NCBI GenBank assembly: GCA_947313885.1
Contig: CAMZNU010000002.1
Span: forward strand, 4,321 to 68,320
From: an uncultured Clostridia bacterium
GTDB lineage: Bacteria; Bacillota; Clostridia; Lachnospirales; CAMZNU01
DNA: 64,000 nt
Reading direction: 5' to 3'
Shown here: in pieces, positions 1-64,000 of the stretch
Layout: each line of letters begins with the position of its first letter
Position numbering within the stretch: the stretch's first letter is position 1
The notes under the pieces: model-generated
Seen by the model: the letters and a program-made list of their open reading frames with translations, nothing else
Databases searched by the model: none
Told to the model about the DNA's origin: nothing
Position numbers and translations under genes: made by a program

Positions 1-1079
1 AATCAGACTTTGGAAATATGGCAATAGCACATAATGGAAATTTAATAAATGCATCAATAATAAAAGAGTTATTAGAAGATGTAGGAGGTAAATTTGAAAC
101 AACGACAGATTCAGAAGTTATAGCTAATATGATATGTAGGAAAAAAAATAAGAAAGATTTAAAAAAGGTGTTAGTAGATACGATATCAGCAATACAAGGT
201 TCATTTGCGTTAGTGATAGTTATAGATAATAAGTTAATAGGTATAAGAGACCCCCTTGGTATAAGACCGTTATGTATGGGTAAGTTAGAAGATGGCGGAA
301 TAATATTAGCATCAGAATCATGTGCAATAGATGCGGTAGGTGGGACGTTAATTAGGAATATAAAAGCAGGAGAAATAATAATAATAGATGAAAATGGTAT
401 AGAAGAAATAAATTATAAAGAAAAATCACATAGGGCGTCATGTTCTTTTGAACATATATATTTTGCTAGAGAAGATTCAATAATAGATGAAATAGATGTA
501 TATAAAACGAGATATGAAACAGGTAAAAAACTATGGGAGCAAAAAAAGGTAGAAGCGGATATAGTTATAGGTGTACCAGATTCTGGTATACCATCAGCAC
601 AAGGATATTCAGTAGCATCAAACATTCCATTTGTAACAGGAATAATAAAAAATAAATATGTAGGAAGAACGTTCATACAGCCATCACAAGAATTAAGGGA
701 AAAGGCGGTAAGTGTGAAGTTAAACCCTATAAAATCTATAATAGAAGGTATGAGAGTTGTAATAGTAGATGATTCGTTAGTAAGAGGGACAACGAGTAAA
801 AAGCTAGTAAAAATGTTAAGAGAAGCAGGAGCAAAAGAAATACATTTTAGATTAGCAAGCCCTACAGTAAAGTACCCATGTTATTTTGGAGTTGATATAG
901 CGTATAGAAAAGAGTTAATAGCATCTAGCAATACGGTAGAGCAGATAAGAGAATATATAGGAGTAGATACATTAGATTTTTTAAGTTTAGAGAATTTAAC
1001 AGAAGTATTAGGAAGTAATGAGTTTTGTTTAGGATGCTTTAATGGTAAATATCCACTATCAACTACATCTACTATGTAA
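1..1079 (+). CDS. purF: Amidophosphoribosyltransferase (PurF), 5' end lies upstream of the window
   Basis: The reading frame is open back to nt 3 (SDFGN precedes the listed Met). It has the class-II amidotransferase core AIAHNGNLIN and the PRTase motif VVIVDDSLVRGTT, and it heads the purM-N-H-D run. Confidence 0.9.
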   Translation, partial: SDFGNMAIAHNGNLINASIIKELLEDVGGKFETTTDSEVIANMICRKKNKKDLKKVLVDTISAIQGSFALVIVIDNKLIGIRDPLGIRPLCMGKLEDGGIILASESCAIDAVGGTLIRNIKAGEIIIIDENGIEEINYKEKSHRASCSFEHIYFAREDSIIDEIDVYKTRYETGKKLWEQKKVEADIVIGVPDSGIPSAQGYSVASNIPFVTGIIKNKYVGRTFIQPSQELREKAVSVKLNPIKSIIEGMRVVIVDDSLVRGTTSKKLVKMLREAGAKEIHFRLASPTVKYPCYFGVDIAYRKELIASSNTVEQIREYIGVDTLDFLSLENLTEVLGSNEFCLGCFNGKYPLSTTSTM

Positions 1080-1092
1080 AAGGAGATTTTAA

Positions 1093-2094
1093 ATGTCGAC
1101 AATTTCGTATAAAGATTCAGGGGTAAATAAGGAAGAAGGATATAAAACAGTAGATTTAATAAAAGACGTAGTAAAAAAAACACACAATAAAAATGTACTT
1201 ACAGGGCTTGGTAGTTTTGGAGCTATGTATGAATTAAGTAAAATGGAAAACCCAGTATTAGTATCAGGAACAGATGGAGTAGGTACAAAATTAGAAGTAG
1301 CATTCAAAACAAAAAAATACGATACAGTGGGAATAGATTGTGTAGCTATGTGTGTAAATGATATATTATGCCACGGTGCAAAACCGTTATTTTTCTTAGA
1401 CTATATAGGTTGTGGAAAATTAGAAAGTGAAGTTGCGTCTAAATTAGTAGAAGGAATTGCTAAAGGTTGTGAGGAGACGGGGACGTCATTAGTCGGCGGT
1501 GAAACGGCAGAAATGCCAGGGTTTTATAAAGATGGAGATTATGACATAGCGGGGTTTGCTGTTGGTGTAGTAGAAAAAGAAAATATTATAAAGGGAGAAA
1601 ACATAGAAGAAGGGGATAGTATAATAGCTATACCGTCATCAGGAGTACATAGCAATGGATTTTCATTAATTAGAAAAGTAGTAAAAGATTATGATGAGAA
1701 GTTTGAAGATTGGAGTATAAGTGATGAGTTATTAATTCCTACAAAATTGTATGTTAACACTATACTTAAAATGTTAGAACAACATAGAGTAAAAGGGTTA
1801 GCACATATAACAGGTGGTGGAATAATAGAAAATTTACCGCGAATAATACCAAAAGGGTTAGAAGCCAATGTGGAAAAAGGAAAAATTAAAGTGTTGCCTA
1901 TATTTAAATATTTAAGTTCAAAAGGGATAGAGGAAGAAGAAATGTGGGGAACGTTTAATATGGGAGTAGGGTTTGTAGTAGTAGTAAGTAATGATAAAAA
2001 GGAAAGTGTAATAGAAACATTAGAAAAATTAGGCGAGAGTCCGTATGAGATAGGAGTTATTACTAGAGGGGTAAATGGAATATGTTTAAAATAG
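1093..2094 (+). CDS. purM: Phosphoribosylformylglycinamidine cyclo-ligase (AIR synthetase)
   Basis: 333 aa with AIR synthase motifs GTDGVGTK and GGETAEMPG. An aaggag RBS lies upstream. Confidence 0.93.
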   Translation: MSTISYKDSGVNKEEGYKTVDLIKDVVKKTHNKNVLTGLGSFGAMYELSKMENPVLVSGTDGVGTKLEVAFKTKKYDTVGIDCVAMCVNDILCHGAKPLFFLDYIGCGKLESEVASKLVEGIAKGCEETGTSLVGGETAEMPGFYKDGDYDIAGFAVGVVEKENIIKGENIEEGDSIIAIPSSGVHSNGFSLIRKVVKDYDEKFEDWSISDELLIPTKLYVNTILKMLEQHRVKGLAHITGGGIIENLPRIIPKGLEANVEKGKIKVLPIFKYLSSKGIEEEEMWGTFNMGVGFVVVVSNDKKESVIETLEKLGESPYEIGVITRGVNGICLK

Positions 2095-2660
2095 CTGTTT
2101 TAATTTCAGGGCAAGGTAGTAACTTAGAAGCGATAATGAACAGAAGTGATAGTAGTAAAATATATGAAGTTAAATATGTAATAGCAGATAGGGAATGTAA
2201 AGGAATTGAGCTAGCAAAAAAAAGGGATATAAAAACAAGAGTATATAATAGGAAGAAACTAGGTAAAAAAATATCAAAAGAGATAGATATGTACTTAAAA
2301 GATGATATAGATTTAATAGTGTTAGCAGGGTACTTATCTATATTGGATGAGGAGTTTATAAATAGAAGGAAAGGAAAAATAATAAATATACATCCAGCTA
2401 TTAGTGAGAAGTATGGCGGTAAAGGTATGTATGGTGACGTTGTACATAAACATGTATTGAAAAATAAAGAAAAACAATCAGGGTGTACGGTACATTTTGT
2501 AGATAGTGGAGTAGATACAGGTGAAATAATAAGTAAAAGCATAGTGAAAGTTATGGAAGATGATACAGTAGAGAGCCTAAAAAAAAGAATATTAATAGAG
2601 GAACATAAGTTGTTACCAGATACTATAGAAAAAATTTTAATTAACCAGTATAGGAGATAA
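2082..2660 (+). CDS. purN: Phosphoribosylglycinamide formyltransferase
   Basis: 192 aa with motifs ISGQGSNL, INIHPA and HFVDSGVDTG. It overlaps purM by 13 nt. Confidence 0.9.
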   Translation: MFKIAVLISGQGSNLEAIMNRSDSSKIYEVKYVIADRECKGIELAKKRDIKTRVYNRKKLGKKISKEIDMYLKDDIDLIVLAGYLSILDEEFINRRKGKIINIHPAISEKYGGKGMYGDVVHKHVLKNKEKQSGCTVHFVDSGVDTGEIISKSIVKVMEDDTVESLKKRILIEEHKLLPDTIEKILINQYRR

Positions 2661-2663
2661 ATT

Positions 2664-4166
2664 ATGAAAAGAGCGTTAATATCTGTATATGACAAAAAAG
2701 GGATTATAGAGTTTACGAAATTTTTAGTTAAAGAAGGTGTAGAAATAATTTCAACAGGTGGTACATATAAACATTTAAAAGATAATGGTATAGCGGTAAC
2801 AAAAGTAAGTGACATAACAAAAGAAGAAGAAATATTAGGTGGTAGAGTAAAAACATTGCACCCTATTATACATGGTGGGATATTAGCAATTAGAAGTGAT
2901 GATGAGCATATGAAAACATTAGAGAAAAAAGAAATTAAGCCTATAGATATAATTGTAGTTAATTTATATCCATTTTTTGAAGAAGTAAATAACGATATAA
3001 CATTTGATAGTAAAGTTGAGTTTATAGATATTGGAGGACCTACAATGTTAAGGTCAGCAGGTAAATCTTTTAAAGATGTTGTAGTTATATCAGACGTTGA
3101 AGATTATAAATTAGTAAAAGATGAAATGGAGTTAGGAGAAGTTAAATTTGAAACTAGAAAAAAATTAGCAGGTAAAGTATTTAATTTAACGGCATCATAT
3201 GATGCATGTATATCAAATTTCTTACTAGAAGGGGAAATGGGTAAATATTTAAATGCGTCGTACGTTAAAAAAATGGATTTAAGGTACGGAGAAAACCCGC
3301 ATCAAAAATCAGCATATTACGTATCAACATCAGAAAAAGGTGCTATGAAAGATTTTGAGCAATTAAACGGTAAGCAATTATCATTTAATAATATTAGAGA
3401 TATGGATGTAGCATGGAAAATAGTAAGTGAGTTTAATGAAAAAGAACAATATGTATGCTGTGGTTTAAAACATTCTACACCGTGTGGTGTAGCAATAGGA
3501 GAGACAGTAGTAGAAAGTTATTTAAAAGCTTACGAATGTGATCCAATGTCAATATTCGGAGGAATAGTTGCATTTAACGGAGAAGTGGATAAAGATACAG
3601 CGTTAGAAGTTGTAAAAATATTTTTGGAAATAGTAATAGCACCATCATTTACAGATGAAGCGATAGAAGTACTAAAAGGTAAGAAAAATTTAAGAATAAT
3701 AAAAACATATGTTAAACCTAATGATAAAGAGGAATATATAAAAGTAGACGGTGGAATATTAGTGCAAGAAAGAGATAATACTTTTTCAAATGAATTTAAT
3801 GTTGTAACAAAAAGAAAACCAACAAAAGAGGAAGAGAAAGACTTAATATTTGGGATGAAAGTAGTAAAATATGTAAAATCAAATGGGATAGTAGTAGTAA
3901 AAGATGGAATGGCAAAAGGTATAGGAACGGGAGAGACAAATAGAATATGGGCAACAGAACAAGCGATTAAAAGAGCAGGTGATGGAGTAGTATTGGCATC
4001 GGATGCATTTTTACCATTTAGAGATGTTGTAGATATGTGTGGAAAAAATAATATCGTATCAATAATACAACCAGGTGGATCGGTAAAAGATGAAGAGTCT
4101 ATAAAAGCTTGTGATGAACAAAATATATCAATGGTATTAACAGGAGTTAGACACTTTAAACATTAG
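2664..4166 (+). CDS. purH: Bifunctional AICAR transformylase / IMP cyclohydrolase
   Basis: 500 aa. The N-terminal MGS-like domain carries ALISVYDK and STGGT. The C-terminal domain carries YGENPHQ and SFNNIRD. Confidence 0.93.
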
Positions 4167-4187
4167 TTAATAATAGGAGAAGTATAT

Positions 4188-5438
4188 ATGAAAATTTTAA
4201 TAATAGGTGAAGGTGGACGTGAACATGCAATAGCATGGAAGTTTTCAAAAAATAAAAAAGTTTCTAAAATATACGTATCAAAAGGTAATGCAGGTATAGA
4301 AAAAATAAAAATATGCGAAAATGTAAAACTAGAATCTATAGAAGAAATAATATTATTTGCAAAAAATAAAAATGTAGATTTAGCAATAGTAGGTTCAGAA
4401 GAAATGTTAGTTAATGGAATAGTAGATGAATTTGAAAAAAATGGTTTGAAAATATTTGGTGCGAATAAAAAAACGGCAAAATTAGAAGGTAGTAAAATAT
4501 ATTCTAAACAGTTTATGAAAAAATATAATATAAAAACAGCTAAATATGAAGAATTTATAAATTGTGAAAAAGCTATAAAATATTTAGAGTTAGAAAAATA
4601 TCCAATAGTAATAAAGGCAGATGGGCTAGCTGGTGGAAAAGGTGTAGTAATAGCTAAAAATAAAGAAGAAGCTGTAATAGAAATAAAAGAGATGTTACTA
4701 AATAATAAATTCAAAGAAGCAGGAAAGAAAATAATTATCGAGGAGTTTATAGAAGGGGTAGAAGTTTCTATATTATCTGTAATAGATGGAAATAATATAA
4801 TCCCTTTTATATCAGCAAAAGACCATAAAAAAATTGGTGAAGGTGAAACGGGATTAAACACAGGAGGTATGGGGGTAATAGTTCCAAACCCATACGTAAC
4901 ACCAACAATAATGGAAGATTTTAAGAAAAATATAATTGATAAAACTTTAGTAGGTTTAAAAAAAGAAGATATGTTATTTAAAGGAGTTGTATTTTTTGGA
5001 GCTATAATAAATGAAAAAGGAATTTATTTATTAGAATATAATGTAAGATTAGGAGATCCAGAAACACAATGTATTTTACCGATAATGGAAAGTGATTTTT
5101 TAGAAATCATTGAAAAAGCTATGGAAGGCAATTTAAAAGAAGAACATATTAAATGGCAGAAAAAACATGCATGTTGCGTTACAGCAGTGAGTAAAGGATA
5201 CCCAGAAAAATATGAAGTAGGGTATGAAATAAAAGGATTAGAAAACATAGACGATGAAAATATATTTTTTGCAGGGTGTACAAAATCAAAAGATGGAAAA
5301 ATAATTACAAATGGTGGACGTGTACTAAATATTATAGGTAAAGGGGACACTAAAGAAGAAGCTATAAAAAATAGTTATGAAATAATAAAGAAGATAGAAT
5401 TTAAAAATATGTATTATAGAAAAGATATAGGTAAGTAA
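4188..5438 (+). CDS. purD: Phosphoribosylamine-glycine ligase
   Basis: 416 aa ATP-grasp GAR synthetase with ILIIGEGGREHA and RLGDPETQ. It is the last gene of the pur run. Confidence 0.93.
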   Translation: MKILIIGEGGREHAIAWKFSKNKKVSKIYVSKGNAGIEKIKICENVKLESIEEIILFAKNKNVDLAIVGSEEMLVNGIVDEFEKNGLKIFGANKKTAKLEGSKIYSKQFMKKYNIKTAKYEEFINCEKAIKYLELEKYPIVIKADGLAGGKGVVIAKNKEEAVIEIKEMLLNNKFKEAGKKIIIEEFIEGVEVSILSVIDGNNIIPFISAKDHKKIGEGETGLNTGGMGVIVPNPYVTPTIMEDFKKNIIDKTLVGLKKEDMLFKGVVFFGAIINEKGIYLLEYNVRLGDPETQCILPIMESDFLEIIEKAMEGNLKEEHIKWQKKHACCVTAVSKGYPEKYEVGYEIKGLENIDDENIFFAGCTKSKDGKIITNGGRVLNIIGKGDTKEEAIKNSYEIIKKIEFKNMYYRKDIGK

Positions 5439-5441
5439 AAT

Positions 5442-5488
5442 AAGCAATAAAAAAACTATGGTTACGAGCCGTAGTTTTTTTATTGCTT
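5442..5488 (+). terminator. Rho-independent terminator after purD
   Basis: aagcaataaaaaaactatgg / ccgtagtttttttattgctt forms a 20-bp stem with one G-U pair and a 7-nt loop, starting 4 nt after the purD stop. Confidence 0.75.
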
Positions 5489-5605
5489 ACTACTATGCAT
5501 TTTAATAAAAGTTATACAAAGGTAAATATAGAAATATACAAATCGTTAAATATCTGCTAAAATAATACAAAAAGGGACACTAAAACATTTAAGGGAGGTG
5601 AACTA

Positions 5606-8116
5606 ATGAGTTATTTCTATGAAACGGTACAAAGTAATGAAAACATACCAATTAAAATATTTACCCACGAATTAGAATATTCACCGTATCATTGGCATAG
5701 AGAAATAGAAATTTTATTTGTTTTAAATGGAGAAGTAGATATAAAAATAGGTAATGACAAATATACTGTATTAGAAAACGAAATATTTATAATAAACCCA
5801 AATGAAATACATTTTATATCATCAAAGGCAACGGATAATAAAGCAAAAATTTTAGTGTTGCAATTTAGTGCAAATGTTTTTAAAAAATATAATTTAGATA
5901 TATCAGACATGTTTTTTAGAATTGAAAGTAAAAAGAATGAAAAAAATAAAGAAATGTTTTATAATATGAAATCTATATTAGCTAACATAATGAATGTCGT
6001 AATAAACAATGAAACTTTGTTACGATTAAAGGTTGAAAAATTATTAATTGAATTGATCATAATAATGATTAATAATTTTAACGTAGAGGGGGCGGGAAAT
6101 AAAGATATAGCATTTCATTATGATGAACGTATTAATAAAATACTAAAATTTATAGATGATAAAAGCAATGAGCAAAGTTTAAGTATAAATAAAATTGCTA
6201 ATGAATTTTATTTAACGCCAGAATACTTATCAAAATATTTCAAAAAAAATGTTGGAATTTCATTAAAGAAGTTTATAAATGTAATTAGATTAAATAAATC
6301 TTTATATGACTTAAAGTTGAATAATGAAAATATATCGGATATAGCATATAAGTTTGGGTTTCCAGATACAAAAGCTTATTATAGAGTGTTTAAGGAGAAT
6401 ATTGGAACAACACCAATACAATATAGAAAAACATATAAAATAGAAGTAGAAAATAAAAATAAATTAAGTTATTTGAATGTGAATAGTGAAACGTCCTTAT
6501 CATCGTTATTTAAATATTTAAAATACAATACAAATGATACAGAAACATATTCACCAATTTACGATACAGTTGTAATAGATGGAAAAGTAAAAGGTGAGTT
6601 TAGAGAAAACAATTATGCAAATTTAACTACTTTTGGATATGCACCACATGGGTTAAGAAGTGATTTTGAAAGCCAGCTAAAGGAAGCACAAAGATGTATA
6701 AAATTTAAACATATACGATTTCATGGTATTTTTTCTGATGAAATACTTATTTATAATGAAGATAATGAAGGGGAAGTGTATTATAACTTTAATCACTTAG
6801 ATGCTCTTTTAGATATAATATTGAAAAATGAATTAACTCCATTTATAGAATTGGGGTTTATGCCAACACAATTAAGATCAAATGAAGAAACGGTTTTTTT
6901 ATGGAAAGCAAATATAAGCCCACCTAAAAAAGTTGAAAAGTGGAAAAATTTAATTGAAGAATTTTTAAAACATCTAATAAATAGGTATGGAATAGATAAC
7001 ATAAGAAAATGGCATTTTGAGTTTTGGAATGAACCAGAGTTTGGTGGGCTTTTTTGGTCATCAGATAAAAAAACTTTTTTTAATTTTTTCTTAGAGACGT
7101 ATAAAAGTGTTAAGAGCATTGATAAGGAAATAAAAATAGGCGGATTTGGAACTGTAAATCTAGAAAATTCTAAATCATGGTTAAATAGTTTTGAAAAGTT
7201 TTGTATTAAGAAAAAAATTAAATTAGATTTTTATAGTTTTCATATATATTTAACGACTATAAGTAACAAAGATGATAATTTATTAGATTCAAAATTAACG
7301 ATAGACAAAATAAGAAAAATGGAATTATCAAAGATAGGTGATATAAAATTAGGTAATAGCGAATATTTAAAAGAGTCCACTAATAAAATTTTAAAAAATG
7401 TAGAAAATGATATATTTAGTTCAAATTATTGGATTACAGAATGGAATGCTAGTACCAATAGTAGAGATCTAACACATGATACATGTTTTATGGCATCGTT
7501 TATAGTAAAAAACACACTTAGCATTAGTGATAAAGTAAGTGGTATGGGGTATTGGAGTTTATCAGACATATTTGAAGAACAAAGATTAGAACAACCGCTA
7601 TTTCATGGTGGATTTGGATTAATTACATATAACGGTTTAAAAAAACCAAGCTTCCATGCGTTTTATTTCATGAAAAAATTATTTGAAGAAATAATATACA
7701 TATCAGATAGTGCGATAGTGACGAAAAACAATGAAGATTATGGAGTAATAATATTTAATTATATACACTACAACGAATTATATAAAAAAAATGATCATTC
7801 ACAAATAAGCCAAAAAATTAGATATAACGTATTTGAAAACAATAATAAAAAAGAAATATCGTTAATATTAGAAAATATAGAAGGAGATTATTTAGTAGAA
7901 GAAGAATGGGTTAACCGTAAAAATGGTTCTGTATATGATGCGTGGTTAGAAATAGGTGCACCAGAAAAACTAACTAAAGAAGCGTATACAAAATTAAAAG
8001 CTAATAGTGAAGTTGGTTACAAAACATATGGCATTAACATTAAAGGTGATTTTAAAATAAATTTACGGTTATTGCCTCATGAGGTTAGGTACATATCAAT
8101 AAAGAAAAAATACTAA
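5606..8116 (+). CDS. AraC-family regulator (cupin + HTH) fused to a GH39 glycoside hydrolase domain
   Basis: 836 aa in a single ORF. Residues 1-~275 are an AraC-type cupin (HWHREIEILFVLNG) plus a dual HTH (LSINKIANEFYLTPEYLSKYF ... DIAYKFGFPDTKAYYRVFKENIGTTPIQYR). The remainder resembles XynB-type GH39, with RFHGIF, the acid/base motif FEFWNEPE and the nucleophile region WITEWN. No signal peptide. Confidence 0.8.
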   Translation: MSYFYETVQSNENIPIKIFTHELEYSPYHWHREIEILFVLNGEVDIKIGNDKYTVLENEIFIINPNEIHFISSKATDNKAKILVLQFSANVFKKYNLDISDMFFRIESKKNEKNKEMFYNMKSILANIMNVVINNETLLRLKVEKLLIELIIIMINNFNVEGAGNKDIAFHYDERINKILKFIDDKSNEQSLSINKIANEFYLTPEYLSKYFKKNVGISLKKFINVIRLNKSLYDLKLNNENISDIAYKFGFPDTKAYYRVFKENIGTTPIQYRKTYKIEVENKNKLSYLNVNSETSLSSLFKYLKYNTNDTETYSPIYDTVVIDGKVKGEFRENNYANLTTFGYAPHGLRSDFESQLKEAQRCIKFKHIRFHGIFSDEILIYNEDNEGEVYYNFNHLDALLDIILKNELTPFIELGFMPTQLRSNEETVFLWKANISPPKKVEKWKNLIEEFLKHLINRYGIDNIRKWHFEFWNEPEFGGLFWSSDKKTFFNFFLETYKSVKSIDKEIKIGGFGTVNLENSKSWLNSFEKFCIKKKIKLDFYSFHIYLTTISNKDDNLLDSKLTIDKIRKMELSKIGDIKLGNSEYLKESTNKILKNVENDIFSSNYWITEWNASTNSRDLTHDTCFMASFIVKNTLSISDKVSGMGYWSLSDIFEEQRLEQPLFHGGFGLITYNGLKKPSFHAFYFMKKLFEEIIYISDSAIVTKNNEDYGVIIFNYIHYNELYKKNDHSQISQKIRYNVFENNNKKEISLILENIEGDYLVEEEWVNRKNGSVYDAWLEIGAPEKLTKEAYTKLKANSEVGYKTYGINIKGDFKINLRLLPHEVRYISIKKKY

Positions 8117-8119
8117 AAC

Positions 8120-8150
8120 AAACCTAATATTATATTGGGTTTATTTTTTT
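8120..8150 (+). terminator. Putative terminator after the AraC::GH39 gene
   Basis: aaacctaata / tattgggttt hairpin followed by attttttt. Confidence 0.55.
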
Positions 8151-8314
8151 GTGCAAAAATCCATACAAAGTACCGAAAATAATAAAGATATAAGAAATGT
8201 GTACCAGAAATAGAAAGAAAAGATAATTTTCGGTATAAATTTAGATGAAAATGGAATGATATTAATAAAAATAGCGTATATAATTACTATACAATGATAT
8301 GAAAGGAGGGAAAT

Positions 8315-8959
8315 ATGAAATTAATAATATTCGATTTAGATGGAGTTATAGTTTCGACAGATAAATATCATTATTTAGCTTGGAAAAAAATTTCTACAAA
8401 TAATGAGATGGAATTTGATGAAAAACTTAACAATGAATTAAGAGGTGTAAGTAGAGTTGAAAGTTTAAAAATAATTTTAAACTTTAATAATAAAGTTATT
8501 GATGACGTTAAGTTTAATGAATTATTAGAAGAAAAAAATGATATCTACAAAAGCTCATTAAGTTCATTAAGTGAAAAAGATATATTAGAAGGAGTAATTC
8601 CATTAATAAAGTCGTTAAAAGATAACGGGATTAAAATTGCAATAGGTTCATCTAGTAAAAATGCTAAGACGATTCTTAAGCAGGTAAAACTTATTGATGA
8701 GTTTGATGCGATAGTAGATGGAAACGACATAAAAAATAGCAAACCAGATCCAGAAGTATTTATTAAATGTTGCGAGAAATTAAGTATAAGTAATTTAGAT
8801 AGTTATGTTTTTGAAGATGCAGAAGCGGGAGTAGAAGCAGGACTAAGAGGAAATATGAAAACTATAGGCGTTGGAAAAGAAAAATTAAAAAAAGCACATA
8901 TACATTTTGAAAGTTTAAATAATATAACATACGACACATTAAAAAATTTAAAAATATAA
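8315..8959 (+). CDS. pgmB: Beta-phosphoglucomutase (HAD superfamily)
   Basis: 214 aa with the FDLDGVI nucleophile motif, LRGVSR, SSSKN, and KPDPEVF...FEDAEAGVEAG. It aligns end to end with my recollection of Lactococcus beta-PGM. Confidence 0.85.
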   Translation: MKLIIFDLDGVIVSTDKYHYLAWKKISTNNEMEFDEKLNNELRGVSRVESLKIILNFNNKVIDDVKFNELLEEKNDIYKSSLSSLSEKDILEGVIPLIKSLKDNGIKIAIGSSSKNAKTILKQVKLIDEFDAIVDGNDIKNSKPDPEVFIKCCEKLSISNLDSYVFEDAEAGVEAGLRGNMKTIGVGKEKLKKAHIHFESLNNITYDTLKNLKI

Positions 8960-8970
8960 AGGAGATAATA

Positions 8971-10692
8971 ATGAATAATATTGATTTAAAAGGAATGCCA
9001 TTTAATTTAAATGATGAGGAAATAAAATGGGTAAATGAAACAAAAAATAATATGAGTATTGAAGAAAAAATAGGACAATTATTTTTCTTAATAGGATTTA
9101 CAACAGAAAAAGAAGTTTTAAAATCAGTAGTGAACAATATTAGACCAGGCGGAATGATGTATAGAAAAACGGGACAAAAAAATGTAGTAGAAGCACATAA
9201 AACTTTACAAAGTGCATCAAAAATTCCGATGCTTTTAGCCGCTAATATAGAGGCAGGAGGTAATGGACTTATAGAAGAAGGAACATTTTATGGTCATCAA
9301 ATGTTAGTAGGAGCTACAAAAGATGAAGAATATGCATATAAGCTAGGGCTAATATCAGGAAGAGAAGCAGGATCTGTAGGTGGTAATATGGCGTTTGCTC
9401 CAATTCTTGATATAAATAAAAACTTTAGAAATCCAATTACAAATGTAAGATCTTTTGGAGATGATAAAGAAACGATAGCAAAAATGAGTTCGGCATATGT
9501 TAGAGGTGCACAAGATGCAGGAATTAGTGTAACTATAAAACATTTCCCAGGTGATGGGATGGACGGTAGAGATCAACATTTAGTAACTACACATAATACA
9601 TGTGAAGTTGATGAATGGAGAGAAAGTTTTGGAATGATATATGAAAAAAGTATAAAAGATGGTGCAAGAGGATTAATGGTAGGACATATATCATTGCCAG
9701 CGTATATGGATAAGTATGCAAGTGATAAACCAGAATTAAAATACTATCCAGCAACATTAAACCCAGTATTATTAAATAAACTTTTAAGAGAAGAGTTAGG
9801 GTATAACGGTTTAACAATGACAGATGCAACATTAATGACAGGATTTGGACAAATGGGTAAAAGAAAAGATTTAGTACCGGAAAGTATAGCGGCAGGTTGT
9901 GATATGTTTTTATTTACAAGAATGCCAGAAGACGATTATAAGTTTATGATGGACGGATATAAAAATGGAGTAATTACAGATGAGAGGTTAGATGAAGCGT
10001 TAACAAGAATATTAGCAATGAAAGCATCGTTAAAAATGAACGGTAAAACAGTAGATGAGTTAGTGCCAGATAACTTTGATAAAATAAATAAAGAAGAACA
10101 TGATAGATGGACAAAAGAATTAGCTTATAAAGGAGTAACATTAGTTAAAAATGATGAAAATTTATTACCACTTGATAATAAAAAATACAAAAAAATAGGA
10201 ATAATGTATAACGGAAATGAATCTTTAGAAAAAGCAGTATTCGGAGAAGAAGAAAAAGGATTAAAAGTATATGAGAAGATGGTAAATGCATTAAACAAGC
10301 AAGGGTTTGAAGCTTTTTACTATGACTTTGGTAACATTATGAACGTGTTACAAGACATGCAAAAACCATTAGACGAGTGGACAAGTCAATTTGATGCAAT
10401 CATATATTTAACAAAAAAAGAAGTTATGTCAAATCAAACTAGCTTACAATTAAATTATAAAGCTATGGGATTTGATGCACCATGGTTTGTAAAAGAAGTA
10501 CCAACAATATTAGTATCTTTAGCAAATCCTTATCAAACTTATGACTTACCTATGATAAATACAGTTATAAATGCATATTCAGCTACAGAACATATTTTTG
10601 ATGCTATAGCAGAAAAAATAGCAGGTAAAAGTAAATTTGAAGGTATATCACCAGTACAATTAGACTTTAAAGAAATACCAATTATTTTATAG
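8971..10692 (+). CDS. Glycoside hydrolase family 3 protein, NagZ/Nag3-like (Asp-His dyad type)
   Basis: 573 aa. The GH3 N-domain carries KHFPGDGMDGRDQH, which fits the pattern KHFPG-x-G-x4-D-x-H. No signal peptide. Confidence 0.8.
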   Translation: MNNIDLKGMPFNLNDEEIKWVNETKNNMSIEEKIGQLFFLIGFTTEKEVLKSVVNNIRPGGMMYRKTGQKNVVEAHKTLQSASKIPMLLAANIEAGGNGLIEEGTFYGHQMLVGATKDEEYAYKLGLISGREAGSVGGNMAFAPILDINKNFRNPITNVRSFGDDKETIAKMSSAYVRGAQDAGISVTIKHFPGDGMDGRDQHLVTTHNTCEVDEWRESFGMIYEKSIKDGARGLMVGHISLPAYMDKYASDKPELKYYPATLNPVLLNKLLREELGYNGLTMTDATLMTGFGQMGKRKDLVPESIAAGCDMFLFTRMPEDDYKFMMDGYKNGVITDERLDEALTRILAMKASLKMNGKTVDELVPDNFDKINKEEHDRWTKELAYKGVTLVKNDENLLPLDNKKYKKIGIMYNGNESLEKAVFGEEEKGLKVYEKMVNALNKQGFEAFYYDFGNIMNVLQDMQKPLDEWTSQFDAIIYLTKKEVMSNQTSLQLNYKAMGFDAPWFVKEVPTILVSLANPYQTYDLPMINTVINAYSATEHIFDAIAEKIAGKSKFEGISPVQLDFKEIPIIL

Positions 10693-10712
10693 AGCTAAAA
10701 TAGGAGAATTTT

Positions 10713-12497
10713 ATGAAAGCTATAATGATTATGTTCGATACACTTAGTAGAAGATATTTACCTAACTATGGAAATGATTGGGTTAAAATGCCAAACTTTG
10801 AGCGTTTAGGTGAAAAAACAGTAACTATGGACAATTTTTATGTAGGAAGTTTACCATGTATGCCAGCTAGACGTGAGTTACATACAGGGCGTGTAAACTT
10901 TTTACATAGAGGTTGGTCGCCTCTTGAACCATTTGACGATTCAATGCCAGAAATATTAAAAAATAATAATGTATATACACACCTTATTACAGACCATCAA
11001 CATTATTGGGAAGATGGGGGAGCTACGTATCATAATAGATATAATTCTTATGAGTTTATAAGAGGGCAAGAAGGTGATTTATGGAAAGGTGTTGTAAAAG
11101 ATCCAGAAGATATGCCAGAGCATATTAATCATATGCTAGGATTTATGAAAGAAATTAGAAGACATGATTTTATAAATCGCAAATATATGATAGAAGATGA
11201 GGATTATCCGCAAGCACAATGTTTTAATAAAGGTCTTGAATTTTTAGAAAAAAATAAAGATGCTGATAATTGGTTTTTACAAATAGAATCTTTTGATCCT
11301 CATGAACCATTTTGTGTACCAGATAGATTTAAGGAAATGTATAAAGATGAATTTGAAGGTGAATTTGATTGGCCAGGGTATGGAAATAGTGGTAGTGATT
11401 CAGAGGAAAAAATAAAACATGGAAGACATATGTATGCAGCACTTATGAGTATGTGCGATGAATATTTAGGTAAAGTTATAGACTTTATGGATGATAATAA
11501 TATGTGGGATGATACTATGCTTATTGTCAATACAGACCATGGTTTTTTAATGGGAGAAAAAGAGTGGTGGGGTAAAAATATTATGCCAAATTACAATGAA
11601 GTAGCGCATACACCATTTTTCATATGGGATCCTAGAACTAAAATTAAAAACGAAAGAAGACAATCGTTAAGCCAAACGATAGATATAGCACCGACTATCC
11701 TTGATTATTTCGAACAAGAAATACCAAAAGATATGGAAGGTAAAACATTAAAAGATGTAGTAAAGACAGATAGTAAAATAAGGGATTACGGATTGTACGG
11801 TATATTTGGTGGACATGTAAATATTACAGATGGAAAATATACGTATATGAGGTCTTGCGACACATTTGGTAATGGTGATATTTTTGAATATACACTAATG
11901 CCTATGGATATGCGAGGAATGAAAAGCACAAAAATATTAGAAAAAGCACAACTTAGCAAACCATTCAATTTCACAAAAGGCGTACCACTGTTAAAAATGA
12001 AACCTAGTATGGCTATGATAAATCCTTATTTAACTGGTCATATGTTATTTGATTTAAAAAATGATCCATATCAACAAAATGCTATAGATAATTTTGAAAT
12101 AGAAAGTGAGATGTGTAAAGCAATAGTTGAATTAATGGTTAAAAATGATGCACCAAAAGAGCAATTTGAAAGAATAGGTTTATCATCAAGTAAAGAAATA
12201 ACAGCAGAACAATTAAAAGAAAATAAAATAAGAAGAGAAGAAGATGAAAATAGATTATTTGAAATGTTAGGAATGGAAATAGAAGATGATGCTAAAAATC
12301 CATTTTTAAGCTTAGCTAGTAACGTGCCAAAAGATTTTTTAGGAAACTTTATAGGTGGATTTAAAAAAATATTAGAACAAAAAAATGTAGATGTTGTAAC
12401 TATTAATGAAGTTGTTGAATTTATGAAACTACAAATGCCACCGCAATTTGCATCATTTGCAGGTATGTTAATTAAATCATCATCAAGACGAAAATAG
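10713..12497 (+). CDS. Cys-type sulfatase (S1 family), cytoplasmic
   Basis: 594 aa. It has the sulfatase signature LPCMPARRELHTGR (C-x-P-x-R), the metal-site motifs MFDT and NTDHGF, and no signal peptide. A maturase gene lies two ORFs downstream. Confidence 0.85.
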   Translation: MKAIMIMFDTLSRRYLPNYGNDWVKMPNFERLGEKTVTMDNFYVGSLPCMPARRELHTGRVNFLHRGWSPLEPFDDSMPEILKNNNVYTHLITDHQHYWEDGGATYHNRYNSYEFIRGQEGDLWKGVVKDPEDMPEHINHMLGFMKEIRRHDFINRKYMIEDEDYPQAQCFNKGLEFLEKNKDADNWFLQIESFDPHEPFCVPDRFKEMYKDEFEGEFDWPGYGNSGSDSEEKIKHGRHMYAALMSMCDEYLGKVIDFMDDNNMWDDTMLIVNTDHGFLMGEKEWWGKNIMPNYNEVAHTPFFIWDPRTKIKNERRQSLSQTIDIAPTILDYFEQEIPKDMEGKTLKDVVKTDSKIRDYGLYGIFGGHVNITDGKYTYMRSCDTFGNGDIFEYTLMPMDMRGMKSTKILEKAQLSKPFNFTKGVPLLKMKPSMAMINPYLTGHMLFDLKNDPYQQNAIDNFEIESEMCKAIVELMVKNDAPKEQFERIGLSSSKEITAEQLKENKIRREEDENRLFEMLGMEIEDDAKNPFLSLASNVPKDFLGNFIGGFKKILEQKNVDVVTINEVVEFMKLQMPPQFASFAGMLIKSSSRRK

Positions 12498-12507
12498 GGG
12501 GATACAT

Positions 12508-13857
12508 ATGGAATCTAATAAAGGCAAAATGCCATTAAAAAACATAATGGGATACGGTGTAGCATCAATAGGATTTAACTTTGTATATTTATTATCAGCA
12601 CAATTTTTAAATATTTATTATACGAATGTTTTAGGAATTTCCCTAGCGAGTGTTGGGGTTATAATGTTAATAGCAAGATTATGGGATGGGGTTAATGATC
12701 CTATAATGGGAAGTATAGTAGATAGAACCAATACAAAACAAGGTAAATATAGACCATATTTAATATGGGGAATACTTCCATTAGCAAGTACTACAGCACT
12801 GTTATATTACTATCCAAGTGCATTAGGTGAAAATAATAAAGTAATATATGCAGGAGTTACGTATATATTATTTGGTATGGCATATACTTTTGCAAACATA
12901 CCATACTTAGCTATGCAATCTACACTTTCTTATGATAGTGACGAGAGAACGAAAATAATAACTATAAAAAATGTATTTACATTAGTGGGAATATTGTTTA
13001 TGACTATAATTATTCCTAAGATAGCATTTGATAGCACAGGACCAACAGCATCAGGTTTTTTAAAAGGTGGTCTTATAGGTGCTGTTATAGTTATAATAAC
13101 AATGCCAATTAGTTATTTATCTACATCTAAATTTAAATTTAATGATGACATTAAAGAAAAAAAAGAGAAAATAACATTTGCAGATATGAAAGAAGCTTTA
13201 TTATCAAATAAACCATTAATGCAAATAGCAGGTACATTATTTATAATATCTATAGGTGGAACGTTAGTGGGAGGTGGTAACTACTACTTTATAAACGTAA
13301 TAGACCGTAGTGATTTAGTGGGGTTATTTGCACTATCAACTATGATGCCTATGATGGTTGGAATGGCTCTTATGCCAATAGCTATGAAGTTTGAGAAAAA
13401 GAATGTAATGGGATATGGAATGATAATGTATGGAGTAGTTTCGTTTATAATGTTTTTTGTACCACAGGAAAACCCAATGTTGTTTATTATATTAAATGGA
13501 GTTAGAGGATTAGGATTTGGAACAGCGATGATATTAATATGGTCAATGATAGCAGATACGGTAGACTATGCGAAATTAAAAACGGGTAAACAACAAGGTG
13601 GTATAGTGTTTTCAACATCAACATTTATGCAAAAGTCAGCAGGTGGGTTAGGTATTGCACTTATGAATTTTTTAATGATTAAAGTAGGTCTTGATGCCAC
13701 ATCTAATGTACAATCAGCTAGTACGGCTAAAGGGTTAATATTTATAATAGCAGTATTACCAGGTATACTATATTTAATTAATGGTATATATCTAATATTA
13801 AAATATCCATTAAATAAATCATACATGAAAGAAATACAAGAAAAATTAGGTAGATAA
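12508..13857 (+). CDS. Glycoside-pentoside-hexuronide (GPH/MelB family) cation symporter
   Basis: 449 aa polytopic membrane protein with the GPH motif WDGVNDPIMGSIVDRTNTKQGKYRPY. Confidence 0.85.
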   Translation: MESNKGKMPLKNIMGYGVASIGFNFVYLLSAQFLNIYYTNVLGISLASVGVIMLIARLWDGVNDPIMGSIVDRTNTKQGKYRPYLIWGILPLASTTALLYYYPSALGENNKVIYAGVTYILFGMAYTFANIPYLAMQSTLSYDSDERTKIITIKNVFTLVGILFMTIIIPKIAFDSTGPTASGFLKGGLIGAVIVIITMPISYLSTSKFKFNDDIKEKKEKITFADMKEALLSNKPLMQIAGTLFIISIGGTLVGGGNYYFINVIDRSDLVGLFALSTMMPMMVGMALMPIAMKFEKKNVMGYGMIMYGVVSFIMFFVPQENPMLFIILNGVRGLGFGTAMILIWSMIADTVDYAKLKTGKQQGGIVFSTSTFMQKSAGGLGIALMNFLMIKVGLDATSNVQSASTAKGLIFIIAVLPGILYLINGIYLILKYPLNKSYMKEIQEKLGR

Positions 13858-13872
13858 TAAGAGGAGAAAAAA

Positions 13873-14985
13873 TTGAAAAATATAAATTTTTTAATAAAAC
13901 CATCATCTAGTAAATGTAACTTAAAATGTAAATATTGTTTTTATAATGACATAGCACAAAATAGAGATGTAGCAGATTACGGATTTATGAAAATTGAAAC
14001 GGCTAAAAATATTATAGAAAAAGCATATAAATTTTCAAATGGCGGTTATGTAACATTTGCATTTCAGGGAGGCGAACCTACATTAATAGGTATCGAGTTT
14101 TATGAAAAATTTGTAGAAATGACAATAAGTAAATTTGGAAGCCTAAAGAATATAGCTTTTGCGTTACAAACAAATGGAATTATTATTAATGATGAATGGG
14201 GAAAATTTTTTAAAGAAAACAATTTCTTAGTAGGAATATCTATAGATGGAACAAAAGATATACATAACTTAAACAGAATTGACTTTAGTAATGAAGGGAC
14301 TTACAAAGAAGCATTAAGAGGTGTTAAAATATTAGAAAAATATGAAGTGGACTTTAATATTTTAACTGTAGTGCATAAAGTTGTGTCAAAGAAAATAAAT
14401 AAAATATATCGAGAATATAGAAAAAATAACTTTACTCATTTGCAGTTTATACCGTGTATAGACATAAATGAAAAAAGTGATCCGAATAATTTTTTATTAA
14501 CAAATGAACAACATTTATTATTTTTAAAATCACTATTTGATTTATGGTATACAGATTATATGAATGGTAATAAAGTTAACATCAGATATTTTGATAATAT
14601 ATTAGGAATATTTTTAGGATATTTACCAGAAAGTTGTACTACAATGGGAATATGCTCTATGCAACATGCAATAGAAGGAGATGGATCAGTATACCCATGT
14701 GATTTTTACGTAACAGATGAATACAAAATAGGGGACATAAATAGAGATGACATAGAAGACATGCAAAAAAATAATATTACTAGTGATTTTATTAAGGAAT
14801 CTTATGTTCTAAATAATGATTGCAAAAGATGTGAATTTTTACAACTGTGCAGAGGTGGCTGTAAAAAGTTCAGAAATGATAAAAAAAATTATTACTGTAA
14901 TACGTATAAAGAATTTTTTAAATATTCGCATGAAAGATTTAATAAGTTAGCTACAAAAATAAAAATGGATACTTTTATAAAATAA
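13873..14985 (+). CDS. Anaerobic sulfatase-maturating enzyme (radical SAM / SPASM)
   Basis: 370 aa with a TTG start. It has the radical-SAM motif CNLKCKYC (Cx3Cx2C), GGEPTL, and C-terminal Cys clusters including CKRCEFLQLCRGGC. It is adjacent to the Cys-type sulfatase. Confidence 0.85.
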   Translation: MKNINFLIKPSSSKCNLKCKYCFYNDIAQNRDVADYGFMKIETAKNIIEKAYKFSNGGYVTFAFQGGEPTLIGIEFYEKFVEMTISKFGSLKNIAFALQTNGIIINDEWGKFFKENNFLVGISIDGTKDIHNLNRIDFSNEGTYKEALRGVKILEKYEVDFNILTVVHKVVSKKINKIYREYRKNNFTHLQFIPCIDINEKSDPNNFLLTNEQHLLFLKSLFDLWYTDYMNGNKVNIRYFDNILGIFLGYLPESCTTMGICSMQHAIEGDGSVYPCDFYVTDEYKIGDINRDDIEDMQKNNITSDFIKESYVLNNDCKRCEFLQLCRGGCKKFRNDKKNYYCNTYKEFFKYSHERFNKLATKIKMDTFIK

Positions 14986-15045
14986 GATAAAAGCTAAATC
15001 GCAGTTTAAACAGGTATTAAGGTCAAGGTAAAAAAATATGAAGAG

Positions 15046-15082
15046 AGAAGCTGATTTCTGTAGTTTACAGGAGTCGGCTTCT
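15046..15082 (+). terminator. Terminator hairpin after the anSME gene; core of repeat copy A
   Basis: agaagctgatttctgta-gtt-tacaggagtcggcttct followed by ttaaatt. The three non-Watson-Crick positions are G-U pairs only in the + strand RNA. Confidence 0.6.
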
Positions 15083-15531
15083 TTAAATTACATTGGTATA
15101 CTTGTGTTCATAATAGCCAACCCCATTTTCCTATATACTTTTTTCCATCGCTATGTATTACTCGCTATTTTCCAAACCCACCGTTTCAATGCGTAACTAT
15201 CTTCAAATATAAGCGTAGATTCCTTTCTATTTTACTATCTGCCATAAAATGTAACTGGATACGTTATTGCGTTAGAGTAATTTTTTTAACGAATTTATTT
15301 GTTCTTAAATTTTCAACTTCATTTTTGGTAAATGATAATTTACTAATGACCTTAACTCCGTATATATTATTGTATAAAGAAAAGTCTATATAATAGGCTT
15401 TTTTAGTGTACATTATGTAGGTTTTAGTTTAAATACAATAGAAGTTTTTTTATTTTACAATCTTCAAAATAAAAATATAGAAATAAAGTATTTAATTGTG
15501 TATAATTAGTAAAAAAAATAAGGAGGAATGC

Positions 15532-16410
15532 ATGAATGACATAAAGAGTTTACTTGAAAAAGCTAAAAAAGTTAGTGGTAATAAAATAGCAGTAGCAGTA
15601 GCAGAAGATAAAGAAGTTTTAAAGAGTGTAGAGATGGGATATTTAGAAGGTATCTCAGAATATATTTTAGTAGGAGATGAAATAAAAATAAGAGATATAG
15701 CAAAAAAAAATAACATAGATATTAAAAATCATAAAATAATTGATTGTAAAGACAATATAGAAGCTTGCGAAATAGCGGTTAAGTTAGTAAAAAATAATGA
15801 AGCTAATGCGTTAATGAAAGGACTAATAGATACAAGTGTAATATTAAAGGCGTCATTGAATAAAGAATGGGGCTTAAGAACAGGTAATTTAATTAGTCAT
15901 TTAGCAGTGTTTGAAATGGACACGTATAAAAAATTATTATTTGTTACAGATTGTGCAATAAATATAAATCCAGATTTAGAGGCTAAAAAAAGTATAGTTA
16001 AAAATTCTTTAAAGGCATTAAACAATTTAGGATTAAAAGAAATAAAAGTTGGAGTAATATGTGCTAAAGAAAAAATGAATCCCAAAATGCAATCTACAGT
16101 AGATGCAGTTGAGTTAGTAAAAGAGTTTTCTGATAAATGCATAATAGAAGGACCCGTTGCAATGGACGGTGCTATAAGTAAAAAAGCATCAGAAATAAAA
16201 GGTATAGATTCAAAAATAGCAGGTGCTGTAGATTTAGTAGTAATGGACAATATAGAGGCAGGAAATGTTTTATATAAAACATTAACATACTTATGTGAGG
16301 CGCAAAATGGCGGTGTAGTTCTTGGAACATTAAAACCAATTATATTAACTAGTAGAGCAGACAGTGCAAAATCAAAATTAATTTCGATGGCACTAGGTGT
16401 ATTATCATAG
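15532..16410 (+). CDS. ptb: Phosphate butyryltransferase
   Basis: PTA/PTB family protein directly upstream of butyrate kinase. I place the start at the in-frame ATG at 15532, which has an aggagg RBS at 15521-15526. The listed start at 15496 has no RBS. Confidence 0.85.
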   Translation: MNDIKSLLEKAKKVSGNKIAVAVAEDKEVLKSVEMGYLEGISEYILVGDEIKIRDIAKKNNIDIKNHKIIDCKDNIEACEIAVKLVKNNEANALMKGLIDTSVILKASLNKEWGLRTGNLISHLAVFEMDTYKKLLFVTDCAININPDLEAKKSIVKNSLKALNNLGLKEIKVGVICAKEKMNPKMQSTVDAVELVKEFSDKCIIEGPVAMDGAISKKASEIKGIDSKIAGAVDLVVMDNIEAGNVLYKTLTYLCEAQNGGVVLGTLKPIILTSRADSAKSKLISMALGVLS

Positions 16411-16418
16411 GAGGAAAG

Positions 16419-17483
16419 ATGAAAATTTTAGCTATCAATCCAGGATCAACGACGACAAAGATATCACTATATGAAAATGAAAAATGTATATTTGTAAAAA
16501 ATATAGAACATTCATCAGAGTATTTAAGTAAATTTGATAAAATAATAGAACAAAAAAACTTTAGAATTGAAGAAGTTAAAAAAGCTATTAAAGAAAATGA
16601 AATTAGTATAGATGAGATAGATGTATTTGTCGGAAGAGGTGGGCTAGTTCGTCCTATAGCAAGTGGAACATATAAAATAAACGATGCATTAATAAAAGAT
16701 TTAGAAGATGGATATATGGGAGAACATGCATCAAACTTAGGTGGGCTAATAGCTTATGAGCTTGGCAGTATAAATAATAAGAATAATTACATTGTAGACC
16801 CTGTAGTAGTAGATGAGTTAGATGACGTTGCTAGAATTACAGGCTTAAAAGGAATTGAGAGAAAATCTATTTTTCATGCATTAAATCAAAAAGCAGTAGC
16901 TAAAAGGTACGCAAAAGAAGTTAATAAACAATATAATGAATTAACATTAATCGTTGCACATATGGGTGGCGGTATATCTGTAGGGTTGCATAAAAATGGT
17001 AGAGTTATAGAAACAAATAATGCATTAGGAGGAGATGGACCGTTTTCACCAGAGAGGGCAGGAGTGCTACCAATGTTTGAATTTCTTAAATATGCAAAGA
17101 ATATGCCAATAGACGAAATAAATAAATCAATTAAAGGTGCAGGAGGGCTAGTAGATTATTTTAAAACTAGTGACGTTAGAGAAGTTGAAAAGTTAAAACT
17201 AAAAGGTAATAAAGAAAGTGATATAGTTCTAGAAGCTATGGCATATAGCATAGCAAAGGAAATAGGAGCATTCGCAACAGTTGCATCAGGAAAAGTAGAG
17301 CAAATAATTTTAACAGGTGGAGTTGCATATAGTGAATATATAACATCATACATTGAAGAAAAAGTTGGATATATATGTGGAGTAACACGTTATCCAGGTG
17401 AGGATGAAATGGAAGCATTAACGTTAGGAGCATTACGAGTAGAGTTAGGAGAGGAAACAGTGAAAGAATATATAGTGAAGTAA
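16419..17483 (+). CDS. buk: Butyrate kinase
   Basis: 354 aa acetate/butyrate kinase family protein with ILAINPGSTTTK and AHMGGGIS. Paired with ptb. Confidence 0.9.
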   Translation: MKILAINPGSTTTKISLYENEKCIFVKNIEHSSEYLSKFDKIIEQKNFRIEEVKKAIKENEISIDEIDVFVGRGGLVRPIASGTYKINDALIKDLEDGYMGEHASNLGGLIAYELGSINNKNNYIVDPVVVDELDDVARITGLKGIERKSIFHALNQKAVAKRYAKEVNKQYNELTLIVAHMGGGISVGLHKNGRVIETNNALGGDGPFSPERAGVLPMFEFLKYAKNMPIDEINKSIKGAGGLVDYFKTSDVREVEKLKLKGNKESDIVLEAMAYSIAKEIGAFATVASGKVEQIILTGGVAYSEYITSYIEEKVGYICGVTRYPGEDEMEALTLGALRVELGEETVKEYIVK

Positions 17484-17523
17484 GTTATATTTAAAAAAAA
17501 TAGTAATACAATATAATAAAAGT

Positions 17524-18408
17524 ATGAAGAGGTATAAGATGAATTTAATTAATTTAGTAAGAGGATTTTTAATGGCAGTAGCTGATAGTATGCCTGGGGT
17601 ATCAGGTGGTACAATTGCGTTTATAATGGGTTTTTATGATAAATTAATTAAAAACATAGATACGATTATATATAGTAAAACTATTAGAGAAAAAAAAGAA
17701 CCTATTACTTTTTTATTACAGCTAGGTGTTGGGTGGATAATAGGGTTAGTGTTATCAGTAAAATTAATAAGTAGTATTTTTGAAAATAATATATATTTAA
17801 TAAGTTCGTTATTTATTGGATTTATAGTATTTTCAATTCCGTATTTAATTTTAGAAGAAGTGGAAGTTTTAAAAAAGAATAAAAAAGGAATTTTATTTAC
17901 AGTAGTAGGGGCGATAGGTGTCTATTTAATATCATCACAAAGTGGTGAAGTAATAAATATTGGTGGTAGTTTAAATGAAACAAATTATATATATTTGTTT
18001 TTTAGTGGAGCGATAGCTATAAGTGCAATGATTCTACCAGGAATATCAGGCTCTACGTTGTTATTAATATTAGGCGTATATTCGCAAATTATATTTACGA
18101 TTGACGAAGTAATAAGTTTTAACTTTGCAAATATAGATATATTAATTATATTTGCAATAGGGATATTTTTTGGAGCATTATTTAGTGTAAAAACGGTATC
18201 GTATTGTTTAAAAAAATATAGGAGCAGTATAATTTATTTAGTAATAGGACTAATGATAGGATCAATATATGCTATTACAGTAGGTCCAGCCACATTAGAT
18301 ACACCTGTGGATAAAATGGATTCAACTACATTTAATTTTATATTTTTTATAATAGGCGGTATGTGTATAACTTTATTGGAAAAAATGAATAGGAGAGAAA
18401 AGAGATGA
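17524..18408 (+). CDS. DUF368 family polytopic membrane protein (polyprenyl-phosphate transporter family)
   Basis: 294 aa with about 8 TM segments and the duplicated motifs MPGVSGGT and LPGISGST. An alternative start at 17539 is preceded by gaagagg. Confidence 0.75.
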   Translation: MKRYKMNLINLVRGFLMAVADSMPGVSGGTIAFIMGFYDKLIKNIDTIIYSKTIREKKEPITFLLQLGVGWIIGLVLSVKLISSIFENNIYLISSLFIGFIVFSIPYLILEEVEVLKKNKKGILFTVVGAIGVYLISSQSGEVINIGGSLNETNYIYLFFSGAIAISAMILPGISGSTLLLILGVYSQIIFTIDEVISFNFANIDILIIFAIGIFFGALFSVKTVSYCLKKYRSSIIYLVIGLMIGSIYAITVGPATLDTPVDKMDSTTFNFIFFIIGGMCITLLEKMNRREKR

Positions 18409-19286
18409 AAAATTTTTTAGGTAGTATACAAGAGTTAGAGGTAGGTAATTTAGATGACGAGTTATTTTTAGAAACAAGTTATGAAATAGAGGATAGATCA
18501 ACGGTACTTAATGGAGCTGAACCAGAAAACATATTATTCGCAAAAAAAGTGGTATGTAGTGTATGTGAGTTTGAATTTGGTAACATAATACAAAAAACAA
18601 AAAAAGCAAAATTAGTAGATATAGATGCAGACTTAAGACCTATATATGATGTAATTGATTCTGTAGCATATGATTTAATATCATGCCCTAAATGTGGTTA
18701 CACGAGTTCATTATCAATGTTTAATAAAATAAGAGAAAAGGAAAAAAATAGATATTTAGAAAATACAGAAGGTAAATATGTACAGCCAGAAGAAGAAATA
18801 GAAGAAGAAATAGATGTTGATGTTGAAGTTGATGTTGATGTTGAAGTTGATGTTGAAGTTGAAGAAGAGAAAAAGCAAGAAAAAAAGTTAGCATACACAT
18901 ATAAGGAAGCTATAGATAGATACAAACTAGCTATATATTCAAATTATGCAAAAGGTGGTACAAGTGGAGAAAGAGCGTTTTATTTTATGAAGTTAGCATG
19001 GTTATATAGAAGTCTAGAGCGTAGAAGTGAAGAATATTTTTTATTAGACCAAGCATATGAAGGATTTTTAATTGCATTTAATGAAGAGAGCTTTCCTATA
19101 ATGGGTAATGATGAACCAACATTTAAATTGGTGTTAGGCGAAATATCGAGAAGATTAAATAGAATAGATGATTCTAAAAGATGGATAGGTAGTTTACTAA
19201 CGGATAGAAGTATAAACGAGAGAGTAAGAAAAAGAGCAGAAGATATAAAAGAAATATTAATGGTAGATGTAAAAAAGAAAAAATAA
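18405..19286 (+). CDS. DUF2225 family protein (zinc ribbon + TPR-like C-terminus)
   Basis: 293 aa with Cys pairs CSVCEF...CPKCGY and the C-terminal LAWLYR helix region. Its ATGA start overlaps the DUF368 stop. Confidence 0.7.
   Translation: MKNFLGSIQELEVGNLDDELFLETSYEIEDRSTVLNGAEPENILFAKKVVCSVCEFEFGNIIQKTKKAKLVDIDADLRPIYDVIDSVAYDLISCPKCGYTSSLSMFNKIREKEKNRYLENTEGKYVQPEEEIEEEIDVDVEVDVDVEVDVEVEEEKKQEKKLAYTYKEAIDRYKLAIYSNYAKGGTSGERAFYFMKLAWLYRSLERRSEEYFLLDQAYEGFLIAFNEESFPIMGNDEPTFKLVLGEISRRLNRIDDSKRWIGSLLTDRSINERVRKRAEDIKEILMVDVKKKK
18813..18860. repeat. In-frame hexamer tandem repeat (gatgtt/gaagtt x8) inside the DUF2225 gene
   Basis: gatgttgatgttgaagtt occurs twice and is followed by gatgttgaagtt. 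It encodes DVDVEVDVDVEVDVEV within an acidic E-rich linker. Confidence 0.9.
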
Positions 19287-19316
19287 AATTAAAAGATAAC
19301 TTATGTATTTAAATTG

Positions 19317-19365
19317 GAACCTATATAATGGACACTAAAAAGTCTATTTGATAGGTTCTTTTTTA
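19317..19365 (+). terminator. Terminator after the DUF2225 gene
   Basis: gaacctat ... ataggttc stem followed by tttttt. Confidence 0.6.
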
Positions 19366-19446
19366 TACAATAGAACATAAGGAATTGAGGCATAAGTAAA
19401 GTATTATTTTAAATTATAGTAACTTTAGACGTTAATGGAATTTAAA

Positions 19447-19480
19447 GAAGCTAACTTCTGTAAATACAGAAATCAGCTTC
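19447..19480 (-). terminator. Terminator hairpin after ung (minus strand); core of repeat copy B
   Basis: The reverse complement reads gaagctgatttctgta-tt-tacagaagttagcttc followed by tttaaatt. Both mismatched positions become G-U pairs only in the minus-strand RNA. Confidence 0.55.
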
Positions 19481-19562
19481 TTATTTACATATTTTTCTCG
19501 TATCTTGATTCGGGAACCAGTTTATGCACATAGGTCGTCTTGCTTTAATTTTATTAATAGTA

Positions 19563-20222
19563 TTACAATTGCCAATCTATTATTTCGGAATCAATAGAAG
19601 TTAAAAAAATATTAGTTAAATTAAAATGATTACAACCAAAAAAACTGTGTCTTGCGGAAAGGGGGCTAGGATGCGATGCAGTTAAAATTTTATGATGATT
19701 ACTTATAAATTTTTCTTTTTTTTTTGCATTATTACCCCAAAGTAAAAAAACTAATGGTTTTTCGCGACAGCTTAGAGTTTTAATAACATGATCGGTAAAA
19801 GTCTCCCAACCAATACGACTATGAGAATTTGGATTACCAGCTTCAACAGTTAAAGATGTGTTCAAAAATAACACACCTTGGCTAGCTATTGGAGTTAAAT
19901 CACCAGTATGAAAATTATCTACACATAAAGAATCTTTCAACTCTTTATAAATATTTCTAAGCGAAGGTGGTATTTTGCAACCATCATTGACAGAAAAAGC
20001 TAATCCATTAGCTTGGTTTTCGTTTATATATGGATCTTGACCTAATATAACGACTTTAACATCTTCAAAATCGGTTAAATTAAAAGCATTAAAAATTAAA
20101 TTTTTAGGTGGATATATTTTTTTTGTATCGTATTGAACGTTTAAAAAAGATGTCATAGCCTTAAAATAATCCTTTGACATTTCAGTTTGCAGTTTATGTT
20201 TCCAAGTATCGTTAATATTCAT
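19563..20222 (-). CDS. ung: Uracil-DNA glycosylase
   Basis: Motifs LGQDPY, GLAFSV and HPSPLSA. I place the start at 20222 (ggaggtattATG on the minus strand). The 25-aa hydrophobic extension in the listed ORF has no RBS. Confidence 0.88.
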   Translation of the reverse strand: MNINDTWKHKLQTEMSKDYFKAMTSFLNVQYDTKKIYPPKNLIFNAFNLTDFEDVKVVILGQDPYINENQANGLAFSVNDGCKIPPSLRNIYKELKDSLCVDNFHTGDLTPIASQGVLFLNTSLTVEAGNPNSHSRIGWETFTDHVIKTLSCREKPLVFLLWGNNAKKKEKFISNHHKILTASHPSPLSARHSFFGCNHFNLTNIFLTSIDSEIIDWQL

Positions 20223-20344
20223 AATACCTCCTATGTAAGTGATAGTAGTAATTATATCATAAAATAATATATATATTATTATTGATAAAATAAACAAAAA
20301 AATATATAATAATTGTAATTAAATTATATAGAAGGAGTTAAGAA

Positions 20345-21139
20345 ATGAAAAAAATAAAATTGTATGGTTTTAACAATTTAACAAAAACCTTAAGCTTTAA
20401 TATTTACGACGTATGCTATGCAAAAACAGAGGTAGAAAAAGAAGAATATATTAAATATATTGATGAACAATATAATTCAAATAGATTAACAAAAATTTTA
20501 TATGATGTAACAGAAATTATAGGTGCATGTGTTTTAAATGTATCAAAACAAGACTATGAGCCACAAGGAGCTAGTGTAAACATATTAATAAGTGAAGAGA
20601 TGATAGAAGAACATTTAATAGATGAGTCTTGCAATTTAGGGAAAAGTATAGAGAAAGATAGTTTAATGGGACACTTAGATAAAAGCCATTTAACAGTACA
20701 TACATATCCAGAGTCGCACCCAGAACATAGCATTTCAACATTTCGAGTAGACATAGATGTATCTACCTGTGGTACTATTTCGCCATTAAAAGCACTTAAC
20801 TATTTAATTAGTAGTTTTGATTCGGACATAATAACATTAGATTATAGAGTGCGAGGGTTTACGAGAGAGTTGGATAGTAAAAAATGTTTTATAGATCATA
20901 AAATAAATTCAATTCAAAATTATATAAATAAAGATAAGTTGTTAGAATACAACTCTATCGATGTAAATATATTTCAATCAAATATTTTCCATACAAAAAT
21001 GATGAAGAGGAATTTAGAATTAGAAGATTATATATTTAACAAAAAGGTAAAAGATATAAATAAAGATAAGCAAAAAATAATATTAAATAAGTTAGAACGA
21101 GAAATGTTGGAGATATTTAATGGTAGCAATATTTATTAG
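20345..21139 (+). CDS. speD: S-adenosylmethionine decarboxylase proenzyme (long, E. coli type)
   Basis: 264 aa with [21 protein letters not shown] and [15 protein letters not shown] (the pyruvoyl-forming Ser region). Confidence 0.88.
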
Positions 21140-21148
21140 AGGTTAATT

Positions 21149-22606
21149 ATGGATATAGAAAGACAAAAGGAAACACCGCTAGTAGAGGCACTAAAAATAT
21201 ATAAGAAAAGCAGAATAGTATCTTTTGATGTTCCAGGTCATAAACAGGGTAAAAGTTTTAAAGGGTTAACAGATTTTTTTGGAGAGGATTGCATTAAAGT
21301 TGATGTTAACTCTATGAAACCTTTAGACAACTTAGCAAATCCTACGTCTGTAATTAAAAAAAGCGAGGAATTAATGGCAGAAGCATTTAATGTAAGTAAA
21401 GCTTTTTTTATGGTAGGTGGAACTACATCGTCAGTACAAGCTATGTTAATGTCAACATTAAAAGAAGGGGACAAAATAATATTACCAAGAAATGTACATA
21501 GATCCGCAATAAATGCCTTAATATTAATAGGTGCAATTCCAATATATATTAATCCAGGCGTAGAAAAAAATATAGGAATAGCATTAGGTATGAAAACAGA
21601 AGATATAATAGATGCTATGGATAATAATGAGGGGGTAAAATGTGTATTTGTAAACAACCCGACTTATTATGGAATATGTTCGGATTTAAAAACGATAATT
21701 GAAGAGGCACATAAAAGGGAAGTATTAGTTTTATGCGATGAAGCACATGGAACTCATTTTTATTTTAATGACAGGTTGCCAAAAGGTGGTATGGAGTTAG
21801 GTGCTGATATGGCTAGTGTTAGCATGCATAAAACAGGTGGGTCATTAACACAAAGCTCAGCATTATTAGTAAATGCTAAGAGGATAAATTCGAATTATGT
21901 AAGAACGGTGATAAATATAACGCAAACGACAAGTGCATCCTATTTATTAATGGCATCATTGGATATAGCAAGAAAAAATTTAAGTTTAGAAGGCGAAAAA
22001 ACTTTTAATAAAGTGTTAGATTTATGCGATTATGCTAGAAAAGAAATAAATAAAATTGAAGGCTATTATGCATTTTCAAAAGAATTAATAAATAATAAAA
22101 ATGTATTCGATTTTGATGAAACAAAGTTGTGTGTCAACACAAAAAATATAGGTCTTGCAGGAATTGAAGTATATGATTGTTTAAGAGATGATTATGAAAT
22201 ACAAATAGAGTTTGGAGATATAAGTAATATACTAGCAATAGTATCGGTAGGAGATAATGAGTTTACTATAGAGAGGTTAGTTGCGTCATTAGGAGAAATC
22301 AAAAGACGTAAAGAAAAAAAAGAACAAGGAGATTTTATTTTTGAGTATATAGAACCCGTTGTAGTAACGACACCTAAATATGCATTCTATGCAGAGCAAA
22401 AAACTGTTGAAATAAAAAAGTCAAAAGGGTTAGTAAGTGGGGAATTTATAATGGCATATCCACCAGGGATACCTATATTAGCACCAGGAGAAAGAATAAC
22501 GGAAGAAGTATTAAACTACGTAGAATATGCAAAGAGAAAAGGAAGTTATTTATTAGGGACAGAAGATATAGAAGTTAATTATATAAAAGTATCGGAGGAA
22601 TTATAA
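21149..22606 (+). CDS. speA: PLP-dependent Orn/Lys/Arg decarboxylase, probably arginine decarboxylase
   Basis: 485 aa with the PLP-lysine motif SMHKTGGSL. The operon context, with agmatinase and spermidine synthase, favours arginine as substrate. Confidence 0.75.
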   Translation: MDIERQKETPLVEALKIYKKSRIVSFDVPGHKQGKSFKGLTDFFGEDCIKVDVNSMKPLDNLANPTSVIKKSEELMAEAFNVSKAFFMVGGTTSSVQAMLMSTLKEGDKIILPRNVHRSAINALILIGAIPIYINPGVEKNIGIALGMKTEDIIDAMDNNEGVKCVFVNNPTYYGICSDLKTIIEEAHKREVLVLCDEAHGTHFYFNDRLPKGGMELGADMASVSMHKTGGSLTQSSALLVNAKRINSNYVRTVINITQTTSASYLLMASLDIARKNLSLEGEKTFNKVLDLCDYARKEINKIEGYYAFSKELINNKNVFDFDETKLCVNTKNIGLAGIEVYDCLRDDYEIQIEFGDISNILAIVSVGDNEFTIERLVASLGEIKRRKEKKEQGDFIFEYIEPVVVTTPKYAFYAEQKTVEIKKSKGLVSGEFIMAYPPGIPILAPGERITEEVLNYVEYAKRKGSYLLGTEDIEVNYIKVSEEL

Positions 22607-23454
22607 TGGAGTTATGGTACACAGAGAATCATACAGACGAAGTAAAATTTTCTATTAAGGTTGAGGAACACTTATATAGCAATCAAAGTAAGTTTCAAAA
22701 AATAGATGTATTTAAATCAAATGAATTTGGAACATTTTTCACGTTAGATGGACTTATGATGGTTACAGAAAAAGATGAGTTTATATATCACGATATGATA
22801 GTACATACAGCGCTTGCAACAAACCCGAATATAAAAAAAGTTTTAGTAATAGGAGCGGGAGATGGAGGAACAATAAGAGAATTAACACGATACAAAACAA
22901 TTGAAAAAATAGATTTAGTAGAAATCGATGAGGAAGTAGTAACAGTGTGCCAAAAGTTTTTACCACAAACATCAGAAAAATTAGAAGATGAAAGAGTTTC
23001 AATGTATTTTGAAGATGGTTTAAAATTTGTAAGAATGACAGAAAAAAAATATGATTTAATAATTGTAGATTCAACAGATCCATTTGGACCAGGTGAGGGG
23101 TTATTTACGGCGGAGTTTTATGGAAATTGTTATAAAGCGTTAAGCGGCGAGGGTATATTAATAAACCAACACGAATCACCGTATTATGATGAATTTGCAA
23201 ATAATATGAAAAGAGCACATAAAAGAATAAAAGAAATATTTCCTATATGCAGTGTATATCAAGCGCATATACCAACGTATCCATCAGGACATTGGTTATT
23301 TGGGTTTGCATCAAAAAAACATGATCCAATTAAAGATTTAAAAAAAGAAGAGTGGAATAAGTTAGGTTTAAAGACAAAATATTATAATACAGATTTACAT
23401 GTAGGATGTTTTGCACTACCAAACTATGTAAAGGAAATGTTAAACAATGTTTAA
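22606..23454 (+). CDS. speE: Spermidine synthase
   Basis: 282 aa with VLVIGAGDGGTIRE and VDSTDPFGPGE. Confidence 0.9.
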   Translation: MELWYTENHTDEVKFSIKVEEHLYSNQSKFQKIDVFKSNEFGTFFTLDGLMMVTEKDEFIYHDMIVHTALATNPNIKKVLVIGAGDGGTIRELTRYKTIEKIDLVEIDEEVVTVCQKFLPQTSEKLEDERVSMYFEDGLKFVRMTEKKYDLIIVDSTDPFGPGEGLFTAEFYGNCYKALSGEGILINQHESPYYDEFANNMKRAHKRIKEIFPICSVYQAHIPTYPSGHWLFGFASKKHDPIKDLKKEEWNKLGLKTKYYNTDLHVGCFALPNYVKEMLNNV

Positions 23455-24292
23455 AAATAATAGATTAAATTTTATAGGATGCGACAATAAATTTGAAGAA
23501 AGTGATATAGTGCTATTTGGTGCGCCGTTTGATGGGACTACATCATTTAGACCAGGGGCAAGATTTGCAAGCAATGCAATACGAGTAGAATCAGAGGGGA
23601 TAGAAACATACAGCCCATATCAAGAAAAAGATATAGAAAATAAAAAAATATATGATAATGGGGATTTAGAATTTCCATTTGGAAACGTACATAAAACGAT
23701 GGATATAATATATAGAAGAACAAAACAAATTTTAGACTATGGTAAAATACCAGTAATGATAGGCGGGGAACATTTAGTATCATACGGTACAGTAAAAGCT
23801 ATAAAAGAAAAATATGAAGACATATATATACTACATTTTGATGCTCATGCAGATTTAAGAGAAAATTATTTAGGTGAAGACTATTCCCATGCAACAGTGA
23901 TGAGAAGAATATTTGACATAGTAGGAAAAAATAAAATATATCAGTTAGGGATAAGATCAGGAACAAAAGATGAATTTGATTTCGCTAAAAAAAATACGAA
24001 TATGTGTAAATTCGATCTAGATAAAATAGATGAATATGTAGATAAATTAAAAGGGAAAAATGTTTATGTGACGATAGATTTAGATGTTTTAGATCCATCA
24101 ATTTTTTCAGGAACAGGAACACCAGAAGCGGGTGGTGTTAATTTTAAAACACTTTTAGATGCGGTATTAAAACTTAAAAATATAAATATTGTTGGTGCGG
24201 ACATAAATGAATTATCACCAATGTATGATAATAGTGGAGTGTCTACAGCAGTAGCTTGTAAAATTTTAAGAGAATTATTGTTAGTAGTCTAA
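23447..24292 (+). CDS. speB: Agmatinase (ureohydrolase family)
   Basis: 281 aa with the Mn-site motifs HFDAHADL, GGEH and DLDVLDP. Confidence 0.88.
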   Translation: MFKNNRLNFIGCDNKFEESDIVLFGAPFDGTTSFRPGARFASNAIRVESEGIETYSPYQEKDIENKKIYDNGDLEFPFGNVHKTMDIIYRRTKQILDYGKIPVMIGGEHLVSYGTVKAIKEKYEDIYILHFDAHADLRENYLGEDYSHATVMRRIFDIVGKNKIYQLGIRSGTKDEFDFAKKNTNMCKFDLDKIDEYVDKLKGKNVYVTIDLDVLDPSIFSGTGTPEAGGVNFKTLLDAVLKLKNINIVGADINELSPMYDNSGVSTAVACKILRELLLVV

Positions 24293-24341
24293 AGACAGCT
24301 TATTGTTGAAAGTAAATAGTTGAAATATTAGACAAAAGTAT

Positions 24342-24372
24342 AATCATAAAAAGATGCCTTAAATCATATATA
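24342..24372 (+). promoter_or_regulatory. Possible sigma-E-type sporulation promoter for spoIIID
   Basis: aatcataaa, then about 16 nt, then catatata. This only loosely resembles the sigma-E -35 (ATA-containing) and -10 (CATACA-T) elements. Called by eye. Confidence 0.2.
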
Positions 24373-24398
24373 TACATATAACGATTTAAGGAGGTTTA

Positions 24399-24662
24399 AT
24401 GTTGAAACCTTATATAGAAAAAAGAGCAGTAGATGTAGCGAAGTTTATTATTTCGGAAAAAGCTACAGTAAGAGAGTCGGCACGAAAATTTGGAATAAGT
24501 AAAAGTACTGTACATAAAGACGTAACAGAACGTTTAATAAAGATAAATCCAAACTTAGCAATGAATGCGAGAAAAGTTTTAGAAGTTAACAAATCAGAAA
24601 GACATATCAGAGGTGGCATAGCAACTAAAGAAAAATATTTAACCAATAAGATTTTAAAATAA
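24399..24662 (+). CDS. spoIIID: Sporulation transcriptional regulator SpoIIID
   Basis: 87 aa with the HTH ESARKFGISKSTVHKDVTERL and the C-terminal basic region NKSERHIRGGIATKEKY. A ggagg RBS is present. Confidence 0.9.
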   Translation: MLKPYIEKRAVDVAKFIISEKATVRESARKFGISKSTVHKDVTERLIKINPNLAMNARKVLEVNKSERHIRGGIATKEKYLTNKILK

Positions 24663-24667
24663 AAAAT

Positions 24668-24718
24668 AAAAACCTGTGGAATAGACTTTAAAGGTCGTCT
24701 AACTATGGGTTTTATTTT
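24668..24718 (+). terminator. Possible terminator after spoIIID
   Basis: An imperfect stem, aaaaacc...gggtttt with an internal agac/gtct pairing, followed by tttatttt. Confidence 0.4.
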
Positions 24719-24966
24719 ATGTATAGACAATAGTCTAAAGGTATATGAAAAATAAATTTGGAAAAGATAATATAAGAGAGAAATTTACATGAGTTATATA
24801 ATTTAAAACTGTTAAAACAGAAACAGAAAAATCAAGCTTTCTATTTATAAAAATTAAACTTTTATAATATTATCACTATAAAAAACAAATAAAGAGTATT
24901 ATAAATTTATTTTTTTTTGTATAATGATAGTTAAAATAAAACAAATACAAAATAAATAGGTGAAAT

Positions 24967-25671
24967 ATGAAAAAAGAAAAAATTAGGCATATAGCGATTA
25001 TAATGGATGGTAATGGTAGGTGGGCGAAAAAAAGATTGTTGCCAAATAAGTTAGGTCATCGTGAGGGAGCAAAAGTTTTAAAAAAAATAACAGAGTATTG
25101 TGATGAAATAGGGTTACAATATTTAACAGTGTATGCATTTTCAACGGAAAATTGGAATAGAAGCGAAAAAGAGGTAGATGATTTAATGGCACTTCTAAGT
25201 GAATTTTTAGATGAGTACATAAGTAATAATGATAAAAATAACATTGTTATAAAAGTAATAGGCGATAAAAATAGATTAGAAAAAAGTATTGTAGAAAAAA
25301 TATGTACTATCGAGAAGTTGAGTGAAAATAAAAAAGGGGTACAACTAAATCTGGCTATAAATTATGGAGGAAGGGATGAAATTGTAAGAAGTGTGAAAAA
25401 AATTTGCGAAGATGTATCGAGAGGCAAAGTAAGGGAACGGGAAATAACAGAAAAATTATTTAGTAGTTATTTAGATACAAAAGAAATAATAGATCCAGAA
25501 ATTTTAATAAGAACTAGTGGAGAGAGTAGAGTTAGTAATTTTTTATTGTGGCAAATAGCATATACAGAAATATTTAATATTAAAAAACTATGGCCAGACT
25601 TTAACAAAAAGGATATAGATGAAGTGATAAAAGAGTTTAAAAATAGAAATCGAACATTCGGAGAGAGGTAA
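24967..25671 (+). CDS. uppS: Undecaprenyl diphosphate synthase
   Basis: 234 aa with IIMDGNGRWA and RTSGESRVSNFLLWQ. Confidence 0.92.
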   Translation: MKKEKIRHIAIIMDGNGRWAKKRLLPNKLGHREGAKVLKKITEYCDEIGLQYLTVYAFSTENWNRSEKEVDDLMALLSEFLDEYISNNDKNNIVIKVIGDKNRLEKSIVEKICTIEKLSENKKGVQLNLAINYGGRDEIVRSVKKICEDVSRGKVREREITEKLFSSYLDTKEIIDPEILIRTSGESRVSNFLLWQIAYTEIFNIKKLWPDFNKKDIDEVIKEFKNRNRTFGER

Positions 25672-25673
25672 CT

Positions 25674-26495
25674 ATGAAAACAAGAATAGCAACAGGCATA
25701 ATAGGTGTTCCAATTGTAATAGCATTATTATATTTAGGTGGTAATATATTGCTACTTTCCACATATGTAATATCAATAATTGGTCTTAATGAATTTTTTA
25801 ACGCAACGTCTATAACGAATAGAAGAGGACCAATAATAATATATTTAGGGACTACGGTATATTATTTAAGCCTTTTTACATTAGAAAAAGAGATGATAAC
25901 CCATACTAATTATAATTTATTTATGATAACGCTATTTATAATAATGTTAATTTATTTCGTAGCAAATCATGAGAAAATGAAACTATCTGATTTAGCAATT
26001 AGTATGTTTTCATTTATATATATACCGTTGGTATTTAGCTTAATATATTTAATTAGTGAAATAGATGTGCACAAAGAGTATATATGGTTAATATTTATAC
26101 TAGCATTTGTTAGTGACACAGGTGCATATTTTACAGGTAAAGCTATAGGTAAGCGAAAATTATCACCTAAGTTGAGTCCAAACAAAACGATAGAAGGATC
26201 TATAGGTGGCATAGTAGCAACAGTAGTGAGTGTATATATATATATATTAATATTAAGTGGAGGCGGGATTACTCCAATGGCGTATAGCTTTCGTAAAAAT
26301 ATACTTATAATTTTAATAGGTAGTATAGGTGCAATAATATCACAATTAGGGGATCTAAGTTCATCAGCAATTAAAAGAGAGTACAATATAAAAGATTATG
26401 GAAAAATAATACCAGGACACGGTGGGATTTTAGATAGATTCGATAGTGTATTATTTACGACAATATATATATATATATTAGTGAACATTGTTTAA
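25674..26495 (+). CDS. cdsA: Phosphatidate cytidylyltransferase
   Basis: 273 aa membrane protein with the signature SQLGDLSSSAIKREYNIKDYGKIIPGHGGILDRFDS. Confidence 0.9.
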   Translation: MKTRIATGIIGVPIVIALLYLGGNILLLSTYVISIIGLNEFFNATSITNRRGPIIIYLGTTVYYLSLFTLEKEMITHTNYNLFMITLFIIMLIYFVANHEKMKLSDLAISMFSFIYIPLVFSLIYLISEIDVHKEYIWLIFILAFVSDTGAYFTGKAIGKRKLSPKLSPNKTIEGSIGGIVATVVSVYIYILILSGGGITPMAYSFRKNILIILIGSIGAIISQLGDLSSSAIKREYNIKDYGKIIPGHGGILDRFDSVLFTTIYIYILVNIV

Positions 26496-26521
26496 ATAAG
26501 TATTTATAAAAGGTGTGTGTA

Positions 26522-27685
26522 ATGTTAAAAATAACAATATTAGGATCAACAGGATCAATAGGACGACAAACATTGGAAGTAATAGATGGTCTAAAGAATA
26601 TAGAAGTTGAAAGTTTAACAACAAATGTAAATATTGAGATTATGTTTAATCAAATAAAAAAATATAAACCATCAATAGTATGTGTAGTTAATGAAAAAAA
26701 GGGAGAAGAATTAAAAACCGAACTAAAGGAAAAAGGAATTGACGTAGAAGTTATAGTTGGAGTGAATGGGTTAGTGAAAGTAGCCACACTAGATAAAATA
26801 ACATTAGTTGTAAATGCAGTAGTTGGTAATGTTGGATTGATACCGACGTTAGAAGGTATTAGAAATAAAAAAAATATTGCATTAGCAAATAAAGAAACTT
26901 TGGTGACGGCAGGAAAAATAGTAATGGAAGAGGCTAAAAAAAATAAAGTATCAATTATGCCAATAGATAGTGAGCATTGTGCTATATATCAATGTTTAGA
27001 AGGTAATAAAAAAAGAGAAGTAGAAAAAATAATATTAACAGCGTCGGGTGGAGCATTTAGAGATAAAACTATAAAAGAGTTAGAAGATGTTACATTAGAT
27101 GAGGCGTTAACACATCCGAATTGGTCGATGGGTAAAAAAATAACTATTGATTCAGCAACTTTGGTGAATAAAGGGTTAGAAGTTATAGAAGCGAAATGGT
27201 TGTTTGATATAGATTTTAAAAATATAGAAGTAGTAATCCATAGACAAAGTATAATACATTCTATGGTTGAGTATGTAGATGGAAGTATAATAGCACAATT
27301 AGGAACATCAGATATGAGAACACCGATACAATATTGTTTAACGTATCCTAAAAGAGTTAAAAACAAGTTTAAAAAATTTAATTTTTGGGAAAATGGGGAA
27401 TTGACGTTTAGTAAACCAGACACAATAAAATTTCCAGGGTTAAAATATGCATTTGATGCTCTAGAAGAAGGTGGACTAATGCCAACGGTATATAATAGTG
27501 CAAATGAGAAAGCTGTTGAATTATTTTTGAGTAATGAGATAAAATTTTTAGATATATATATAATAATATTAGATGCTATGAAAACATATAAAGTTAGAAA
27601 TATTCAAGATTATAAATTAGAAGACATAATAGAAATAGATAATAGTGTTAAAAAGTACGTAGAAAATAAATGGAGGAAAAAATAA
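26522..27685 (+). CDS. dxr: 1-deoxy-D-xylulose 5-phosphate reductoisomerase
   Basis: Motifs ILGSTGSIG, LANKE, DSEHCAI and HPNWSMG. I prefer the start at the in-frame ATG at 26522 (MLKITILG), 9 nt inside the listed ORF. Confidence 0.9.
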   Translation: MLKITILGSTGSIGRQTLEVIDGLKNIEVESLTTNVNIEIMFNQIKKYKPSIVCVVNEKKGEELKTELKEKGIDVEVIVGVNGLVKVATLDKITLVVNAVVGNVGLIPTLEGIRNKKNIALANKETLVTAGKIVMEEAKKNKVSIMPIDSEHCAIYQCLEGNKKREVEKIILTASGGAFRDKTIKELEDVTLDEALTHPNWSMGKKITIDSATLVNKGLEVIEAKWLFDIDFKNIEVVIHRQSIIHSMVEYVDGSIIAQLGTSDMRTPIQYCLTYPKRVKNKFKKFNFWENGELTFSKPDTIKFPGLKYAFDALEEGGLMPTVYNSANEKAVELFLSNEIKFLDIYIIILDAMKTYKVRNIQDYKLEDIIEIDNSVKKYVENKWRKK

Positions 27686-28759
27686 ATGATAGTATCGATA
27701 ATTATATTTTCGCTAGTAATATTAGTTCATGAGTTTGGTCATTTTTATGTAGCGAAAAAGTGTGGCGTGCATGTTGAAGAGTTTGCGATGGGAATGGGAC
27801 GTATAATATTTAAAAAGCAAGGTAAAGAAACTTTATATACTTTGAGAATGTTTCCAATAGGTGGATTTTGTAGAATGCGAGGAGAAGATGAAAATGAGAC
27901 AGAAATAGTAGACGGATCGTTTAATTCAGCAAATGTGTATAGAAGGATAATGATAATAGTTGCTGGGGTTATAAGTAATGTATTACTTGCGATAGTTGGA
28001 TTTACGATAGTTACATTTTATATGGGAACGACTACACTAAAAATTGATAAAACTATAGATGGTTTTCCGATAGAAATGGCGGGACTAAAAAAAGGCGATG
28101 AAATTAAAACATTAAATGGTAAAAAGCTATTAAATTTTAACGATTTAAACTTGAGAATATCAAAGTTAGGCAATAGTGGTGAAAGAAGTGTAAAAATAAA
28201 ATATATAGAAAACGAATCCAAAACAAAAAAAGAGACTACTTTAAATTTGAAATTAGATAAAGAAAGTAATAGATACATTATGGGATTCATACCAGAGTAT
28301 TTAAATGGCAATCTTAATAAGATAGAAGATAATAATATAGGAATGATTAAAAGTATTGACGAAGGATTTAAGTCATCAGCTTTTTACACCAAATATACGA
28401 TATTAGGGTTTAAAGATTTAGTAACCATGAATTTAAAAAAAGATGATTTAGCAGGACCGATAGGCATAGTTAGTGAAATAAGCAATGTATATGATGAAAG
28501 TGTTAAAGTTGGTGGGTTATCATTAGGGGTATTAAGTACAATAAGCTTTGTAGCAATAATAAGTATAAATATAGCGGTATTTAATTTATTACCAATGCCA
28601 GCGTTAGATGGCGGTAGATTAGTATTTTTAATTATAGAGTTAATAGCAGGAAAACAAGTTCCACAAGATAAAGAAGGGCTTATACATTTTATAGGATTTG
28701 TATTTTTGATTTTGTTGGCAGTATATGTTGCATTTAATGACATAATAAAATTATTTTAA
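27686..28759 (+). CDS. rseP: Site-2 (RIP) zinc metalloprotease RseP/RasP
   Basis: 357 aa with HEFGHF, a central PDZ-like region and NLLPMPALDGG. Confidence 0.9.
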   Translation: MIVSIIIFSLVILVHEFGHFYVAKKCGVHVEEFAMGMGRIIFKKQGKETLYTLRMFPIGGFCRMRGEDENETEIVDGSFNSANVYRRIMIIVAGVISNVLLAIVGFTIVTFYMGTTTLKIDKTIDGFPIEMAGLKKGDEIKTLNGKKLLNFNDLNLRISKLGNSGERSVKIKYIENESKTKKETTLNLKLDKESNRYIMGFIPEYLNGNLNKIEDNNIGMIKSIDEGFKSSAFYTKYTILGFKDLVTMNLKKDDLAGPIGIVSEISNVYDESVKVGGLSLGVLSTISFVAIISINIAVFNLLPMPALDGGRLVFLIIELIAGKQVPQDKEGLIHFIGFVFLILLAVYVAFNDIIKLF

Positions 28760-28829
28760 TTAAAACTGTGATCAATGTGTGAGATGAAATAGAAACAAAG
28801 AAGTAACTTTGAAAAAACAGGAGAAAAAA

Positions 28830-30926
28830 ATGGAAGAAGAAATATTAAAAATTTTTAGAGAAGATGAAACATTGAAATTAATGCCATCACAGTTAGCAAC
28901 TAAATTAAATGTAAAAACAAATGAGGAATTCAACAAAGTTATAAAAGAGCTAGGGGCAATGGGAAAAATAGTAATAAGCAAAAAAGGTAAAATAATTTTA
29001 GCGTCTACGGTAGGAATATATCAAGGTGTGCTACAAAGCAACAGCAATGGGTTCGGATTTGTAATAATCGAAGATGAGGAAAATGATATTTTTGTACCAG
29101 CTAGACACTTAAAAGGAGCTATGCACAAAGATGTAGTAATATGCAAAGTTACAAAGGTTAGAAAAAACGGCAAAAAAAGAGAAGGAGAAATAGTTAAAGT
29201 ATTAGAGCAAGGAAAGAAAATATTAGTGGGTACTTTTCAAAAAAATAAAAGTTTTGGATTTGTAATACCAGATGACAGTAAATTTTCAAAAGATATATTT
29301 GTAGCTAAAAAGCATTGTAAAGGTGCGATAACAGGTCATAAGGTGGTAGTAGAAATTGTAAAATCACCAGAAAAAGGTAGCAAACCAGAAGGAATAATTA
29401 AAAGTATATTAGGACACTTAAATGATCCAGGGGTAGATATATTATCTATTGTGCATGATTTAGAAATACCTATAGATTTCCCAAAAGAAGTGTTAGAGGA
29501 AGTAGAGAAAATTGATGATGTAGTAGATAGTAGTAAATATTTAGATAGAACAGACATGCGTGATGTTAAGATGGTTACAATAGATGGCGAAGATGCGAAG
29601 GATTTAGATGATGCAATACATATCAAAAAATTAGAAAATGGTAACTATGAGCTAGGAGTTCACATTGCAGATGTAACTAACTATGTAACAGAAGGTAGCC
29701 ATTTAGATAAAGAGGCAATAAGAAGAGGAACAAGTGTATATTTAGTAGATAGAGTTATACCGATGTTACCACATAAATTATCAAATGGAGTATGTTCATT
29801 AAATGCAGGAGTGGATAGGTTAGCACTTAGCTGTAACATGACAATAGATAAAACAGGTAAAGTAACATCGCACAAAATATATAAATCATTAATAAAAATT
29901 GATAAAAGAATGAGTTATACAGAAGTTAGCGATATATTAACTAACGATAAGTCGGAAATTTTAGAAGAAAATAAAGAATTTGTAAATATGTTTAAAGATA
30001 TGGAACATTTACGAAATATATTAAAAATAAAAAGAGATGATAGAGGTTCAATAGATTTTGATTTTCCAGAAGCTAAAATTATAGTTGATGAAAAAGGTAA
30101 ACCGATAGATATAAAAATTTATGAGAGAAACATAGCAACTAGTATAATAGAAGAATTTATGTTGCTTTGTAACGAAACAGTAGCAGAGGAATTTTATTGG
30201 TTAGGTGTGCCGTTTGTATTTAGAACACATAGCGAACCAGATTCAGAAAATATTGAAAGGTTAAAAGAATTTGTACAAGGTTTTGGATATTACATAAAAG
30301 GTAAAAGTAAACATTCTAAGTCATTACAAACATTGTTAAAAGAAATAAAGGGTAAAGAAGAGGAAAGCGTCATAAGTAGAATAACGTTGAGGAGTATGAA
30401 GCAGGCAAGATATACACCATCTAACGATGGTCATTTTGGACTAGCATCAAAATATTATACACATTTCACGTCACCGATAAGAAGATATCCAGATTTACAA
30501 ATTCATAGAATTATAAAATACGTAATAGAGAAAAAATTTAGCGATGAGAAAAAAGAGAAACTAGACAATGTTATAAGCGATATATGTTTAAGTTGTTCAA
30601 CTAGAGAGAGACGTGCGGAGCAAGCGGAAAGAGAAACGAACAAATTAAAAAAAGTTGAATACATGGTAGACAAAATAGGAGAAAAATTTGAAGGTGTAGT
30701 AAGTTCTATTACATCATGGGGAATATATGTAGAGTTAGAAAACACAGTAGAGGGTATGGTTAGTATAAACTCTATGATAGATGACACCTATGTATATGAT
30801 AGTGATAATATGAAATATTTTGGAACAGAAACAAATAGGGAATATACACTAGGTAAAAAGGTAACTATTAGAGTTGCTAAAGCAAATATAAAAGAAAGAA
30901 CGTTGGATTTTGATTTTGTATTATAA
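28830..30926 (+). CDS. rnr: Ribonuclease R
   Basis: N-terminal HTH/OB domains, an RNB catalytic domain (DGEDAKDLDDAIH) and a C-terminal S1 domain. I place the start at ATG 28830, after an aggag RBS. The listed TTG at 28809 has no RBS. Confidence 0.9.
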   Translation: MEEEILKIFREDETLKLMPSQLATKLNVKTNEEFNKVIKELGAMGKIVISKKGKIILASTVGIYQGVLQSNSNGFGFVIIEDEENDIFVPARHLKGAMHKDVVICKVTKVRKNGKKREGEIVKVLEQGKKILVGTFQKNKSFGFVIPDDSKFSKDIFVAKKHCKGAITGHKVVVEIVKSPEKGSKPEGIIKSILGHLNDPGVDILSIVHDLEIPIDFPKEVLEEVEKIDDVVDSSKYLDRTDMRDVKMVTIDGEDAKDLDDAIHIKKLENGNYELGVHIADVTNYVTEGSHLDKEAIRRGTSVYLVDRVIPMLPHKLSNGVCSLNAGVDRLALSCNMTIDKTGKVTSHKIYKSLIKIDKRMSYTEVSDILTNDKSEILEENKEFVNMFKDMEHLRNILKIKRDDRGSIDFDFPEAKIIVDEKGKPIDIKIYERNIATSIIEEFMLLCNETVAEEFYWLGVPFVFRTHSEPDSENIERLKEFVQGFGYYIKGKSKHSKSLQTLLKEIKGKEEESVISRITLRSMKQARYTPSNDGHFGLASKYYTHFTSPIRRYPDLQIHRIIKYVIEKKFSDEKKEKLDNVISDICLSCSTRERRAEQAERETNKLKKVEYMVDKIGEKFEGVVSSITSWGIYVELENTVEGMVSINSMIDDTYVYDSDNMKYFGTETNREYTLGKKVTIRVAKANIKERTLDFDFVL

Positions 30927-30979
30927 TGGTGAATAAGTTATTAAAGTATATAAATATTATTTAATGAGAGGGAAAATAT

Positions 30980-32968
30980 ATGAAAAACATAAATGAATTA
31001 ACAACAGATACGTTAAGATTTTTAAGTATAGAGGCTATACAAAAAGCAAACTCTGGGCATCCAGGATTACCATTAGGAGCAGCACCTACGACTTGTACTT
31101 TATGGAGTAAACATTTAAAACACAATCCGAAAAACCCTAATTGGGAAAATAGAGATAGATTTATATTATCAGCAGGTCATGGATCAGCTTTATTATATTC
31201 AATGTTGCATGTATTTGGATATGACTTATCTATTGAAGATTTAAAAAACTTTAGACAAATAGATAGTAAAACGGCAGGACATCCAGAATATAAACATACG
31301 GTAGGCGTAGAAGTTACTACAGGTCCATTAGGGCAAGGGATAGCAAATGCGGTAGGTATGGCAATAGCAGAAAAACATTTAGGAGCAAAATTTAATAAAG
31401 ATGGATATGACATAGTAGATCATAATACTTATGTATTATGTGGCGATGGTTGTTTAATGGAAGGAATTTCAGGAGAAGCTAGTTCATTAGCAGGAACATT
31501 AGGTTTAGGTAAATTAATATTGCTGTATGATTCAAATAAAATAACTATAGAGGGAAGTACAGATATAGCATTTAGAGAAGATGTGAAAAAACGCTATAAA
31601 GCATATAATTGGGAAGTTATAACTGTTGACGATGGAAATGATATTGAGGAAATAAATAAAGCTATCACAGAAGCAAAATCAAATTTAAATCAGCCGACAT
31701 TAATAGAAATAAAAACAGAAATAGGATTTGGGTCACCAAAAGTAGGTACAGCTGGAGCGCATGGTTCGCCTTTAAATTTAGAAGATATACAACTTACAAA
31801 AGATAAATTAGGATGGGAAAGTAAGGAGTCATTTCATGTACCCAATGAAGTAAAGTCACATGTAGAAAAATTATTAATAGAGCAAAATAAAGAAGAACAA
31901 AAATGGAATGAATTAATGGAATCATATAAAAAGAACCATAAAGAAACGTATGATGAACTAGTTAAATGGTATGCAAATGAACCATGTAAGACTATGTTAG
32001 ATAGCGATGAGTTTTGGAATTTCAAAGAAACATTAGCTACAAGAATAGCATCAGAAAAAGTATTAAATAGGATTTGTAGTTTTGTACCAAACTTAATAGG
32101 TGGGTCGGCCGATTTAGCGCCTAGTACAAAATCGGAAATGGCGGGAAAGGAATATTTTTCAAAAGAGGATAGTAGAGGAAGTAATATACATTTTGGAATT
32201 CGTGAACATGCTATGGGTGCAATTTCAAATGGTATAGCATTACACGGAGGATTAAGAACATACAATGCAGGATTTTTTGTGTTTGCCGATTATATGAAAC
32301 CAGCTATGCGATTATCAGCATTAATGGATTTACCAGTGATAAATATATTAACTCATGACAGTATAGGAGTTGGTGAGGATGGACCTACTCACCAACCAGT
32401 TGAGCAATTAACGATGTTAAGAAGCATGCCAAATTATACAGTAGTAAGACCGTGTGATAGTACAGAGACGGTAGCTAGTTGGTATTTAGCATTAACAAGA
32501 AAGTCGCCAACAGGGATAGTATTATCAAGACAAAATTTAACGTCATTAAAAGAAACATCAAAAGAAGCTATAAAAGGTGGATACGTATTAAAGGATTGTA
32601 ATGGAACACCAGATTTAATATTAATTGCATCAGGATCAGAAGTAGAACTAATATATAATGTAGCAACTAAATTAAATGATGAAGGTATAAAAACAAGAGT
32701 TGTAAGTATGCTTTCAATGGAAGTATATGAAGAACAAGATGAGCAATATAAGGAAAGCGTATTACCAAAATCAGTTATAAATAGAGTCGCTGTCGAGGCA
32801 GGTGCTACGTTACCATGGTATAAATATGTTGGTTTATCAGGAAAAGTTATAGGCATAGACACATTTGGAGCATCAGCACCAGCAAATGAATTATTTAAGA
32901 AATTTGAAATTACAGAAGAAAATATAATAGAAGTAAGTAGAAAGATAATAAAAAATAATAAAAAATAA
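30980..32968 (+). CDS. tkt: Transketolase
   Basis: 662 aa with GHPG, the TPP motif GDGCLMEG, and THDSIGVGEDGPTHQP. Confidence 0.93.
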   Translation: MKNINELTTDTLRFLSIEAIQKANSGHPGLPLGAAPTTCTLWSKHLKHNPKNPNWENRDRFILSAGHGSALLYSMLHVFGYDLSIEDLKNFRQIDSKTAGHPEYKHTVGVEVTTGPLGQGIANAVGMAIAEKHLGAKFNKDGYDIVDHNTYVLCGDGCLMEGISGEASSLAGTLGLGKLILLYDSNKITIEGSTDIAFREDVKKRYKAYNWEVITVDDGNDIEEINKAITEAKSNLNQPTLIEIKTEIGFGSPKVGTAGAHGSPLNLEDIQLTKDKLGWESKESFHVPNEVKSHVEKLLIEQNKEEQKWNELMESYKKNHKETYDELVKWYANEPCKTMLDSDEFWNFKETLATRIASEKVLNRICSFVPNLIGGSADLAPSTKSEMAGKEYFSKEDSRGSNIHFGIREHAMGAISNGIALHGGLRTYNAGFFVFADYMKPAMRLSALMDLPVINILTHDSIGVGEDGPTHQPVEQLTMLRSMPNYTVVRPCDSTETVASWYLALTRKSPTGIVLSRQNLTSLKETSKEAIKGGYVLKDCNGTPDLILIASGSEVELIYNVATKLNDEGIKTRVVSMLSMEVYEEQDEQYKESVLPKSVINRVAVEAGATLPWYKYVGLSGKVIGIDTFGASAPANELFKKFEITEENIIEVSRKIIKNNKK

Positions 32969-32969
32969 T

Positions 32970-33011
32970 ATGTAAAAACCCACTTTTATTAAAAAAAGTG
33001 GGTTTTTACAT
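32970..33011. terminator. Bidirectional terminator between the convergent tkt gene and the 33020-33445(-) gene
   Basis: atgtaaaaacccactttt / aaaagtgggtttttacat gives an 18-bp perfect stem with A/T runs on both sides. Confidence 0.8.
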
Positions 33012-33019
33012 ATGTATAA

Positions 33020-33445
33020 TTATTTAATTATTATTGCTTTACTCAATGCATCATCAACAGCCGTTAATAATATTTTAGTAGTTTCAATAGAAATTGCCGA
33101 AGTTTCAACAGAAGTACTTTGGTTTCTAATAATACTTTCAGAAAGTGCAACCATAGTAGGCTTTAACAATGGGTAGAAAACTTCTTGGGTTTCGTTTAGA
33201 TCTAGTAATAGCACATCTAATATTTCATATTCATCAACTACAACTACTACATTAATTTTAGAGTCGTTTAAAATGATTTCCGAAGTATATTCTCCTGGTA
33301 TGTATTTTGAGCTTTGTACTTCTTGATCATTTTTTGGTAAAAACATAAAAATGATAAATAATAATATTATAAGTCCTGTCACAAATAAAACAGTTGATCT
33401 AATAATATCCTTTAATGAGAAAACCATTATTTTAGTGTTTTTCAT
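33020..33445 (-). CDS. Membrane-anchored hypothetical protein with a distant FMN_bind-like ectodomain
   Basis: 141 aa with one N-terminal TM segment (VLFVTGLIILLFIIFMF). The ectodomain layout (Y.PGEY...INVVVVVD...ILDV...NET...II..QS..V...) resembles FMN_bind domains. The [ST]GA[ST] flavinylation motif is absent; the equivalent region reads ETSAISIETT. Confidence 0.35.
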   Translation of the reverse strand: MKNTKIMVFSLKDIIRSTVLFVTGLIILLFIIFMFLPKNDQEVQSSKYIPGEYTSEIILNDSKINVVVVVDEYEILDVLLLDLNETQEVFYPLLKPTMVALSESIIRNQSTSVETSAISIETTKILLTAVDDALSKAIIIK

Positions 33446-33551
33446 TTGTTACCTCCTTTTGTATATATGTTAATATAATATTACTTATAAATAAAAATTA
33501 TGATACAATTAAAAATAAAAATAAAAATAAAATTATTTTAGAATAAAAGAG

Positions 33552-36500
33552 GTGACCGTTATTTTACAATTTATATTAGGAAGTATTGGAAATGGCAAAA
33601 CAACATATTGTATAGAAGAAGCATATAAACGTAAAAACAAAAAGTTAAAAAGTTTAATAATAACACCAGATCAATTTGTGTTAGAAAGTGAAAAAAAAAT
33701 AATTAAATACACAAAGGAAAGAGGCATATTAGATATTGAAGTATTAGGGTTTAATAGGCTAGCACAAAGAATAATAGCTACCAGTAGCTTATCCAATAAA
33801 ACAATTTTAGATAGTACTACTAAAATAATGTTAATAAAAAAGATAATCATTGAAAATGAAAATAGATTACAATATTATTCTAATTCAGCAGATAAACAAG
33901 GATTTATTGAAAAAATAAGTAACATAATAAAAGAGTTTTATGAAAATGACGTAACAGAAAAAAAAATAGCACGTACAATAAAAGAATTGGTTAAGGAAAA
34001 AAATAATAACGTACTGTTAAAAAAAATAGAAGATATAAATTTAATTATAAGATGTTATAAAGAGTTTCTAGAAGAAAATTATATTGATGAAGATAATTTA
34101 TTAAATGTTTTGAATAAAATAATAAAAGAAGATGAAACGTTAAAAAACACAAGAGTATTTATAGATGGGTTTATTAATTGCAATAGATCACAAATAAAAA
34201 TAATAGGAAATCTTTTAAATATATGTGAAAAAGTAGTTATTACATTGCCTCTTAGTAAAGTACAAATAGAAAATACAATAACTAAACTTGATCCATATTA
34301 CGAACCCAAAAAAATGTATATGGAAATAATGAAGCTAGCCCATGAAAATGAAGTAAATATTGATACGGAAATAGTATTAGAAAACAAAACTAAATATAGT
34401 AAAGAAATAGATCATATTAGAGCAAATTACTTAAAAGTAAATCACATAGAAGAATTTAATTTTAATGAAAACATTAAGATAATTGAAGAAGAAGATAAGT
34501 TTGAAGAGGCAAAAGCTATAGGAAGAGAAGTAATATATTTAGTGAAAAATGAAGGATATAGATTTAAAGATATTGTAATTATAACAGGCGAAATAACAGA
34601 ATATGAAACAGTTATTAAAAGTGTATTTAAAAATTATAATATTCCAATTTTTGTAGATACTAAAAAACCGTTACACGTACATCCGTCTGTAGAAATTATT
34701 TTAGGAATATTAGATGTATGCATATCTAATTATTCATATGAAAGTATTTTTAGAATATTGAAGACGGGAATACTAGATTTTACAGAAGAGGAAGTTAATA
34801 TATTAGAGACATATGTATTAGCGACAGGTATGACAGGATATAAATGGGGGTTCGATGAATGGACTTTTGAATTAAAAAATGAACGTTTTGATTTAGAGGT
34901 TATTAACGATCTAAAAAATAGGTTTAGAAATGGCATTGTACCATTTACAAGCAAGTTCACATATAAAACAAAAAGCACAGTAAAAGAATTTTCAACGTAC
35001 ATAATTGAAGTTTTAAAAAATTTAAAAGTAGGAGAAAGGGTTTTAGCATTAAGCAATGAAGAAAACAATTATGATAAAATTTGGAAACAATTAATGGAAG
35101 TATTAAATAAAACAGTAGAGGTACTAGGAGGATCAGAAGTAACAACAATAGAATATAAAAAGCTATTAGAGTCAGGATTTTTAAGTGCAAATGTAGGGAT
35201 AATACCAGCAGGTCAAGATGAAATTATTTTAGGAAATATATCACGCACACAAATAGACGTTAAAAAGTGCTTAATCGTATTGGGATGTAACTTCGGAAAT
35301 ATTCCATTAGTAAATAAAGATGATACCTTATTAATAGATAGAGATATAGATACTATAAATAAAACAGGATATGAAATTTTAAATAATTCTAAGACAAAAG
35401 TGTTGGGGCAGAACTTATTACTTTATAGGATGCTATTAAAAAGTAGTAAAAATATAATTTTAACGTATTCAAGAAATACAGTTGCAGGTAAGGAGCTTTT
35501 AGCATCAGAACTTGTATTAAAAATACAAAAGATGTTTAACATAAAAATAAATGAGAATAAAGTATTGGCTAACGATGAAAATTTAGACTTGTTAAATATA
35601 ATTATTAAACTTAAAGATAATATAGAATTGAGTACTAAGGAAAAAAATTTAATAAATTATTATGAAAGAAATGAGCATAATAAAAACCTGTTAAATATAA
35701 TAAAAAAATCTTCGGCGCTACATAAAAAAAGAGAGGTTCTAAGCCCCGAGATAGTAAATAAAATATATAGTGATGAAATAGCGTCTAGCGTAACTAAATT
35801 AGAAAAATATGCTTTATGCCCATTTGCATATTTCATGAAATATAATTTAAATGTAGATGAACGTAAAATATATGAAGTGAGACATTTAGAATTTGGAAAT
35901 GTTTTGCATAATATATTAGACGACTTTATAACACAAATGAATGTACTAGGCAATGTATACGGAGATGTTACAAAAGAATATATAAGTGAATTTACAAAAG
36001 ATCATATGGAAAAAATAATCAAAGAGAATAAACATAATGTTTTTAATGATAATGAAAAAAATAAATATTTATTAAGTAGGATAAGTAGAATTGCAAAAAG
36101 ATCAATATGGGCATTAGTTGCGCATATAAATAGCGGGGAGTTTATACCATATAAATCAGAATTTTCTTTTTCGCGGAATCAAAGTCTAAAGGGTATAGAA
36201 TTTGATCTAGGAGATAATAAAAAAATTATCATTTCGGGTAAAGTTGATAGAATTGATATTTTGAAAACTGATGGCGAAAAATATTTCAAAATAATAGATT
36301 ATAAACTATCGGCTAAAAAAATAGATTTAAAAGATGTCTACAAAGGTGTAGAGTTACAACTTATAACATATTTAAATATTTTAATAGAGAACGTGGAAGG
36401 AATTAACGTAGATATTAAGAACCAAAATAAAGCAGGTGGAGTTTTTTACTTCACATTACAAGATCCATTATTAAGTAGTGATAAATTAGGGAGTGAAATT

Positions 36501-36953
36501 ATTAACGCTTTAAAATCAGAGGATGCGGGCATTGTAGAAGGTGAGGTTGACAAAGAAATATTGAAAGAGTTCAAAATGACAGGGCTTGTAAATGAAGATA
36601 AGGAAATTATAAAACATATAGATAATAGTGGAAATAAAAAATCTGATATTATACCGATAGCATTTAAAAAAGATGGTGAAATAAGTGCAGTTAGTCGCAG
36701 AAATGCGTTAAGTAATGAAGAATTTGATTTATTAAGAAATCATTGTACAAAAAAAATAGTTGAGATAGGCAAAAAAATGACAAATGGTGATATTTCAATA
36801 TCACCGTTAAAGAGAGATACAAAAACGTCATGTGATTTTTGTTTATATAAAGGAATATGCTTGATAGACATAGTAGACGAAAATAAAAGATATACGTCAA
36901 TAGAGAAACTAAGTAAAGAAGAAATATTTAAAAGAATTTTGGAGGAACAATAG
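33552..36953 (+). CDS. addB: Helicase-nuclease AddAB subunit B (AddB/RexB)
   Basis: 1133 aa with a GTG start. It has the N-terminal Walker A GSIGNGKTT, the C-terminal PD-(D/E)xK nuclease region (GKVDRIDIL...IIDYK), and Fe-S cysteines (LCPFAYF ... SCDFCLYKGIC). Confidence 0.85.
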   Translation: MTVILQFILGSIGNGKTTYCIEEAYKRKNKKLKSLIITPDQFVLESEKKIIKYTKERGILDIEVLGFNRLAQRIIATSSLSNKTILDSTTKIMLIKKIIIENENRLQYYSNSADKQGFIEKISNIIKEFYENDVTEKKIARTIKELVKEKNNNVLLKKIEDINLIIRCYKEFLEENYIDEDNLLNVLNKIIKEDETLKNTRVFIDGFINCNRSQIKIIGNLLNICEKVVITLPLSKVQIENTITKLDPYYEPKKMYMEIMKLAHENEVNIDTEIVLENKTKYSKEIDHIRANYLKVNHIEEFNFNENIKIIEEEDKFEEAKAIGREVIYLVKNEGYRFKDIVIITGEITEYETVIKSVFKNYNIPIFVDTKKPLHVHPSVEIILGILDVCISNYSYESIFRILKTGILDFTEEEVNILETYVLATGMTGYKWGFDEWTFELKNERFDLEVINDLKNRFRNGIVPFTSKFTYKTKSTVKEFSTYIIEVLKNLKVGERVLALSNEENNYDKIWKQLMEVLNKTVEVLGGSEVTTIEYKKLLESGFLSANVGIIPAGQDEIILGNISRTQIDVKKCLIVLGCNFGNIPLVNKDDTLLIDRDIDTINKTGYEILNNSKTKVLGQNLLLYRMLLKSSKNIILTYSRNTVAGKELLASELVLKIQKMFNIKINENKVLANDENLDLLNIIIKLKDNIELSTKEKNLINYYERNEHNKNLLNIIKKSSALHKKREVLSPEIVNKIYSDEIASSVTKLEKYALCPFAYFMKYNLNVDERKIYEVRHLEFGNVLHNILDDFITQMNVLGNVYGDVTKEYISEFTKDHMEKIIKENKHNVFNDNEKNKYLLSRISRIAKRSIWALVAHINSGEFIPYKSEFSFSRNQSLKGIEFDLGDNKKIIISGKVDRIDILKTDGEKYFKIIDYKLSAKKIDLKDVYKGVELQLITYLNILIENVEGINVDIKNQNKAGGVFYFTLQDPLLSSDKLGSEIINALKSEDAGIVEGEVDKEILKEFKMTGLVNEDKEIIKHIDNSGNKKSDIIPIAFKKDGEISAVSRRNALSNEEFDLLRNHCTKKIVEIGKKMTNGDISISPLKRDTKTSCDFCLYKGICLIDIVDENKRYTSIEKLSKEEIFKRILEEQ

Positions 36954-36954
36954 T

Positions 36955-38490
36955 ATGGTAGAACTAATAAAAAATGAAGTTAGTAAAATATTAAAAGTAA
37001 AAGAAGAAGATGTAAATATTTTAGAAAAATTAAAAGGTGGGATGAGTAACCATATGTATGTTATAGAAGTTAATGGTCTAAAATATACATTTAGAATACC
37101 TGGGAAAAAGGCTAATAATTTTGTAGATAGAGAAAAAGAGTTAGAAAATATTAAATTAGTTGAAAAATTAGAAGTTAACAATGAAATGTACTATTTCGAT
37201 GAGGTAGTAGGGTATAAGCTGTCAAAATATGTTGAGGGAGAATGTTTGATAGAAAAGAAAGTGGAAGACTATCTTGTAGATGTATCAGAAATTTTAAGAA
37301 AAGTGCATAATTCAGAATTAAGATCTAAATATGACTATGATTGTATGGGAAGATTATCAAAGTATGAGAAATTAGTAACAGATAAAGGTTATATAGGAAA
37401 AAGAGAAAAATATTATGAATTAAAGAAAAAACTGGAATCAGATTTCTCTTTTTTACAAAATGGTAATTTAGTTTTATGTCATGGAGATAGTCAGGTATCA
37501 AATTTTGTAGTGGGGGAAGATAAGTTATATTTATTAGACTGGGAATTTTGTGGAAATAATGACCCTATTTATGACATAGCTTGCTTTGGAAATGTTGATT
37601 TTGAAGATGCACTTAAATTATTGCCAATATATTTAGGACGTGAACCAAATGCTATTGAAATAAGTAAGTTAAATTATTTTAGAGGATTTCAATGTTTGCA
37701 ATGGCATAATGTTGCACTTTATAAGGATTTAATCGGTTTAAGCGAGGAACTTTCTGTTCCATTTTTAGAAATATCTGAAGGTTATTTAGTTAAGGCTGAG
37801 AAATTTTTAGAAGATGCGAGAATTAAAATGAATATAGAAAATGAAAAAGATTTATTAGAATTTGAAATATTTAAGGTTTTAGGGCCAGACATGTTAGAAA
37901 AAATGTCAAATGTAGTATACACCCAAACTATAGAAGCAGAAGAATTAATATATTCATCAAATGTATGTAAGGGTATATTAATAATTAAAGAAGGTAAATT
38001 TAGAGTATATATGGTTTCCGAAACAGGACGTGAAATAACTTTATTTTATGCAGAGAAAGGCGATACTTTGGCGCTTGCAATGAATTGTATGAGTGGTAGC
38101 ATGCCGATTAGTGTGCACGTTAAAGCTATTCAAGATAGTATTATTTATAAAATTGATAATGATGAATTTTTAAGATTTCATAGAAGTTCATTCGAGTTAC
38201 AAAAATTTATAATTGAGAACATGACGAAAAATATGAATGAAGTAATGTGGGTAATTGAACAAGTAGCGTTTAATAGTATAGACAAAAGAGTTGCAGGATA
38301 TTTATTAGACTTAGATCAAAATATTATTTATAAGACGCATAAAGAAATAGGCAATGAATTAGGAACGGCTAGGGAAGTCGTTAGTAGGATGTTAAAATAT
38401 TTCGAGCAACTAGGTCATATAGAAATTACACGAGGGAAAATTTATATTAAAGAAAAAGAAGAACTAGAAAAAATAGTTAGGCATATGTAA
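36955..38490 (+). CDS. Choline/ethanolamine-kinase-like phosphotransferase fused to a CRP/FNR-family transcription factor
   Basis: 511 aa in a single ORF. Residues 1-~290 form an APH/ChoK fold with GGMSNHMY, FRIPG, the Brenner motif HGDSQVSN and LLDWEF...NDPIYDIACF. Residues ~295-511 form a cNMP-binding beta-barrel plus the HTH GNELGTAREVVSRMLKYFEQLGHIEITRGKIYI. The ATG lies 1 nt after the addB stop. Confidence 0.8.
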   Translation: MVELIKNEVSKILKVKEEDVNILEKLKGGMSNHMYVIEVNGLKYTFRIPGKKANNFVDREKELENIKLVEKLEVNNEMYYFDEVVGYKLSKYVEGECLIEKKVEDYLVDVSEILRKVHNSELRSKYDYDCMGRLSKYEKLVTDKGYIGKREKYYELKKKLESDFSFLQNGNLVLCHGDSQVSNFVVGEDKLYLLDWEFCGNNDPIYDIACFGNVDFEDALKLLPIYLGREPNAIEISKLNYFRGFQCLQWHNVALYKDLIGLSEELSVPFLEISEGYLVKAEKFLEDARIKMNIENEKDLLEFEIFKVLGPDMLEKMSNVVYTQTIEAEELIYSSNVCKGILIIKEGKFRVYMVSETGREITLFYAEKGDTLALAMNCMSGSMPISVHVKAIQDSIIYKIDNDEFLRFHRSSFELQKFIIENMTKNMNEVMWVIEQVAFNSIDKRVAGYLLDLDQNIIYKTHKEIGNELGTAREVVSRMLKYFEQLGHIEITRGKIYIKEKEELEKIVRHM

Positions 38491-39161
38491 TGGAATATAT
38501 ATTAACCTTTTTTGCAGGAGTAATAACGTTTATATCACCGTGTTTATTACCTATTATCCCCATTTATATTAGCTACATCTCATTAGAAAATACGGCAAGT
38601 AGTAAGGTAAAGCTAATTAATTCAATTGGATTTTCTTTAGGATTTTCTATAGTGTTTTCAATGTTGGGAGCTATATTTTCAACGTTTTCGTTGTATGTAA
38701 ATGAATATAATAAAATTATTTCTATAGTTTCAGGAATTATAGTTATAACATTTGGATTAAGTGTATTAGGTGTAGTGCAATTGAAGATGCCGTATATTAA
38801 AAACAGAAGTAATTTAAACATGGAAAAACTAACATTTTTTAAATCTCTAATATTTGGAATTATTTTTGCTATTACAATGTCGCCGTGTTTAAATACATTT
38901 TTAGGAAGTGCATTATTACTATCAGCTAGTAGTGATAATTTAGACGTTATAAAAGGGGTAGCATTAATGTTAACATTTTCATTGGGGCTAGCAATACCGT
39001 TTATAATAACAGCGATGTTTATTGAGGAGATGGAAAAGATATTTTCAATGTTAAATAAAAATAGAAACAAAATACAAAAAATATCAGGAATATTTATGAT
39101 ATTTTTGGGTGTATTAATATTTATGGGAAAAATAAATTTAATTACCCAGATTTTTGATTAG
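38490..39161 (+). CDS. ccdA: CcdA/DsbD-family thiol-disulfide electron transporter
   Basis: 223 aa with 6 TM segments and the paired motifs FISPCLLPIIPIY and MSPCLNTF. A TAATG junction overlaps the upstream gene. Confidence 0.85.
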   Translation: MEYILTFFAGVITFISPCLLPIIPIYISYISLENTASSKVKLINSIGFSLGFSIVFSMLGAIFSTFSLYVNEYNKIISIVSGIIVITFGLSVLGVVQLKMPYIKNRSNLNMEKLTFFKSLIFGIIFAITMSPCLNTFLGSALLLSASSDNLDVIKGVALMLTFSLGLAIPFIITAMFIEEMEKIFSMLNKNRNKIQKISGIFMIFLGVLIFMGKINLITQIFD

Positions 39162-39768
39162 GAGGATTATGAATAAAAGAAGAATAATATTAATAATATC
39201 AACAGTATTGCTACTACTAGGAACATTAGTGACATCATATTTAACAAAGAATATATATGATACAAAAAATTATATTACAGATAACGTGGCAAGAGAAAAA
39301 AGTAAAGAAAAAAATGCGAAAGAAGGAGGCGTAGAAAAAGAAAACGAATCCGTTATAAATAGTTTAGATTTCACATTAAAAAACATAACAGGCAGTACTA
39401 CATCATTAAGTTCATTTAAAGATAAAAAAGTTGTTGTAATAAATTTCTGGGCAACATGGTGTAGTAATTGTAAAAAAGGGTTTCCAGATAAAATGAAATT
39501 AGAAGAACAATATAAAGAAAAAGTAGACTTTATTTTTATAAATGTTCAAGAAAGTAAAGAAAAAGTAGACGAGTATATGCGTGAAAATGGCTTTACATTT
39601 AAAAATAATTTATTAGATCTTGATGGTGAGGTCAGTCAATTATATGGAATTTCTGGAATACCAACAACAGTAATTATAAATAAAGAATTTACAGAAATTA
39701 TGGGATTTGTCGGAGATGTTGAAATAGGTATTTTTGAAAAAGAGATAATTAAGATGATTAGTAAATAA
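39154..39768 (+). CDS. Membrane-anchored TlpA/ResA-like thioredoxin-fold thiol-disulfide oxidoreductase
   Basis: 204 aa with an N-terminal TM anchor and FWATWCSNCK (WCxxC). It overlaps ccdA by 8 nt. Confidence 0.85.
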   Translation: MIRRIMNKRRIILIISTVLLLLGTLVTSYLTKNIYDTKNYITDNVAREKSKEKNAKEGGVEKENESVINSLDFTLKNITGSTTSLSSFKDKKVVVINFWATWCSNCKKGFPDKMKLEEQYKEKVDFIFINVQESKEKVDEYMRENGFTFKNNLLDLDGEVSQLYGISGIPTTVIINKEFTEIMGFVGDVEIGIFEKEIIKMISK

Positions 39769-39896
39769 TAAAACAAATGAAATTATGCAAGTTATTTACT
39801 CTAAAAGTATTATGTAAATAATATTGATTTTCATTAAAAAAAAAATATAGAATTAAAAACAGTTAGATTTACATTTATATTAGAAAAGGAGAACAA

Positions 39897-41084
39897 ATGG
39901 ATTTAGTAATGTTAAGTAGGATACAGTTTGCATTTACTGTAGGGTTTCATTTTTTATTTGTACCAATTAGTATTGGCGTGATTTTACATATGGCAATATT
40001 TGAATTTTTGCATTTAAAAACAGGGAAAGACGACTACAGAAAATTGACAGATTTTTTTGGAAATATATTTATTGTAAACTATGCAGTAGGTATAGTTACA
40101 GGAATTGGGATGAGTATACAGTTTGGAACTAATTGGGGAGAATATTCGACGTTTATGGGAGATTTATTTGGAGCTCCTTTAGCGATCGAGGCGTTACTAG
40201 CGTTTTTTCTAGAGTCTACATTTACGGGGATATATATTTTTAGAAGAAGTATTATGTCACCTAAATTTAGATTTGTAACAATTTTACTAATGACTTTAGG
40301 AACAAGTTTATCAGCATTATGGATTATAACGGCAAATGGGTTTATGCAAAACCCACTAGGTTACGAATTAAGTAGCGATGGGAGTAGAATAATATTAGTT
40401 GATTTTATGGCTATACTTTTAAACCCGTATGCGTGGTATATATTAGTACATACGTTACTAGCATCATATTTATTAGGTGCTATGTTCATAATGTCAGTGT
40501 CGGCAATGAAATTATTGCAACCTAATGTTTCAAAAGAAGAAAGTGAAATAATAGGCATGGCAACAAAAATTAGTAGTAAGACATTACTGTTGTTTAGTGT
40601 ATTAATATCAAGCCTAGGAGGTAGTTACACTATGTTCATAGGATTAATGCAAGAAACAAAAATGGATATGATTACGGGAATAGATAAATCTACAACAGGT
40701 CAAATAGTAGGTGCAAGCTTTTTAATAATGGTTACTCTTGGAACGATTTTTGTAATTATTGCGTTATACACGATTATCTTTTATAAACATTATGAAAAAT
40801 CTACAACTATGAAAAAAATATATGTTTATATATTTACATTGCCCTTTATAGCTATTCTTACGGGATGGATAGTAACAGAAGTAGGAAGACAGCCATGGGT
40901 AGTGTATGGGCTAATGAAAACTTCAGATGGTGTATCCTTAGTTCCTACAAGTCAAGTATGGTTTTCTCTAATTAGTGTGTTTTTAGTAAATGGAGTTCTG
41001 TTTGTTTTAGTAATGCATTTAAGTAAAACACAAATTAGAAAAAGTATATTTGACAATAAATACAACTATAAAGGAGGAAATTAA
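39897..41084 (+). CDS. cydA: Cytochrome bd oxidase subunit I (short Q-loop form)
   Basis: 395 aa with LSRIQFAFTVGFHFLFVP (N-terminal heme-ligand His), IEALLAFFLESTF, WYILVHTLLA and GWIVTEVGRQPWVVYG. Confidence 0.88.
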   Translation: MDLVMLSRIQFAFTVGFHFLFVPISIGVILHMAIFEFLHLKTGKDDYRKLTDFFGNIFIVNYAVGIVTGIGMSIQFGTNWGEYSTFMGDLFGAPLAIEALLAFFLESTFTGIYIFRRSIMSPKFRFVTILLMTLGTSLSALWIITANGFMQNPLGYELSSDGSRIILVDFMAILLNPYAWYILVHTLLASYLLGAMFIMSVSAMKLLQPNVSKEESEIIGMATKISSKTLLLFSVLISSLGGSYTMFIGLMQETKMDMITGIDKSTTGQIVGASFLIMVTLGTIFVIIALYTIIFYKHYEKSTTMKKIYVYIFTLPFIAILTGWIVTEVGRQPWVVYGLMKTSDGVSLVPTSQVWFSLISVFLVNGVLFVLVMHLSKTQIRKSIFDNKYNYKGGN

Positions 41085-42101
41085 ATGTCACATGAATTAT
41101 TAGCAAATATTTGGTTTCTTATTTTAGCATTAGTATGGTCATTATATGTAATTCAAGAAGCATTCGTAGTAGGTCTTAGTGTTATGTCGGCAAAATATAA
41201 GGAAGAAAAAGATGTTAGAAAAATAAATACGTTAGTAGGAACACATTGGGATGGTATAGAGGTATGGTTAGTTTTAGCAGTAGCAGGTCAATTTGCGGCT
41301 TTTCCAGTTATTTTTGCAGAAACATTAACTAACTTATACGTAGTATTCTTTCTACTGTTATATATTATAGTAGCGAGAGGGATGGCTATTGAAACATTAT
41401 ATAAAACAGACAATAAAAAAGTTCAAAAAGCATTAAAAGTTACATGGCAAGTGTCATCACCACTTTTAATATTAGTTATAGGCGTGTATCTTACAAATTT
41501 ATTTATGGGGCTTCAATTGTTAGAAAATTATATTGAAGGCGGATTTTTTCATTTCCTATATATATTTAATTTTACGGCAATATTAGGCGGTGTAATGTTT
41601 GTAACGTATAGCTTAACATCAGGATATAACTTTTTAGTTTTAAATTATAAAAATGATTTAAAGGAAAATATAGAACATATAGGTAAATATGCATCAGTAA
41701 TAACAGTTGTAACACTTATTTTTATATTAATGTCATTAAATAATGAATATTCAGTTTTTAATAGTGGAGTGTATGAGACGTATCAAATTTTGATATTACT
41801 ACCAGCACTATCGGCAATAATGATGATTGCATCAATGATTTTTGTGTGGTTAAATAAAAATTTATTTTCATTTATTACGCAGTCGTTAGGTATGACTTTA
41901 TTTATTTTTACAGGATTTGTTGGATCAATGCCATATGCGTTAAAAAGTATTAATAAAACTCAAGGAGCAGGAAGTATTTTAATGGTAGATGGTGCAGCCG
42001 GACCTAAAACCCTAGAATTAATGTTATATTTGACAATAGCATTTTTACCTATAGTTTTAGGATATATAATATTTAAGTATATTAAATTTTGGGGGAAATA
42101 A
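41085..42101 (+). CDS. cydB: Cytochrome bd oxidase subunit II
   Basis: 338 aa polytopic protein. It starts immediately after the cydA stop (TAAATG), and its size and topology are typical of CydB. Confidence 0.8.
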   Translation: MSHELLANIWFLILALVWSLYVIQEAFVVGLSVMSAKYKEEKDVRKINTLVGTHWDGIEVWLVLAVAGQFAAFPVIFAETLTNLYVVFFLLLYIIVARGMAIETLYKTDNKKVQKALKVTWQVSSPLLILVIGVYLTNLFMGLQLLENYIEGGFFHFLYIFNFTAILGGVMFVTYSLTSGYNFLVLNYKNDLKENIEHIGKYASVITVVTLIFILMSLNNEYSVFNSGVYETYQILILLPALSAIMMIASMIFVWLNKNLFSFITQSLGMTLFIFTGFVGSMPYALKSINKTQGAGSILMVDGAAGPKTLELMLYLTIAFLPIVLGYIIFKYIKFWGK

Positions 42102-42102
42102 T

Positions 42103-43140
42103 ATGACGATAAACCAAAAAAAGCAAAGTTTAGATAAATTAAAGATAGATTTAGTCAGTTATCAAAAACTGGTATATAATACATTGGTTATATTAGTAGC
42201 TATAAAGTTAGCTTTGTATATAGATATAGGTATTTTATATGTGTTAAAACATTTAGCATTAACGGGTATCGCTGTTGTAGTGTCACGCGAAGTGGAAATT
42301 TTATATTATTTTCACTATTATGAAAAATCTAGGGAAGAATCATTAAAAATAATAGAAACAACAAGACCAGAAATAGTAGCTTTGTTAATCGTTTTAATTT
42401 TTAATTACAATGTACCACCAGAAGGTGTAATTATAGCAGTATCACTTAGTATATTATTAAGTAGAATAGCATTTGGTGGTTTTTCGTATAATATATTTAA
42501 TACAGCAGCATTAGGTGTTGTCATTTTAAATGAAAGCTATAGAATGTCTATAGAAACGTTTGCACTAGACGATATAATCGATAAAGTGTTAGGTATTTTT
42601 TTTGTTGAATCCTTTGCACATAAACCGATACCTGTAGCTAATTTGGCAATAAGCATACCGGACGTATCATCTGTAGATTTAACTTCAGTTGCTATATTAG
42701 TAATAGCGATAATATTTTTTATGTCTTTAGTTATCAACAAGGTAGGGCGAATATTGCTACCAATAGCAACAGTATTTTTTATTTCCGTATTAGTGGCATT
42801 AGTAGGTGGGCGATATATTCCGATTTTAATAGAAGTAATTGGTCGCTACACAATAATAGGAATTTTATTTTTCACCTTAGACTTTCCTACAACTCCAAGG
42901 TTTAAAAATTCTACTATTGTAACAGCGTTAATAATTGCAATAGTTACTGTTTATATTAAATTTTTTACAGACAATGGATACGGAGTATTTTATGGTATTT
43001 TAATAGCAAATATGTGTACACCAATTCTTGATGCTAAATTTGCCAAGTATAAGGATAACGCATCGTCAATATCAATAGTAGTAGTAATTTCGTTTATAAT
43101 AAGTGTGTTAATTAGCTATCTTATTAAAGTAAATGTGTAG
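42103..43140 (+). CDS. RnfD/NqrB-family membrane protein, divergent, with no flavinylation motif
   Basis: 345 aa. FGGFSYNIFNTAALGV matches the FGGLG-N-FNPA block, and C-terminal DFPTTP...GYGVFYGILIANMCTPILD matches ATDPVT-P...G-FAIL--N---P-ID. No [ST]GA[ST] occurs anywhere in the protein. The ATG lies 1 nt after the cydB stop. Confidence 0.65.
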   Translation: MTINQKKQSLDKLKIDLVSYQKLVYNTLVILVAIKLALYIDIGILYVLKHLALTGIAVVVSREVEILYYFHYYEKSREESLKIIETTRPEIVALLIVLIFNYNVPPEGVIIAVSLSILLSRIAFGGFSYNIFNTAALGVVILNESYRMSIETFALDDIIDKVLGIFFVESFAHKPIPVANLAISIPDVSSVDLTSVAILVIAIIFFMSLVINKVGRILLPIATVFFISVLVALVGGRYIPILIEVIGRYTIIGILFFTLDFPTTPRFKNSTIVTALIIAIVTVYIKFFTDNGYGVFYGILIANMCTPILDAKFAKYKDNASSISIVVVISFIISVLISYLIKVNV

Positions 43141-43154
43141 TATGGAGGGTAAAT

Positions 43155-43706
43155 ATGAAAAATAAAATATTGCAATATTCAATAGTCCTTTTTGTTATTA
43201 CATTTATATCAGCTACGTCTATAACATTCATGAAAAATATAACAGAACCAATACTTACGTTACGTGCAAAGGAAAAGTTAGATTATGCTATAAATAATAA
43301 TTTGAAGATTTTATATCCATCAATGAGTGATGACTATGAAGTTTTAGATGATACGATAAGAAATAAGTCACTTATTACTAATATATTCAAAATTACATTT
43401 AAAAATAATGACAATACATACTATACATACAATGTTAGTAGTCCAGGGAAAAATGGAAATATAAATTTTTTAGTTGTTTATAATGAAATGAATAAAATAG
43501 ATAACATCATTTATATTTCACACAAGGAAACAAGAGGCAGAGGAGACAAAATAGAAAGTGAAGATTTTTTAAGCAAAATCGTAGGTCAACATATAGGGGG
43601 TTTTAATGCACCGAATATTACAGGAGCTACATACAGTTCATTAGGGGTTAAAAATGGAATAGAGGAAGCTAACAAACATTTACAGGAGGTGATATTAGGT
43701 GAATAA
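43155..43706 (+). CDS. rnfG: RnfG/NqrC-type FMN-binding subunit
   Basis: 183 aa with an N-terminal TM anchor and an FMN_bind domain carrying HKETRGRGDK and the flavinylation motif ITGATYSS. Confidence 0.78.
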   Translation: MKNKILQYSIVLFVITFISATSITFMKNITEPILTLRAKEKLDYAINNNLKILYPSMSDDYEVLDDTIRNKSLITNIFKITFKNNDNTYYTYNVSSPGKNGNINFLVVYNEMNKIDNIIYISHKETRGRGDKIESEDFLSKIVGQHIGGFNAPNITGATYSSLGVKNGIEEANKHLQEVILGE

Positions 43707-44322
43707 GTTATATACAAATTTAAAAGATTCTCTCATAAAAGATAACCCAATATTTGTCTCGTATTTAGCGTTATGCCCAACATTAGGAACGACATCTACA
43801 TTTAACAATGCGATAGGAATGGGCTTAAGTGTTTTATTTGTTCTTATTTTTTCAAATCTTTTAATATCATCAGTGAGGAATTTTGTACCCAGTGAAATAA
43901 GAATTCCTGTTTTTATTACAATAATAGCTTCACTAGTTACATTATTAGAAATGATCTTAGAGGCTGTAACGCCAACATTATACGAAACGTTAGGTATGTT
44001 TTTACCTCTTATAGTAGTAAATTGTATTATACTAGGTCGTGCCGAATCGTTTGCATCAAAAAATAATGTTAAAAAATCAATAATAGATGGACTTATTACA
44101 GGATTAGCATTTGCTATAACAATAAGTATTATAGGAGCATTTAGAGAATTTTTTGGAACAGGTTCAATAAGTATATTTTCATTAAGATTACAAATGTTCA
44201 CGCAAGAAATCATGCCATCATTTTTAACTAAAAACACAGGTGCATTTATATCGTTAGGGTTAATGGGCTGGGTATTTAATGAGATTAAAATAAACAATAT
44301 GAAGAAAGGAAAGGTGAATTAA
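43699..44322 (+). CDS. rnfE: RnfE/NqrD-type membrane subunit
   Basis: 207 aa with a GTG start after aggagg. It has NPIFVSYLALCPTLGTT and VVNCIILGRAE, so both conserved Cys are present. It overlaps rnfG by 8 nt. Confidence 0.85.
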   Translation: MNKLYTNLKDSLIKDNPIFVSYLALCPTLGTTSTFNNAIGMGLSVLFVLIFSNLLISSVRNFVPSEIRIPVFITIIASLVTLLEMILEAVTPTLYETLGMFLPLIVVNCIILGRAESFASKNNVKKSIIDGLITGLAFAITISIIGAFREFFGTGSISIFSLRLQMFTQEIMPSFLTKNTGAFISLGLMGWVFNEIKINNMKKGKVN

Positions 44323-44895
44323 ATGACTATGAATGAAATAATTATTTTCGCAGTTTCAGCTTTCTTAGTTCAAAATATAGTGTTAACTCAATTTTTAGGA
44401 CTATGTTCATTTTTTGGAGTTTCAAATAAAAGAACATCAGCGGTAGGCATGGGACTAAGTGTTTTAGCTGTAATTACATTATCATCAATAGTAACATATA
44501 CTATTTATTATAAAATTTTAGTGCCGTACGACTTATTACATTTAAGAACGATAGTATTCATTTTAGTAGTTAGTGGATTTGTGCAAATTGTAGAAATGAT
44601 AATTAAAAAAATATCAAAACCGTTATATGATATTTTAGGTATTTATTTACCATTAATAACTACAAATTGTGCTGTGCTAGGAGTTGCATTGATAAATATA
44701 GATAGGCAATTTACATTTACGCAAATGATAATATTTTCAATATCAACAGCATTAGGTTACACAGTTGTAGTATACATGTTTTCATTTTTAAGAGATGAAA
44801 TAAATAAATCACCAGTACCTAGAGCATTAAGAAATAATCCAATAGCTTTACTAACAGCAGGAATTATGGCGTTAGCCATGAGTGGCTTAGTATAG
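44323..44895 (+). CDS. rnfA: RnfA/NqrE-type membrane subunit
   Basis: 190 aa with VQNIVLTQFLGLCSFFGVS and LPLITTNCAVLGVAL, so both conserved Cys are present. It starts directly after the rnfE stop. Confidence 0.85.
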   Translation: MTMNEIIIFAVSAFLVQNIVLTQFLGLCSFFGVSNKRTSAVGMGLSVLAVITLSSIVTYTIYYKILVPYDLLHLRTIVFILVVSGFVQIVEMIIKKISKPLYDILGIYLPLITTNCAVLGVALINIDRQFTFTQMIIFSISTALGYTVVVYMFSFLRDEINKSPVPRALRNNPIALLTAGIMALAMSGLV

Positions 44896-44904
44896 GAGGA
44901 ATAT

Positions 44905-45066
44905 ATGAGTTTTATTGTAGGCGTTCTTTTAATAGCAACATTGGCAACTTTTTTTATAGTAACGTATTATCTAAATAAAAAAATGGATACTAATAGCAAT
45001 TATAGATTAAATGAATGTAAGACTTGCACATATAAAAATGGTAGTTGTAAAAATAGAGGAGTTTAA
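44905..45066 (+). CDS. Unlisted 53-aa membrane peptide with a C-terminal Cys-rich tail
   Basis: My own translation is MSFIVGVLLIATLATFFIVTYYLNKKMDTNSNYRLNECKTCTYKNGSCKNRGV. An aggagga RBS sits at 44894-44900. There is one TM helix, then C-x2-C-x6-C. It fills the gap between rnfA and the rnfB-like gene exactly. It is below the 60-aa cutoff of the ORF track. Confidence 0.5.
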   Translation: MSFIVGVLLIATLATFFIVTYYLNKKMDTNSNYRLNECKTCTYKNGSCKNRGV

Positions 45067-45067
45067 T

Positions 45068-45352
45068 ATGATAGTTGAAATATTAACAGCGGGAATAGTA
45101 GTTGGTATTATGGGATTACTAATAGGTGTTGTAATAGCTGTAAGTAGCAAAATTTTCAAGGTGGAAGTTGATGATAGGATAGATATTATTTATAAAATGT
45201 TACCATCATTTAATTGTGGATCTTGTGGAACGGCTGGATGCATGGCATTTGCAGAAACTTTAATCAAAGGAGAAAACACTATTGATAAATGTAGACCGTG
45301 TAAACCAGAAGCAGAAGAAAAAATAATAAAAAAATTGAACGAGCTGATATAA
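45068..45352 (+). CDS. RnfB-like protein consisting only of the N-terminal TM anchor and 4Fe-4S domain
   Basis: 94 aa counted from the in-frame ATG at 45068 (agaggag RBS). It has a TM helix and then LPSFNCGSCGTAGCMAFAETLIKGENTIDKC (Cx2Cx4Cx16C). The ferredoxin-like 2x[4Fe-4S] domains of full-length RnfB are absent. The listed start at 45011 would overlap the 53-aa ORF. Confidence 0.7.
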   Translation: MIVEILTAGIVVGIMGLLIGVVIAVSSKIFKVEVDDRIDIIYKMLPSFNCGSCGTAGCMAFAETLIKGENTIDKCRPCKPEAEEKIIKKLNELI

Positions 45353-45353
45353 A

Positions 45354-45401
45354 TTGTTAACTAAAAAAACACACTGCAAAGTGTGTTTTTTTAGTTAACA
45401 A
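45354..45401 (+). terminator. Strong terminator closing the cyd-rnf operon
   Basis: ttgttaactaaaaaaacacact-gcaa-agtgtgtttttttagttaacaa forms a 22-bp perfect stem with a GCAA loop, starting 2 nt after the stop codon. Confidence 0.8.
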
Positions 45402-45434
45402 TATTATATAATATTATATGAAAAGAGGTGTATT

Positions 45435-46487
45435 ATGATTAAACGAATATATAAAAAAGAAATACAAATAGGAGATGTAAAAATAGGCGGGGACAATAAA
45501 ATATTAATTCAGTCTATGACAAATACGGATACAAAAAATGTTAGTGATACAGTAAAACAAATAAAAAAATTAGAAAATGAAGGATGTGAAATTATAAGAG
45601 TAGCTGTAAAAGATGAGGGTGATGCGAAAGCTATAAAAAAGATAAAAGAAAATATTAAAATACCAATAGTTGCCGATATACATTTCAATTACAAATTAGC
45701 AATATTAGCTATGGAGAATGGCATAGATAAAATAAGAATTAACCCAGGAAATATATCAAACATAGAAAATTTAAAAAAAATTGTGGATGTAGCTATAAAA
45801 TTAGATATACCAATAAGAGTAGGAGTAAATTCAGGTTCTTTAGAACAAGAATTTATAGATAAATATAATGGGGTAACACCTATGGGATTGGTGGATAGTG
45901 GGTTGAAAAATATAGCAATTTTAGAGAATATGGGGTTGAAAAATATAGTGTTATCATTAAAAGCTTCGAATGTTAGGTTTGCAATTGAAGCATATACATT
46001 AATAAATGAAAGGATACAATACCCGCTACATCTAGGGATTACCGAAGCTGGTACAAAATTTACGGGTTCAATAAAGTCAGCGGTAGGAATAGGTCACTTA
46101 CTTTATAATGGAATAGGTGATACATTTAGAGTTTCAATAACGGATGACCCAGTAGAAGAAATAGAAATAGCAAAAGAAATACTACAATCATTAGATATTA
46201 GAAAATTCAGAACAGAAGTTATTTCATGTCCTACTTGTGGAAGGACAGAAATAGATCTAATTGCTTTGACAAATAAAGTTGAAAAATATTGTAAAAGGAT
46301 AAATAAAAACATTACAGTGGCAGTTATGGGGTGCGTGGTGAATGGACCAGGAGAAGCTAAGGAAGCAGACGTAGGGCTAGCGGGTGGAAAAGGCGTAGGT
46401 TTAATATTTAAAAAAGGTGAAATACATAAAAAAGTTGAAGAAAATGAAATGTTCGACGAACTAATAAAAGTTATAAATTCAATGTAG
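45435..46487 (+). CDS. ispG: 4-hydroxy-3-methylbut-2-enyl diphosphate synthase
   Basis: 350 aa with IQSMTNT, RINPGN and the C-terminal Fe-S cysteines SCPTCGR...GCVVNGPGE. Confidence 0.92.
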   Translation: MIKRIYKKEIQIGDVKIGGDNKILIQSMTNTDTKNVSDTVKQIKKLENEGCEIIRVAVKDEGDAKAIKKIKENIKIPIVADIHFNYKLAILAMENGIDKIRINPGNISNIENLKKIVDVAIKLDIPIRVGVNSGSLEQEFIDKYNGVTPMGLVDSGLKNIAILENMGLKNIVLSLKASNVRFAIEAYTLINERIQYPLHLGITEAGTKFTGSIKSAVGIGHLLYNGIGDTFRVSITDDPVEEIEIAKEILQSLDIRKFRTEVISCPTCGRTEIDLIALTNKVEKYCKRINKNITVAVMGCVVNGPGEAKEADVGLAGGKGVGLIFKKGEIHKKVEENEMFDELIKVINSM

Positions 46488-46502
46488 ACAGAAGGTGCGT
46501 AT

Positions 46503-49500
46503 ATGAGAAATAAAACTTTATTCGAGGTGTTTCCTAATGTTCAATTTAGTGAAAAATATAAAGAAATAAAAGTTTCTAAAGTTAATTTTGATGAAAAAAA
46601 TAAAGCGATAACAATTAAATGTAATAGTTCTATTAAAATGGAAGAAAAGGATAGACAACATTTAGAAAAAAAAATATTAGAAAAATTAGATTATTTAAAA
46701 GAAGTTAATGTAGAATCTACTTTTATAAGTAACGATAGCCCAGAAGAAGTAATAGACAAGTATTTTAGAAATGTGATAGATATGTTTAAAGATGCATCTA
46801 CTTTTACATATACGATACTTAAAAAAAGTAAATATTACATAAGAGGAAATAGCTTACTAATAGAAGTAAATGAAGACTTGTACTTTTATGTTATAGGAAA
46901 AGAAATAGACAAAAGTATAAATAGTATTTTAAAAAGAGAGTATAATTTAGATATAAATGTAAGTTTTGAAATAGTAAAAGAAGGAATGACTACAGAGAAT
47001 TATAAGAAAAACAAAGATGAAGAATTAAAAAGTATGATATCAAGTTTAGCTTTAAACGATAGAGATAAGCCTAAAAAAGAGGAGAATAATAAAGAAAGAA
47101 AGAAAAGCAAAAAAAATAGAAAGTATAAAACAAGAAGAAAAAATGGTGTAAATTATGTTGAAAAAATATCTGGTGAAATATGTGCGATATTAGATGGAAT
47201 AGTACAAGACGATGAAACTATTATAAAGGGAGAAATTTTCGAGCTAGAAGTTAAAGAGATAAAAAATGATAAACTTCTAATTTCTTTTGATATGTTTGAT
47301 GAAAGTAGTGCGGTTACAGTTAAATTTTTCATTACAAAAGAAATATATGAAGAAGAATTCAAAGAAAAACTGTATAATGGCGATGAAGTGATAGTTAAAG
47401 GGTATGTAAGATATGATAATTATGATAAAGAATTAAATATTATGGCAAATGAAATATGCCATGGGGAAAACAAAATAAAAGAAGAAAAAGACGAGGAAGA
47501 AATTAAGCGTGTAGAGTTACATTTACATACTAACATGAGTTCTATGGATGGTATAAATAGTATAAAAGATTATATAAAAAAAGCAAAAAAATATGGTCAT
47601 AAATCATTAGCAATAACAGATCATGGGGTAGTACAAGCATTTCCAGAAGCAATGAATGAAGTTCGTGATATAGATTTTAAGTTAATATATGGAGTGGAGG
47701 CTTATTTAATAAATGATATAGAACTTGTAGTAGGAAATGTAAGGAATCAAAATATAGAAGATGAGTTTGTAGTATTTGATGTAGAAACTACAGGGTTATA
47801 TAGTAATACAAATAAAATTATAGAGATAGGTGCAGTAAAAATTAAAAACATGGAAATTATAGAAACATTTTCAGTGTTAATAAACCCGAATGAAATGTTA
47901 AGTGATAAAATTATAAAGTTAACAGGAATTACAGATAACATGTTAGAAGATAAAGGTGATGTAGAAAGTGAGATAGATAAATTTATTGATTTTATAGGTA
48001 AAAGTATTTTAGTTGGGCATAACGTTAAATTTGACATTGGTTTTTTAAATAAAGCGGTAAAGGATGTAAAAGGAGAAGAGTTAGAAAATACGTTTATAGA
48101 TACGGTAACTTTATGTCAAGGTATTTTTAATGGCAATGATAAGTTTAAAAACTTCAAACTAGATACGATAGCTAGAAACTTAGGGATCAGTCTAGAAACT
48201 CACCATAGAGCATTAGAAGATGCGAAAGCTACGGGTAAAATTTTAATACACTGTTTAAAAGTATTAGAAAAAGATGGAATAACAAAGATAGAACATATAA
48301 ATGAATATATTGCAAAAAAAATAGATTATAAAAAAATCAGACCAAATCACTGTATTATATTGGTAAAAAACTTAAAAGGGCTTAAAAACTTGTATAAATT
48401 AATATCAGAATCCCACATAAATAATTATTATAGAAACCCGCGAATTCCTAAAAGTTTATTAGTGGAAAATAAGGAAGGATTAATAATAGGAAGTGCATGT
48501 GAGGCAGGTGAATTATATAAAAACATAATAGGCAACATGCCAAAATCATATATAAAAAAAATAAGTCAATTGTATAATTATTTTGAGATACAGCCATTAG
48601 AAAATAACAAATATTTAATTAAAAATGGTGCGGTAACAGATACAAGACTTATTGAAATCAACAGGGAGATAGTTAAGCTAGGAGATGTAGAAAATAAAAT
48701 AGTAGTGGGAACGGGAGACGTTCATTTTTTAAATAAGGTCGATAAAGTGTATAGAGAAATATTAATGAGTAGTAAGGGATTTAAAGATGCGGAAGATCAA
48801 CCACCTTTATACTATAAAAGTACAAAGGAGATGTTAAATAATTTTTCATATTTAGGTAAAAAGAAAGCATACGAGATTGTAGTTACAAATACGAATAAAA
48901 TAAGTGATTTAGTAGATAAGATAAACCCAATACCAGATGGAACGTTCCCGCCTAAAATTGAAGGAGCAGATAAAGAATTAGAAAAAATAGCATATGAAAA
49001 AGCAAGGAGTTTATATGGTGACGATCTACCGAAAGTGGTAGAACAAAGATTGAATAGAGAGTTAACATCTATAATAAGTAATGGGTTTGCTGTTATGTAT
49101 ATAATAGCGCAGAAGCTAGTAAAAGATTCAGAAAAAGCGGGTTACTTAGTAGGATCTAGAGGATCTGTAGGTTCATCATTTGCGGCAACGATGGGTGGGA
49201 TAACAGAAGTGAACCCATTACCACCACATTATTATTGTAAGAAATGTCAGTATAATGATTTTGATTCAGAACTTGTATTAAGTTTTGCAGGTGGAACAGG
49301 ATATGACATGCCAGATAAAAATTGTCCTAACTGTGCCACTAAGTTAACTAAAGAGGGTCACGACATACCTTTCGAAACATTTTTAGGTTTTGATGGAGAT
49401 AAGGAACCAGATATAGATTTAAATTTTTCAGGAGACTATCAAGGCAAAGCCCATGAGTATACAGAAAAATTGTTCGGGGAGGGATATGTATATAAAGCTG

Positions 49501-50834
49501 GGACAATCGGGACTCTTGCAAACAAAACAGCATTTGGCATAGTATCAGGGTACTATAATGATAGAGGTGAGAAAAAAAGAAAAGCGGAAATAAACAAATT
49601 GAAAAATGGATGTATAGGAGTAAAAAGAACAACAGGACAACATCCAGGTGGATTAATGGTAGTGCCTAATGACTATTCGATATACGATTTTTGTCCTATA
49701 CAACGTCCAGCTAATGATCAAAGTAGTGGTACAATTACAACGCATTTTGATTATAATGCGATAAGTGGTAGATTGCTAAAGCTTGATATACTAGGTCATG
49801 ATAATCCAACTATAGTTAAAATGTTGTTAGATAATACGGGGTTAGATTGTAGAGATATAGACTTAGGCGATAAAGATGTTATATCACTATTTAGGTCACC
49901 AGAAGCATTAGGAGTAACAAAAGAAGAGATAGACTGTAACACAGGAAGTTTAGGGTTACCAGAGTTTGGGACATCTTTTGTTAGACAAATGCTAGAAGAG
50001 ACGAAACCAAATTCATTTTCAGAGCTTGTTAGGATTTCAGGATTATCACATGGTACAGATGTGTGGACTAATAATGGGCAAGAATTAGTAAAAAGTGGAG
50101 TTGCGACTCTAAAAGAAATAATACCTACAAGAGATGATATTATGGTTTATTTAATACAAAAAGGTTTAGATGAATTAAAAGCATTTAAAATAATGGAGAA
50201 TGTGCGAAAAGGTAAAGGGTTAACAGAAGAAGAGGAAAAACTTATGGTAGATAAAGATGTACCGACGTGGTATATCGAATCATGTAAAAAAATCAAATAT
50301 ATGTTTCCAAAAGGACATGCTGTTGCATATGTAATGATGACAGTTAGAATTGCATATTATAAAATGCATTACCCATATGCATTTTATCAAGCTATTTTCA
50401 CAGTTAAAGGTAACGACTTTGATTATAAAATGATGTGTGAAGGAATAGAAAAAGTCAAATTATTGGCAAAAGAAATAAATGATAAAGGATATAATAAGAC
50501 GACAAAGGATGGGGGAACGTTAGTTTTATTAGAATTATGCCAAGAATTTTATTCTAGAGGGTTAAAGTTTAAAAAAGTAGATATTTATAAGTCTAGTAAT
50601 AAGAAATTTATAATTACTAAAGAAGGTTTATTACCACCGCTATCGTCAATACAAGGATTAGGCGGTAATGCAGGAGAAAATGTAGTGAATGCGAGAAAAG
50701 ACGGAAAGTTTACTACTATTGAAGATTTCGCACAGAGAACGAAAGTAAATAAAACAGTTATAGAAATTTTAAAAACCATAAATGTTTTCGATGGATTAGC
50801 GGAAAAAAACCAATTAAGTTTATTGGATATTTAA
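46503..50834 (+). CDS. polC: DNA polymerase III alpha subunit, PolC type
   Basis: 1443 aa with a PHP domain (ELHLHTNMS), an inserted DEDDh exonuclease (FVVFDVETTG...HRALEDA), a Zn-finger region (CKKCQY...CPNC) and a polymerase core. Confidence 0.95.
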   Translation: MRNKTLFEVFPNVQFSEKYKEIKVSKVNFDEKNKAITIKCNSSIKMEEKDRQHLEKKILEKLDYLKEVNVESTFISNDSPEEVIDKYFRNVIDMFKDASTFTYTILKKSKYYIRGNSLLIEVNEDLYFYVIGKEIDKSINSILKREYNLDINVSFEIVKEGMTTENYKKNKDEELKSMISSLALNDRDKPKKEENNKERKKSKKNRKYKTRRKNGVNYVEKISGEICAILDGIVQDDETIIKGEIFELEVKEIKNDKLLISFDMFDESSAVTVKFFITKEIYEEEFKEKLYNGDEVIVKGYVRYDNYDKELNIMANEICHGENKIKEEKDEEEIKRVELHLHTNMSSMDGINSIKDYIKKAKKYGHKSLAITDHGVVQAFPEAMNEVRDIDFKLIYGVEAYLINDIELVVGNVRNQNIEDEFVVFDVETTGLYSNTNKIIEIGAVKIKNMEIIETFSVLINPNEMLSDKIIKLTGITDNMLEDKGDVESEIDKFIDFIGKSILVGHNVKFDIGFLNKAVKDVKGEELENTFIDTVTLCQGIFNGNDKFKNFKLDTIARNLGISLETHHRALEDAKATGKILIHCLKVLEKDGITKIEHINEYIAKKIDYKKIRPNHCIILVKNLKGLKNLYKLISESHINNYYRNPRIPKSLLVENKEGLIIGSACEAGELYKNIIGNMPKSYIKKISQLYNYFEIQPLENNKYLIKNGAVTDTRLIEINREIVKLGDVENKIVVGTGDVHFLNKVDKVYREILMSSKGFKDAEDQPPLYYKSTKEMLNNFSYLGKKKAYEIVVTNTNKISDLVDKINPIPDGTFPPKIEGADKELEKIAYEKARSLYGDDLPKVVEQRLNRELTSIISNGFAVMYIIAQKLVKDSEKAGYLVGSRGSVGSSFAATMGGITEVNPLPPHYYCKKCQYNDFDSELVLSFAGGTGYDMPDKNCPNCATKLTKEGHDIPFETFLGFDGDKEPDIDLNFSGDYQGKAHEYTEKLFGEGYVYKAGTIGTLANKTAFGIVSGYYNDRGEKKRKAEINKLKNGCIGVKRTTGQHPGGLMVVPNDYSIYDFCPIQRPANDQSSGTITTHFDYNAISGRLLKLDILGHDNPTIVKMLLDNTGLDCRDIDLGDKDVISLFRSPEALGVTKEEIDCNTGSLGLPEFGTSFVRQMLEETKPNSFSELVRISGLSHGTDVWTNNGQELVKSGVATLKEIIPTRDDIMVYLIQKGLDELKAFKIMENVRKGKGLTEEEEKLMVDKDVPTWYIESCKKIKYMFPKGHAVAYVMMTVRIAYYKMHYPYAFYQAIFTVKGNDFDYKMMCEGIEKVKLLAKEINDKGYNKTTKDGGTLVLLELCQEFYSRGLKFKKVDIYKSSNKKFIITKEGLLPPLSSIQGLGGNAGENVVNARKDGKFTTIEDFAQRTKVNKTVIEILKTINVFDGLAEKNQLSLLDI

Positions 50835-51135
50835 TATCATTTAAAATATATAAAGGGCTTTGTACAAAAACAAAGATAATAAAACAGTTATAGAAATTTT
50901 AAAAACCACAAATGTTTTCGATGGATTAGCGGAAAAAAACCAATTAAGTTTATTGGATATTTAATATCATTTAAAATATATTAAGGATTTTGTACAAAAA
51001 CAAAGGTAATAAAACAGTTATAGAAATTTTAAAAACCATAAATGGTTTTGATGGATTAGCGGAAAAAACAATTAAGTTTATTGAATATTTAATATTGTTT
51101 AAAAAATATATAGGCGTAAAGACATTTATATAGAC
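50751..51135. repeat. Tandem triplication (130-bp period) of the polC 3' end plus its downstream flank
   Basis: aaaacagttatagaaattttaaaaacca... restarts at 50751, 50881 and 51011. By hand count, copy 2 differs from copy 1 at 5 positions. Copy 3 is more diverged and carries a small deletion. Confidence 0.9.
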
Positions 51136-51149
51136 ATTTATATAAAAAA

Positions 51150-51177
51150 TTGTTACAATAATAACATGCAATACAAT
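51150..51177 (+). promoter_or_regulatory. Candidate sigma-A promoter for the PFOR gene
   Basis: ttgtta, then 16 nt, then tacaat, with the -10 element ending about 30 nt upstream of the ATG at 51208. Confidence 0.35.
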
Positions 51178-51207
51178 AATTATTTTAATATATAGGAGGA
51201 TAGCTTT

Positions 51208-54200
51208 ATGGCAAAAATTATAAAAACAATGGATGGAAATGCAGCGGCAACGTATACGTCATATGCATTTACAGAAGTTGCGGGTATTTTCCCGATTACG
51301 CCATCGTCTCAAATGGCAGAGTTAGCAGATGAAATGTCGGCTAACGGAGTAAAAAATATGTTTGGGCAAACAGTAGAAGTTATAGAAATGCAATCAGAAG
51401 CAGGTGCAGCGGGCACGGTTCATGGTTCATTACAAGCAGGAGCTTTAACAACTACGTTTACAGCATCACAAGGTTTATTACTTAAAATACCAAATATGTA
51501 TAAAATAGCAGGGGAATTATTACCATGTGTTATACATGTTAGTGCGAGAGCAATAGCAGGACATGCACTGTCGATATTTGGAGATCATTCAGATGTTATG
51601 GCGGCAAGACAAACAGGATTTGCTATGTTAGCGTCTAATAGTGTACAAGAAGTTGCTGACTTATCAGCTGTAGCACATTTATCTACATTAAAAGGTAAAG
51701 TTCCTTTTATTCATTTTTTTGATGGATTTCGTACGTCACATGAAATTCAAAAAGTGGAGTGCTTAGAATATAGTGACTTTGCAGACTTGGTAGATATGAA
51801 TGCTGTTGAAGAATTTAGAAAAAGTGGTTTAAATCCAGAAAGTCCAGTAACAAGAGGTTCAGCACAAAATCCTGATATATTCTTCCAAGGTAAAGAGGCA
51901 TCAAATAAATATTATAATGAATTACCAGCTATAGTTGAAGACTATATGGATAAAATAAATAAATTAACAGGTAGAGATTATCAGTTATTTAATTACTATG
52001 GTGCTAAAGATGCAGATAGAGTTATTATAGCTATGGGTTCTGGTGTTGAGGCTATAGAGGAAACAGTAGATTATTTAAATAGCATTGGCGAAAAAGTAGG
52101 AGTTATTAAAGTAAGATTATTTAGACCATTCTCTTTAGATCACTTCGTAAAATCAATACCAGCATCAGCTACTAAAATAGCTGTTTTAGATAGAACAAAA
52201 GAACCAGGATCATTAGGAGAGCCATTATACCAAGACGTATGTACAGCATTAGTTGAGAAAGATTTAAAATTAACAGTAGTAGGTGGACGTTATGCATTAG
52301 GCTCTAAAGATTTCACACCAGCACAAGTTGTTTCAGTGTTTAACAACTTAAAAGAAGAAAAACCAAAAAATCACTTTACAGTAGGTATAGTTGATGACGT
52401 TACACATACATCTTTAGAAGTAGGAGATGAATTAGATCTTGCAGATGCAGATACAAAAAGTTGTAAATTCTGGGGATTAGGTTCAGATGGTACAATTGGA
52501 GCTAATAAAAACTCAATTAAAATAATTGGTGATAATACAGATTTATATGCACAAGCATATTTCTCATATGATTCAAAAAAATCAGGCGGTATTACACAAT
52601 CACATTTACGTTTTGGTAAAAAACCAATTCGCTCAACTTATTTAGTAAATAAAGCAGATTTCGTTGCTTGTCATAAACCATCGTATTTAGAAAAATATGA
52701 TATGTTAAAAGATATTAAAGAAAACGGTACATTTTTATTAAACTGTTCTTGGTCAGTTGAGGAATTAGAAAGTAATTTACCAGCTAACGTTAAAAGACAA
52801 ATAGCTAATAAAAACATTAAATTTTATACTTTAGATGCTACTAGTATTGCTAAGGAAATAGGATTAGGAAATAGAGTTAACACTATACTTCAAGCAGGAT
52901 TTTTCAATTTAACGAAAATCATCCCAACAGAAGATGCTGTTAAATATATGAAAAATGCAATTCAAAAATCATATGGTAACAAAGGTGAAAAAATCGTTAA
53001 CATGAATAATCAAGCTGTAGATAAAGGAATAACAGCAGCAGTTCAAGTTACAATACCTAGTGCATGGGCTACAGCAGAAGATGTTAAAAAAGAAGCGAGC
53101 AAAGAAGAAAAACCAGTATACGTATCAACAATAGTAGATCCGATAAATGCTTTAAAAGGTGATGACTTACCTGTAAGTACATTTATGGACTTCGTTGATG
53201 GAACTATGCCAAATGGTACAGCGGCATATGAAAAACGTGGAATAGCAGTAGATGTTCCAGAATGGATTGCAGATAAATGTATACAATGTAATCAATGTGC
53301 ATACGTATGCCCTCATTCATGTATTAGACCATTCATAGCAACAGATGAAAGCTTAGCGAATAAACCAAAAGGTTATGAAACTATTAAAGGTCGTGGAAAA
53401 GGTTTAGAAAACTATAATTATAGAATGCAAGTAGATACATTAGATTGTACAGGTTGCGGAAACTGTGTTCAAATATGTCCAGCTAAAGAGAAAGCTCTAG
53501 TTATGGAACCTATGGAAACACAAATGAAAGAAATGGAAAATTGGTATTATAGCTTAAACCTACCAGTAGTAGAAAATCCAATAAATAAAGAAACAGTTAA
53601 AGGTTCACAATTTGAAACGCCATTATTTGAGTTCTCGGGAGCTTGTGCAGGTTGTGGAGAAACACCATATGCAAAATTATTAACACAATTATTTGGTGAT
53701 AGAATGTATATTGCTAATGCAACAGGATGTTCATCAATTTGGGGAGCATCATCACCAGCTACGCCATATACTACTAATCATAAAGGTCAAGGACCAGCAT
53801 GGGCAAACTCATTATTTGAAGATAATGCAGAGTTTGGATTAGGTATGTTAGCAGGACAAGAAAAAATTAGAGAAGGTGTTAAAGCTAAAGTGGAAGAACT
53901 ATCAACTAGCACATCAGACTCTAACGTGAAAAATGCAATTACTAATTGGATTGACACATATAATGATGGTGAAGCTTCTAAATTAAGTTCACTTACATTA
54001 GTTGACACATTAGCAAAAGCTAAATTATCAGGAGCGGAAAAAGTATTAGCAGAAAAAGTATTAAAAGATAAAAACTTCCTAAACAAAAAATCACAATGGA
54101 TTTTAGGAGGAGATGGATGGGCGTATGACATTGGTTATGGTGGATTAGATCACGTATTAGCTAGTGGAAGAAATGTAAATGTTTTAGTATTTGATACAGA

Positions 54201-54741
54201 AGTGTACTCAAATACAGGCGGACAATCTTCAAAATCATCACCACGTGCATCAGTTGCAAAATTTGCAGCATCAGGTAAGAGACTTAGAAAGAAAGATTTA
54301 GGACTAATATGTATGAGTTATGGTTATGTATACGTTGCACAAGTTGCAATGGGAGCTAATCAAAATCAATTAATTAAAGCTATGGTTGAAGCGGAAAAAT
54401 ATGATGGACCATCTTTAATAATCGCGTACTCACCTTGTATTGCACACGGAATAAAAGGTGGATTATTTAACACGCAAGCACAAACTAAAAAAGCTGTTGA
54501 ATGTGGATACTGGCATTTATATAGATACAACCCATTATTAGAAGAACAAGGCAAAAATCCATTTATATTAGACTCAAAAGAGCCAAACGGAAAAATACAA
54601 GAGTTTATTAATAGTGAAGTAAGATACACATCTTTAAGATTAGCATTCCCAGATGTAGCCGAAGAGCTATTTACGGAAATGGAAAAAGATTGTAATAGAA
54701 GATATGAAAGCTATAAAAGATTGGAACAAGCAAAATGGTAA
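51208..54741 (+). CDS. nifJ: Pyruvate:ferredoxin (flavodoxin) oxidoreductase, single-polypeptide type
   Basis: 1177 aa with two ferredoxin-type motifs (CIQCNQCAYVCP, CTGCGNCVQICP) and the TPP region GGDGWAYDIGYGGLDH. Confidence 0.93.
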   Translation: MAKIIKTMDGNAAATYTSYAFTEVAGIFPITPSSQMAELADEMSANGVKNMFGQTVEVIEMQSEAGAAGTVHGSLQAGALTTTFTASQGLLLKIPNMYKIAGELLPCVIHVSARAIAGHALSIFGDHSDVMAARQTGFAMLASNSVQEVADLSAVAHLSTLKGKVPFIHFFDGFRTSHEIQKVECLEYSDFADLVDMNAVEEFRKSGLNPESPVTRGSAQNPDIFFQGKEASNKYYNELPAIVEDYMDKINKLTGRDYQLFNYYGAKDADRVIIAMGSGVEAIEETVDYLNSIGEKVGVIKVRLFRPFSLDHFVKSIPASATKIAVLDRTKEPGSLGEPLYQDVCTALVEKDLKLTVVGGRYALGSKDFTPAQVVSVFNNLKEEKPKNHFTVGIVDDVTHTSLEVGDELDLADADTKSCKFWGLGSDGTIGANKNSIKIIGDNTDLYAQAYFSYDSKKSGGITQSHLRFGKKPIRSTYLVNKADFVACHKPSYLEKYDMLKDIKENGTFLLNCSWSVEELESNLPANVKRQIANKNIKFYTLDATSIAKEIGLGNRVNTILQAGFFNLTKIIPTEDAVKYMKNAIQKSYGNKGEKIVNMNNQAVDKGITAAVQVTIPSAWATAEDVKKEASKEEKPVYVSTIVDPINALKGDDLPVSTFMDFVDGTMPNGTAAYEKRGIAVDVPEWIADKCIQCNQCAYVCPHSCIRPFIATDESLANKPKGYETIKGRGKGLENYNYRMQVDTLDCTGCGNCVQICPAKEKALVMEPMETQMKEMENWYYSLNLPVVENPINKETVKGSQFETPLFEFSGACAGCGETPYAKLLTQLFGDRMYIANATGCSSIWGASSPATPYTTNHKGQGPAWANSLFEDNAEFGLGMLAGQEKIREGVKAKVEELSTSTSDSNVKNAITNWIDTYNDGEASKLSSLTLVDTLAKAKLSGAEKVLAEKVLKDKNFLNKKSQWILGGDGWAYDIGYGGLDHVLASGRNVNVLVFDTEVYSNTGGQSSKSSPRASVAKFAASGKRLRKKDLGLICMSYGYVYVAQVAMGANQNQLIKAMVEAEKYDGPSLIIAYSPCIAHGIKGGLFNTQAQTKKAVECGYWHLYRYNPLLEEQGKNPFILDSKEPNGKIQEFINSEVRYTSLRLAFPDVAEELFTEMEKDCNRRYESYKRLEQAKW

Positions 54742-54790
54742 CAATACTACTTGTTAAGACATATTCTTAGTTAGGTAGTTATTATAACTA

Positions 54791-54826
54791 AGATAAAGCT
54801 ACGGTAGTTATTCTGTAGCTTTATCT
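54791..54826 (+). terminator. Terminator hairpin after nifJ
   Basis: agataaagctac-ggtagttattct-gtagctttatct followed by a T-rich tract. A second hairpin, cttagtta...taactaag, lies at 54766-54790. Confidence 0.65.
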
Positions 54827-54862
54827 TTATCTTTATATTTATATTTAAAGGAGGATTTAAAC

Positions 54863-56320
54863 ATGGAGCAATTAACGAACATAGTAAATTCGATTAATGG
54901 TATTGTGTGGAGTGATGCTTTAGTAGCATTATGTCTTATAACAGGACTGTACTTTTCTTTTAAGACTAATTTCTTGCAAGTTAGACACTGGAAAGAAATG
55001 TTAAGGTTGTTATTAGACAAAGAAAGTTCAAAAGAAGGTATATCATCATTTCAAGCATTATCTGTATCATTATCTGGACGTGTAGGTACAGGTAATATAG
55101 TAGGGGTTGCAGCAGCAATAGCATTTGGAGGACCAGGAGCAGTTTTTTGGATGTGGATGATAGCATTTTTAGGAGCAGGTTCAGCGTTTGTAGAATCTAC
55201 ATTAGGGCAAATTTATAAAGTTGAGCAAGATGGAGAGTATCGTGGAGGACCAGCATACTACATAGAAAAAGGTTTAAAAATGAAGTGGTATGGATTATTT
55301 TTCGCAATGTTCACTTTAATGGCGATGACATTATTTTTACCAGGGACACAAGCTAACAGTATAGCAGAAAGTTTAAATAATGCCTTTAATATACCTAAAT
55401 TATATTCTGGTATATTTTTAGTTGTATTATTAGGGTTCATAATATTTGGTGGAGTTAAGAAAATAGGTAAAACAGCAGAAATAATTGTACCTTTTATGGG
55501 GATTGCATATATTTTAGTTGCTTTAATTATTATCGTAATTAATTATAAACAAATACCAACAACATTTAGTTTAATATTCACATCAGCATTTGGAGTGAAC
55601 GAGGCACTAGGTGGTATATTAGGTTATACAATTGCATGGGGAGTTAAAAGAGGAATTTATTCTAATGAAGCAGGTCAAGGTACAGGACCACATGCAGCAG
55701 CAGCAGCAGAAGTTAGTCATCCTGTAAAACAAGGATTAGTTCAAGCGTTTTCAGTATACATAGACACTTTATTTGTTTGTACAGCTACAGCACTTATGAT
55801 TTTAACAACTAATTCATATAGCGTTTATCAAGGTGGAACTCTTGAAAGTGGATCTATATCAGGATTCGGATTTATGAACGGTGTAGGAGCAGGTACAGAA
55901 TATACTCAAGCGGCAGTAGAATCAGTATTTCCAGGATTCGGAGCAGGATTTATAGCTATATCATTATTTTTCTTTGCATTTACTACAATAATGGCATATT
56001 ACTATATGGCAGAAACTAACGTTGCATATATAACTAAAAATTCTAATATGAGTAAAAAAACATTATACTTAGTTCTTAGAGTTACATTATTAACTAGTGT
56101 GTTGATTTTTGCAGTTAACACATCAGATTTAGCATGGGGGCTAGGTGATATCGGTGTTGGAATTATGGCATGGTTAAACATAGTTGCTATTTTATTATTA
56201 TCAAAACCAGCACTTATAGCTTTAAAAGATTATGAAAAACAGAAAAAAGAAGGTAAAGACCCAACATTTGATCCTAAAGCGTTAGGAATTGAAAATGCAG
56301 ATTTTTGGGAAAATAAATAA
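54863..56320 (+). CDS. Alanine/glycine:cation symporter (AGCS family), paralog 1
   Basis: 485 aa polytopic protein with AGCS motifs SSFQALSVSLSGRVGTGNIVGVA, GGPGAVFWMW and SNEAGQGTGP. Confidence 0.88.
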   Translation: MEQLTNIVNSINGIVWSDALVALCLITGLYFSFKTNFLQVRHWKEMLRLLLDKESSKEGISSFQALSVSLSGRVGTGNIVGVAAAIAFGGPGAVFWMWMIAFLGAGSAFVESTLGQIYKVEQDGEYRGGPAYYIEKGLKMKWYGLFFAMFTLMAMTLFLPGTQANSIAESLNNAFNIPKLYSGIFLVVLLGFIIFGGVKKIGKTAEIIVPFMGIAYILVALIIIVINYKQIPTTFSLIFTSAFGVNEALGGILGYTIAWGVKRGIYSNEAGQGTGPHAAAAAEVSHPVKQGLVQAFSVYIDTLFVCTATALMILTTNSYSVYQGGTLESGSISGFGFMNGVGAGTEYTQAAVESVFPGFGAGFIAISLFFFAFTTIMAYYYMAETNVAYITKNSNMSKKTLYLVLRVTLLTSVLIFAVNTSDLAWGLGDIGVGIMAWLNIVAILLLSKPALIALKDYEKQKKEGKDPTFDPKALGIENADFWENK

Positions 56321-56340
56321 GAGAAGTTTATAGAATCATA

Positions 56341-56390
56341 AAAAGTGTATGAATAAAAAACTCAACGTGAGTTTTAATTCATACACTTTT
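56341..56390 (+). terminator. Terminator after AGCS paralog 1
   Basis: aaaagtgtatgaat...attcatacactttt with an inner aaaactca/tgagtttt extension, followed by ttt. Confidence 0.75.
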
Positions 56391-56762
56391 TTTAAAAAAA
56401 TAATTTAGATTAAAAAGCAAAGTATTTTAGTTAAAAGAGAAGATGAAATATATTTTATAATGAATTATACACTAATAAAATATAGTGTGTATTGCAATTA
56501 TCCATAAAATAAGTTAAACTATTAGCAATATGATATAAGTATTTAAAATAAAAACTGTTTAATTTAAATAATTAAGCAAAAAATAATTGTGTTATTAAGA
56601 TGTTTAAGTTAAAAAAATTAAAATGTGAAATATGGATATAATATTTATAGTGTATTTAATAATATAAAATAACAAAAATCATGCAAGAAAAAAGAAGAGT
56701 GTTATAAAGTGTGGACCTATGTAAAATAGTTTCATAATCTATATTTTTTTAAGGAGGATAAA

Positions 56763-58223
56763 GTGGAACAACTAACGAACATTGTAAATTCAATAAATGC
56801 TGTTGTATGGAGTAATATATTTGTAGGGGCTTGCCTTTTATTAGGGTTAATGTTTTCTTTTAAAACTAATTTTGTGCAAGTTCGACAATTAAAAGAAATG
56901 ATAAGGTTATTATTCGATACAAAAAGTTCTGAACAAGGCATATCATCATTTCAAGCTTTAACAGTGTCTTTATCAGGCAGGATAGGTACAAGTAACATAG
57001 TAGGCGTTGCTATAGCAATAGCCTTTGGAGGACCAGGGGCTATTTTTTGGATGTGGATGATAGCGTTTTTAGGTGCAAGCTCAACATTTATAGAGTCTAC
57101 ATTAGGTCAAATTTATAAAGTTGAGCAAAATGGACAGTATCGTGGTGGACCAGCATATTATATTGAAAAAGGTTTAAAAATGAAGTGGTATGGTTTAGTA
57201 TTTTCTATATTTACTTTAGTTGCTATGACATTGTTTTTACCAGGAATTCAGGCAAATAGTATAGTAGAAGGTTTAAACAATGCATTTAATATACCTAAGT
57301 TATATTCAGCTATAGGATTAGTTATGCTATTATCAGCGATAATATTTGGTGGAGTTAAAAAAATAGGTAGAGTCGCAGAAATAATAGTACCTTTTATGGG
57401 CATCGCATACATAATAGTAGCGTTAATTGTAATTGGCGTAAATTACAAAGAAATACCTACAACATTTAACTTAATCTTTACATCAGCATTTGGTATAAAT
57501 GAAGCATTAAGCGGGATCTTAGGCTATACAATTACATTAGGAGTTAGAAGAGGATTATACTCTAATGAAGTAGGACAAGGTTCAGTATCACACCCAGCGG
57601 CAGCGGCAGAAGTTAGTCATCCAGCTAAGCAAGGTTTAGTTCAAGCATTTTCAGTATATATAGATACTTTATTTGTTTGTACAGCGACGGCATTTATGAT
57701 TTTAACGACTAAGTCATATAGTGTTTATCAAAATGGAAATATTGACAATGGATCAATATCAGGCTTTGGTCTCATGGACGGAATAGAAGTAGGAACAAAA
57801 TATACTCAAAGTGCTGTAGAAACAGTGTTCCCAAATTTGGGTGCTGGGTTTGTAGCTGTAGCATTATTTTTCTTTGCATTTACTACAATAATGGCGTATT
57901 ACTACATGGCAGAGACCAACGTTGCATATATAAGTAAAAATTCTAATGTAAATAAAAAAATATTATATTTTACTCTTAGAATATCATTATTAGTTAGTGT
58001 TTTAATTTTCGCCATCAATGGATCAGATTTAGCATGGGGATTAGGAGATATCGGCGTTGGAGTTATGGCGTGGTTAAATACAGTAGCAATTATATTGTTA
58101 GCAAAGCCCGCGCTATTAGCACTAAAAGATTACGAGACACAAAGAAAAGAAGACAAAGAACCAACATTTGACCCGAAAGCACTAGGAATTGAAAATGCAG
58201 ATTTTTGGGAAAATAAATTATAG
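56763..58223 (+). CDS. Alanine/glycine:cation symporter (AGCS family), paralog 2
   Basis: 486 aa with a GTG start after aaggagga. It is collinear with paralog 1 over the full length, with high identity by eye. Confidence 0.88.
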   Translation: MEQLTNIVNSINAVVWSNIFVGACLLLGLMFSFKTNFVQVRQLKEMIRLLFDTKSSEQGISSFQALTVSLSGRIGTSNIVGVAIAIAFGGPGAIFWMWMIAFLGASSTFIESTLGQIYKVEQNGQYRGGPAYYIEKGLKMKWYGLVFSIFTLVAMTLFLPGIQANSIVEGLNNAFNIPKLYSAIGLVMLLSAIIFGGVKKIGRVAEIIVPFMGIAYIIVALIVIGVNYKEIPTTFNLIFTSAFGINEALSGILGYTITLGVRRGLYSNEVGQGSVSHPAAAAEVSHPAKQGLVQAFSVYIDTLFVCTATAFMILTTKSYSVYQNGNIDNGSISGFGLMDGIEVGTKYTQSAVETVFPNLGAGFVAVALFFFAFTTIMAYYYMAETNVAYISKNSNVNKKILYFTLRISLLVSVLIFAINGSDLAWGLGDIGVGVMAWLNTVAIILLAKPALLALKDYETQRKEDKEPTFDPKALGIENADFWENKL

Positions 58224-58237
58224 AAAGCAGTAACGAT

Positions 58238-58273
58238 AAAAAACCAAACTTGTATTTTAAAGTTTGGTTTTTT
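58238..58273 (+). terminator. Terminator after AGCS paralog 2
   Basis: aaaaaaccaaactt-gtatttta-aagtttggtttttt. Confidence 0.8.
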
Positions 58274-58450
58274 ATTTAGGGGAATATTTTTATTAATGAA
58301 TATGTTTATATAATAATTATAGAATATAGAAGAAAAAATAAAGCAAAATATAATAATATATCTTTGCAATTTATAGTTATATACGTTAAAATGATACTAG
58401 TGTAAATAAATAGCATACACTAGTTAACTTATAATATGCAGAGGTAATCA

Positions 58451-59893
58451 ATGAAAGAACTTTTTATAGAGACACGTGGTAATATTAGTAAATATATTTT
58501 GTTAGAAGATAAAAAGATACAAAACTTAATAGTAGAAAGTAAAGAGTTTGAGTCTTTAGTAGGAAATATATATGTAGGACGTGTTACGAACATAGTAAAT
58601 AAAAATTTTGCTTTCATAAATATCGGGTTAGATAAAAATGCTTTTTTAGATTTAAATGATAATAAAGAAAGTTTGTTGCTAAGTTATGCAGGTGATAAAA
58701 GAAAAATTTTAATAAAACAAGGCGATGCTATTTTAGTACAAGTAACAAAAGATTCATCAGGAGAAAAAGGTGTAGCTGTTACTAGTCAGTTTAATTTAAA
58801 CAGTGAAAATTTAGTAATGTACGTAAGTGAAAAAAATAATATAGGTGTTTCGAAAAAAATACACGAGGAAAGCAAACGTACTAGCTTAAGAGAGTTAGGT
58901 GAGAAATTAACTGATAATGAGTATAGTCTAGTATTTCGAACTAATAGTAAAAATTTATTAGAAAGGGATATAGTAGAGGAATATAATTCGTTAGTTAAAA
59001 AATTTAATACTATAAAAGAAAAAGGCAACTATGCTAAACCACCGTTTTTATTAATGAAAGAAGACAACAAAGTATTAAAAGTAGTAAATGAGATAATAGA
59101 AAAAAATACAGAAATAGTAGTGTTTAACGATAATGAAACATATAACAAATTAAAAGATATATTAGAGAAAAAAGATATTAAAACAAGATTGCTAAGTCTA
59201 GAAGAAAATGTAGAATATACAAACACCTTTAATAATACGTTAGAAAAATTGTTCCATAAAAAGATATGGTTAAAATCGGGCGGGCATTTAATTATAGAGG
59301 AGACGGAGGCGTGTGTTGTTATAGATGTTAATTCATCAAAAGCAGTTAACAGTAGAAATAACAACAAAACAGTTTTGAAAGTAAATATAGAAGCGTTACA
59401 AGTTGCTAGCCAGCAAATAAAACTAAGAAATTTAAGCGGTATAATTATAATAGATTTAATAGACATGAGGTATGATAGCGATAAAAAGAAGGTTTTAAAA
59501 ATGGCCAATACTATATTTAGAGAGGATAAAATTAAAACATTTGTAGTTAGTATGACAGAGCTTGGGTTATTACAGTTAACAAGAAAGAAAAAAAGAGAAT
59601 CAATAAGTAAAACTCTTAAAAAGAAATGTGTTTATTGTGATGGAGTAGGTACAAGTTTAAGTGTGGAATATGTGTGCGATAATGTTTTGCGTGAACTATT
59701 TTCATTAATAGTAAATACAACTTGTAACACGTTTGAAATTAGATGTAATGAAAAAGTAATGAAATATATAAAAAATAACAAAAAAAATTTCAATGATCTT
59801 GAAAAAAATTACGAAGTGAAAATAGATTATAAATGTATAACAACAGCAAAAATAGAATATTTTGAAATCGATAAAAATATTAAGAGGTGTTAA
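58451..59893 (+). CDS. rng: Ribonuclease E/G family protein (RNase G-like)
   Basis: 480 aa with an S1 domain (VGNIYVGRVTNIVNKNFAFINIG) and a catalytic region (VIDVNSSK ... LRNLSGIIIIDLIDM). Confidence 0.82.
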   Translation: MKELFIETRGNISKYILLEDKKIQNLIVESKEFESLVGNIYVGRVTNIVNKNFAFINIGLDKNAFLDLNDNKESLLLSYAGDKRKILIKQGDAILVQVTKDSSGEKGVAVTSQFNLNSENLVMYVSEKNNIGVSKKIHEESKRTSLRELGEKLTDNEYSLVFRTNSKNLLERDIVEEYNSLVKKFNTIKEKGNYAKPPFLLMKEDNKVLKVVNEIIEKNTEIVVFNDNETYNKLKDILEKKDIKTRLLSLEENVEYTNTFNNTLEKLFHKKIWLKSGGHLIIEETEACVVIDVNSSKAVNSRNNNKTVLKVNIEALQVASQQIKLRNLSGIIIIDLIDMRYDSDKKKVLKMANTIFREDKIKTFVVSMTELGLLQLTRKKKRESISKTLKKKCVYCDGVGTSLSVEYVCDNVLRELFSLIVNTTCNTFEIRCNEKVMKYIKNNKKNFNDLEKNYEVKIDYKCITTAKIEYFEIDKNIKRC

Positions 59894-61258
59894 ATGGCAA
59901 AGGTAAGATTTGTATATGTATGTCGAGAATGTGGATATGAAACACCAAAATGGATGGGCAAATGTCTAGATTGTGGTTCATTTAATAGTTTTACAGAAGA
60001 TGCTATAGAAGAAAAAAAAAAGGTTACAGCGCACACATTAACAAGTACAAAACCTATGCGGTTATCGGAAATAGAGATTTTAAAAAGTAATAGACTAAAA
60101 ACGGAGTTTGAGGAATTAAATAGAGTTTTAAGTGGTGGTTTAGTAGATGGATCTCTTACGTTAGTAGGTGGTGACCCAGGGATTGGAAAGTCTACATTGC
60201 TGTTACAAATATGCCAAGGTATATGTGAGGACAAAAAAGAAGTAATATATATATCAGGTGAGGAATCAGTACAGCAAATAAAACTTAGAGCGAATAGGTT
60301 AAATATAACTAGTGAAAATTTATTATTGATGGCAGAGACAGACATGAATAATATAGAAAGTGTTATAAAACGAAACAAGCCAACATTAGTAATAATAGAT
60401 TCTATACAGACTATGTATAGGGAAGATATTAATTCATCGGCGGGAAGTGTAACCCAAACAAGAGAATGTGTAACTACATTTATGAAATTAGCAAAAGGTT
60501 TAAATGTATCAATAATATTAGTAGGACACGTTACTAAAGAAGGAAATTTAGCAGGACCTAAAATGCTAGAACATATGGTAGACACAGTTATATACTTCGA
60601 AGGTGATAAAAATGCAAGTTATAGGTTAATAAGAGCGGTGAAAAACAGGTTTGGTTCTACAAATGAGATAGGAATATTTGAGATGAGAGCAGAAGGTTTA
60701 GTAGAGATTACAAACCCGTCAGAATATATGTTATCGGGAAGACCAATAGATATGCCAGGGTCAGTAATTACGTGTAGCGTAGAAGGTACAAGACCAATAT
60801 TAACGGAGGTTCAAGCGTTAGTAAGTATAACAAATTTTGGAATGCCAAGACGTACAGCAAACGGGATAGACTATAATAAAGTAGTTATGTTAATGGCAGT
60901 ATTAGAAAAAAGGGCGAGTATGCAACTTAGTAACTATGATGCATATGTAAATTTAGCAGGTGGCATGAAAATAGTAGAGCCGTCGTTAGATGTAGCGATA
61001 ATATCGGCAATAGCATCAAGTTATAAAAATATAGCAATAGATCCGTATACGATGGTATTAGGAGAAGTTGGTTTAACAGGAGAAATAAGAGCCGTAACAA
61101 ATGTAGAAAAAAGAGTTAAGGAAGGAAAAAAATTGGGATTTAAGCAATGTATAATTCCACAAGCAAATTTAAAAGGGTTAGAAAATCTAGGTAGTATGAA
61201 AGTGTACGGAGTTAGTAATATAGGAGAATTAATACAACTATTATTTAAAGGAAAGTGA
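59894..61258 (+). CDS. radA: DNA repair protein RadA/Sms
   Basis: 454 aa with a Zn ribbon (CRECGYETPKWMGKCLDCGSFNSF), Walker A GDPGIGKST, KNRFG and a Lon-like C-domain. Confidence 0.93.
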   Translation: MAKVRFVYVCRECGYETPKWMGKCLDCGSFNSFTEDAIEEKKKVTAHTLTSTKPMRLSEIEILKSNRLKTEFEELNRVLSGGLVDGSLTLVGGDPGIGKSTLLLQICQGICEDKKEVIYISGEESVQQIKLRANRLNITSENLLLMAETDMNNIESVIKRNKPTLVIIDSIQTMYREDINSSAGSVTQTRECVTTFMKLAKGLNVSIILVGHVTKEGNLAGPKMLEHMVDTVIYFEGDKNASYRLIRAVKNRFGSTNEIGIFEMRAEGLVEITNPSEYMLSGRPIDMPGSVITCSVEGTRPILTEVQALVSITNFGMPRRTANGIDYNKVVMLMAVLEKRASMQLSNYDAYVNLAGGMKIVEPSLDVAIISAIASSYKNIAIDPYTMVLGEVGLTGEIRAVTNVEKRVKEGKKLGFKQCIIPQANLKGLENLGSMKVYGVSNIGELIQLLFKGK

Positions 61259-61268
61259 TGGTGAAAAT

Positions 61269-62582
61269 ATGAATAGTTTAAAAATTATAAGAAATTATCT
61301 AGCAATAGTTATGGGATTTGTAATAGTATCATCGGGAGGAATGTTTTTAGGGATTAGAGCTTATGAAATGTTGTACGTTGAGGAAAGTACAGGACCATCA
61401 AATAATTTTTATGAAAAAGAAGATGACGATAAAAAAATTGAAGATGAAGATGAAGAAAAAAGCGGATTTTTAAAAGCACCGAAGAAAACAAACTTTGTAC
61501 TATTAGGAGTAGATGAAAATGAATATTTAACAGATGTAATAATGGTAGGTAGTTTTGATAGGGATTCGCAAGTAATAGATATAATATCAATACCGCGTGA
61601 TACATATACAGAGTTTAGTAGTGAAGAAAAAGCAAAGTTAAACAAAATAGGTATTTATCCGCCAGACATGATGAAATATAATGCAGTACATAGTTATACA
61701 AAAGATGCATTAGGTACAGAGTTTATGATTGAGCATATAACAGATAACTTTGGTATTAAAATTGATTACTATGCAAAAGTTAATTTAAAAGGATTTAGAG
61801 ATATAGTAGATGCTATAGGCGGAGTGGAGTTTGACGTACCAGTGGACATGGTATATAGTGATCCTTTGCAAAATTTATATATAAATGTGCCAAAAGGCAA
61901 ACGAGTGTTAACAGGGAAAGAGGCAGAGGGAGTAGTGAGATATAGATCGGGGTATGTAGGTGGAGATTTAAAGAGGTTAGAAGTGCAACAAGATTTTATG
62001 GTAGCAATGTTTAAAAAACTTTTATCTTTTGAAACTATAATAACAAAACCTATGGAAATATTAAGAATAATTATATCTAATGTAGAAACTAACTTTAAGT
62101 TAACAGATGCACCTAAGTATGTGGAGTATTTACCAAAGTTAAGTTTAGATAAATTTAATACCCATACGATGCCAATAGATGAAGATAAATTAACACAGTC
62201 AACATATGTTATACCTGATAAGGATAAGTTAACAAAATTAGTTAATGAAATATTTTATGGTGACAGACTTTTTACAATTGAAGGCAAGGATGCGGTGTAT
62301 AATAAAGAGATAGAAGTCTTAAACGGTTCAAAGATAAACGGCTTAGCAGGTAAAACGAAAGAAAAATTAACAGAGTTAGGGTTTAATGTAACTAGTTATG
62401 GGACGTACCAAGATGATGGTGAAGGATTTATGAATGAGACGAGAATAAAAGTAAAAGCAGGAATAAATATAGAGGAGTTAGAGAAACATTTTGAAAATCC
62501 GAGTGTTGAATATACGTTAAAGAAAAGTGATTTATATGATATACAAATAATAATAGGTTTAGATGGTAAAGTTATAGAATAA
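61269..62582 (+). CDS. LytR-CpsA-Psr (LCP) family cell-envelope phosphotransferase
   Basis: 437 aa with an N-terminal TM segment, an acidic linker, the LCP core (NFVLLGVD...TDVIMVGSFD...IISIPRDTY...VNLKGFRDIVDAIGGV) and a LytR_C-like tail. Confidence 0.82.
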   Translation: MNSLKIIRNYLAIVMGFVIVSSGGMFLGIRAYEMLYVEESTGPSNNFYEKEDDDKKIEDEDEEKSGFLKAPKKTNFVLLGVDENEYLTDVIMVGSFDRDSQVIDIISIPRDTYTEFSSEEKAKLNKIGIYPPDMMKYNAVHSYTKDALGTEFMIEHITDNFGIKIDYYAKVNLKGFRDIVDAIGGVEFDVPVDMVYSDPLQNLYINVPKGKRVLTGKEAEGVVRYRSGYVGGDLKRLEVQQDFMVAMFKKLLSFETIITKPMEILRIIISNVETNFKLTDAPKYVEYLPKLSLDKFNTHTMPIDEDKLTQSTYVIPDKDKLTKLVNEIFYGDRLFTIEGKDAVYNKEIEVLNGSKINGLAGKTKEKLTELGFNVTSYGTYQDDGEGFMNETRIKVKAGINIEELEKHFENPSVEYTLKKSDLYDIQIIIGLDGKVIE

Positions 62583-62587
62583 AATAC

Positions 62588-62616
62588 TTGTAATTATATA
62601 AAAAAGAATGTATAAT
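62588..62616 (+). promoter_or_regulatory. Candidate sigma-A promoter for rplS
   Basis: ttgtaa (62588-62593), a 17-nt spacer, then tataat (62611-62616). It would produce a leader of about 75 nt. Confidence 0.5.
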
Positions 62617-62696
62617 ACTGTGTGTATAAGAAATGTTCCGCTGTTATTACATAGTGTATTGGATAAGAACATTTTATAGATAAAAAGGAGAAAGAT

Positions 62697-63053
62697 ATGA
62701 ACGCAACAATAATAAGAGAAATTGAGAAAGAACAATTAAGAAGTGATATTACAGATTTCAACGTAGGTGATACAGTACGTGTATATGCTAAAATCGTTGA
62801 AGGAACAAGAGAAAGAGTTCAAATGTTTGAAGGTGTAGTACTTAAGAAACAAAACGGAAGCTTAAGAGAAAACTTTACAGTTAGAAAAATCGCAAGTGGT
62901 GTAGGGGTTGAAAAAACTTGGTTAATGCATTCACCAAGATTAGAAAAAATTGAAGTTGTACGACGCGGTATAGTAAGAAGGGCAAAATTATACTACTTAA
63001 GAGATAGAGTAGGAAAAGCGGCTAAAGTTAAAGAAGATATAAGAAATAGATAA
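62697..63053 (+). CDS. rplS: 50S ribosomal protein L19
   Basis: 118 aa with [18 protein letters not shown] and RRAKLYYLR. Confidence 0.95.
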
Positions 63054-63063
63054 TAAAAAAATA

Positions 63064-63093
63064 AAAAAAAAAACCACTTAGGTGGTTTTTTTT
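63064..63093 (+). terminator. Terminator after rplS
   Basis: aaaaaaaaccac-ttag-gtggtttttttt. Confidence 0.8.
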
Positions 63094-63129
63094 ATATTAT
63101 AAAAATATGAGAAAAATTAGGAGGGAAAA

Positions 63130-64000
63130 ATGAAAAATAGAAAACCAGAGAAAAAAATAGACGAGAGAGATACGATGTTTGCGAGAATGAAATATGTAGA
63201 AGGAAGTAAAGAATATAAAGATTATTATTTAAGAAATAAACATTTAAAAGAAATAGATGATAATTTAAGAAGTAAGGGAGGGATTGGAGCTGATGATACG
63301 GTATTTTATAATGAAGGTGTATCAGAAGCTATTAATAGTAATTTTAAGTTACTAAATGATATAAAACATTTATCAAAAATAGAAAGAGGTAGCGAGAAAA
63401 TAGAGATAAATGAAAAAAGGGTTACAAATATAATAAAAGGGTTGTGTAAAACCTATGGTGCATTAGACGTTAGTGTAGTAGAGCTTAAAGATGAGCATTA
63501 TTATTCACATAGAGGTAGAGATGAATTTTATGGTGATGAAATAACAGAAAATATGAAACATAAGTATGGAATTGTATTTACTGTACAGATGGAAAAGGAA
63601 ATGATAAATACAGCACCACGAACGCCTGCAACGTTACAGTCATCAAAAAGTTATGTAGACTTAAGTATAATAGGATTACAAATAGGATATTATATATCAA
63701 GTTTAGGGTATGATAGTTTTGTAAATATGGATGCTAATTATTTGTTAAACGTAGTGCGGGTAGCAAATGATAGCCCATTAGGAGAAGTTGGTAGAAACAA
63801 TTTATTAATAACACCTAAAAATGGTGCAAGTGTAAGAATTGGAGTAGTAGCTACAAACATTCCGTTAGTCATTGATAAAAATAAAACCTATGGAATAAAA
63901 GAACATATGTGTTCTATATGTAATTTGTGCGGTGTTACGTGTCCGTCAAAGTCAATAGATTTAAGTGATGATGAAAATAAGTGGTCAATAAATCAAGAAA
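63130..64000 (+). CDS. RdhA/QueG-superfamily Fe-S protein (reductive-dehalogenase-like), 3' end beyond the window
   Basis: My own translation from ATG 63130 (ggaggg RBS) runs with no stop to nt 64000. It reads MKNRKPEKKIDERDTMFARMKY... and ends with CSICNLCGVTCPSKSI, a Cx2Cx2Cx3CP ferredoxin motif. It is missing from the ORF track because it has no stop in the window. Confidence 0.45.
   Translation, partial: MKNRKPEKKIDERDTMFARMKYVEGSKEYKDYYLRNKHLKEIDDNLRSKGGIGADDTVFYNEGVSEAINSNFKLLNDIKHLSKIERGSEKIEINEKRVTNIIKGLCKTYGALDVSVVELKDEHYYSHRGRDEFYGDEITENMKHKYGIVFTVQMEKEMINTAPRTPATLQSSKSYVDLSIIGLQIGYYISSLGYDSFVNMDANYLLNVVRVANDSPLGEVGRNNLLITPKNGASVRIGVVATNIPLVIDKNKTYGIKEHMCSICNLCGVTCPSKSIDLSDDENKWSINQE

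Follow-up and report, generated by a model that had tools for sequence, protein, structure and literature searches.

The 64 kb stretch of DNA analysed here (the window) contains, at positions 39897–45401, an eight-gene unit with the order cydA(short)–cydB–rnfD'–rnfG'–rnfE–rnfA–small Cys-rich ORF–rnfB'; it and all other features described below as parts of the operon or its upstream flank lie on the forward strand. The Rnf genes (42103–45352) are the downstream half of this operon and a cytochrome bd is the upstream half. The region considered in the original prediction starts exactly at the end of cydB (42101/42103), and the cydAB context was missed there. Neighbouring genes overlap by as many as 8 bases or are separated by at most 14, with cydB abutting cydA and rnfD' starting 2 bases past the cydB stop. 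An intrinsic terminator with a 20 bp stem (45354–45401) closes the operon; it begins no more than 2 bases past the rnfB' stop codon and no other strong terminator-like site occurs from 37.8 to 45.6 kb. Because the junctions are tight and the single strong terminator follows rnfB', cydAB and the Rnf' genes are taken to be one transcription unit.

From 36.9 to 46.5 kb the ORFs encode, in order, a kinase–Crp fusion, CcdA, a ResA-like thioredoxin, CydA, CydB, an RnfD-like and an RnfG-like protein, RnfE, RnfA, a 53-residue protein, an RnfB N-terminal domain and a 350-residue protein. The genes for the kinase–Crp/Fnr-type regulator, CcdA and the ResA-like thioredoxin (36955–39768, Pfam assignments) overlap one another and are separated from cydA by 129 bp. 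They may be co-regulated with the operon; their membership of the system is uncertain, and they are not conserved beside the operon in the other genomes examined. The 350-residue ORF downstream of rnfB' (45435–46487) was identified by eye as IspG, as were AddB (33552–36953) and PolC (46503–50834), and a pyruvate:ferredoxin oxidoreductase (PFOR) lies at 51208–54741, 6 kb downstream of the operon. The predicted lack of RnfC holds: none is encoded in the cluster, and a Pfam search that covered most other large ORFs of the window, except those taken by eye as AddB, IspG and PolC, gave no Complex1_51K or RnfC_N domain.

The first gene, cydA (39897–41084; PF01654, 362 bits), encodes a 395-residue cytochrome bd subunit I. 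Residues 1–257 align with residues 2–254 of Escherichia coli CydA (203 bits), after which the alignment skips to E. coli residue 389. The spacing from K255 to M278 is 23 residues, compared with 141 in E. coli (K252–M393); the Q-loop is therefore gone, and a residual TM6–TM7 linker (40659–40730) stands in its place. Of 121 family sequences, 111 have either 18 or 23 residues over this interval, and every one of the best 119 CydA homologues is 380–436 residues long. The AF2 model (pLDDT 93) matches all solved CydA structures with TMq values of 0.80–0.91 and joins TM6 to TM7 only by a short helix (residues 253–260). Across 120 short CydA homologues, conservation is at least 95% at H18, E98, E106, H185, K255, M278, E328 and R331 and, judged from these alignments, all haem ligands and proton-channel residues are kept in the Q-loop-less protein. 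Q252 is likewise at least 95% conserved. As K255 corresponds to E. coli K252, which is part of the quinol site, the conservation of these two residues makes a residual quinol or flavin site possible. The second gene, cydB (41085–42101), encodes the 338-residue subunit II (PF02322, 173 bits; TIGR00203, 132 bits, above the cutoff).

The best sequence match of this oxidase is to the qOR1 cytochromes bd (E. coli CydAB and AppCB), with which it shares the haem ligands, the CydB partner and the E99/E107 channel with E. coli spacing. It differs from them in its Q-loop (23 versus 141 residues), in the lack of a clear counterpart of E257 and in an operon that runs on into Rnf genes. Its sequence marks the window CydA as a qOR1-like derivative. 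The quinol site is missing from the OR-N and OR-C families, the operons of which contain alternative electron donors, and Murali et al. inferred non-quinol donors for such families (bioRxiv 10.1101/2021.01.16.426971). The same logic of a non-quinol donor supplied by the operon could apply here. In the OR-N and OR-C families, though, electrons come from cytochrome c domains or other partners, and CydA differs in its number of helices and carries the Geobacillus-type channel deletion. Rnf is unmentioned in that study.

The rnfD' gene (42103–43140) encodes a divergent membrane subunit of 345 residues with the RnfD/NqrB fold (PF03116, 86 bits; TIGR01946, just 49 bits against a cutoff of 207). The best PDB matches of its AF2 model are RnfD subunits (9eri_D, 7zc6_D and 8rbq_D; TM 0.62–0.70), followed by NqrB. 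Just 252 relatives were found at E < 1e-3 among 1.84 billion representatives, the nearest being 39% identical. The protein retains FGGFSYNIFNTA (residues 124–135), LDFPTTP (259–265) and NMCTPILD (303–310) and has no PF00175 domain. The flavinylated threonine was predicted to be missing, and a scan of the whole protein found neither [ST][GAS][AS][ST] nor D-x-x-[ST]-x-A-[ST]. A protein is expected to lack any given four-residue motif by chance, and the decisive test is the homology alignment. In the alignment with RnfD structures the homologue of the FMN-attachment loop, LDDIIDKVLG (42565–42594), lies opposite LDGVTTATPL of Clostridium tetanomorphum RnfD (7zc6_D) and the Acetobacterium woodii loop (9eri_D), and has no Ser or Thr at the FMN position. 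The alignment thus reveals no cryptic flavinylation motif. Across the family alignment the motif occurs in none of 24 cyd-linked proteins compared with all 15 rnfC-linked proteins. The description of the module as a one-flavin wire is still plausible; RnfD' may hold a non-covalent flavin.

The product of rnfG' (43155–43706; PF04205) is a membrane-anchored extracytoplasmic FMN_bind subunit of 183 residues; its transmembrane helix is N-terminal, with Lys residues ahead of it. As predicted, it keeps the FMN motif: ITGATYSS (residues 155–162; 43617–43640) aligns with ITGATITS of 7zc6_G, the motif is kept in all seven orthologues read, and T159 is the predicted FMN acceptor. RnfE (43699–44322; 207 residues) scores 220 bits against TIGR01948, above the cutoff, and 169 bits against 7zc6_E, while RnfA (44323–44895; 190 residues) scores 213 bits against TIGR01943 and 187 bits against 9eri_A. 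Their Cys blocks are almost identical to those of the solved subunits, and the four cysteines that they were said to keep are in place (C26 and C109 in RnfE; C28 and C116 in RnfA). The next ORF (44905–45066), read from the sequence and preceded by AGGAGG, encodes 53 residues with one transmembrane helix and a Cys-rich tail, C38-x2-C41-x6-C48, that is predicted to be cytoplasmic. It matches no Pfam or NCBIfam family; homologous ORFs of 48–61 residues fill the same slot in L002, L060, L061 and L071, as well as in a number of rnfC-linked operons, and an unlabelled 55-residue ORF occupies it in L098.

The last gene, rnfB' (PF04060), has its true start at the ATG at 45068, rather than at the mechanical ORF start of 45011, and ends at 45352. 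Its 94-residue product consists of a transmembrane helix and a single [4Fe–4S] domain, C50-x2-C53-x4-C58-x16-C75, and, as had been noted, stops there, aligning to residues 6–76 only of A. woodii RnfB. The four cysteines are invariant in seven orthologues. The protein is also 94 residues long in a second assembly of the same species and all orthologues aligned or listed have about 93–118 residues, which disposes of the idea that a frameshift in this isolate only had shortened the gene. To our knowledge, a one-cluster RnfB has never been characterized. The RnfB proteins in a 2025 review all have additional clusters, between two and seven of them (PMC12174285).

The gene order cydA(short)–cydB–rnfD'–rnfG'–rnfE–rnfA–(small Cys-rich protein)–rnfB' recurs in 11 of 11 short-CydA contexts (the window, L002, L005, L024 as a variant, L058, L060, L061, L062, L097, L098 and L099) and in 16 metagenome contigs. 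The hosts are Clostridia-like bacteria, Izemoplasma, Acholeplasmataceae and spirochaetes. In all 11 contexts the Rnf' genes lie directly 3' of cydAB while the flanks differ each time, and an independent metagenome scan seeded on RnfB' found cydB or cydAB upstream in all 16 loci with recognizable upstream sequence. The variant L024 has no RnfB' and carries an NqrF-type set downstream, which suggests that the input modules may differ. Median identity to the window proteins is 59% for RnfA, 50% for RnfE, 28% for RnfG' and 26% for RnfD', and at similar RnfA divergence RnfD identity is 42% in rnfC-linked pairs versus 30% in cyd-linked pairs; by this measure the input half is conserved and the former return half (RnfG' and RnfD') is not. 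RnfD' and RnfG' score well below their family cutoffs and rnfA is split into two ORFs in one MAG (L005), as might be expected of a functionless Rnf remnant in decay, one that has lost rnfC and in which rnfB is truncated and rnfD is degenerating. This explanation is nevertheless effectively refuted by the conservation: more than 25 loci, spread over several phyla, have intact frames of the same length at 25–60% identity, every cofactor-binding cysteine and the RnfG FMN motif are retained, and the lengths are identical in the second assembly. The losses of RnfC and of the RnfD flavin site are conserved throughout the clade and so are not decay in one isolate; they bear out the earlier view that this is not a ferredoxin:NAD+ oxidoreductase.

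In 35 related operons an RnfC-like ORF of ~430–450 residues with two ferredoxin-type Cys motifs lies directly 5' of rnfD, in the position that cydAB holds in the window; its identity as RnfC was confirmed by Pfam in two of these loci (L003 and L016). RnfB has 86–126 residues in most of these operons. One-cluster RnfB is thus the normal input subunit of its lineage, and, because most of the sisters that keep rnfC have an equally short protein, a short RnfB alone is no sign of lost ferredoxin coupling. The original claim that the ferredoxin interface had been stripped is not upheld. In a neighbour-joining tree of RnfE and RnfA, midpoint-rooted and calculated without support values, the cyd-linked sets group together as a single clade that lies within the rnfC-linked ones. 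Replacement of rnfC by cydAB and disappearance of the RnfD FMN threonine go together without exception in the family alignment.

These observations bear on whether the two halves of the operon work together. They might instead be independent modules that share an oxygen or redox-stress response, the cytochrome bd oxidizing (mena)quinol at a minimal K255 site and Rnf' exporting electrons to another extracytoplasmic acceptor (flavins, thiol-redox proteins such as CcdA/ResA, or other reductases). The conservation of K255 and Q252 speaks for such an arrangement, as do the CcdA and ResA-like genes directly 5' of the operon in the window and the many extracytosolic acceptors that flavinylated RnfG-like domains serve (PMC8238504). 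Co-regulation explains neither the presence of cydAB in the rnfC slot nor the threonine loss that accompanies the swap, and it leaves the joint occurrence of Q-loop loss and Rnf' linkage in 11 of 11 contexts unaccounted for; CcdA/ResA are not conserved beside the operon in the other genomes examined, and the operon has no further conserved gene that could encode an acceptor. We consider independent modules unlikely, though the least unlikely of the alternatives.

Among known systems, the window proteins resemble the Rnf complex (RnfCDGEAB; 7zc6, 9eri and 8ahx) in the matches of RnfE and RnfA to solved subunits with their four [2Fe–2S] cysteines, the RnfG FMN motif, the RnfB helix and proximal [4Fe–4S] domain, the RnfD fold and the gene order D–G–E–A–B. 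They differ in that RnfC, and hence the NAD(H) site, is absent with cydAB in its place, RnfB' has no polyferredoxin domain and RnfD' has no threonine for covalent FMN. The nearest RnfE and RnfA relatives occur in short-RnfB RnfCDGEAB operons (Erysipelotrichaceae, Bacilli MAGs and Proteiniclasticum), most with a one-cluster RnfB of roughly 100 residues and some with a small Cys-rich ORF before rnfB; unlike the window, these keep RnfC and the RnfD flavinylation threonine and have no cydAB, and their RnfD is often fused to additional FMN_bind domains. An RnfD-like subunit without a flavinylation site is also found in the two-subunit NQR/RNF-like system (Meheust et al., 2021; Huang et al., 2024), a partial Rnf/Nqr thought to work one-way to an outer FMN domain (PMC8238504, PMC10979944). 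That system, which uses NAD(P)H, comprises only an RnfD–NAD_binding fusion and an RnfG-like protein, whereas the window has RnfA, RnfE, RnfB' and an attached terminal oxidase, and its RnfD' lacks PF00175. Na+-NQR (NqrABCDEF) has the same core, in which NqrB, C, D and E correspond to RnfD, G, E and A, and sets a precedent for an Rnf core that acquires a different input, NqrF, and a different output, quinone (PMC12174285). It differs from the window system, which has neither NqrF nor NqrA, has lost the RnfD' threonine and has as its proposed output a haem protein rather than quinone. No published description of a cyd-linked Rnf' system was found in the literature.

The original prediction left both donor and acceptor unknown. 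The likely acceptor lies in the same operon, because cydAB adjoins the Rnf' genes, the CydA Q-loop is lost, the rnfC slot is filled and the arrangement is recurrent. We therefore propose on genomic evidence, with a probability of roughly 0.6, that in the cyd–Rnf' system cytochrome bd takes the place of RnfC as the electron output, the whole forming a quinone-independent oxygen reductase. In canonical Rnf, NAD+ receives the electron by way of the RnfD FMN and then RnfC. In the window system, the single [4Fe–4S] cluster of RnfB' would be reduced by a low-potential donor in the cytoplasm, most likely reduced ferredoxin, with which the PFOR gene would fit. The electron would pass across the membrane through the [2Fe–2S] cluster held by RnfA and RnfE to the covalently bound FMN of RnfG' at the outer face, and from there to haem b558 of the Q-loop-less CydA, haems b595 and d, and O2. 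RnfD', with no covalent flavin and evolving fast, would probably act as a scaffold, ion path or docking surface; direct reduction of CydA by RnfG' leaves its retention without explanation.

The CydDC exporter plays a maturation and maintenance role for cytochrome bd in E. coli and Bacillus. Rnf' could fill a comparable role, supplying reducing power at the outer face so that haem can be inserted or the enzyme held in its reduced state, instead of serving as the catalytic donor. The Rnf' genes do directly follow cydB, RnfG' is predicted to deliver electrons to the outer face, and no extra genes, hence no cydDC, lie between cydB and the Rnf' genes or past rnfB' in the operons examined. A maturation role would leave the Q-loop-less oxidase without a donor, and a six-subunit redox machine seems too elaborate for assembly, making this role improbable.

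Coupling as proposed could also serve a substrate other than O2, with the oxidase working chiefly as a peroxidase, or as a detoxifier tolerant of NO and sulfide, in habitats that are both anoxic and sulfidic. The hosts belong to anaerobe lineages of sediment, seep and gut, genes for a peroxiredoxin or a glutathione peroxidase adjoin the operon in four loci (L060, L062, L097 and L099), and a quinol peroxidase activity is reported for E. coli cytochrome bd (PMC4899803). The residues of the O2-reducing site and proton channel are all conserved as in bona fide oxidases, however, and there is no positive evidence for another substrate; such a role has only a slim chance of being the main one. The gene context, with its peroxidase-type neighbours and PFOR, points to oxygen stress.

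For the cyd–Rnf' system as an oxygen reductase, electron export by Rnf' would cancel the charge separation that cytochrome bd gains from quinol, and energy conservation would therefore need Na+ or H+ pumping by the Rnf core. Without such pumping, the system would be an oxygen scavenger. If the proposal is true, these anaerobes would be able to reduce oxygen without quinones.

The genes at 42103-45352 form the distal part of a run of tightly packed plus-strand genes that starts with those for the two subunits of a cytochrome bd, cydA (39897-41084) and cydB (41085-42101), the stop codon of the latter lying two bases before 42103. They are followed by an RnfD-like gene (42103-43140; rnfD', the prime marking divergent or truncated Rnf genes and their products), an RnfG-like gene (rnfG'; 43155-43706), rnfE (43699-44322), rnfA (44323-44895), a previously unlisted ORF of 53 residues (44905-45066) and rnfB' (45068-45352), which encodes the N-terminal domain of RnfB. 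From cydA to rnfB' neighbouring genes overlap by up to 8 bases or are separated by up to 14, and in the interval 37.8-45.6 kb the only hairpin resembling a strong terminator is at 45354-45401. The original prediction described the Rnf genes as a one-flavin wire with no assignable acceptor; it missed a probable one, a cytochrome bd without a Q-loop encoded directly upstream.

The small ORF has a good ribosome-binding site and encodes one transmembrane helix and a Cys-rich tail (CxxC-x6-C). The protein matched no family in Pfam or NCBIfam. Homologues of 48-65 residues occupy the same slot in several comparison loci (labelled L here; from other genomes and metagenome contigs), namely L002, L060, L061 and L071, and in the rnfC-linked L019, L045, L051 and L054; the protein is a candidate for an additional input-module subunit. 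A promoter scan returned 54 sites against 64 expected and is uninformative in this AT-rich DNA. The 129-bp gap 5' of cydA contains TTGATTTTCATTAA (39824-39837), which, read by eye, has one mismatch to the FNR/CRP-family box TTGAT-N4-ATCAA and overlaps a -35-like hexamer. Further upstream, 36955-38490 encodes an unusual 511-residue fusion of a choline/aminoglycoside-kinase-type domain, a cNMP-binding domain and a Crp/Fnr helix-turn-helix; its gene overlaps the first of two genes, for CcdA and a ResA-like thioredoxin (38490-39768), that lie just 5' of cydA.

The window CydA is a complete three-haem oxidase core minus the quinol-binding Q-loop. Residues 1-257 align with residues 2-254 of Escherichia coli CydA (203 bits), and the alignment resumes only at E. 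coli residue 389, such that Lys255 and Met278 are 23 residues apart, compared with 141 for the equivalent Lys252 and Met393 of E. coli, the latter a ligand of haem b558. The residues His18, His185, Met278, Glu328, Glu98 and Glu106 correspond to E. coli His19, His186, Met393, Glu445, Glu99 and Glu107, and Arg331, beside Glu328, is also present; across 120 homologues these residues, among them the ligands of haems b558, b595 and d and the proton-channel glutamates, are each conserved to at least 95%. The AlphaFold model (pLDDT of 93) joins TM6 (213-251) to TM7 (266-294) through an eight-residue helix and superposes on all solved CydA structures with TM-scores of 0.80-0.91 normalised to the query. 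Glu257 of E. coli CydA has no conserved counterpart in the short protein. A residual site for quinol or flavin is possible, given that Lys255 and Gln252 show at least 95% conservation. Short CydA proteins make up a well-populated clade: the best 119 matches are all 380-436 residues in length, and those with a named source come from, among others, Candidatus Izimaplasma HR1, Mycoplasmatales and Bacilli MAGs, a Spirochaetaceae MAG and Thiospirochaeta perfilievii.

The Rnf' subunits were as originally described in every sequence claim. No protein with a Complex1_51K or RnfC_N domain was found in the cluster or among the annotated ORFs of the 64-kb window, in which the AddB, IspG and PolC ORFs were identified by eye only, and Pfam detected no Fer2, FAD_binding_6 or NAD_binding_1 protein within the operon. 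RnfB' consists of a transmembrane helix and a single cluster motif (C50-x2-C53-x4-C58-x16-C75; PF04060 only), its alignment with Acetobacterium woodii RnfB is confined to residues 6-76 of the latter, and the C-terminal polyferredoxin domain is absent from the 94-residue protein (Pfam). The same length is found in a second assembly and the orthologues all have about 93-118 residues, a conservation that rules out a pseudogene or a frameshift in one isolate. RnfD' (345 residues) retains the FGG..N.FN.A, D..T.P and N..TP..D blocks but has no flavinylation motif in the whole protein. Proper alignment reveals no cryptic site either: in RnfD' the aligned counterpart of LDGVTTATPL, the FMN loop of solved RnfD, is LDDIIDKVLG (42565-42594), a stretch without Ser or Thr. 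The only significant PDB matches to the RnfD' AlphaFold model (pLDDT of 78) are RnfD and then NqrB. RnfG' (PF04205) keeps ITGATYSS (residues 155-162), with an N-terminal transmembrane anchor and an FMN_bind domain that is predicted to face outwards. Cys26 and Cys109 of RnfE and Cys28 and Cys116 of RnfA, the predicted ligands of the intramembrane [2Fe-2S] cluster, are all present in blocks nearly identical to those of the solved subunits.

RnfD' is a rare and divergent protein. A word-indexed protein search returned the query alone, and the exhaustive HMMER search that was needed drew 252 relatives (E < 1e-3) from 1.84 billion representative proteins. The nearest of these (39% identical) lies in an operon of identical gene order with unrelated flanks. 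In all 11 short-CydA contexts looked up, the window included, the order is cydA-cydB-rnfD'-rnfG'-rnfE-rnfA-(small ORF)-rnfB' and the flanks always differ. When metagenomes were scanned independently with the RnfB' motif P[HS]FNCG[SA]C as the seed, 34 loci were obtained, and cydB or cydAB precedes the RnfB' gene in each of the 16 with recognisable upstream sequence. The gene order of the window is matched by L002, L058, L060-L062, L064, L065, L068, L074, L076, L078, L081-L083, L088-L090 and L097-L099. We propose a cyd-rnf' operon family, defined as a single unit, cydA(short)-cydB-rnfD'(no Thr)-rnfG'-rnfE-rnfA-rnfB'(about 100 residues). Median identities to the window proteins decrease from RnfA (59%), RnfE (50%) and CydA (48%) to CydB (38%), RnfB' (34%), RnfG' (28%) and RnfD' (26%). 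The losses might be read as gene decay, but the conservation of the unit effectively excludes this. It seems unlikely that Rnf' and cytochrome bd are independent modules that share only their regulation.

Several loci depart from the standard arrangement. In L024 (1585-11264; Bacillota MAG JAHISX010000042) cydA-cydB is followed by a gene for an 814-residue RnfD' fusion with three FMN_bind domains and by rnfE-rnfA; there is no RnfB', and a second RnfD/G/E/A-like set downstream ends in an NqrF-type protein with Fer2, FAD-binding and NAD-binding domains. The variant may apply the same principle with NADH as the electron source. In an Acholeplasmataceae locus (L005 12272-12843; OY763415) rnfA is split into ORFs of 67 and 120 residues, either by a frameshift or by an assembly error, and the rest of the operon is intact. 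Three Izemoplasma-type genomes (L058 9155-9957, L097 6149-6954 and L099 6169-6962) have two extra conserved genes directly 5' of cydA, for a polytopic membrane protein of ~208 residues with conserved His residues in its helices and a 60-residue membrane protein; neither has a Pfam match or a counterpart in the window. An AhpC/Redoxin peroxiredoxin or a glutathione peroxidase is encoded beside the operon in several unrelated genomes (L062 13400-14107, L097 12546-12992, L099 12460-12900 and L060 16487-16969), which fits a role in oxygen or peroxide handling. A coupled system acting on a substrate other than O2 is rather improbable in our estimation.

A genome scan with RnfD' also caught about 50 loci from Erysipelotrichaceae, other Bacilli, Proteiniclasticum and other lineages. 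A 17-sequence RnfD' alignment was too divergent to serve as the seed; a four-sequence alignment worked and yielded mostly rnfC-linked relatives. The species of the window was not recovered from the GTDB r232 species representatives, although the search patterns match its own RnfD', and seems to be missing from that collection. Directly 5' of rnfD, 35 of these loci have an ORF of 430-450 residues with two CxxCxxCxxxCP motifs, and Pfam confirmed it as RnfC in both of the two tested. The Erysipelotrichaceae-type clusters were therefore dropped as further RnfC-less systems. The WOR-3-type loci, which are Nqr-like sets with an NqrF-type subunit, were likewise rejected as relatives of interest. The rnfC-linked operons served as controls. 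L003, L012, L016, L027 and about 30 other loci (Erysipelotrichaceae and Bacilli) encode RnfCDGEAB with a one-cluster RnfB of ~100 residues, and their RnfD often has one or two C-terminal FMN_bind domains, giving up to three flavinylation motifs.

In most of the control operons RnfB has only 86-126 residues in an otherwise complete set, in some cases with a small Cys-rich ORF, which indicates that the one-cluster RnfB was inherited from a complete-Rnf lineage and hence is no evidence of lost ferredoxin coupling. The original interpretation holds in that the system is not a ferredoxin:NAD+ enzyme, but not in taking the short RnfB for the loss of the ferredoxin interface. In the flavinylation-loop alignment D-x-x-[ST]-x-A-T is present in 15 of 15 rnfC-linked RnfD sequences and in none of the 24 cyd-linked RnfD' sequences, and at matched RnfA divergence RnfD identity is 42% for rnfC-linked pairs compared with 30% for cyd-linked pairs. 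In a neighbour-joining tree of RnfE and RnfA, which carries no support values and is indicative only, the cyd-linked sets form one clade nested among the rnfC-linked sets. The simplest history would be a single swap of rnfC for cydAB in a short-RnfB Rnf operon, after which the covalent flavin of RnfD and the Q-loop of CydA would have been lost and the unit would have spread among Bacillota and Spirochaetota.

Compared with the Rnf complex, the system lacks three defining features (RnfC, the RnfB polyferredoxin domain and the RnfD threonine) and shares the RnfA/E cysteines, the RnfG motif and the proximal RnfB cluster. The polyferredoxin domain of Rnf-complex RnfB has two to seven [4Fe-4S] clusters and accepts ferredoxin, and in a 2025 review of Rnf and Nqr every RnfB described has two to seven additional clusters (PMC12174285). 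Compared with the cytochrome bd quinol oxidases (qOR), the haem ligands, the channel glutamates and the Lys252 equivalent are kept but the Q-loop is missing. The two-subunit NQR/RNF-like system (Meheust 2021; PMC8238504) consists of an RnfD-NAD_binding fusion without RnfA, RnfE or RnfB, whereas RnfD' is PF03116 alone without the PF00175 fusion; an unflavinylated RnfD is common to both. Unlike Na+-NQR, the window operon has neither NqrF nor NqrA, an NqrF-type protein following only in the L024 variant. Cytochrome bd families without a quinol site have been proposed to use other donors in a text that never mentions Rnf (Murali et al., bioRxiv 10.1101/2021.01.16.426971). In genome papers on Izemoplasma and its relatives, 'two Rnf complexes' and 'cytochrome bd oxidase' appear as unconnected entries, and a quinone pool is assumed. 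No description of a cytochrome bd-Rnf linkage was found in the full-text literature, of which the coverage was incomplete, and a prior description may exist elsewhere. The linkage is widespread and apparently undescribed so far; we rate cyd-rnf' as an Rnf core with a haem-oxidase output and, equally, as a cytochrome bd with an Rnf input.

Past the gene content, what follows is what we infer. In the canonical path electrons pass from RnfB or NqrF through the RnfA/E [2Fe-2S] cluster to the mobile outer FMN of RnfG, and then through the FMN and riboflavin of RnfD to RnfC or quinone (PMC12174285). In the cyd-rnf' operon the input half is strongly constrained, the return half is dismantled and the Q-loop over the entry haem is removed; we therefore propose that the RnfG' FMN reduces haem b558 of CydA directly, with RnfD' perhaps acting as a scaffold or docking surface for the transfer. 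The operon would then encode a quinone-independent oxygen reductase with a cytoplasmic low-potential donor, probably ferredoxin. With the cytoplasm supplying both the exported electrons and the protons that end up in water, the system would forgo the scalar charge separation that cytochrome bd achieves when driven by quinol, so that any energy conservation would have to stem from ion pumping by the Rnf core, the system otherwise being an oxygen scavenger. The fullest form of this proposal, a self-contained quinone-free chain in which a Na+- or H+-pumping Rnf core passes electrons from ferredoxin through the outward-facing RnfG flavin directly to haem b558 in a membrane supercomplex that is an energy-conserving ferredoxin:O2 oxidoreductase, remains tentative, with a probability of roughly 0.3. 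An alternative in which Rnf' serves the maturation of cytochrome bd, much as CydDC does, is about as improbable as a substrate other than O2.

The window also encodes PFOR (51208-54741) and a butyrate-type fermentation (ptb-buk). Downstream of PFOR are tandem Na+:alanine symporter paralogues (54863-56320 and 56763-58223); in L002, the closest relative, a symporter of the same family (2759-4225) is directly 5' of cydA and a transketolase is encoded downstream, the window transketolase being at 30980-32968. All genes examined are on the plus strand except two, at 19563-20297 and an unassigned ORF at 33020-33445, and this bias, with the steadily rising cumulative GC skew, places the window within one replichore. 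It contains no tRNA genes. The protein collection holds only one other near-identical assembly. Judged by its RadA, whose nearest named sequences are from Epulopiscium, Cellulosilyticaceae and Defluviitalea (about 60% identity), the source organism seems to be a Lachnospirales-like member of the Clostridia.

The usual view assigns quinol oxidation to cytochrome bd and ferredoxin:NAD+ oxidoreduction to Rnf. Because at least one carrier of the operon, Thiospirochaeta perfilievii (CP035807), has a complete genome, is a validly named species and is probably in culture, the coupling hypothesis is directly testable. If the two do form one system, it would be a new route of O2 reduction, driven by low-potential ferredoxin without quinones, and relevant to how anaerobes of gut, sediment and seep tolerate and scavenge oxygen. 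The Rnf/Nqr core would then be a general-purpose transmembrane wire with swappable outputs, the haem oxidase being the third output module after NAD+ and quinone, and metabolic reconstructions that score 'Rnf' and 'quinol oxidase' in such genomes would need correcting. The fullest form of the proposal would also explain why cytochrome bd genes occur in bacteria that are wall-less and strictly fermentative and in which quinone synthesis is not expected.
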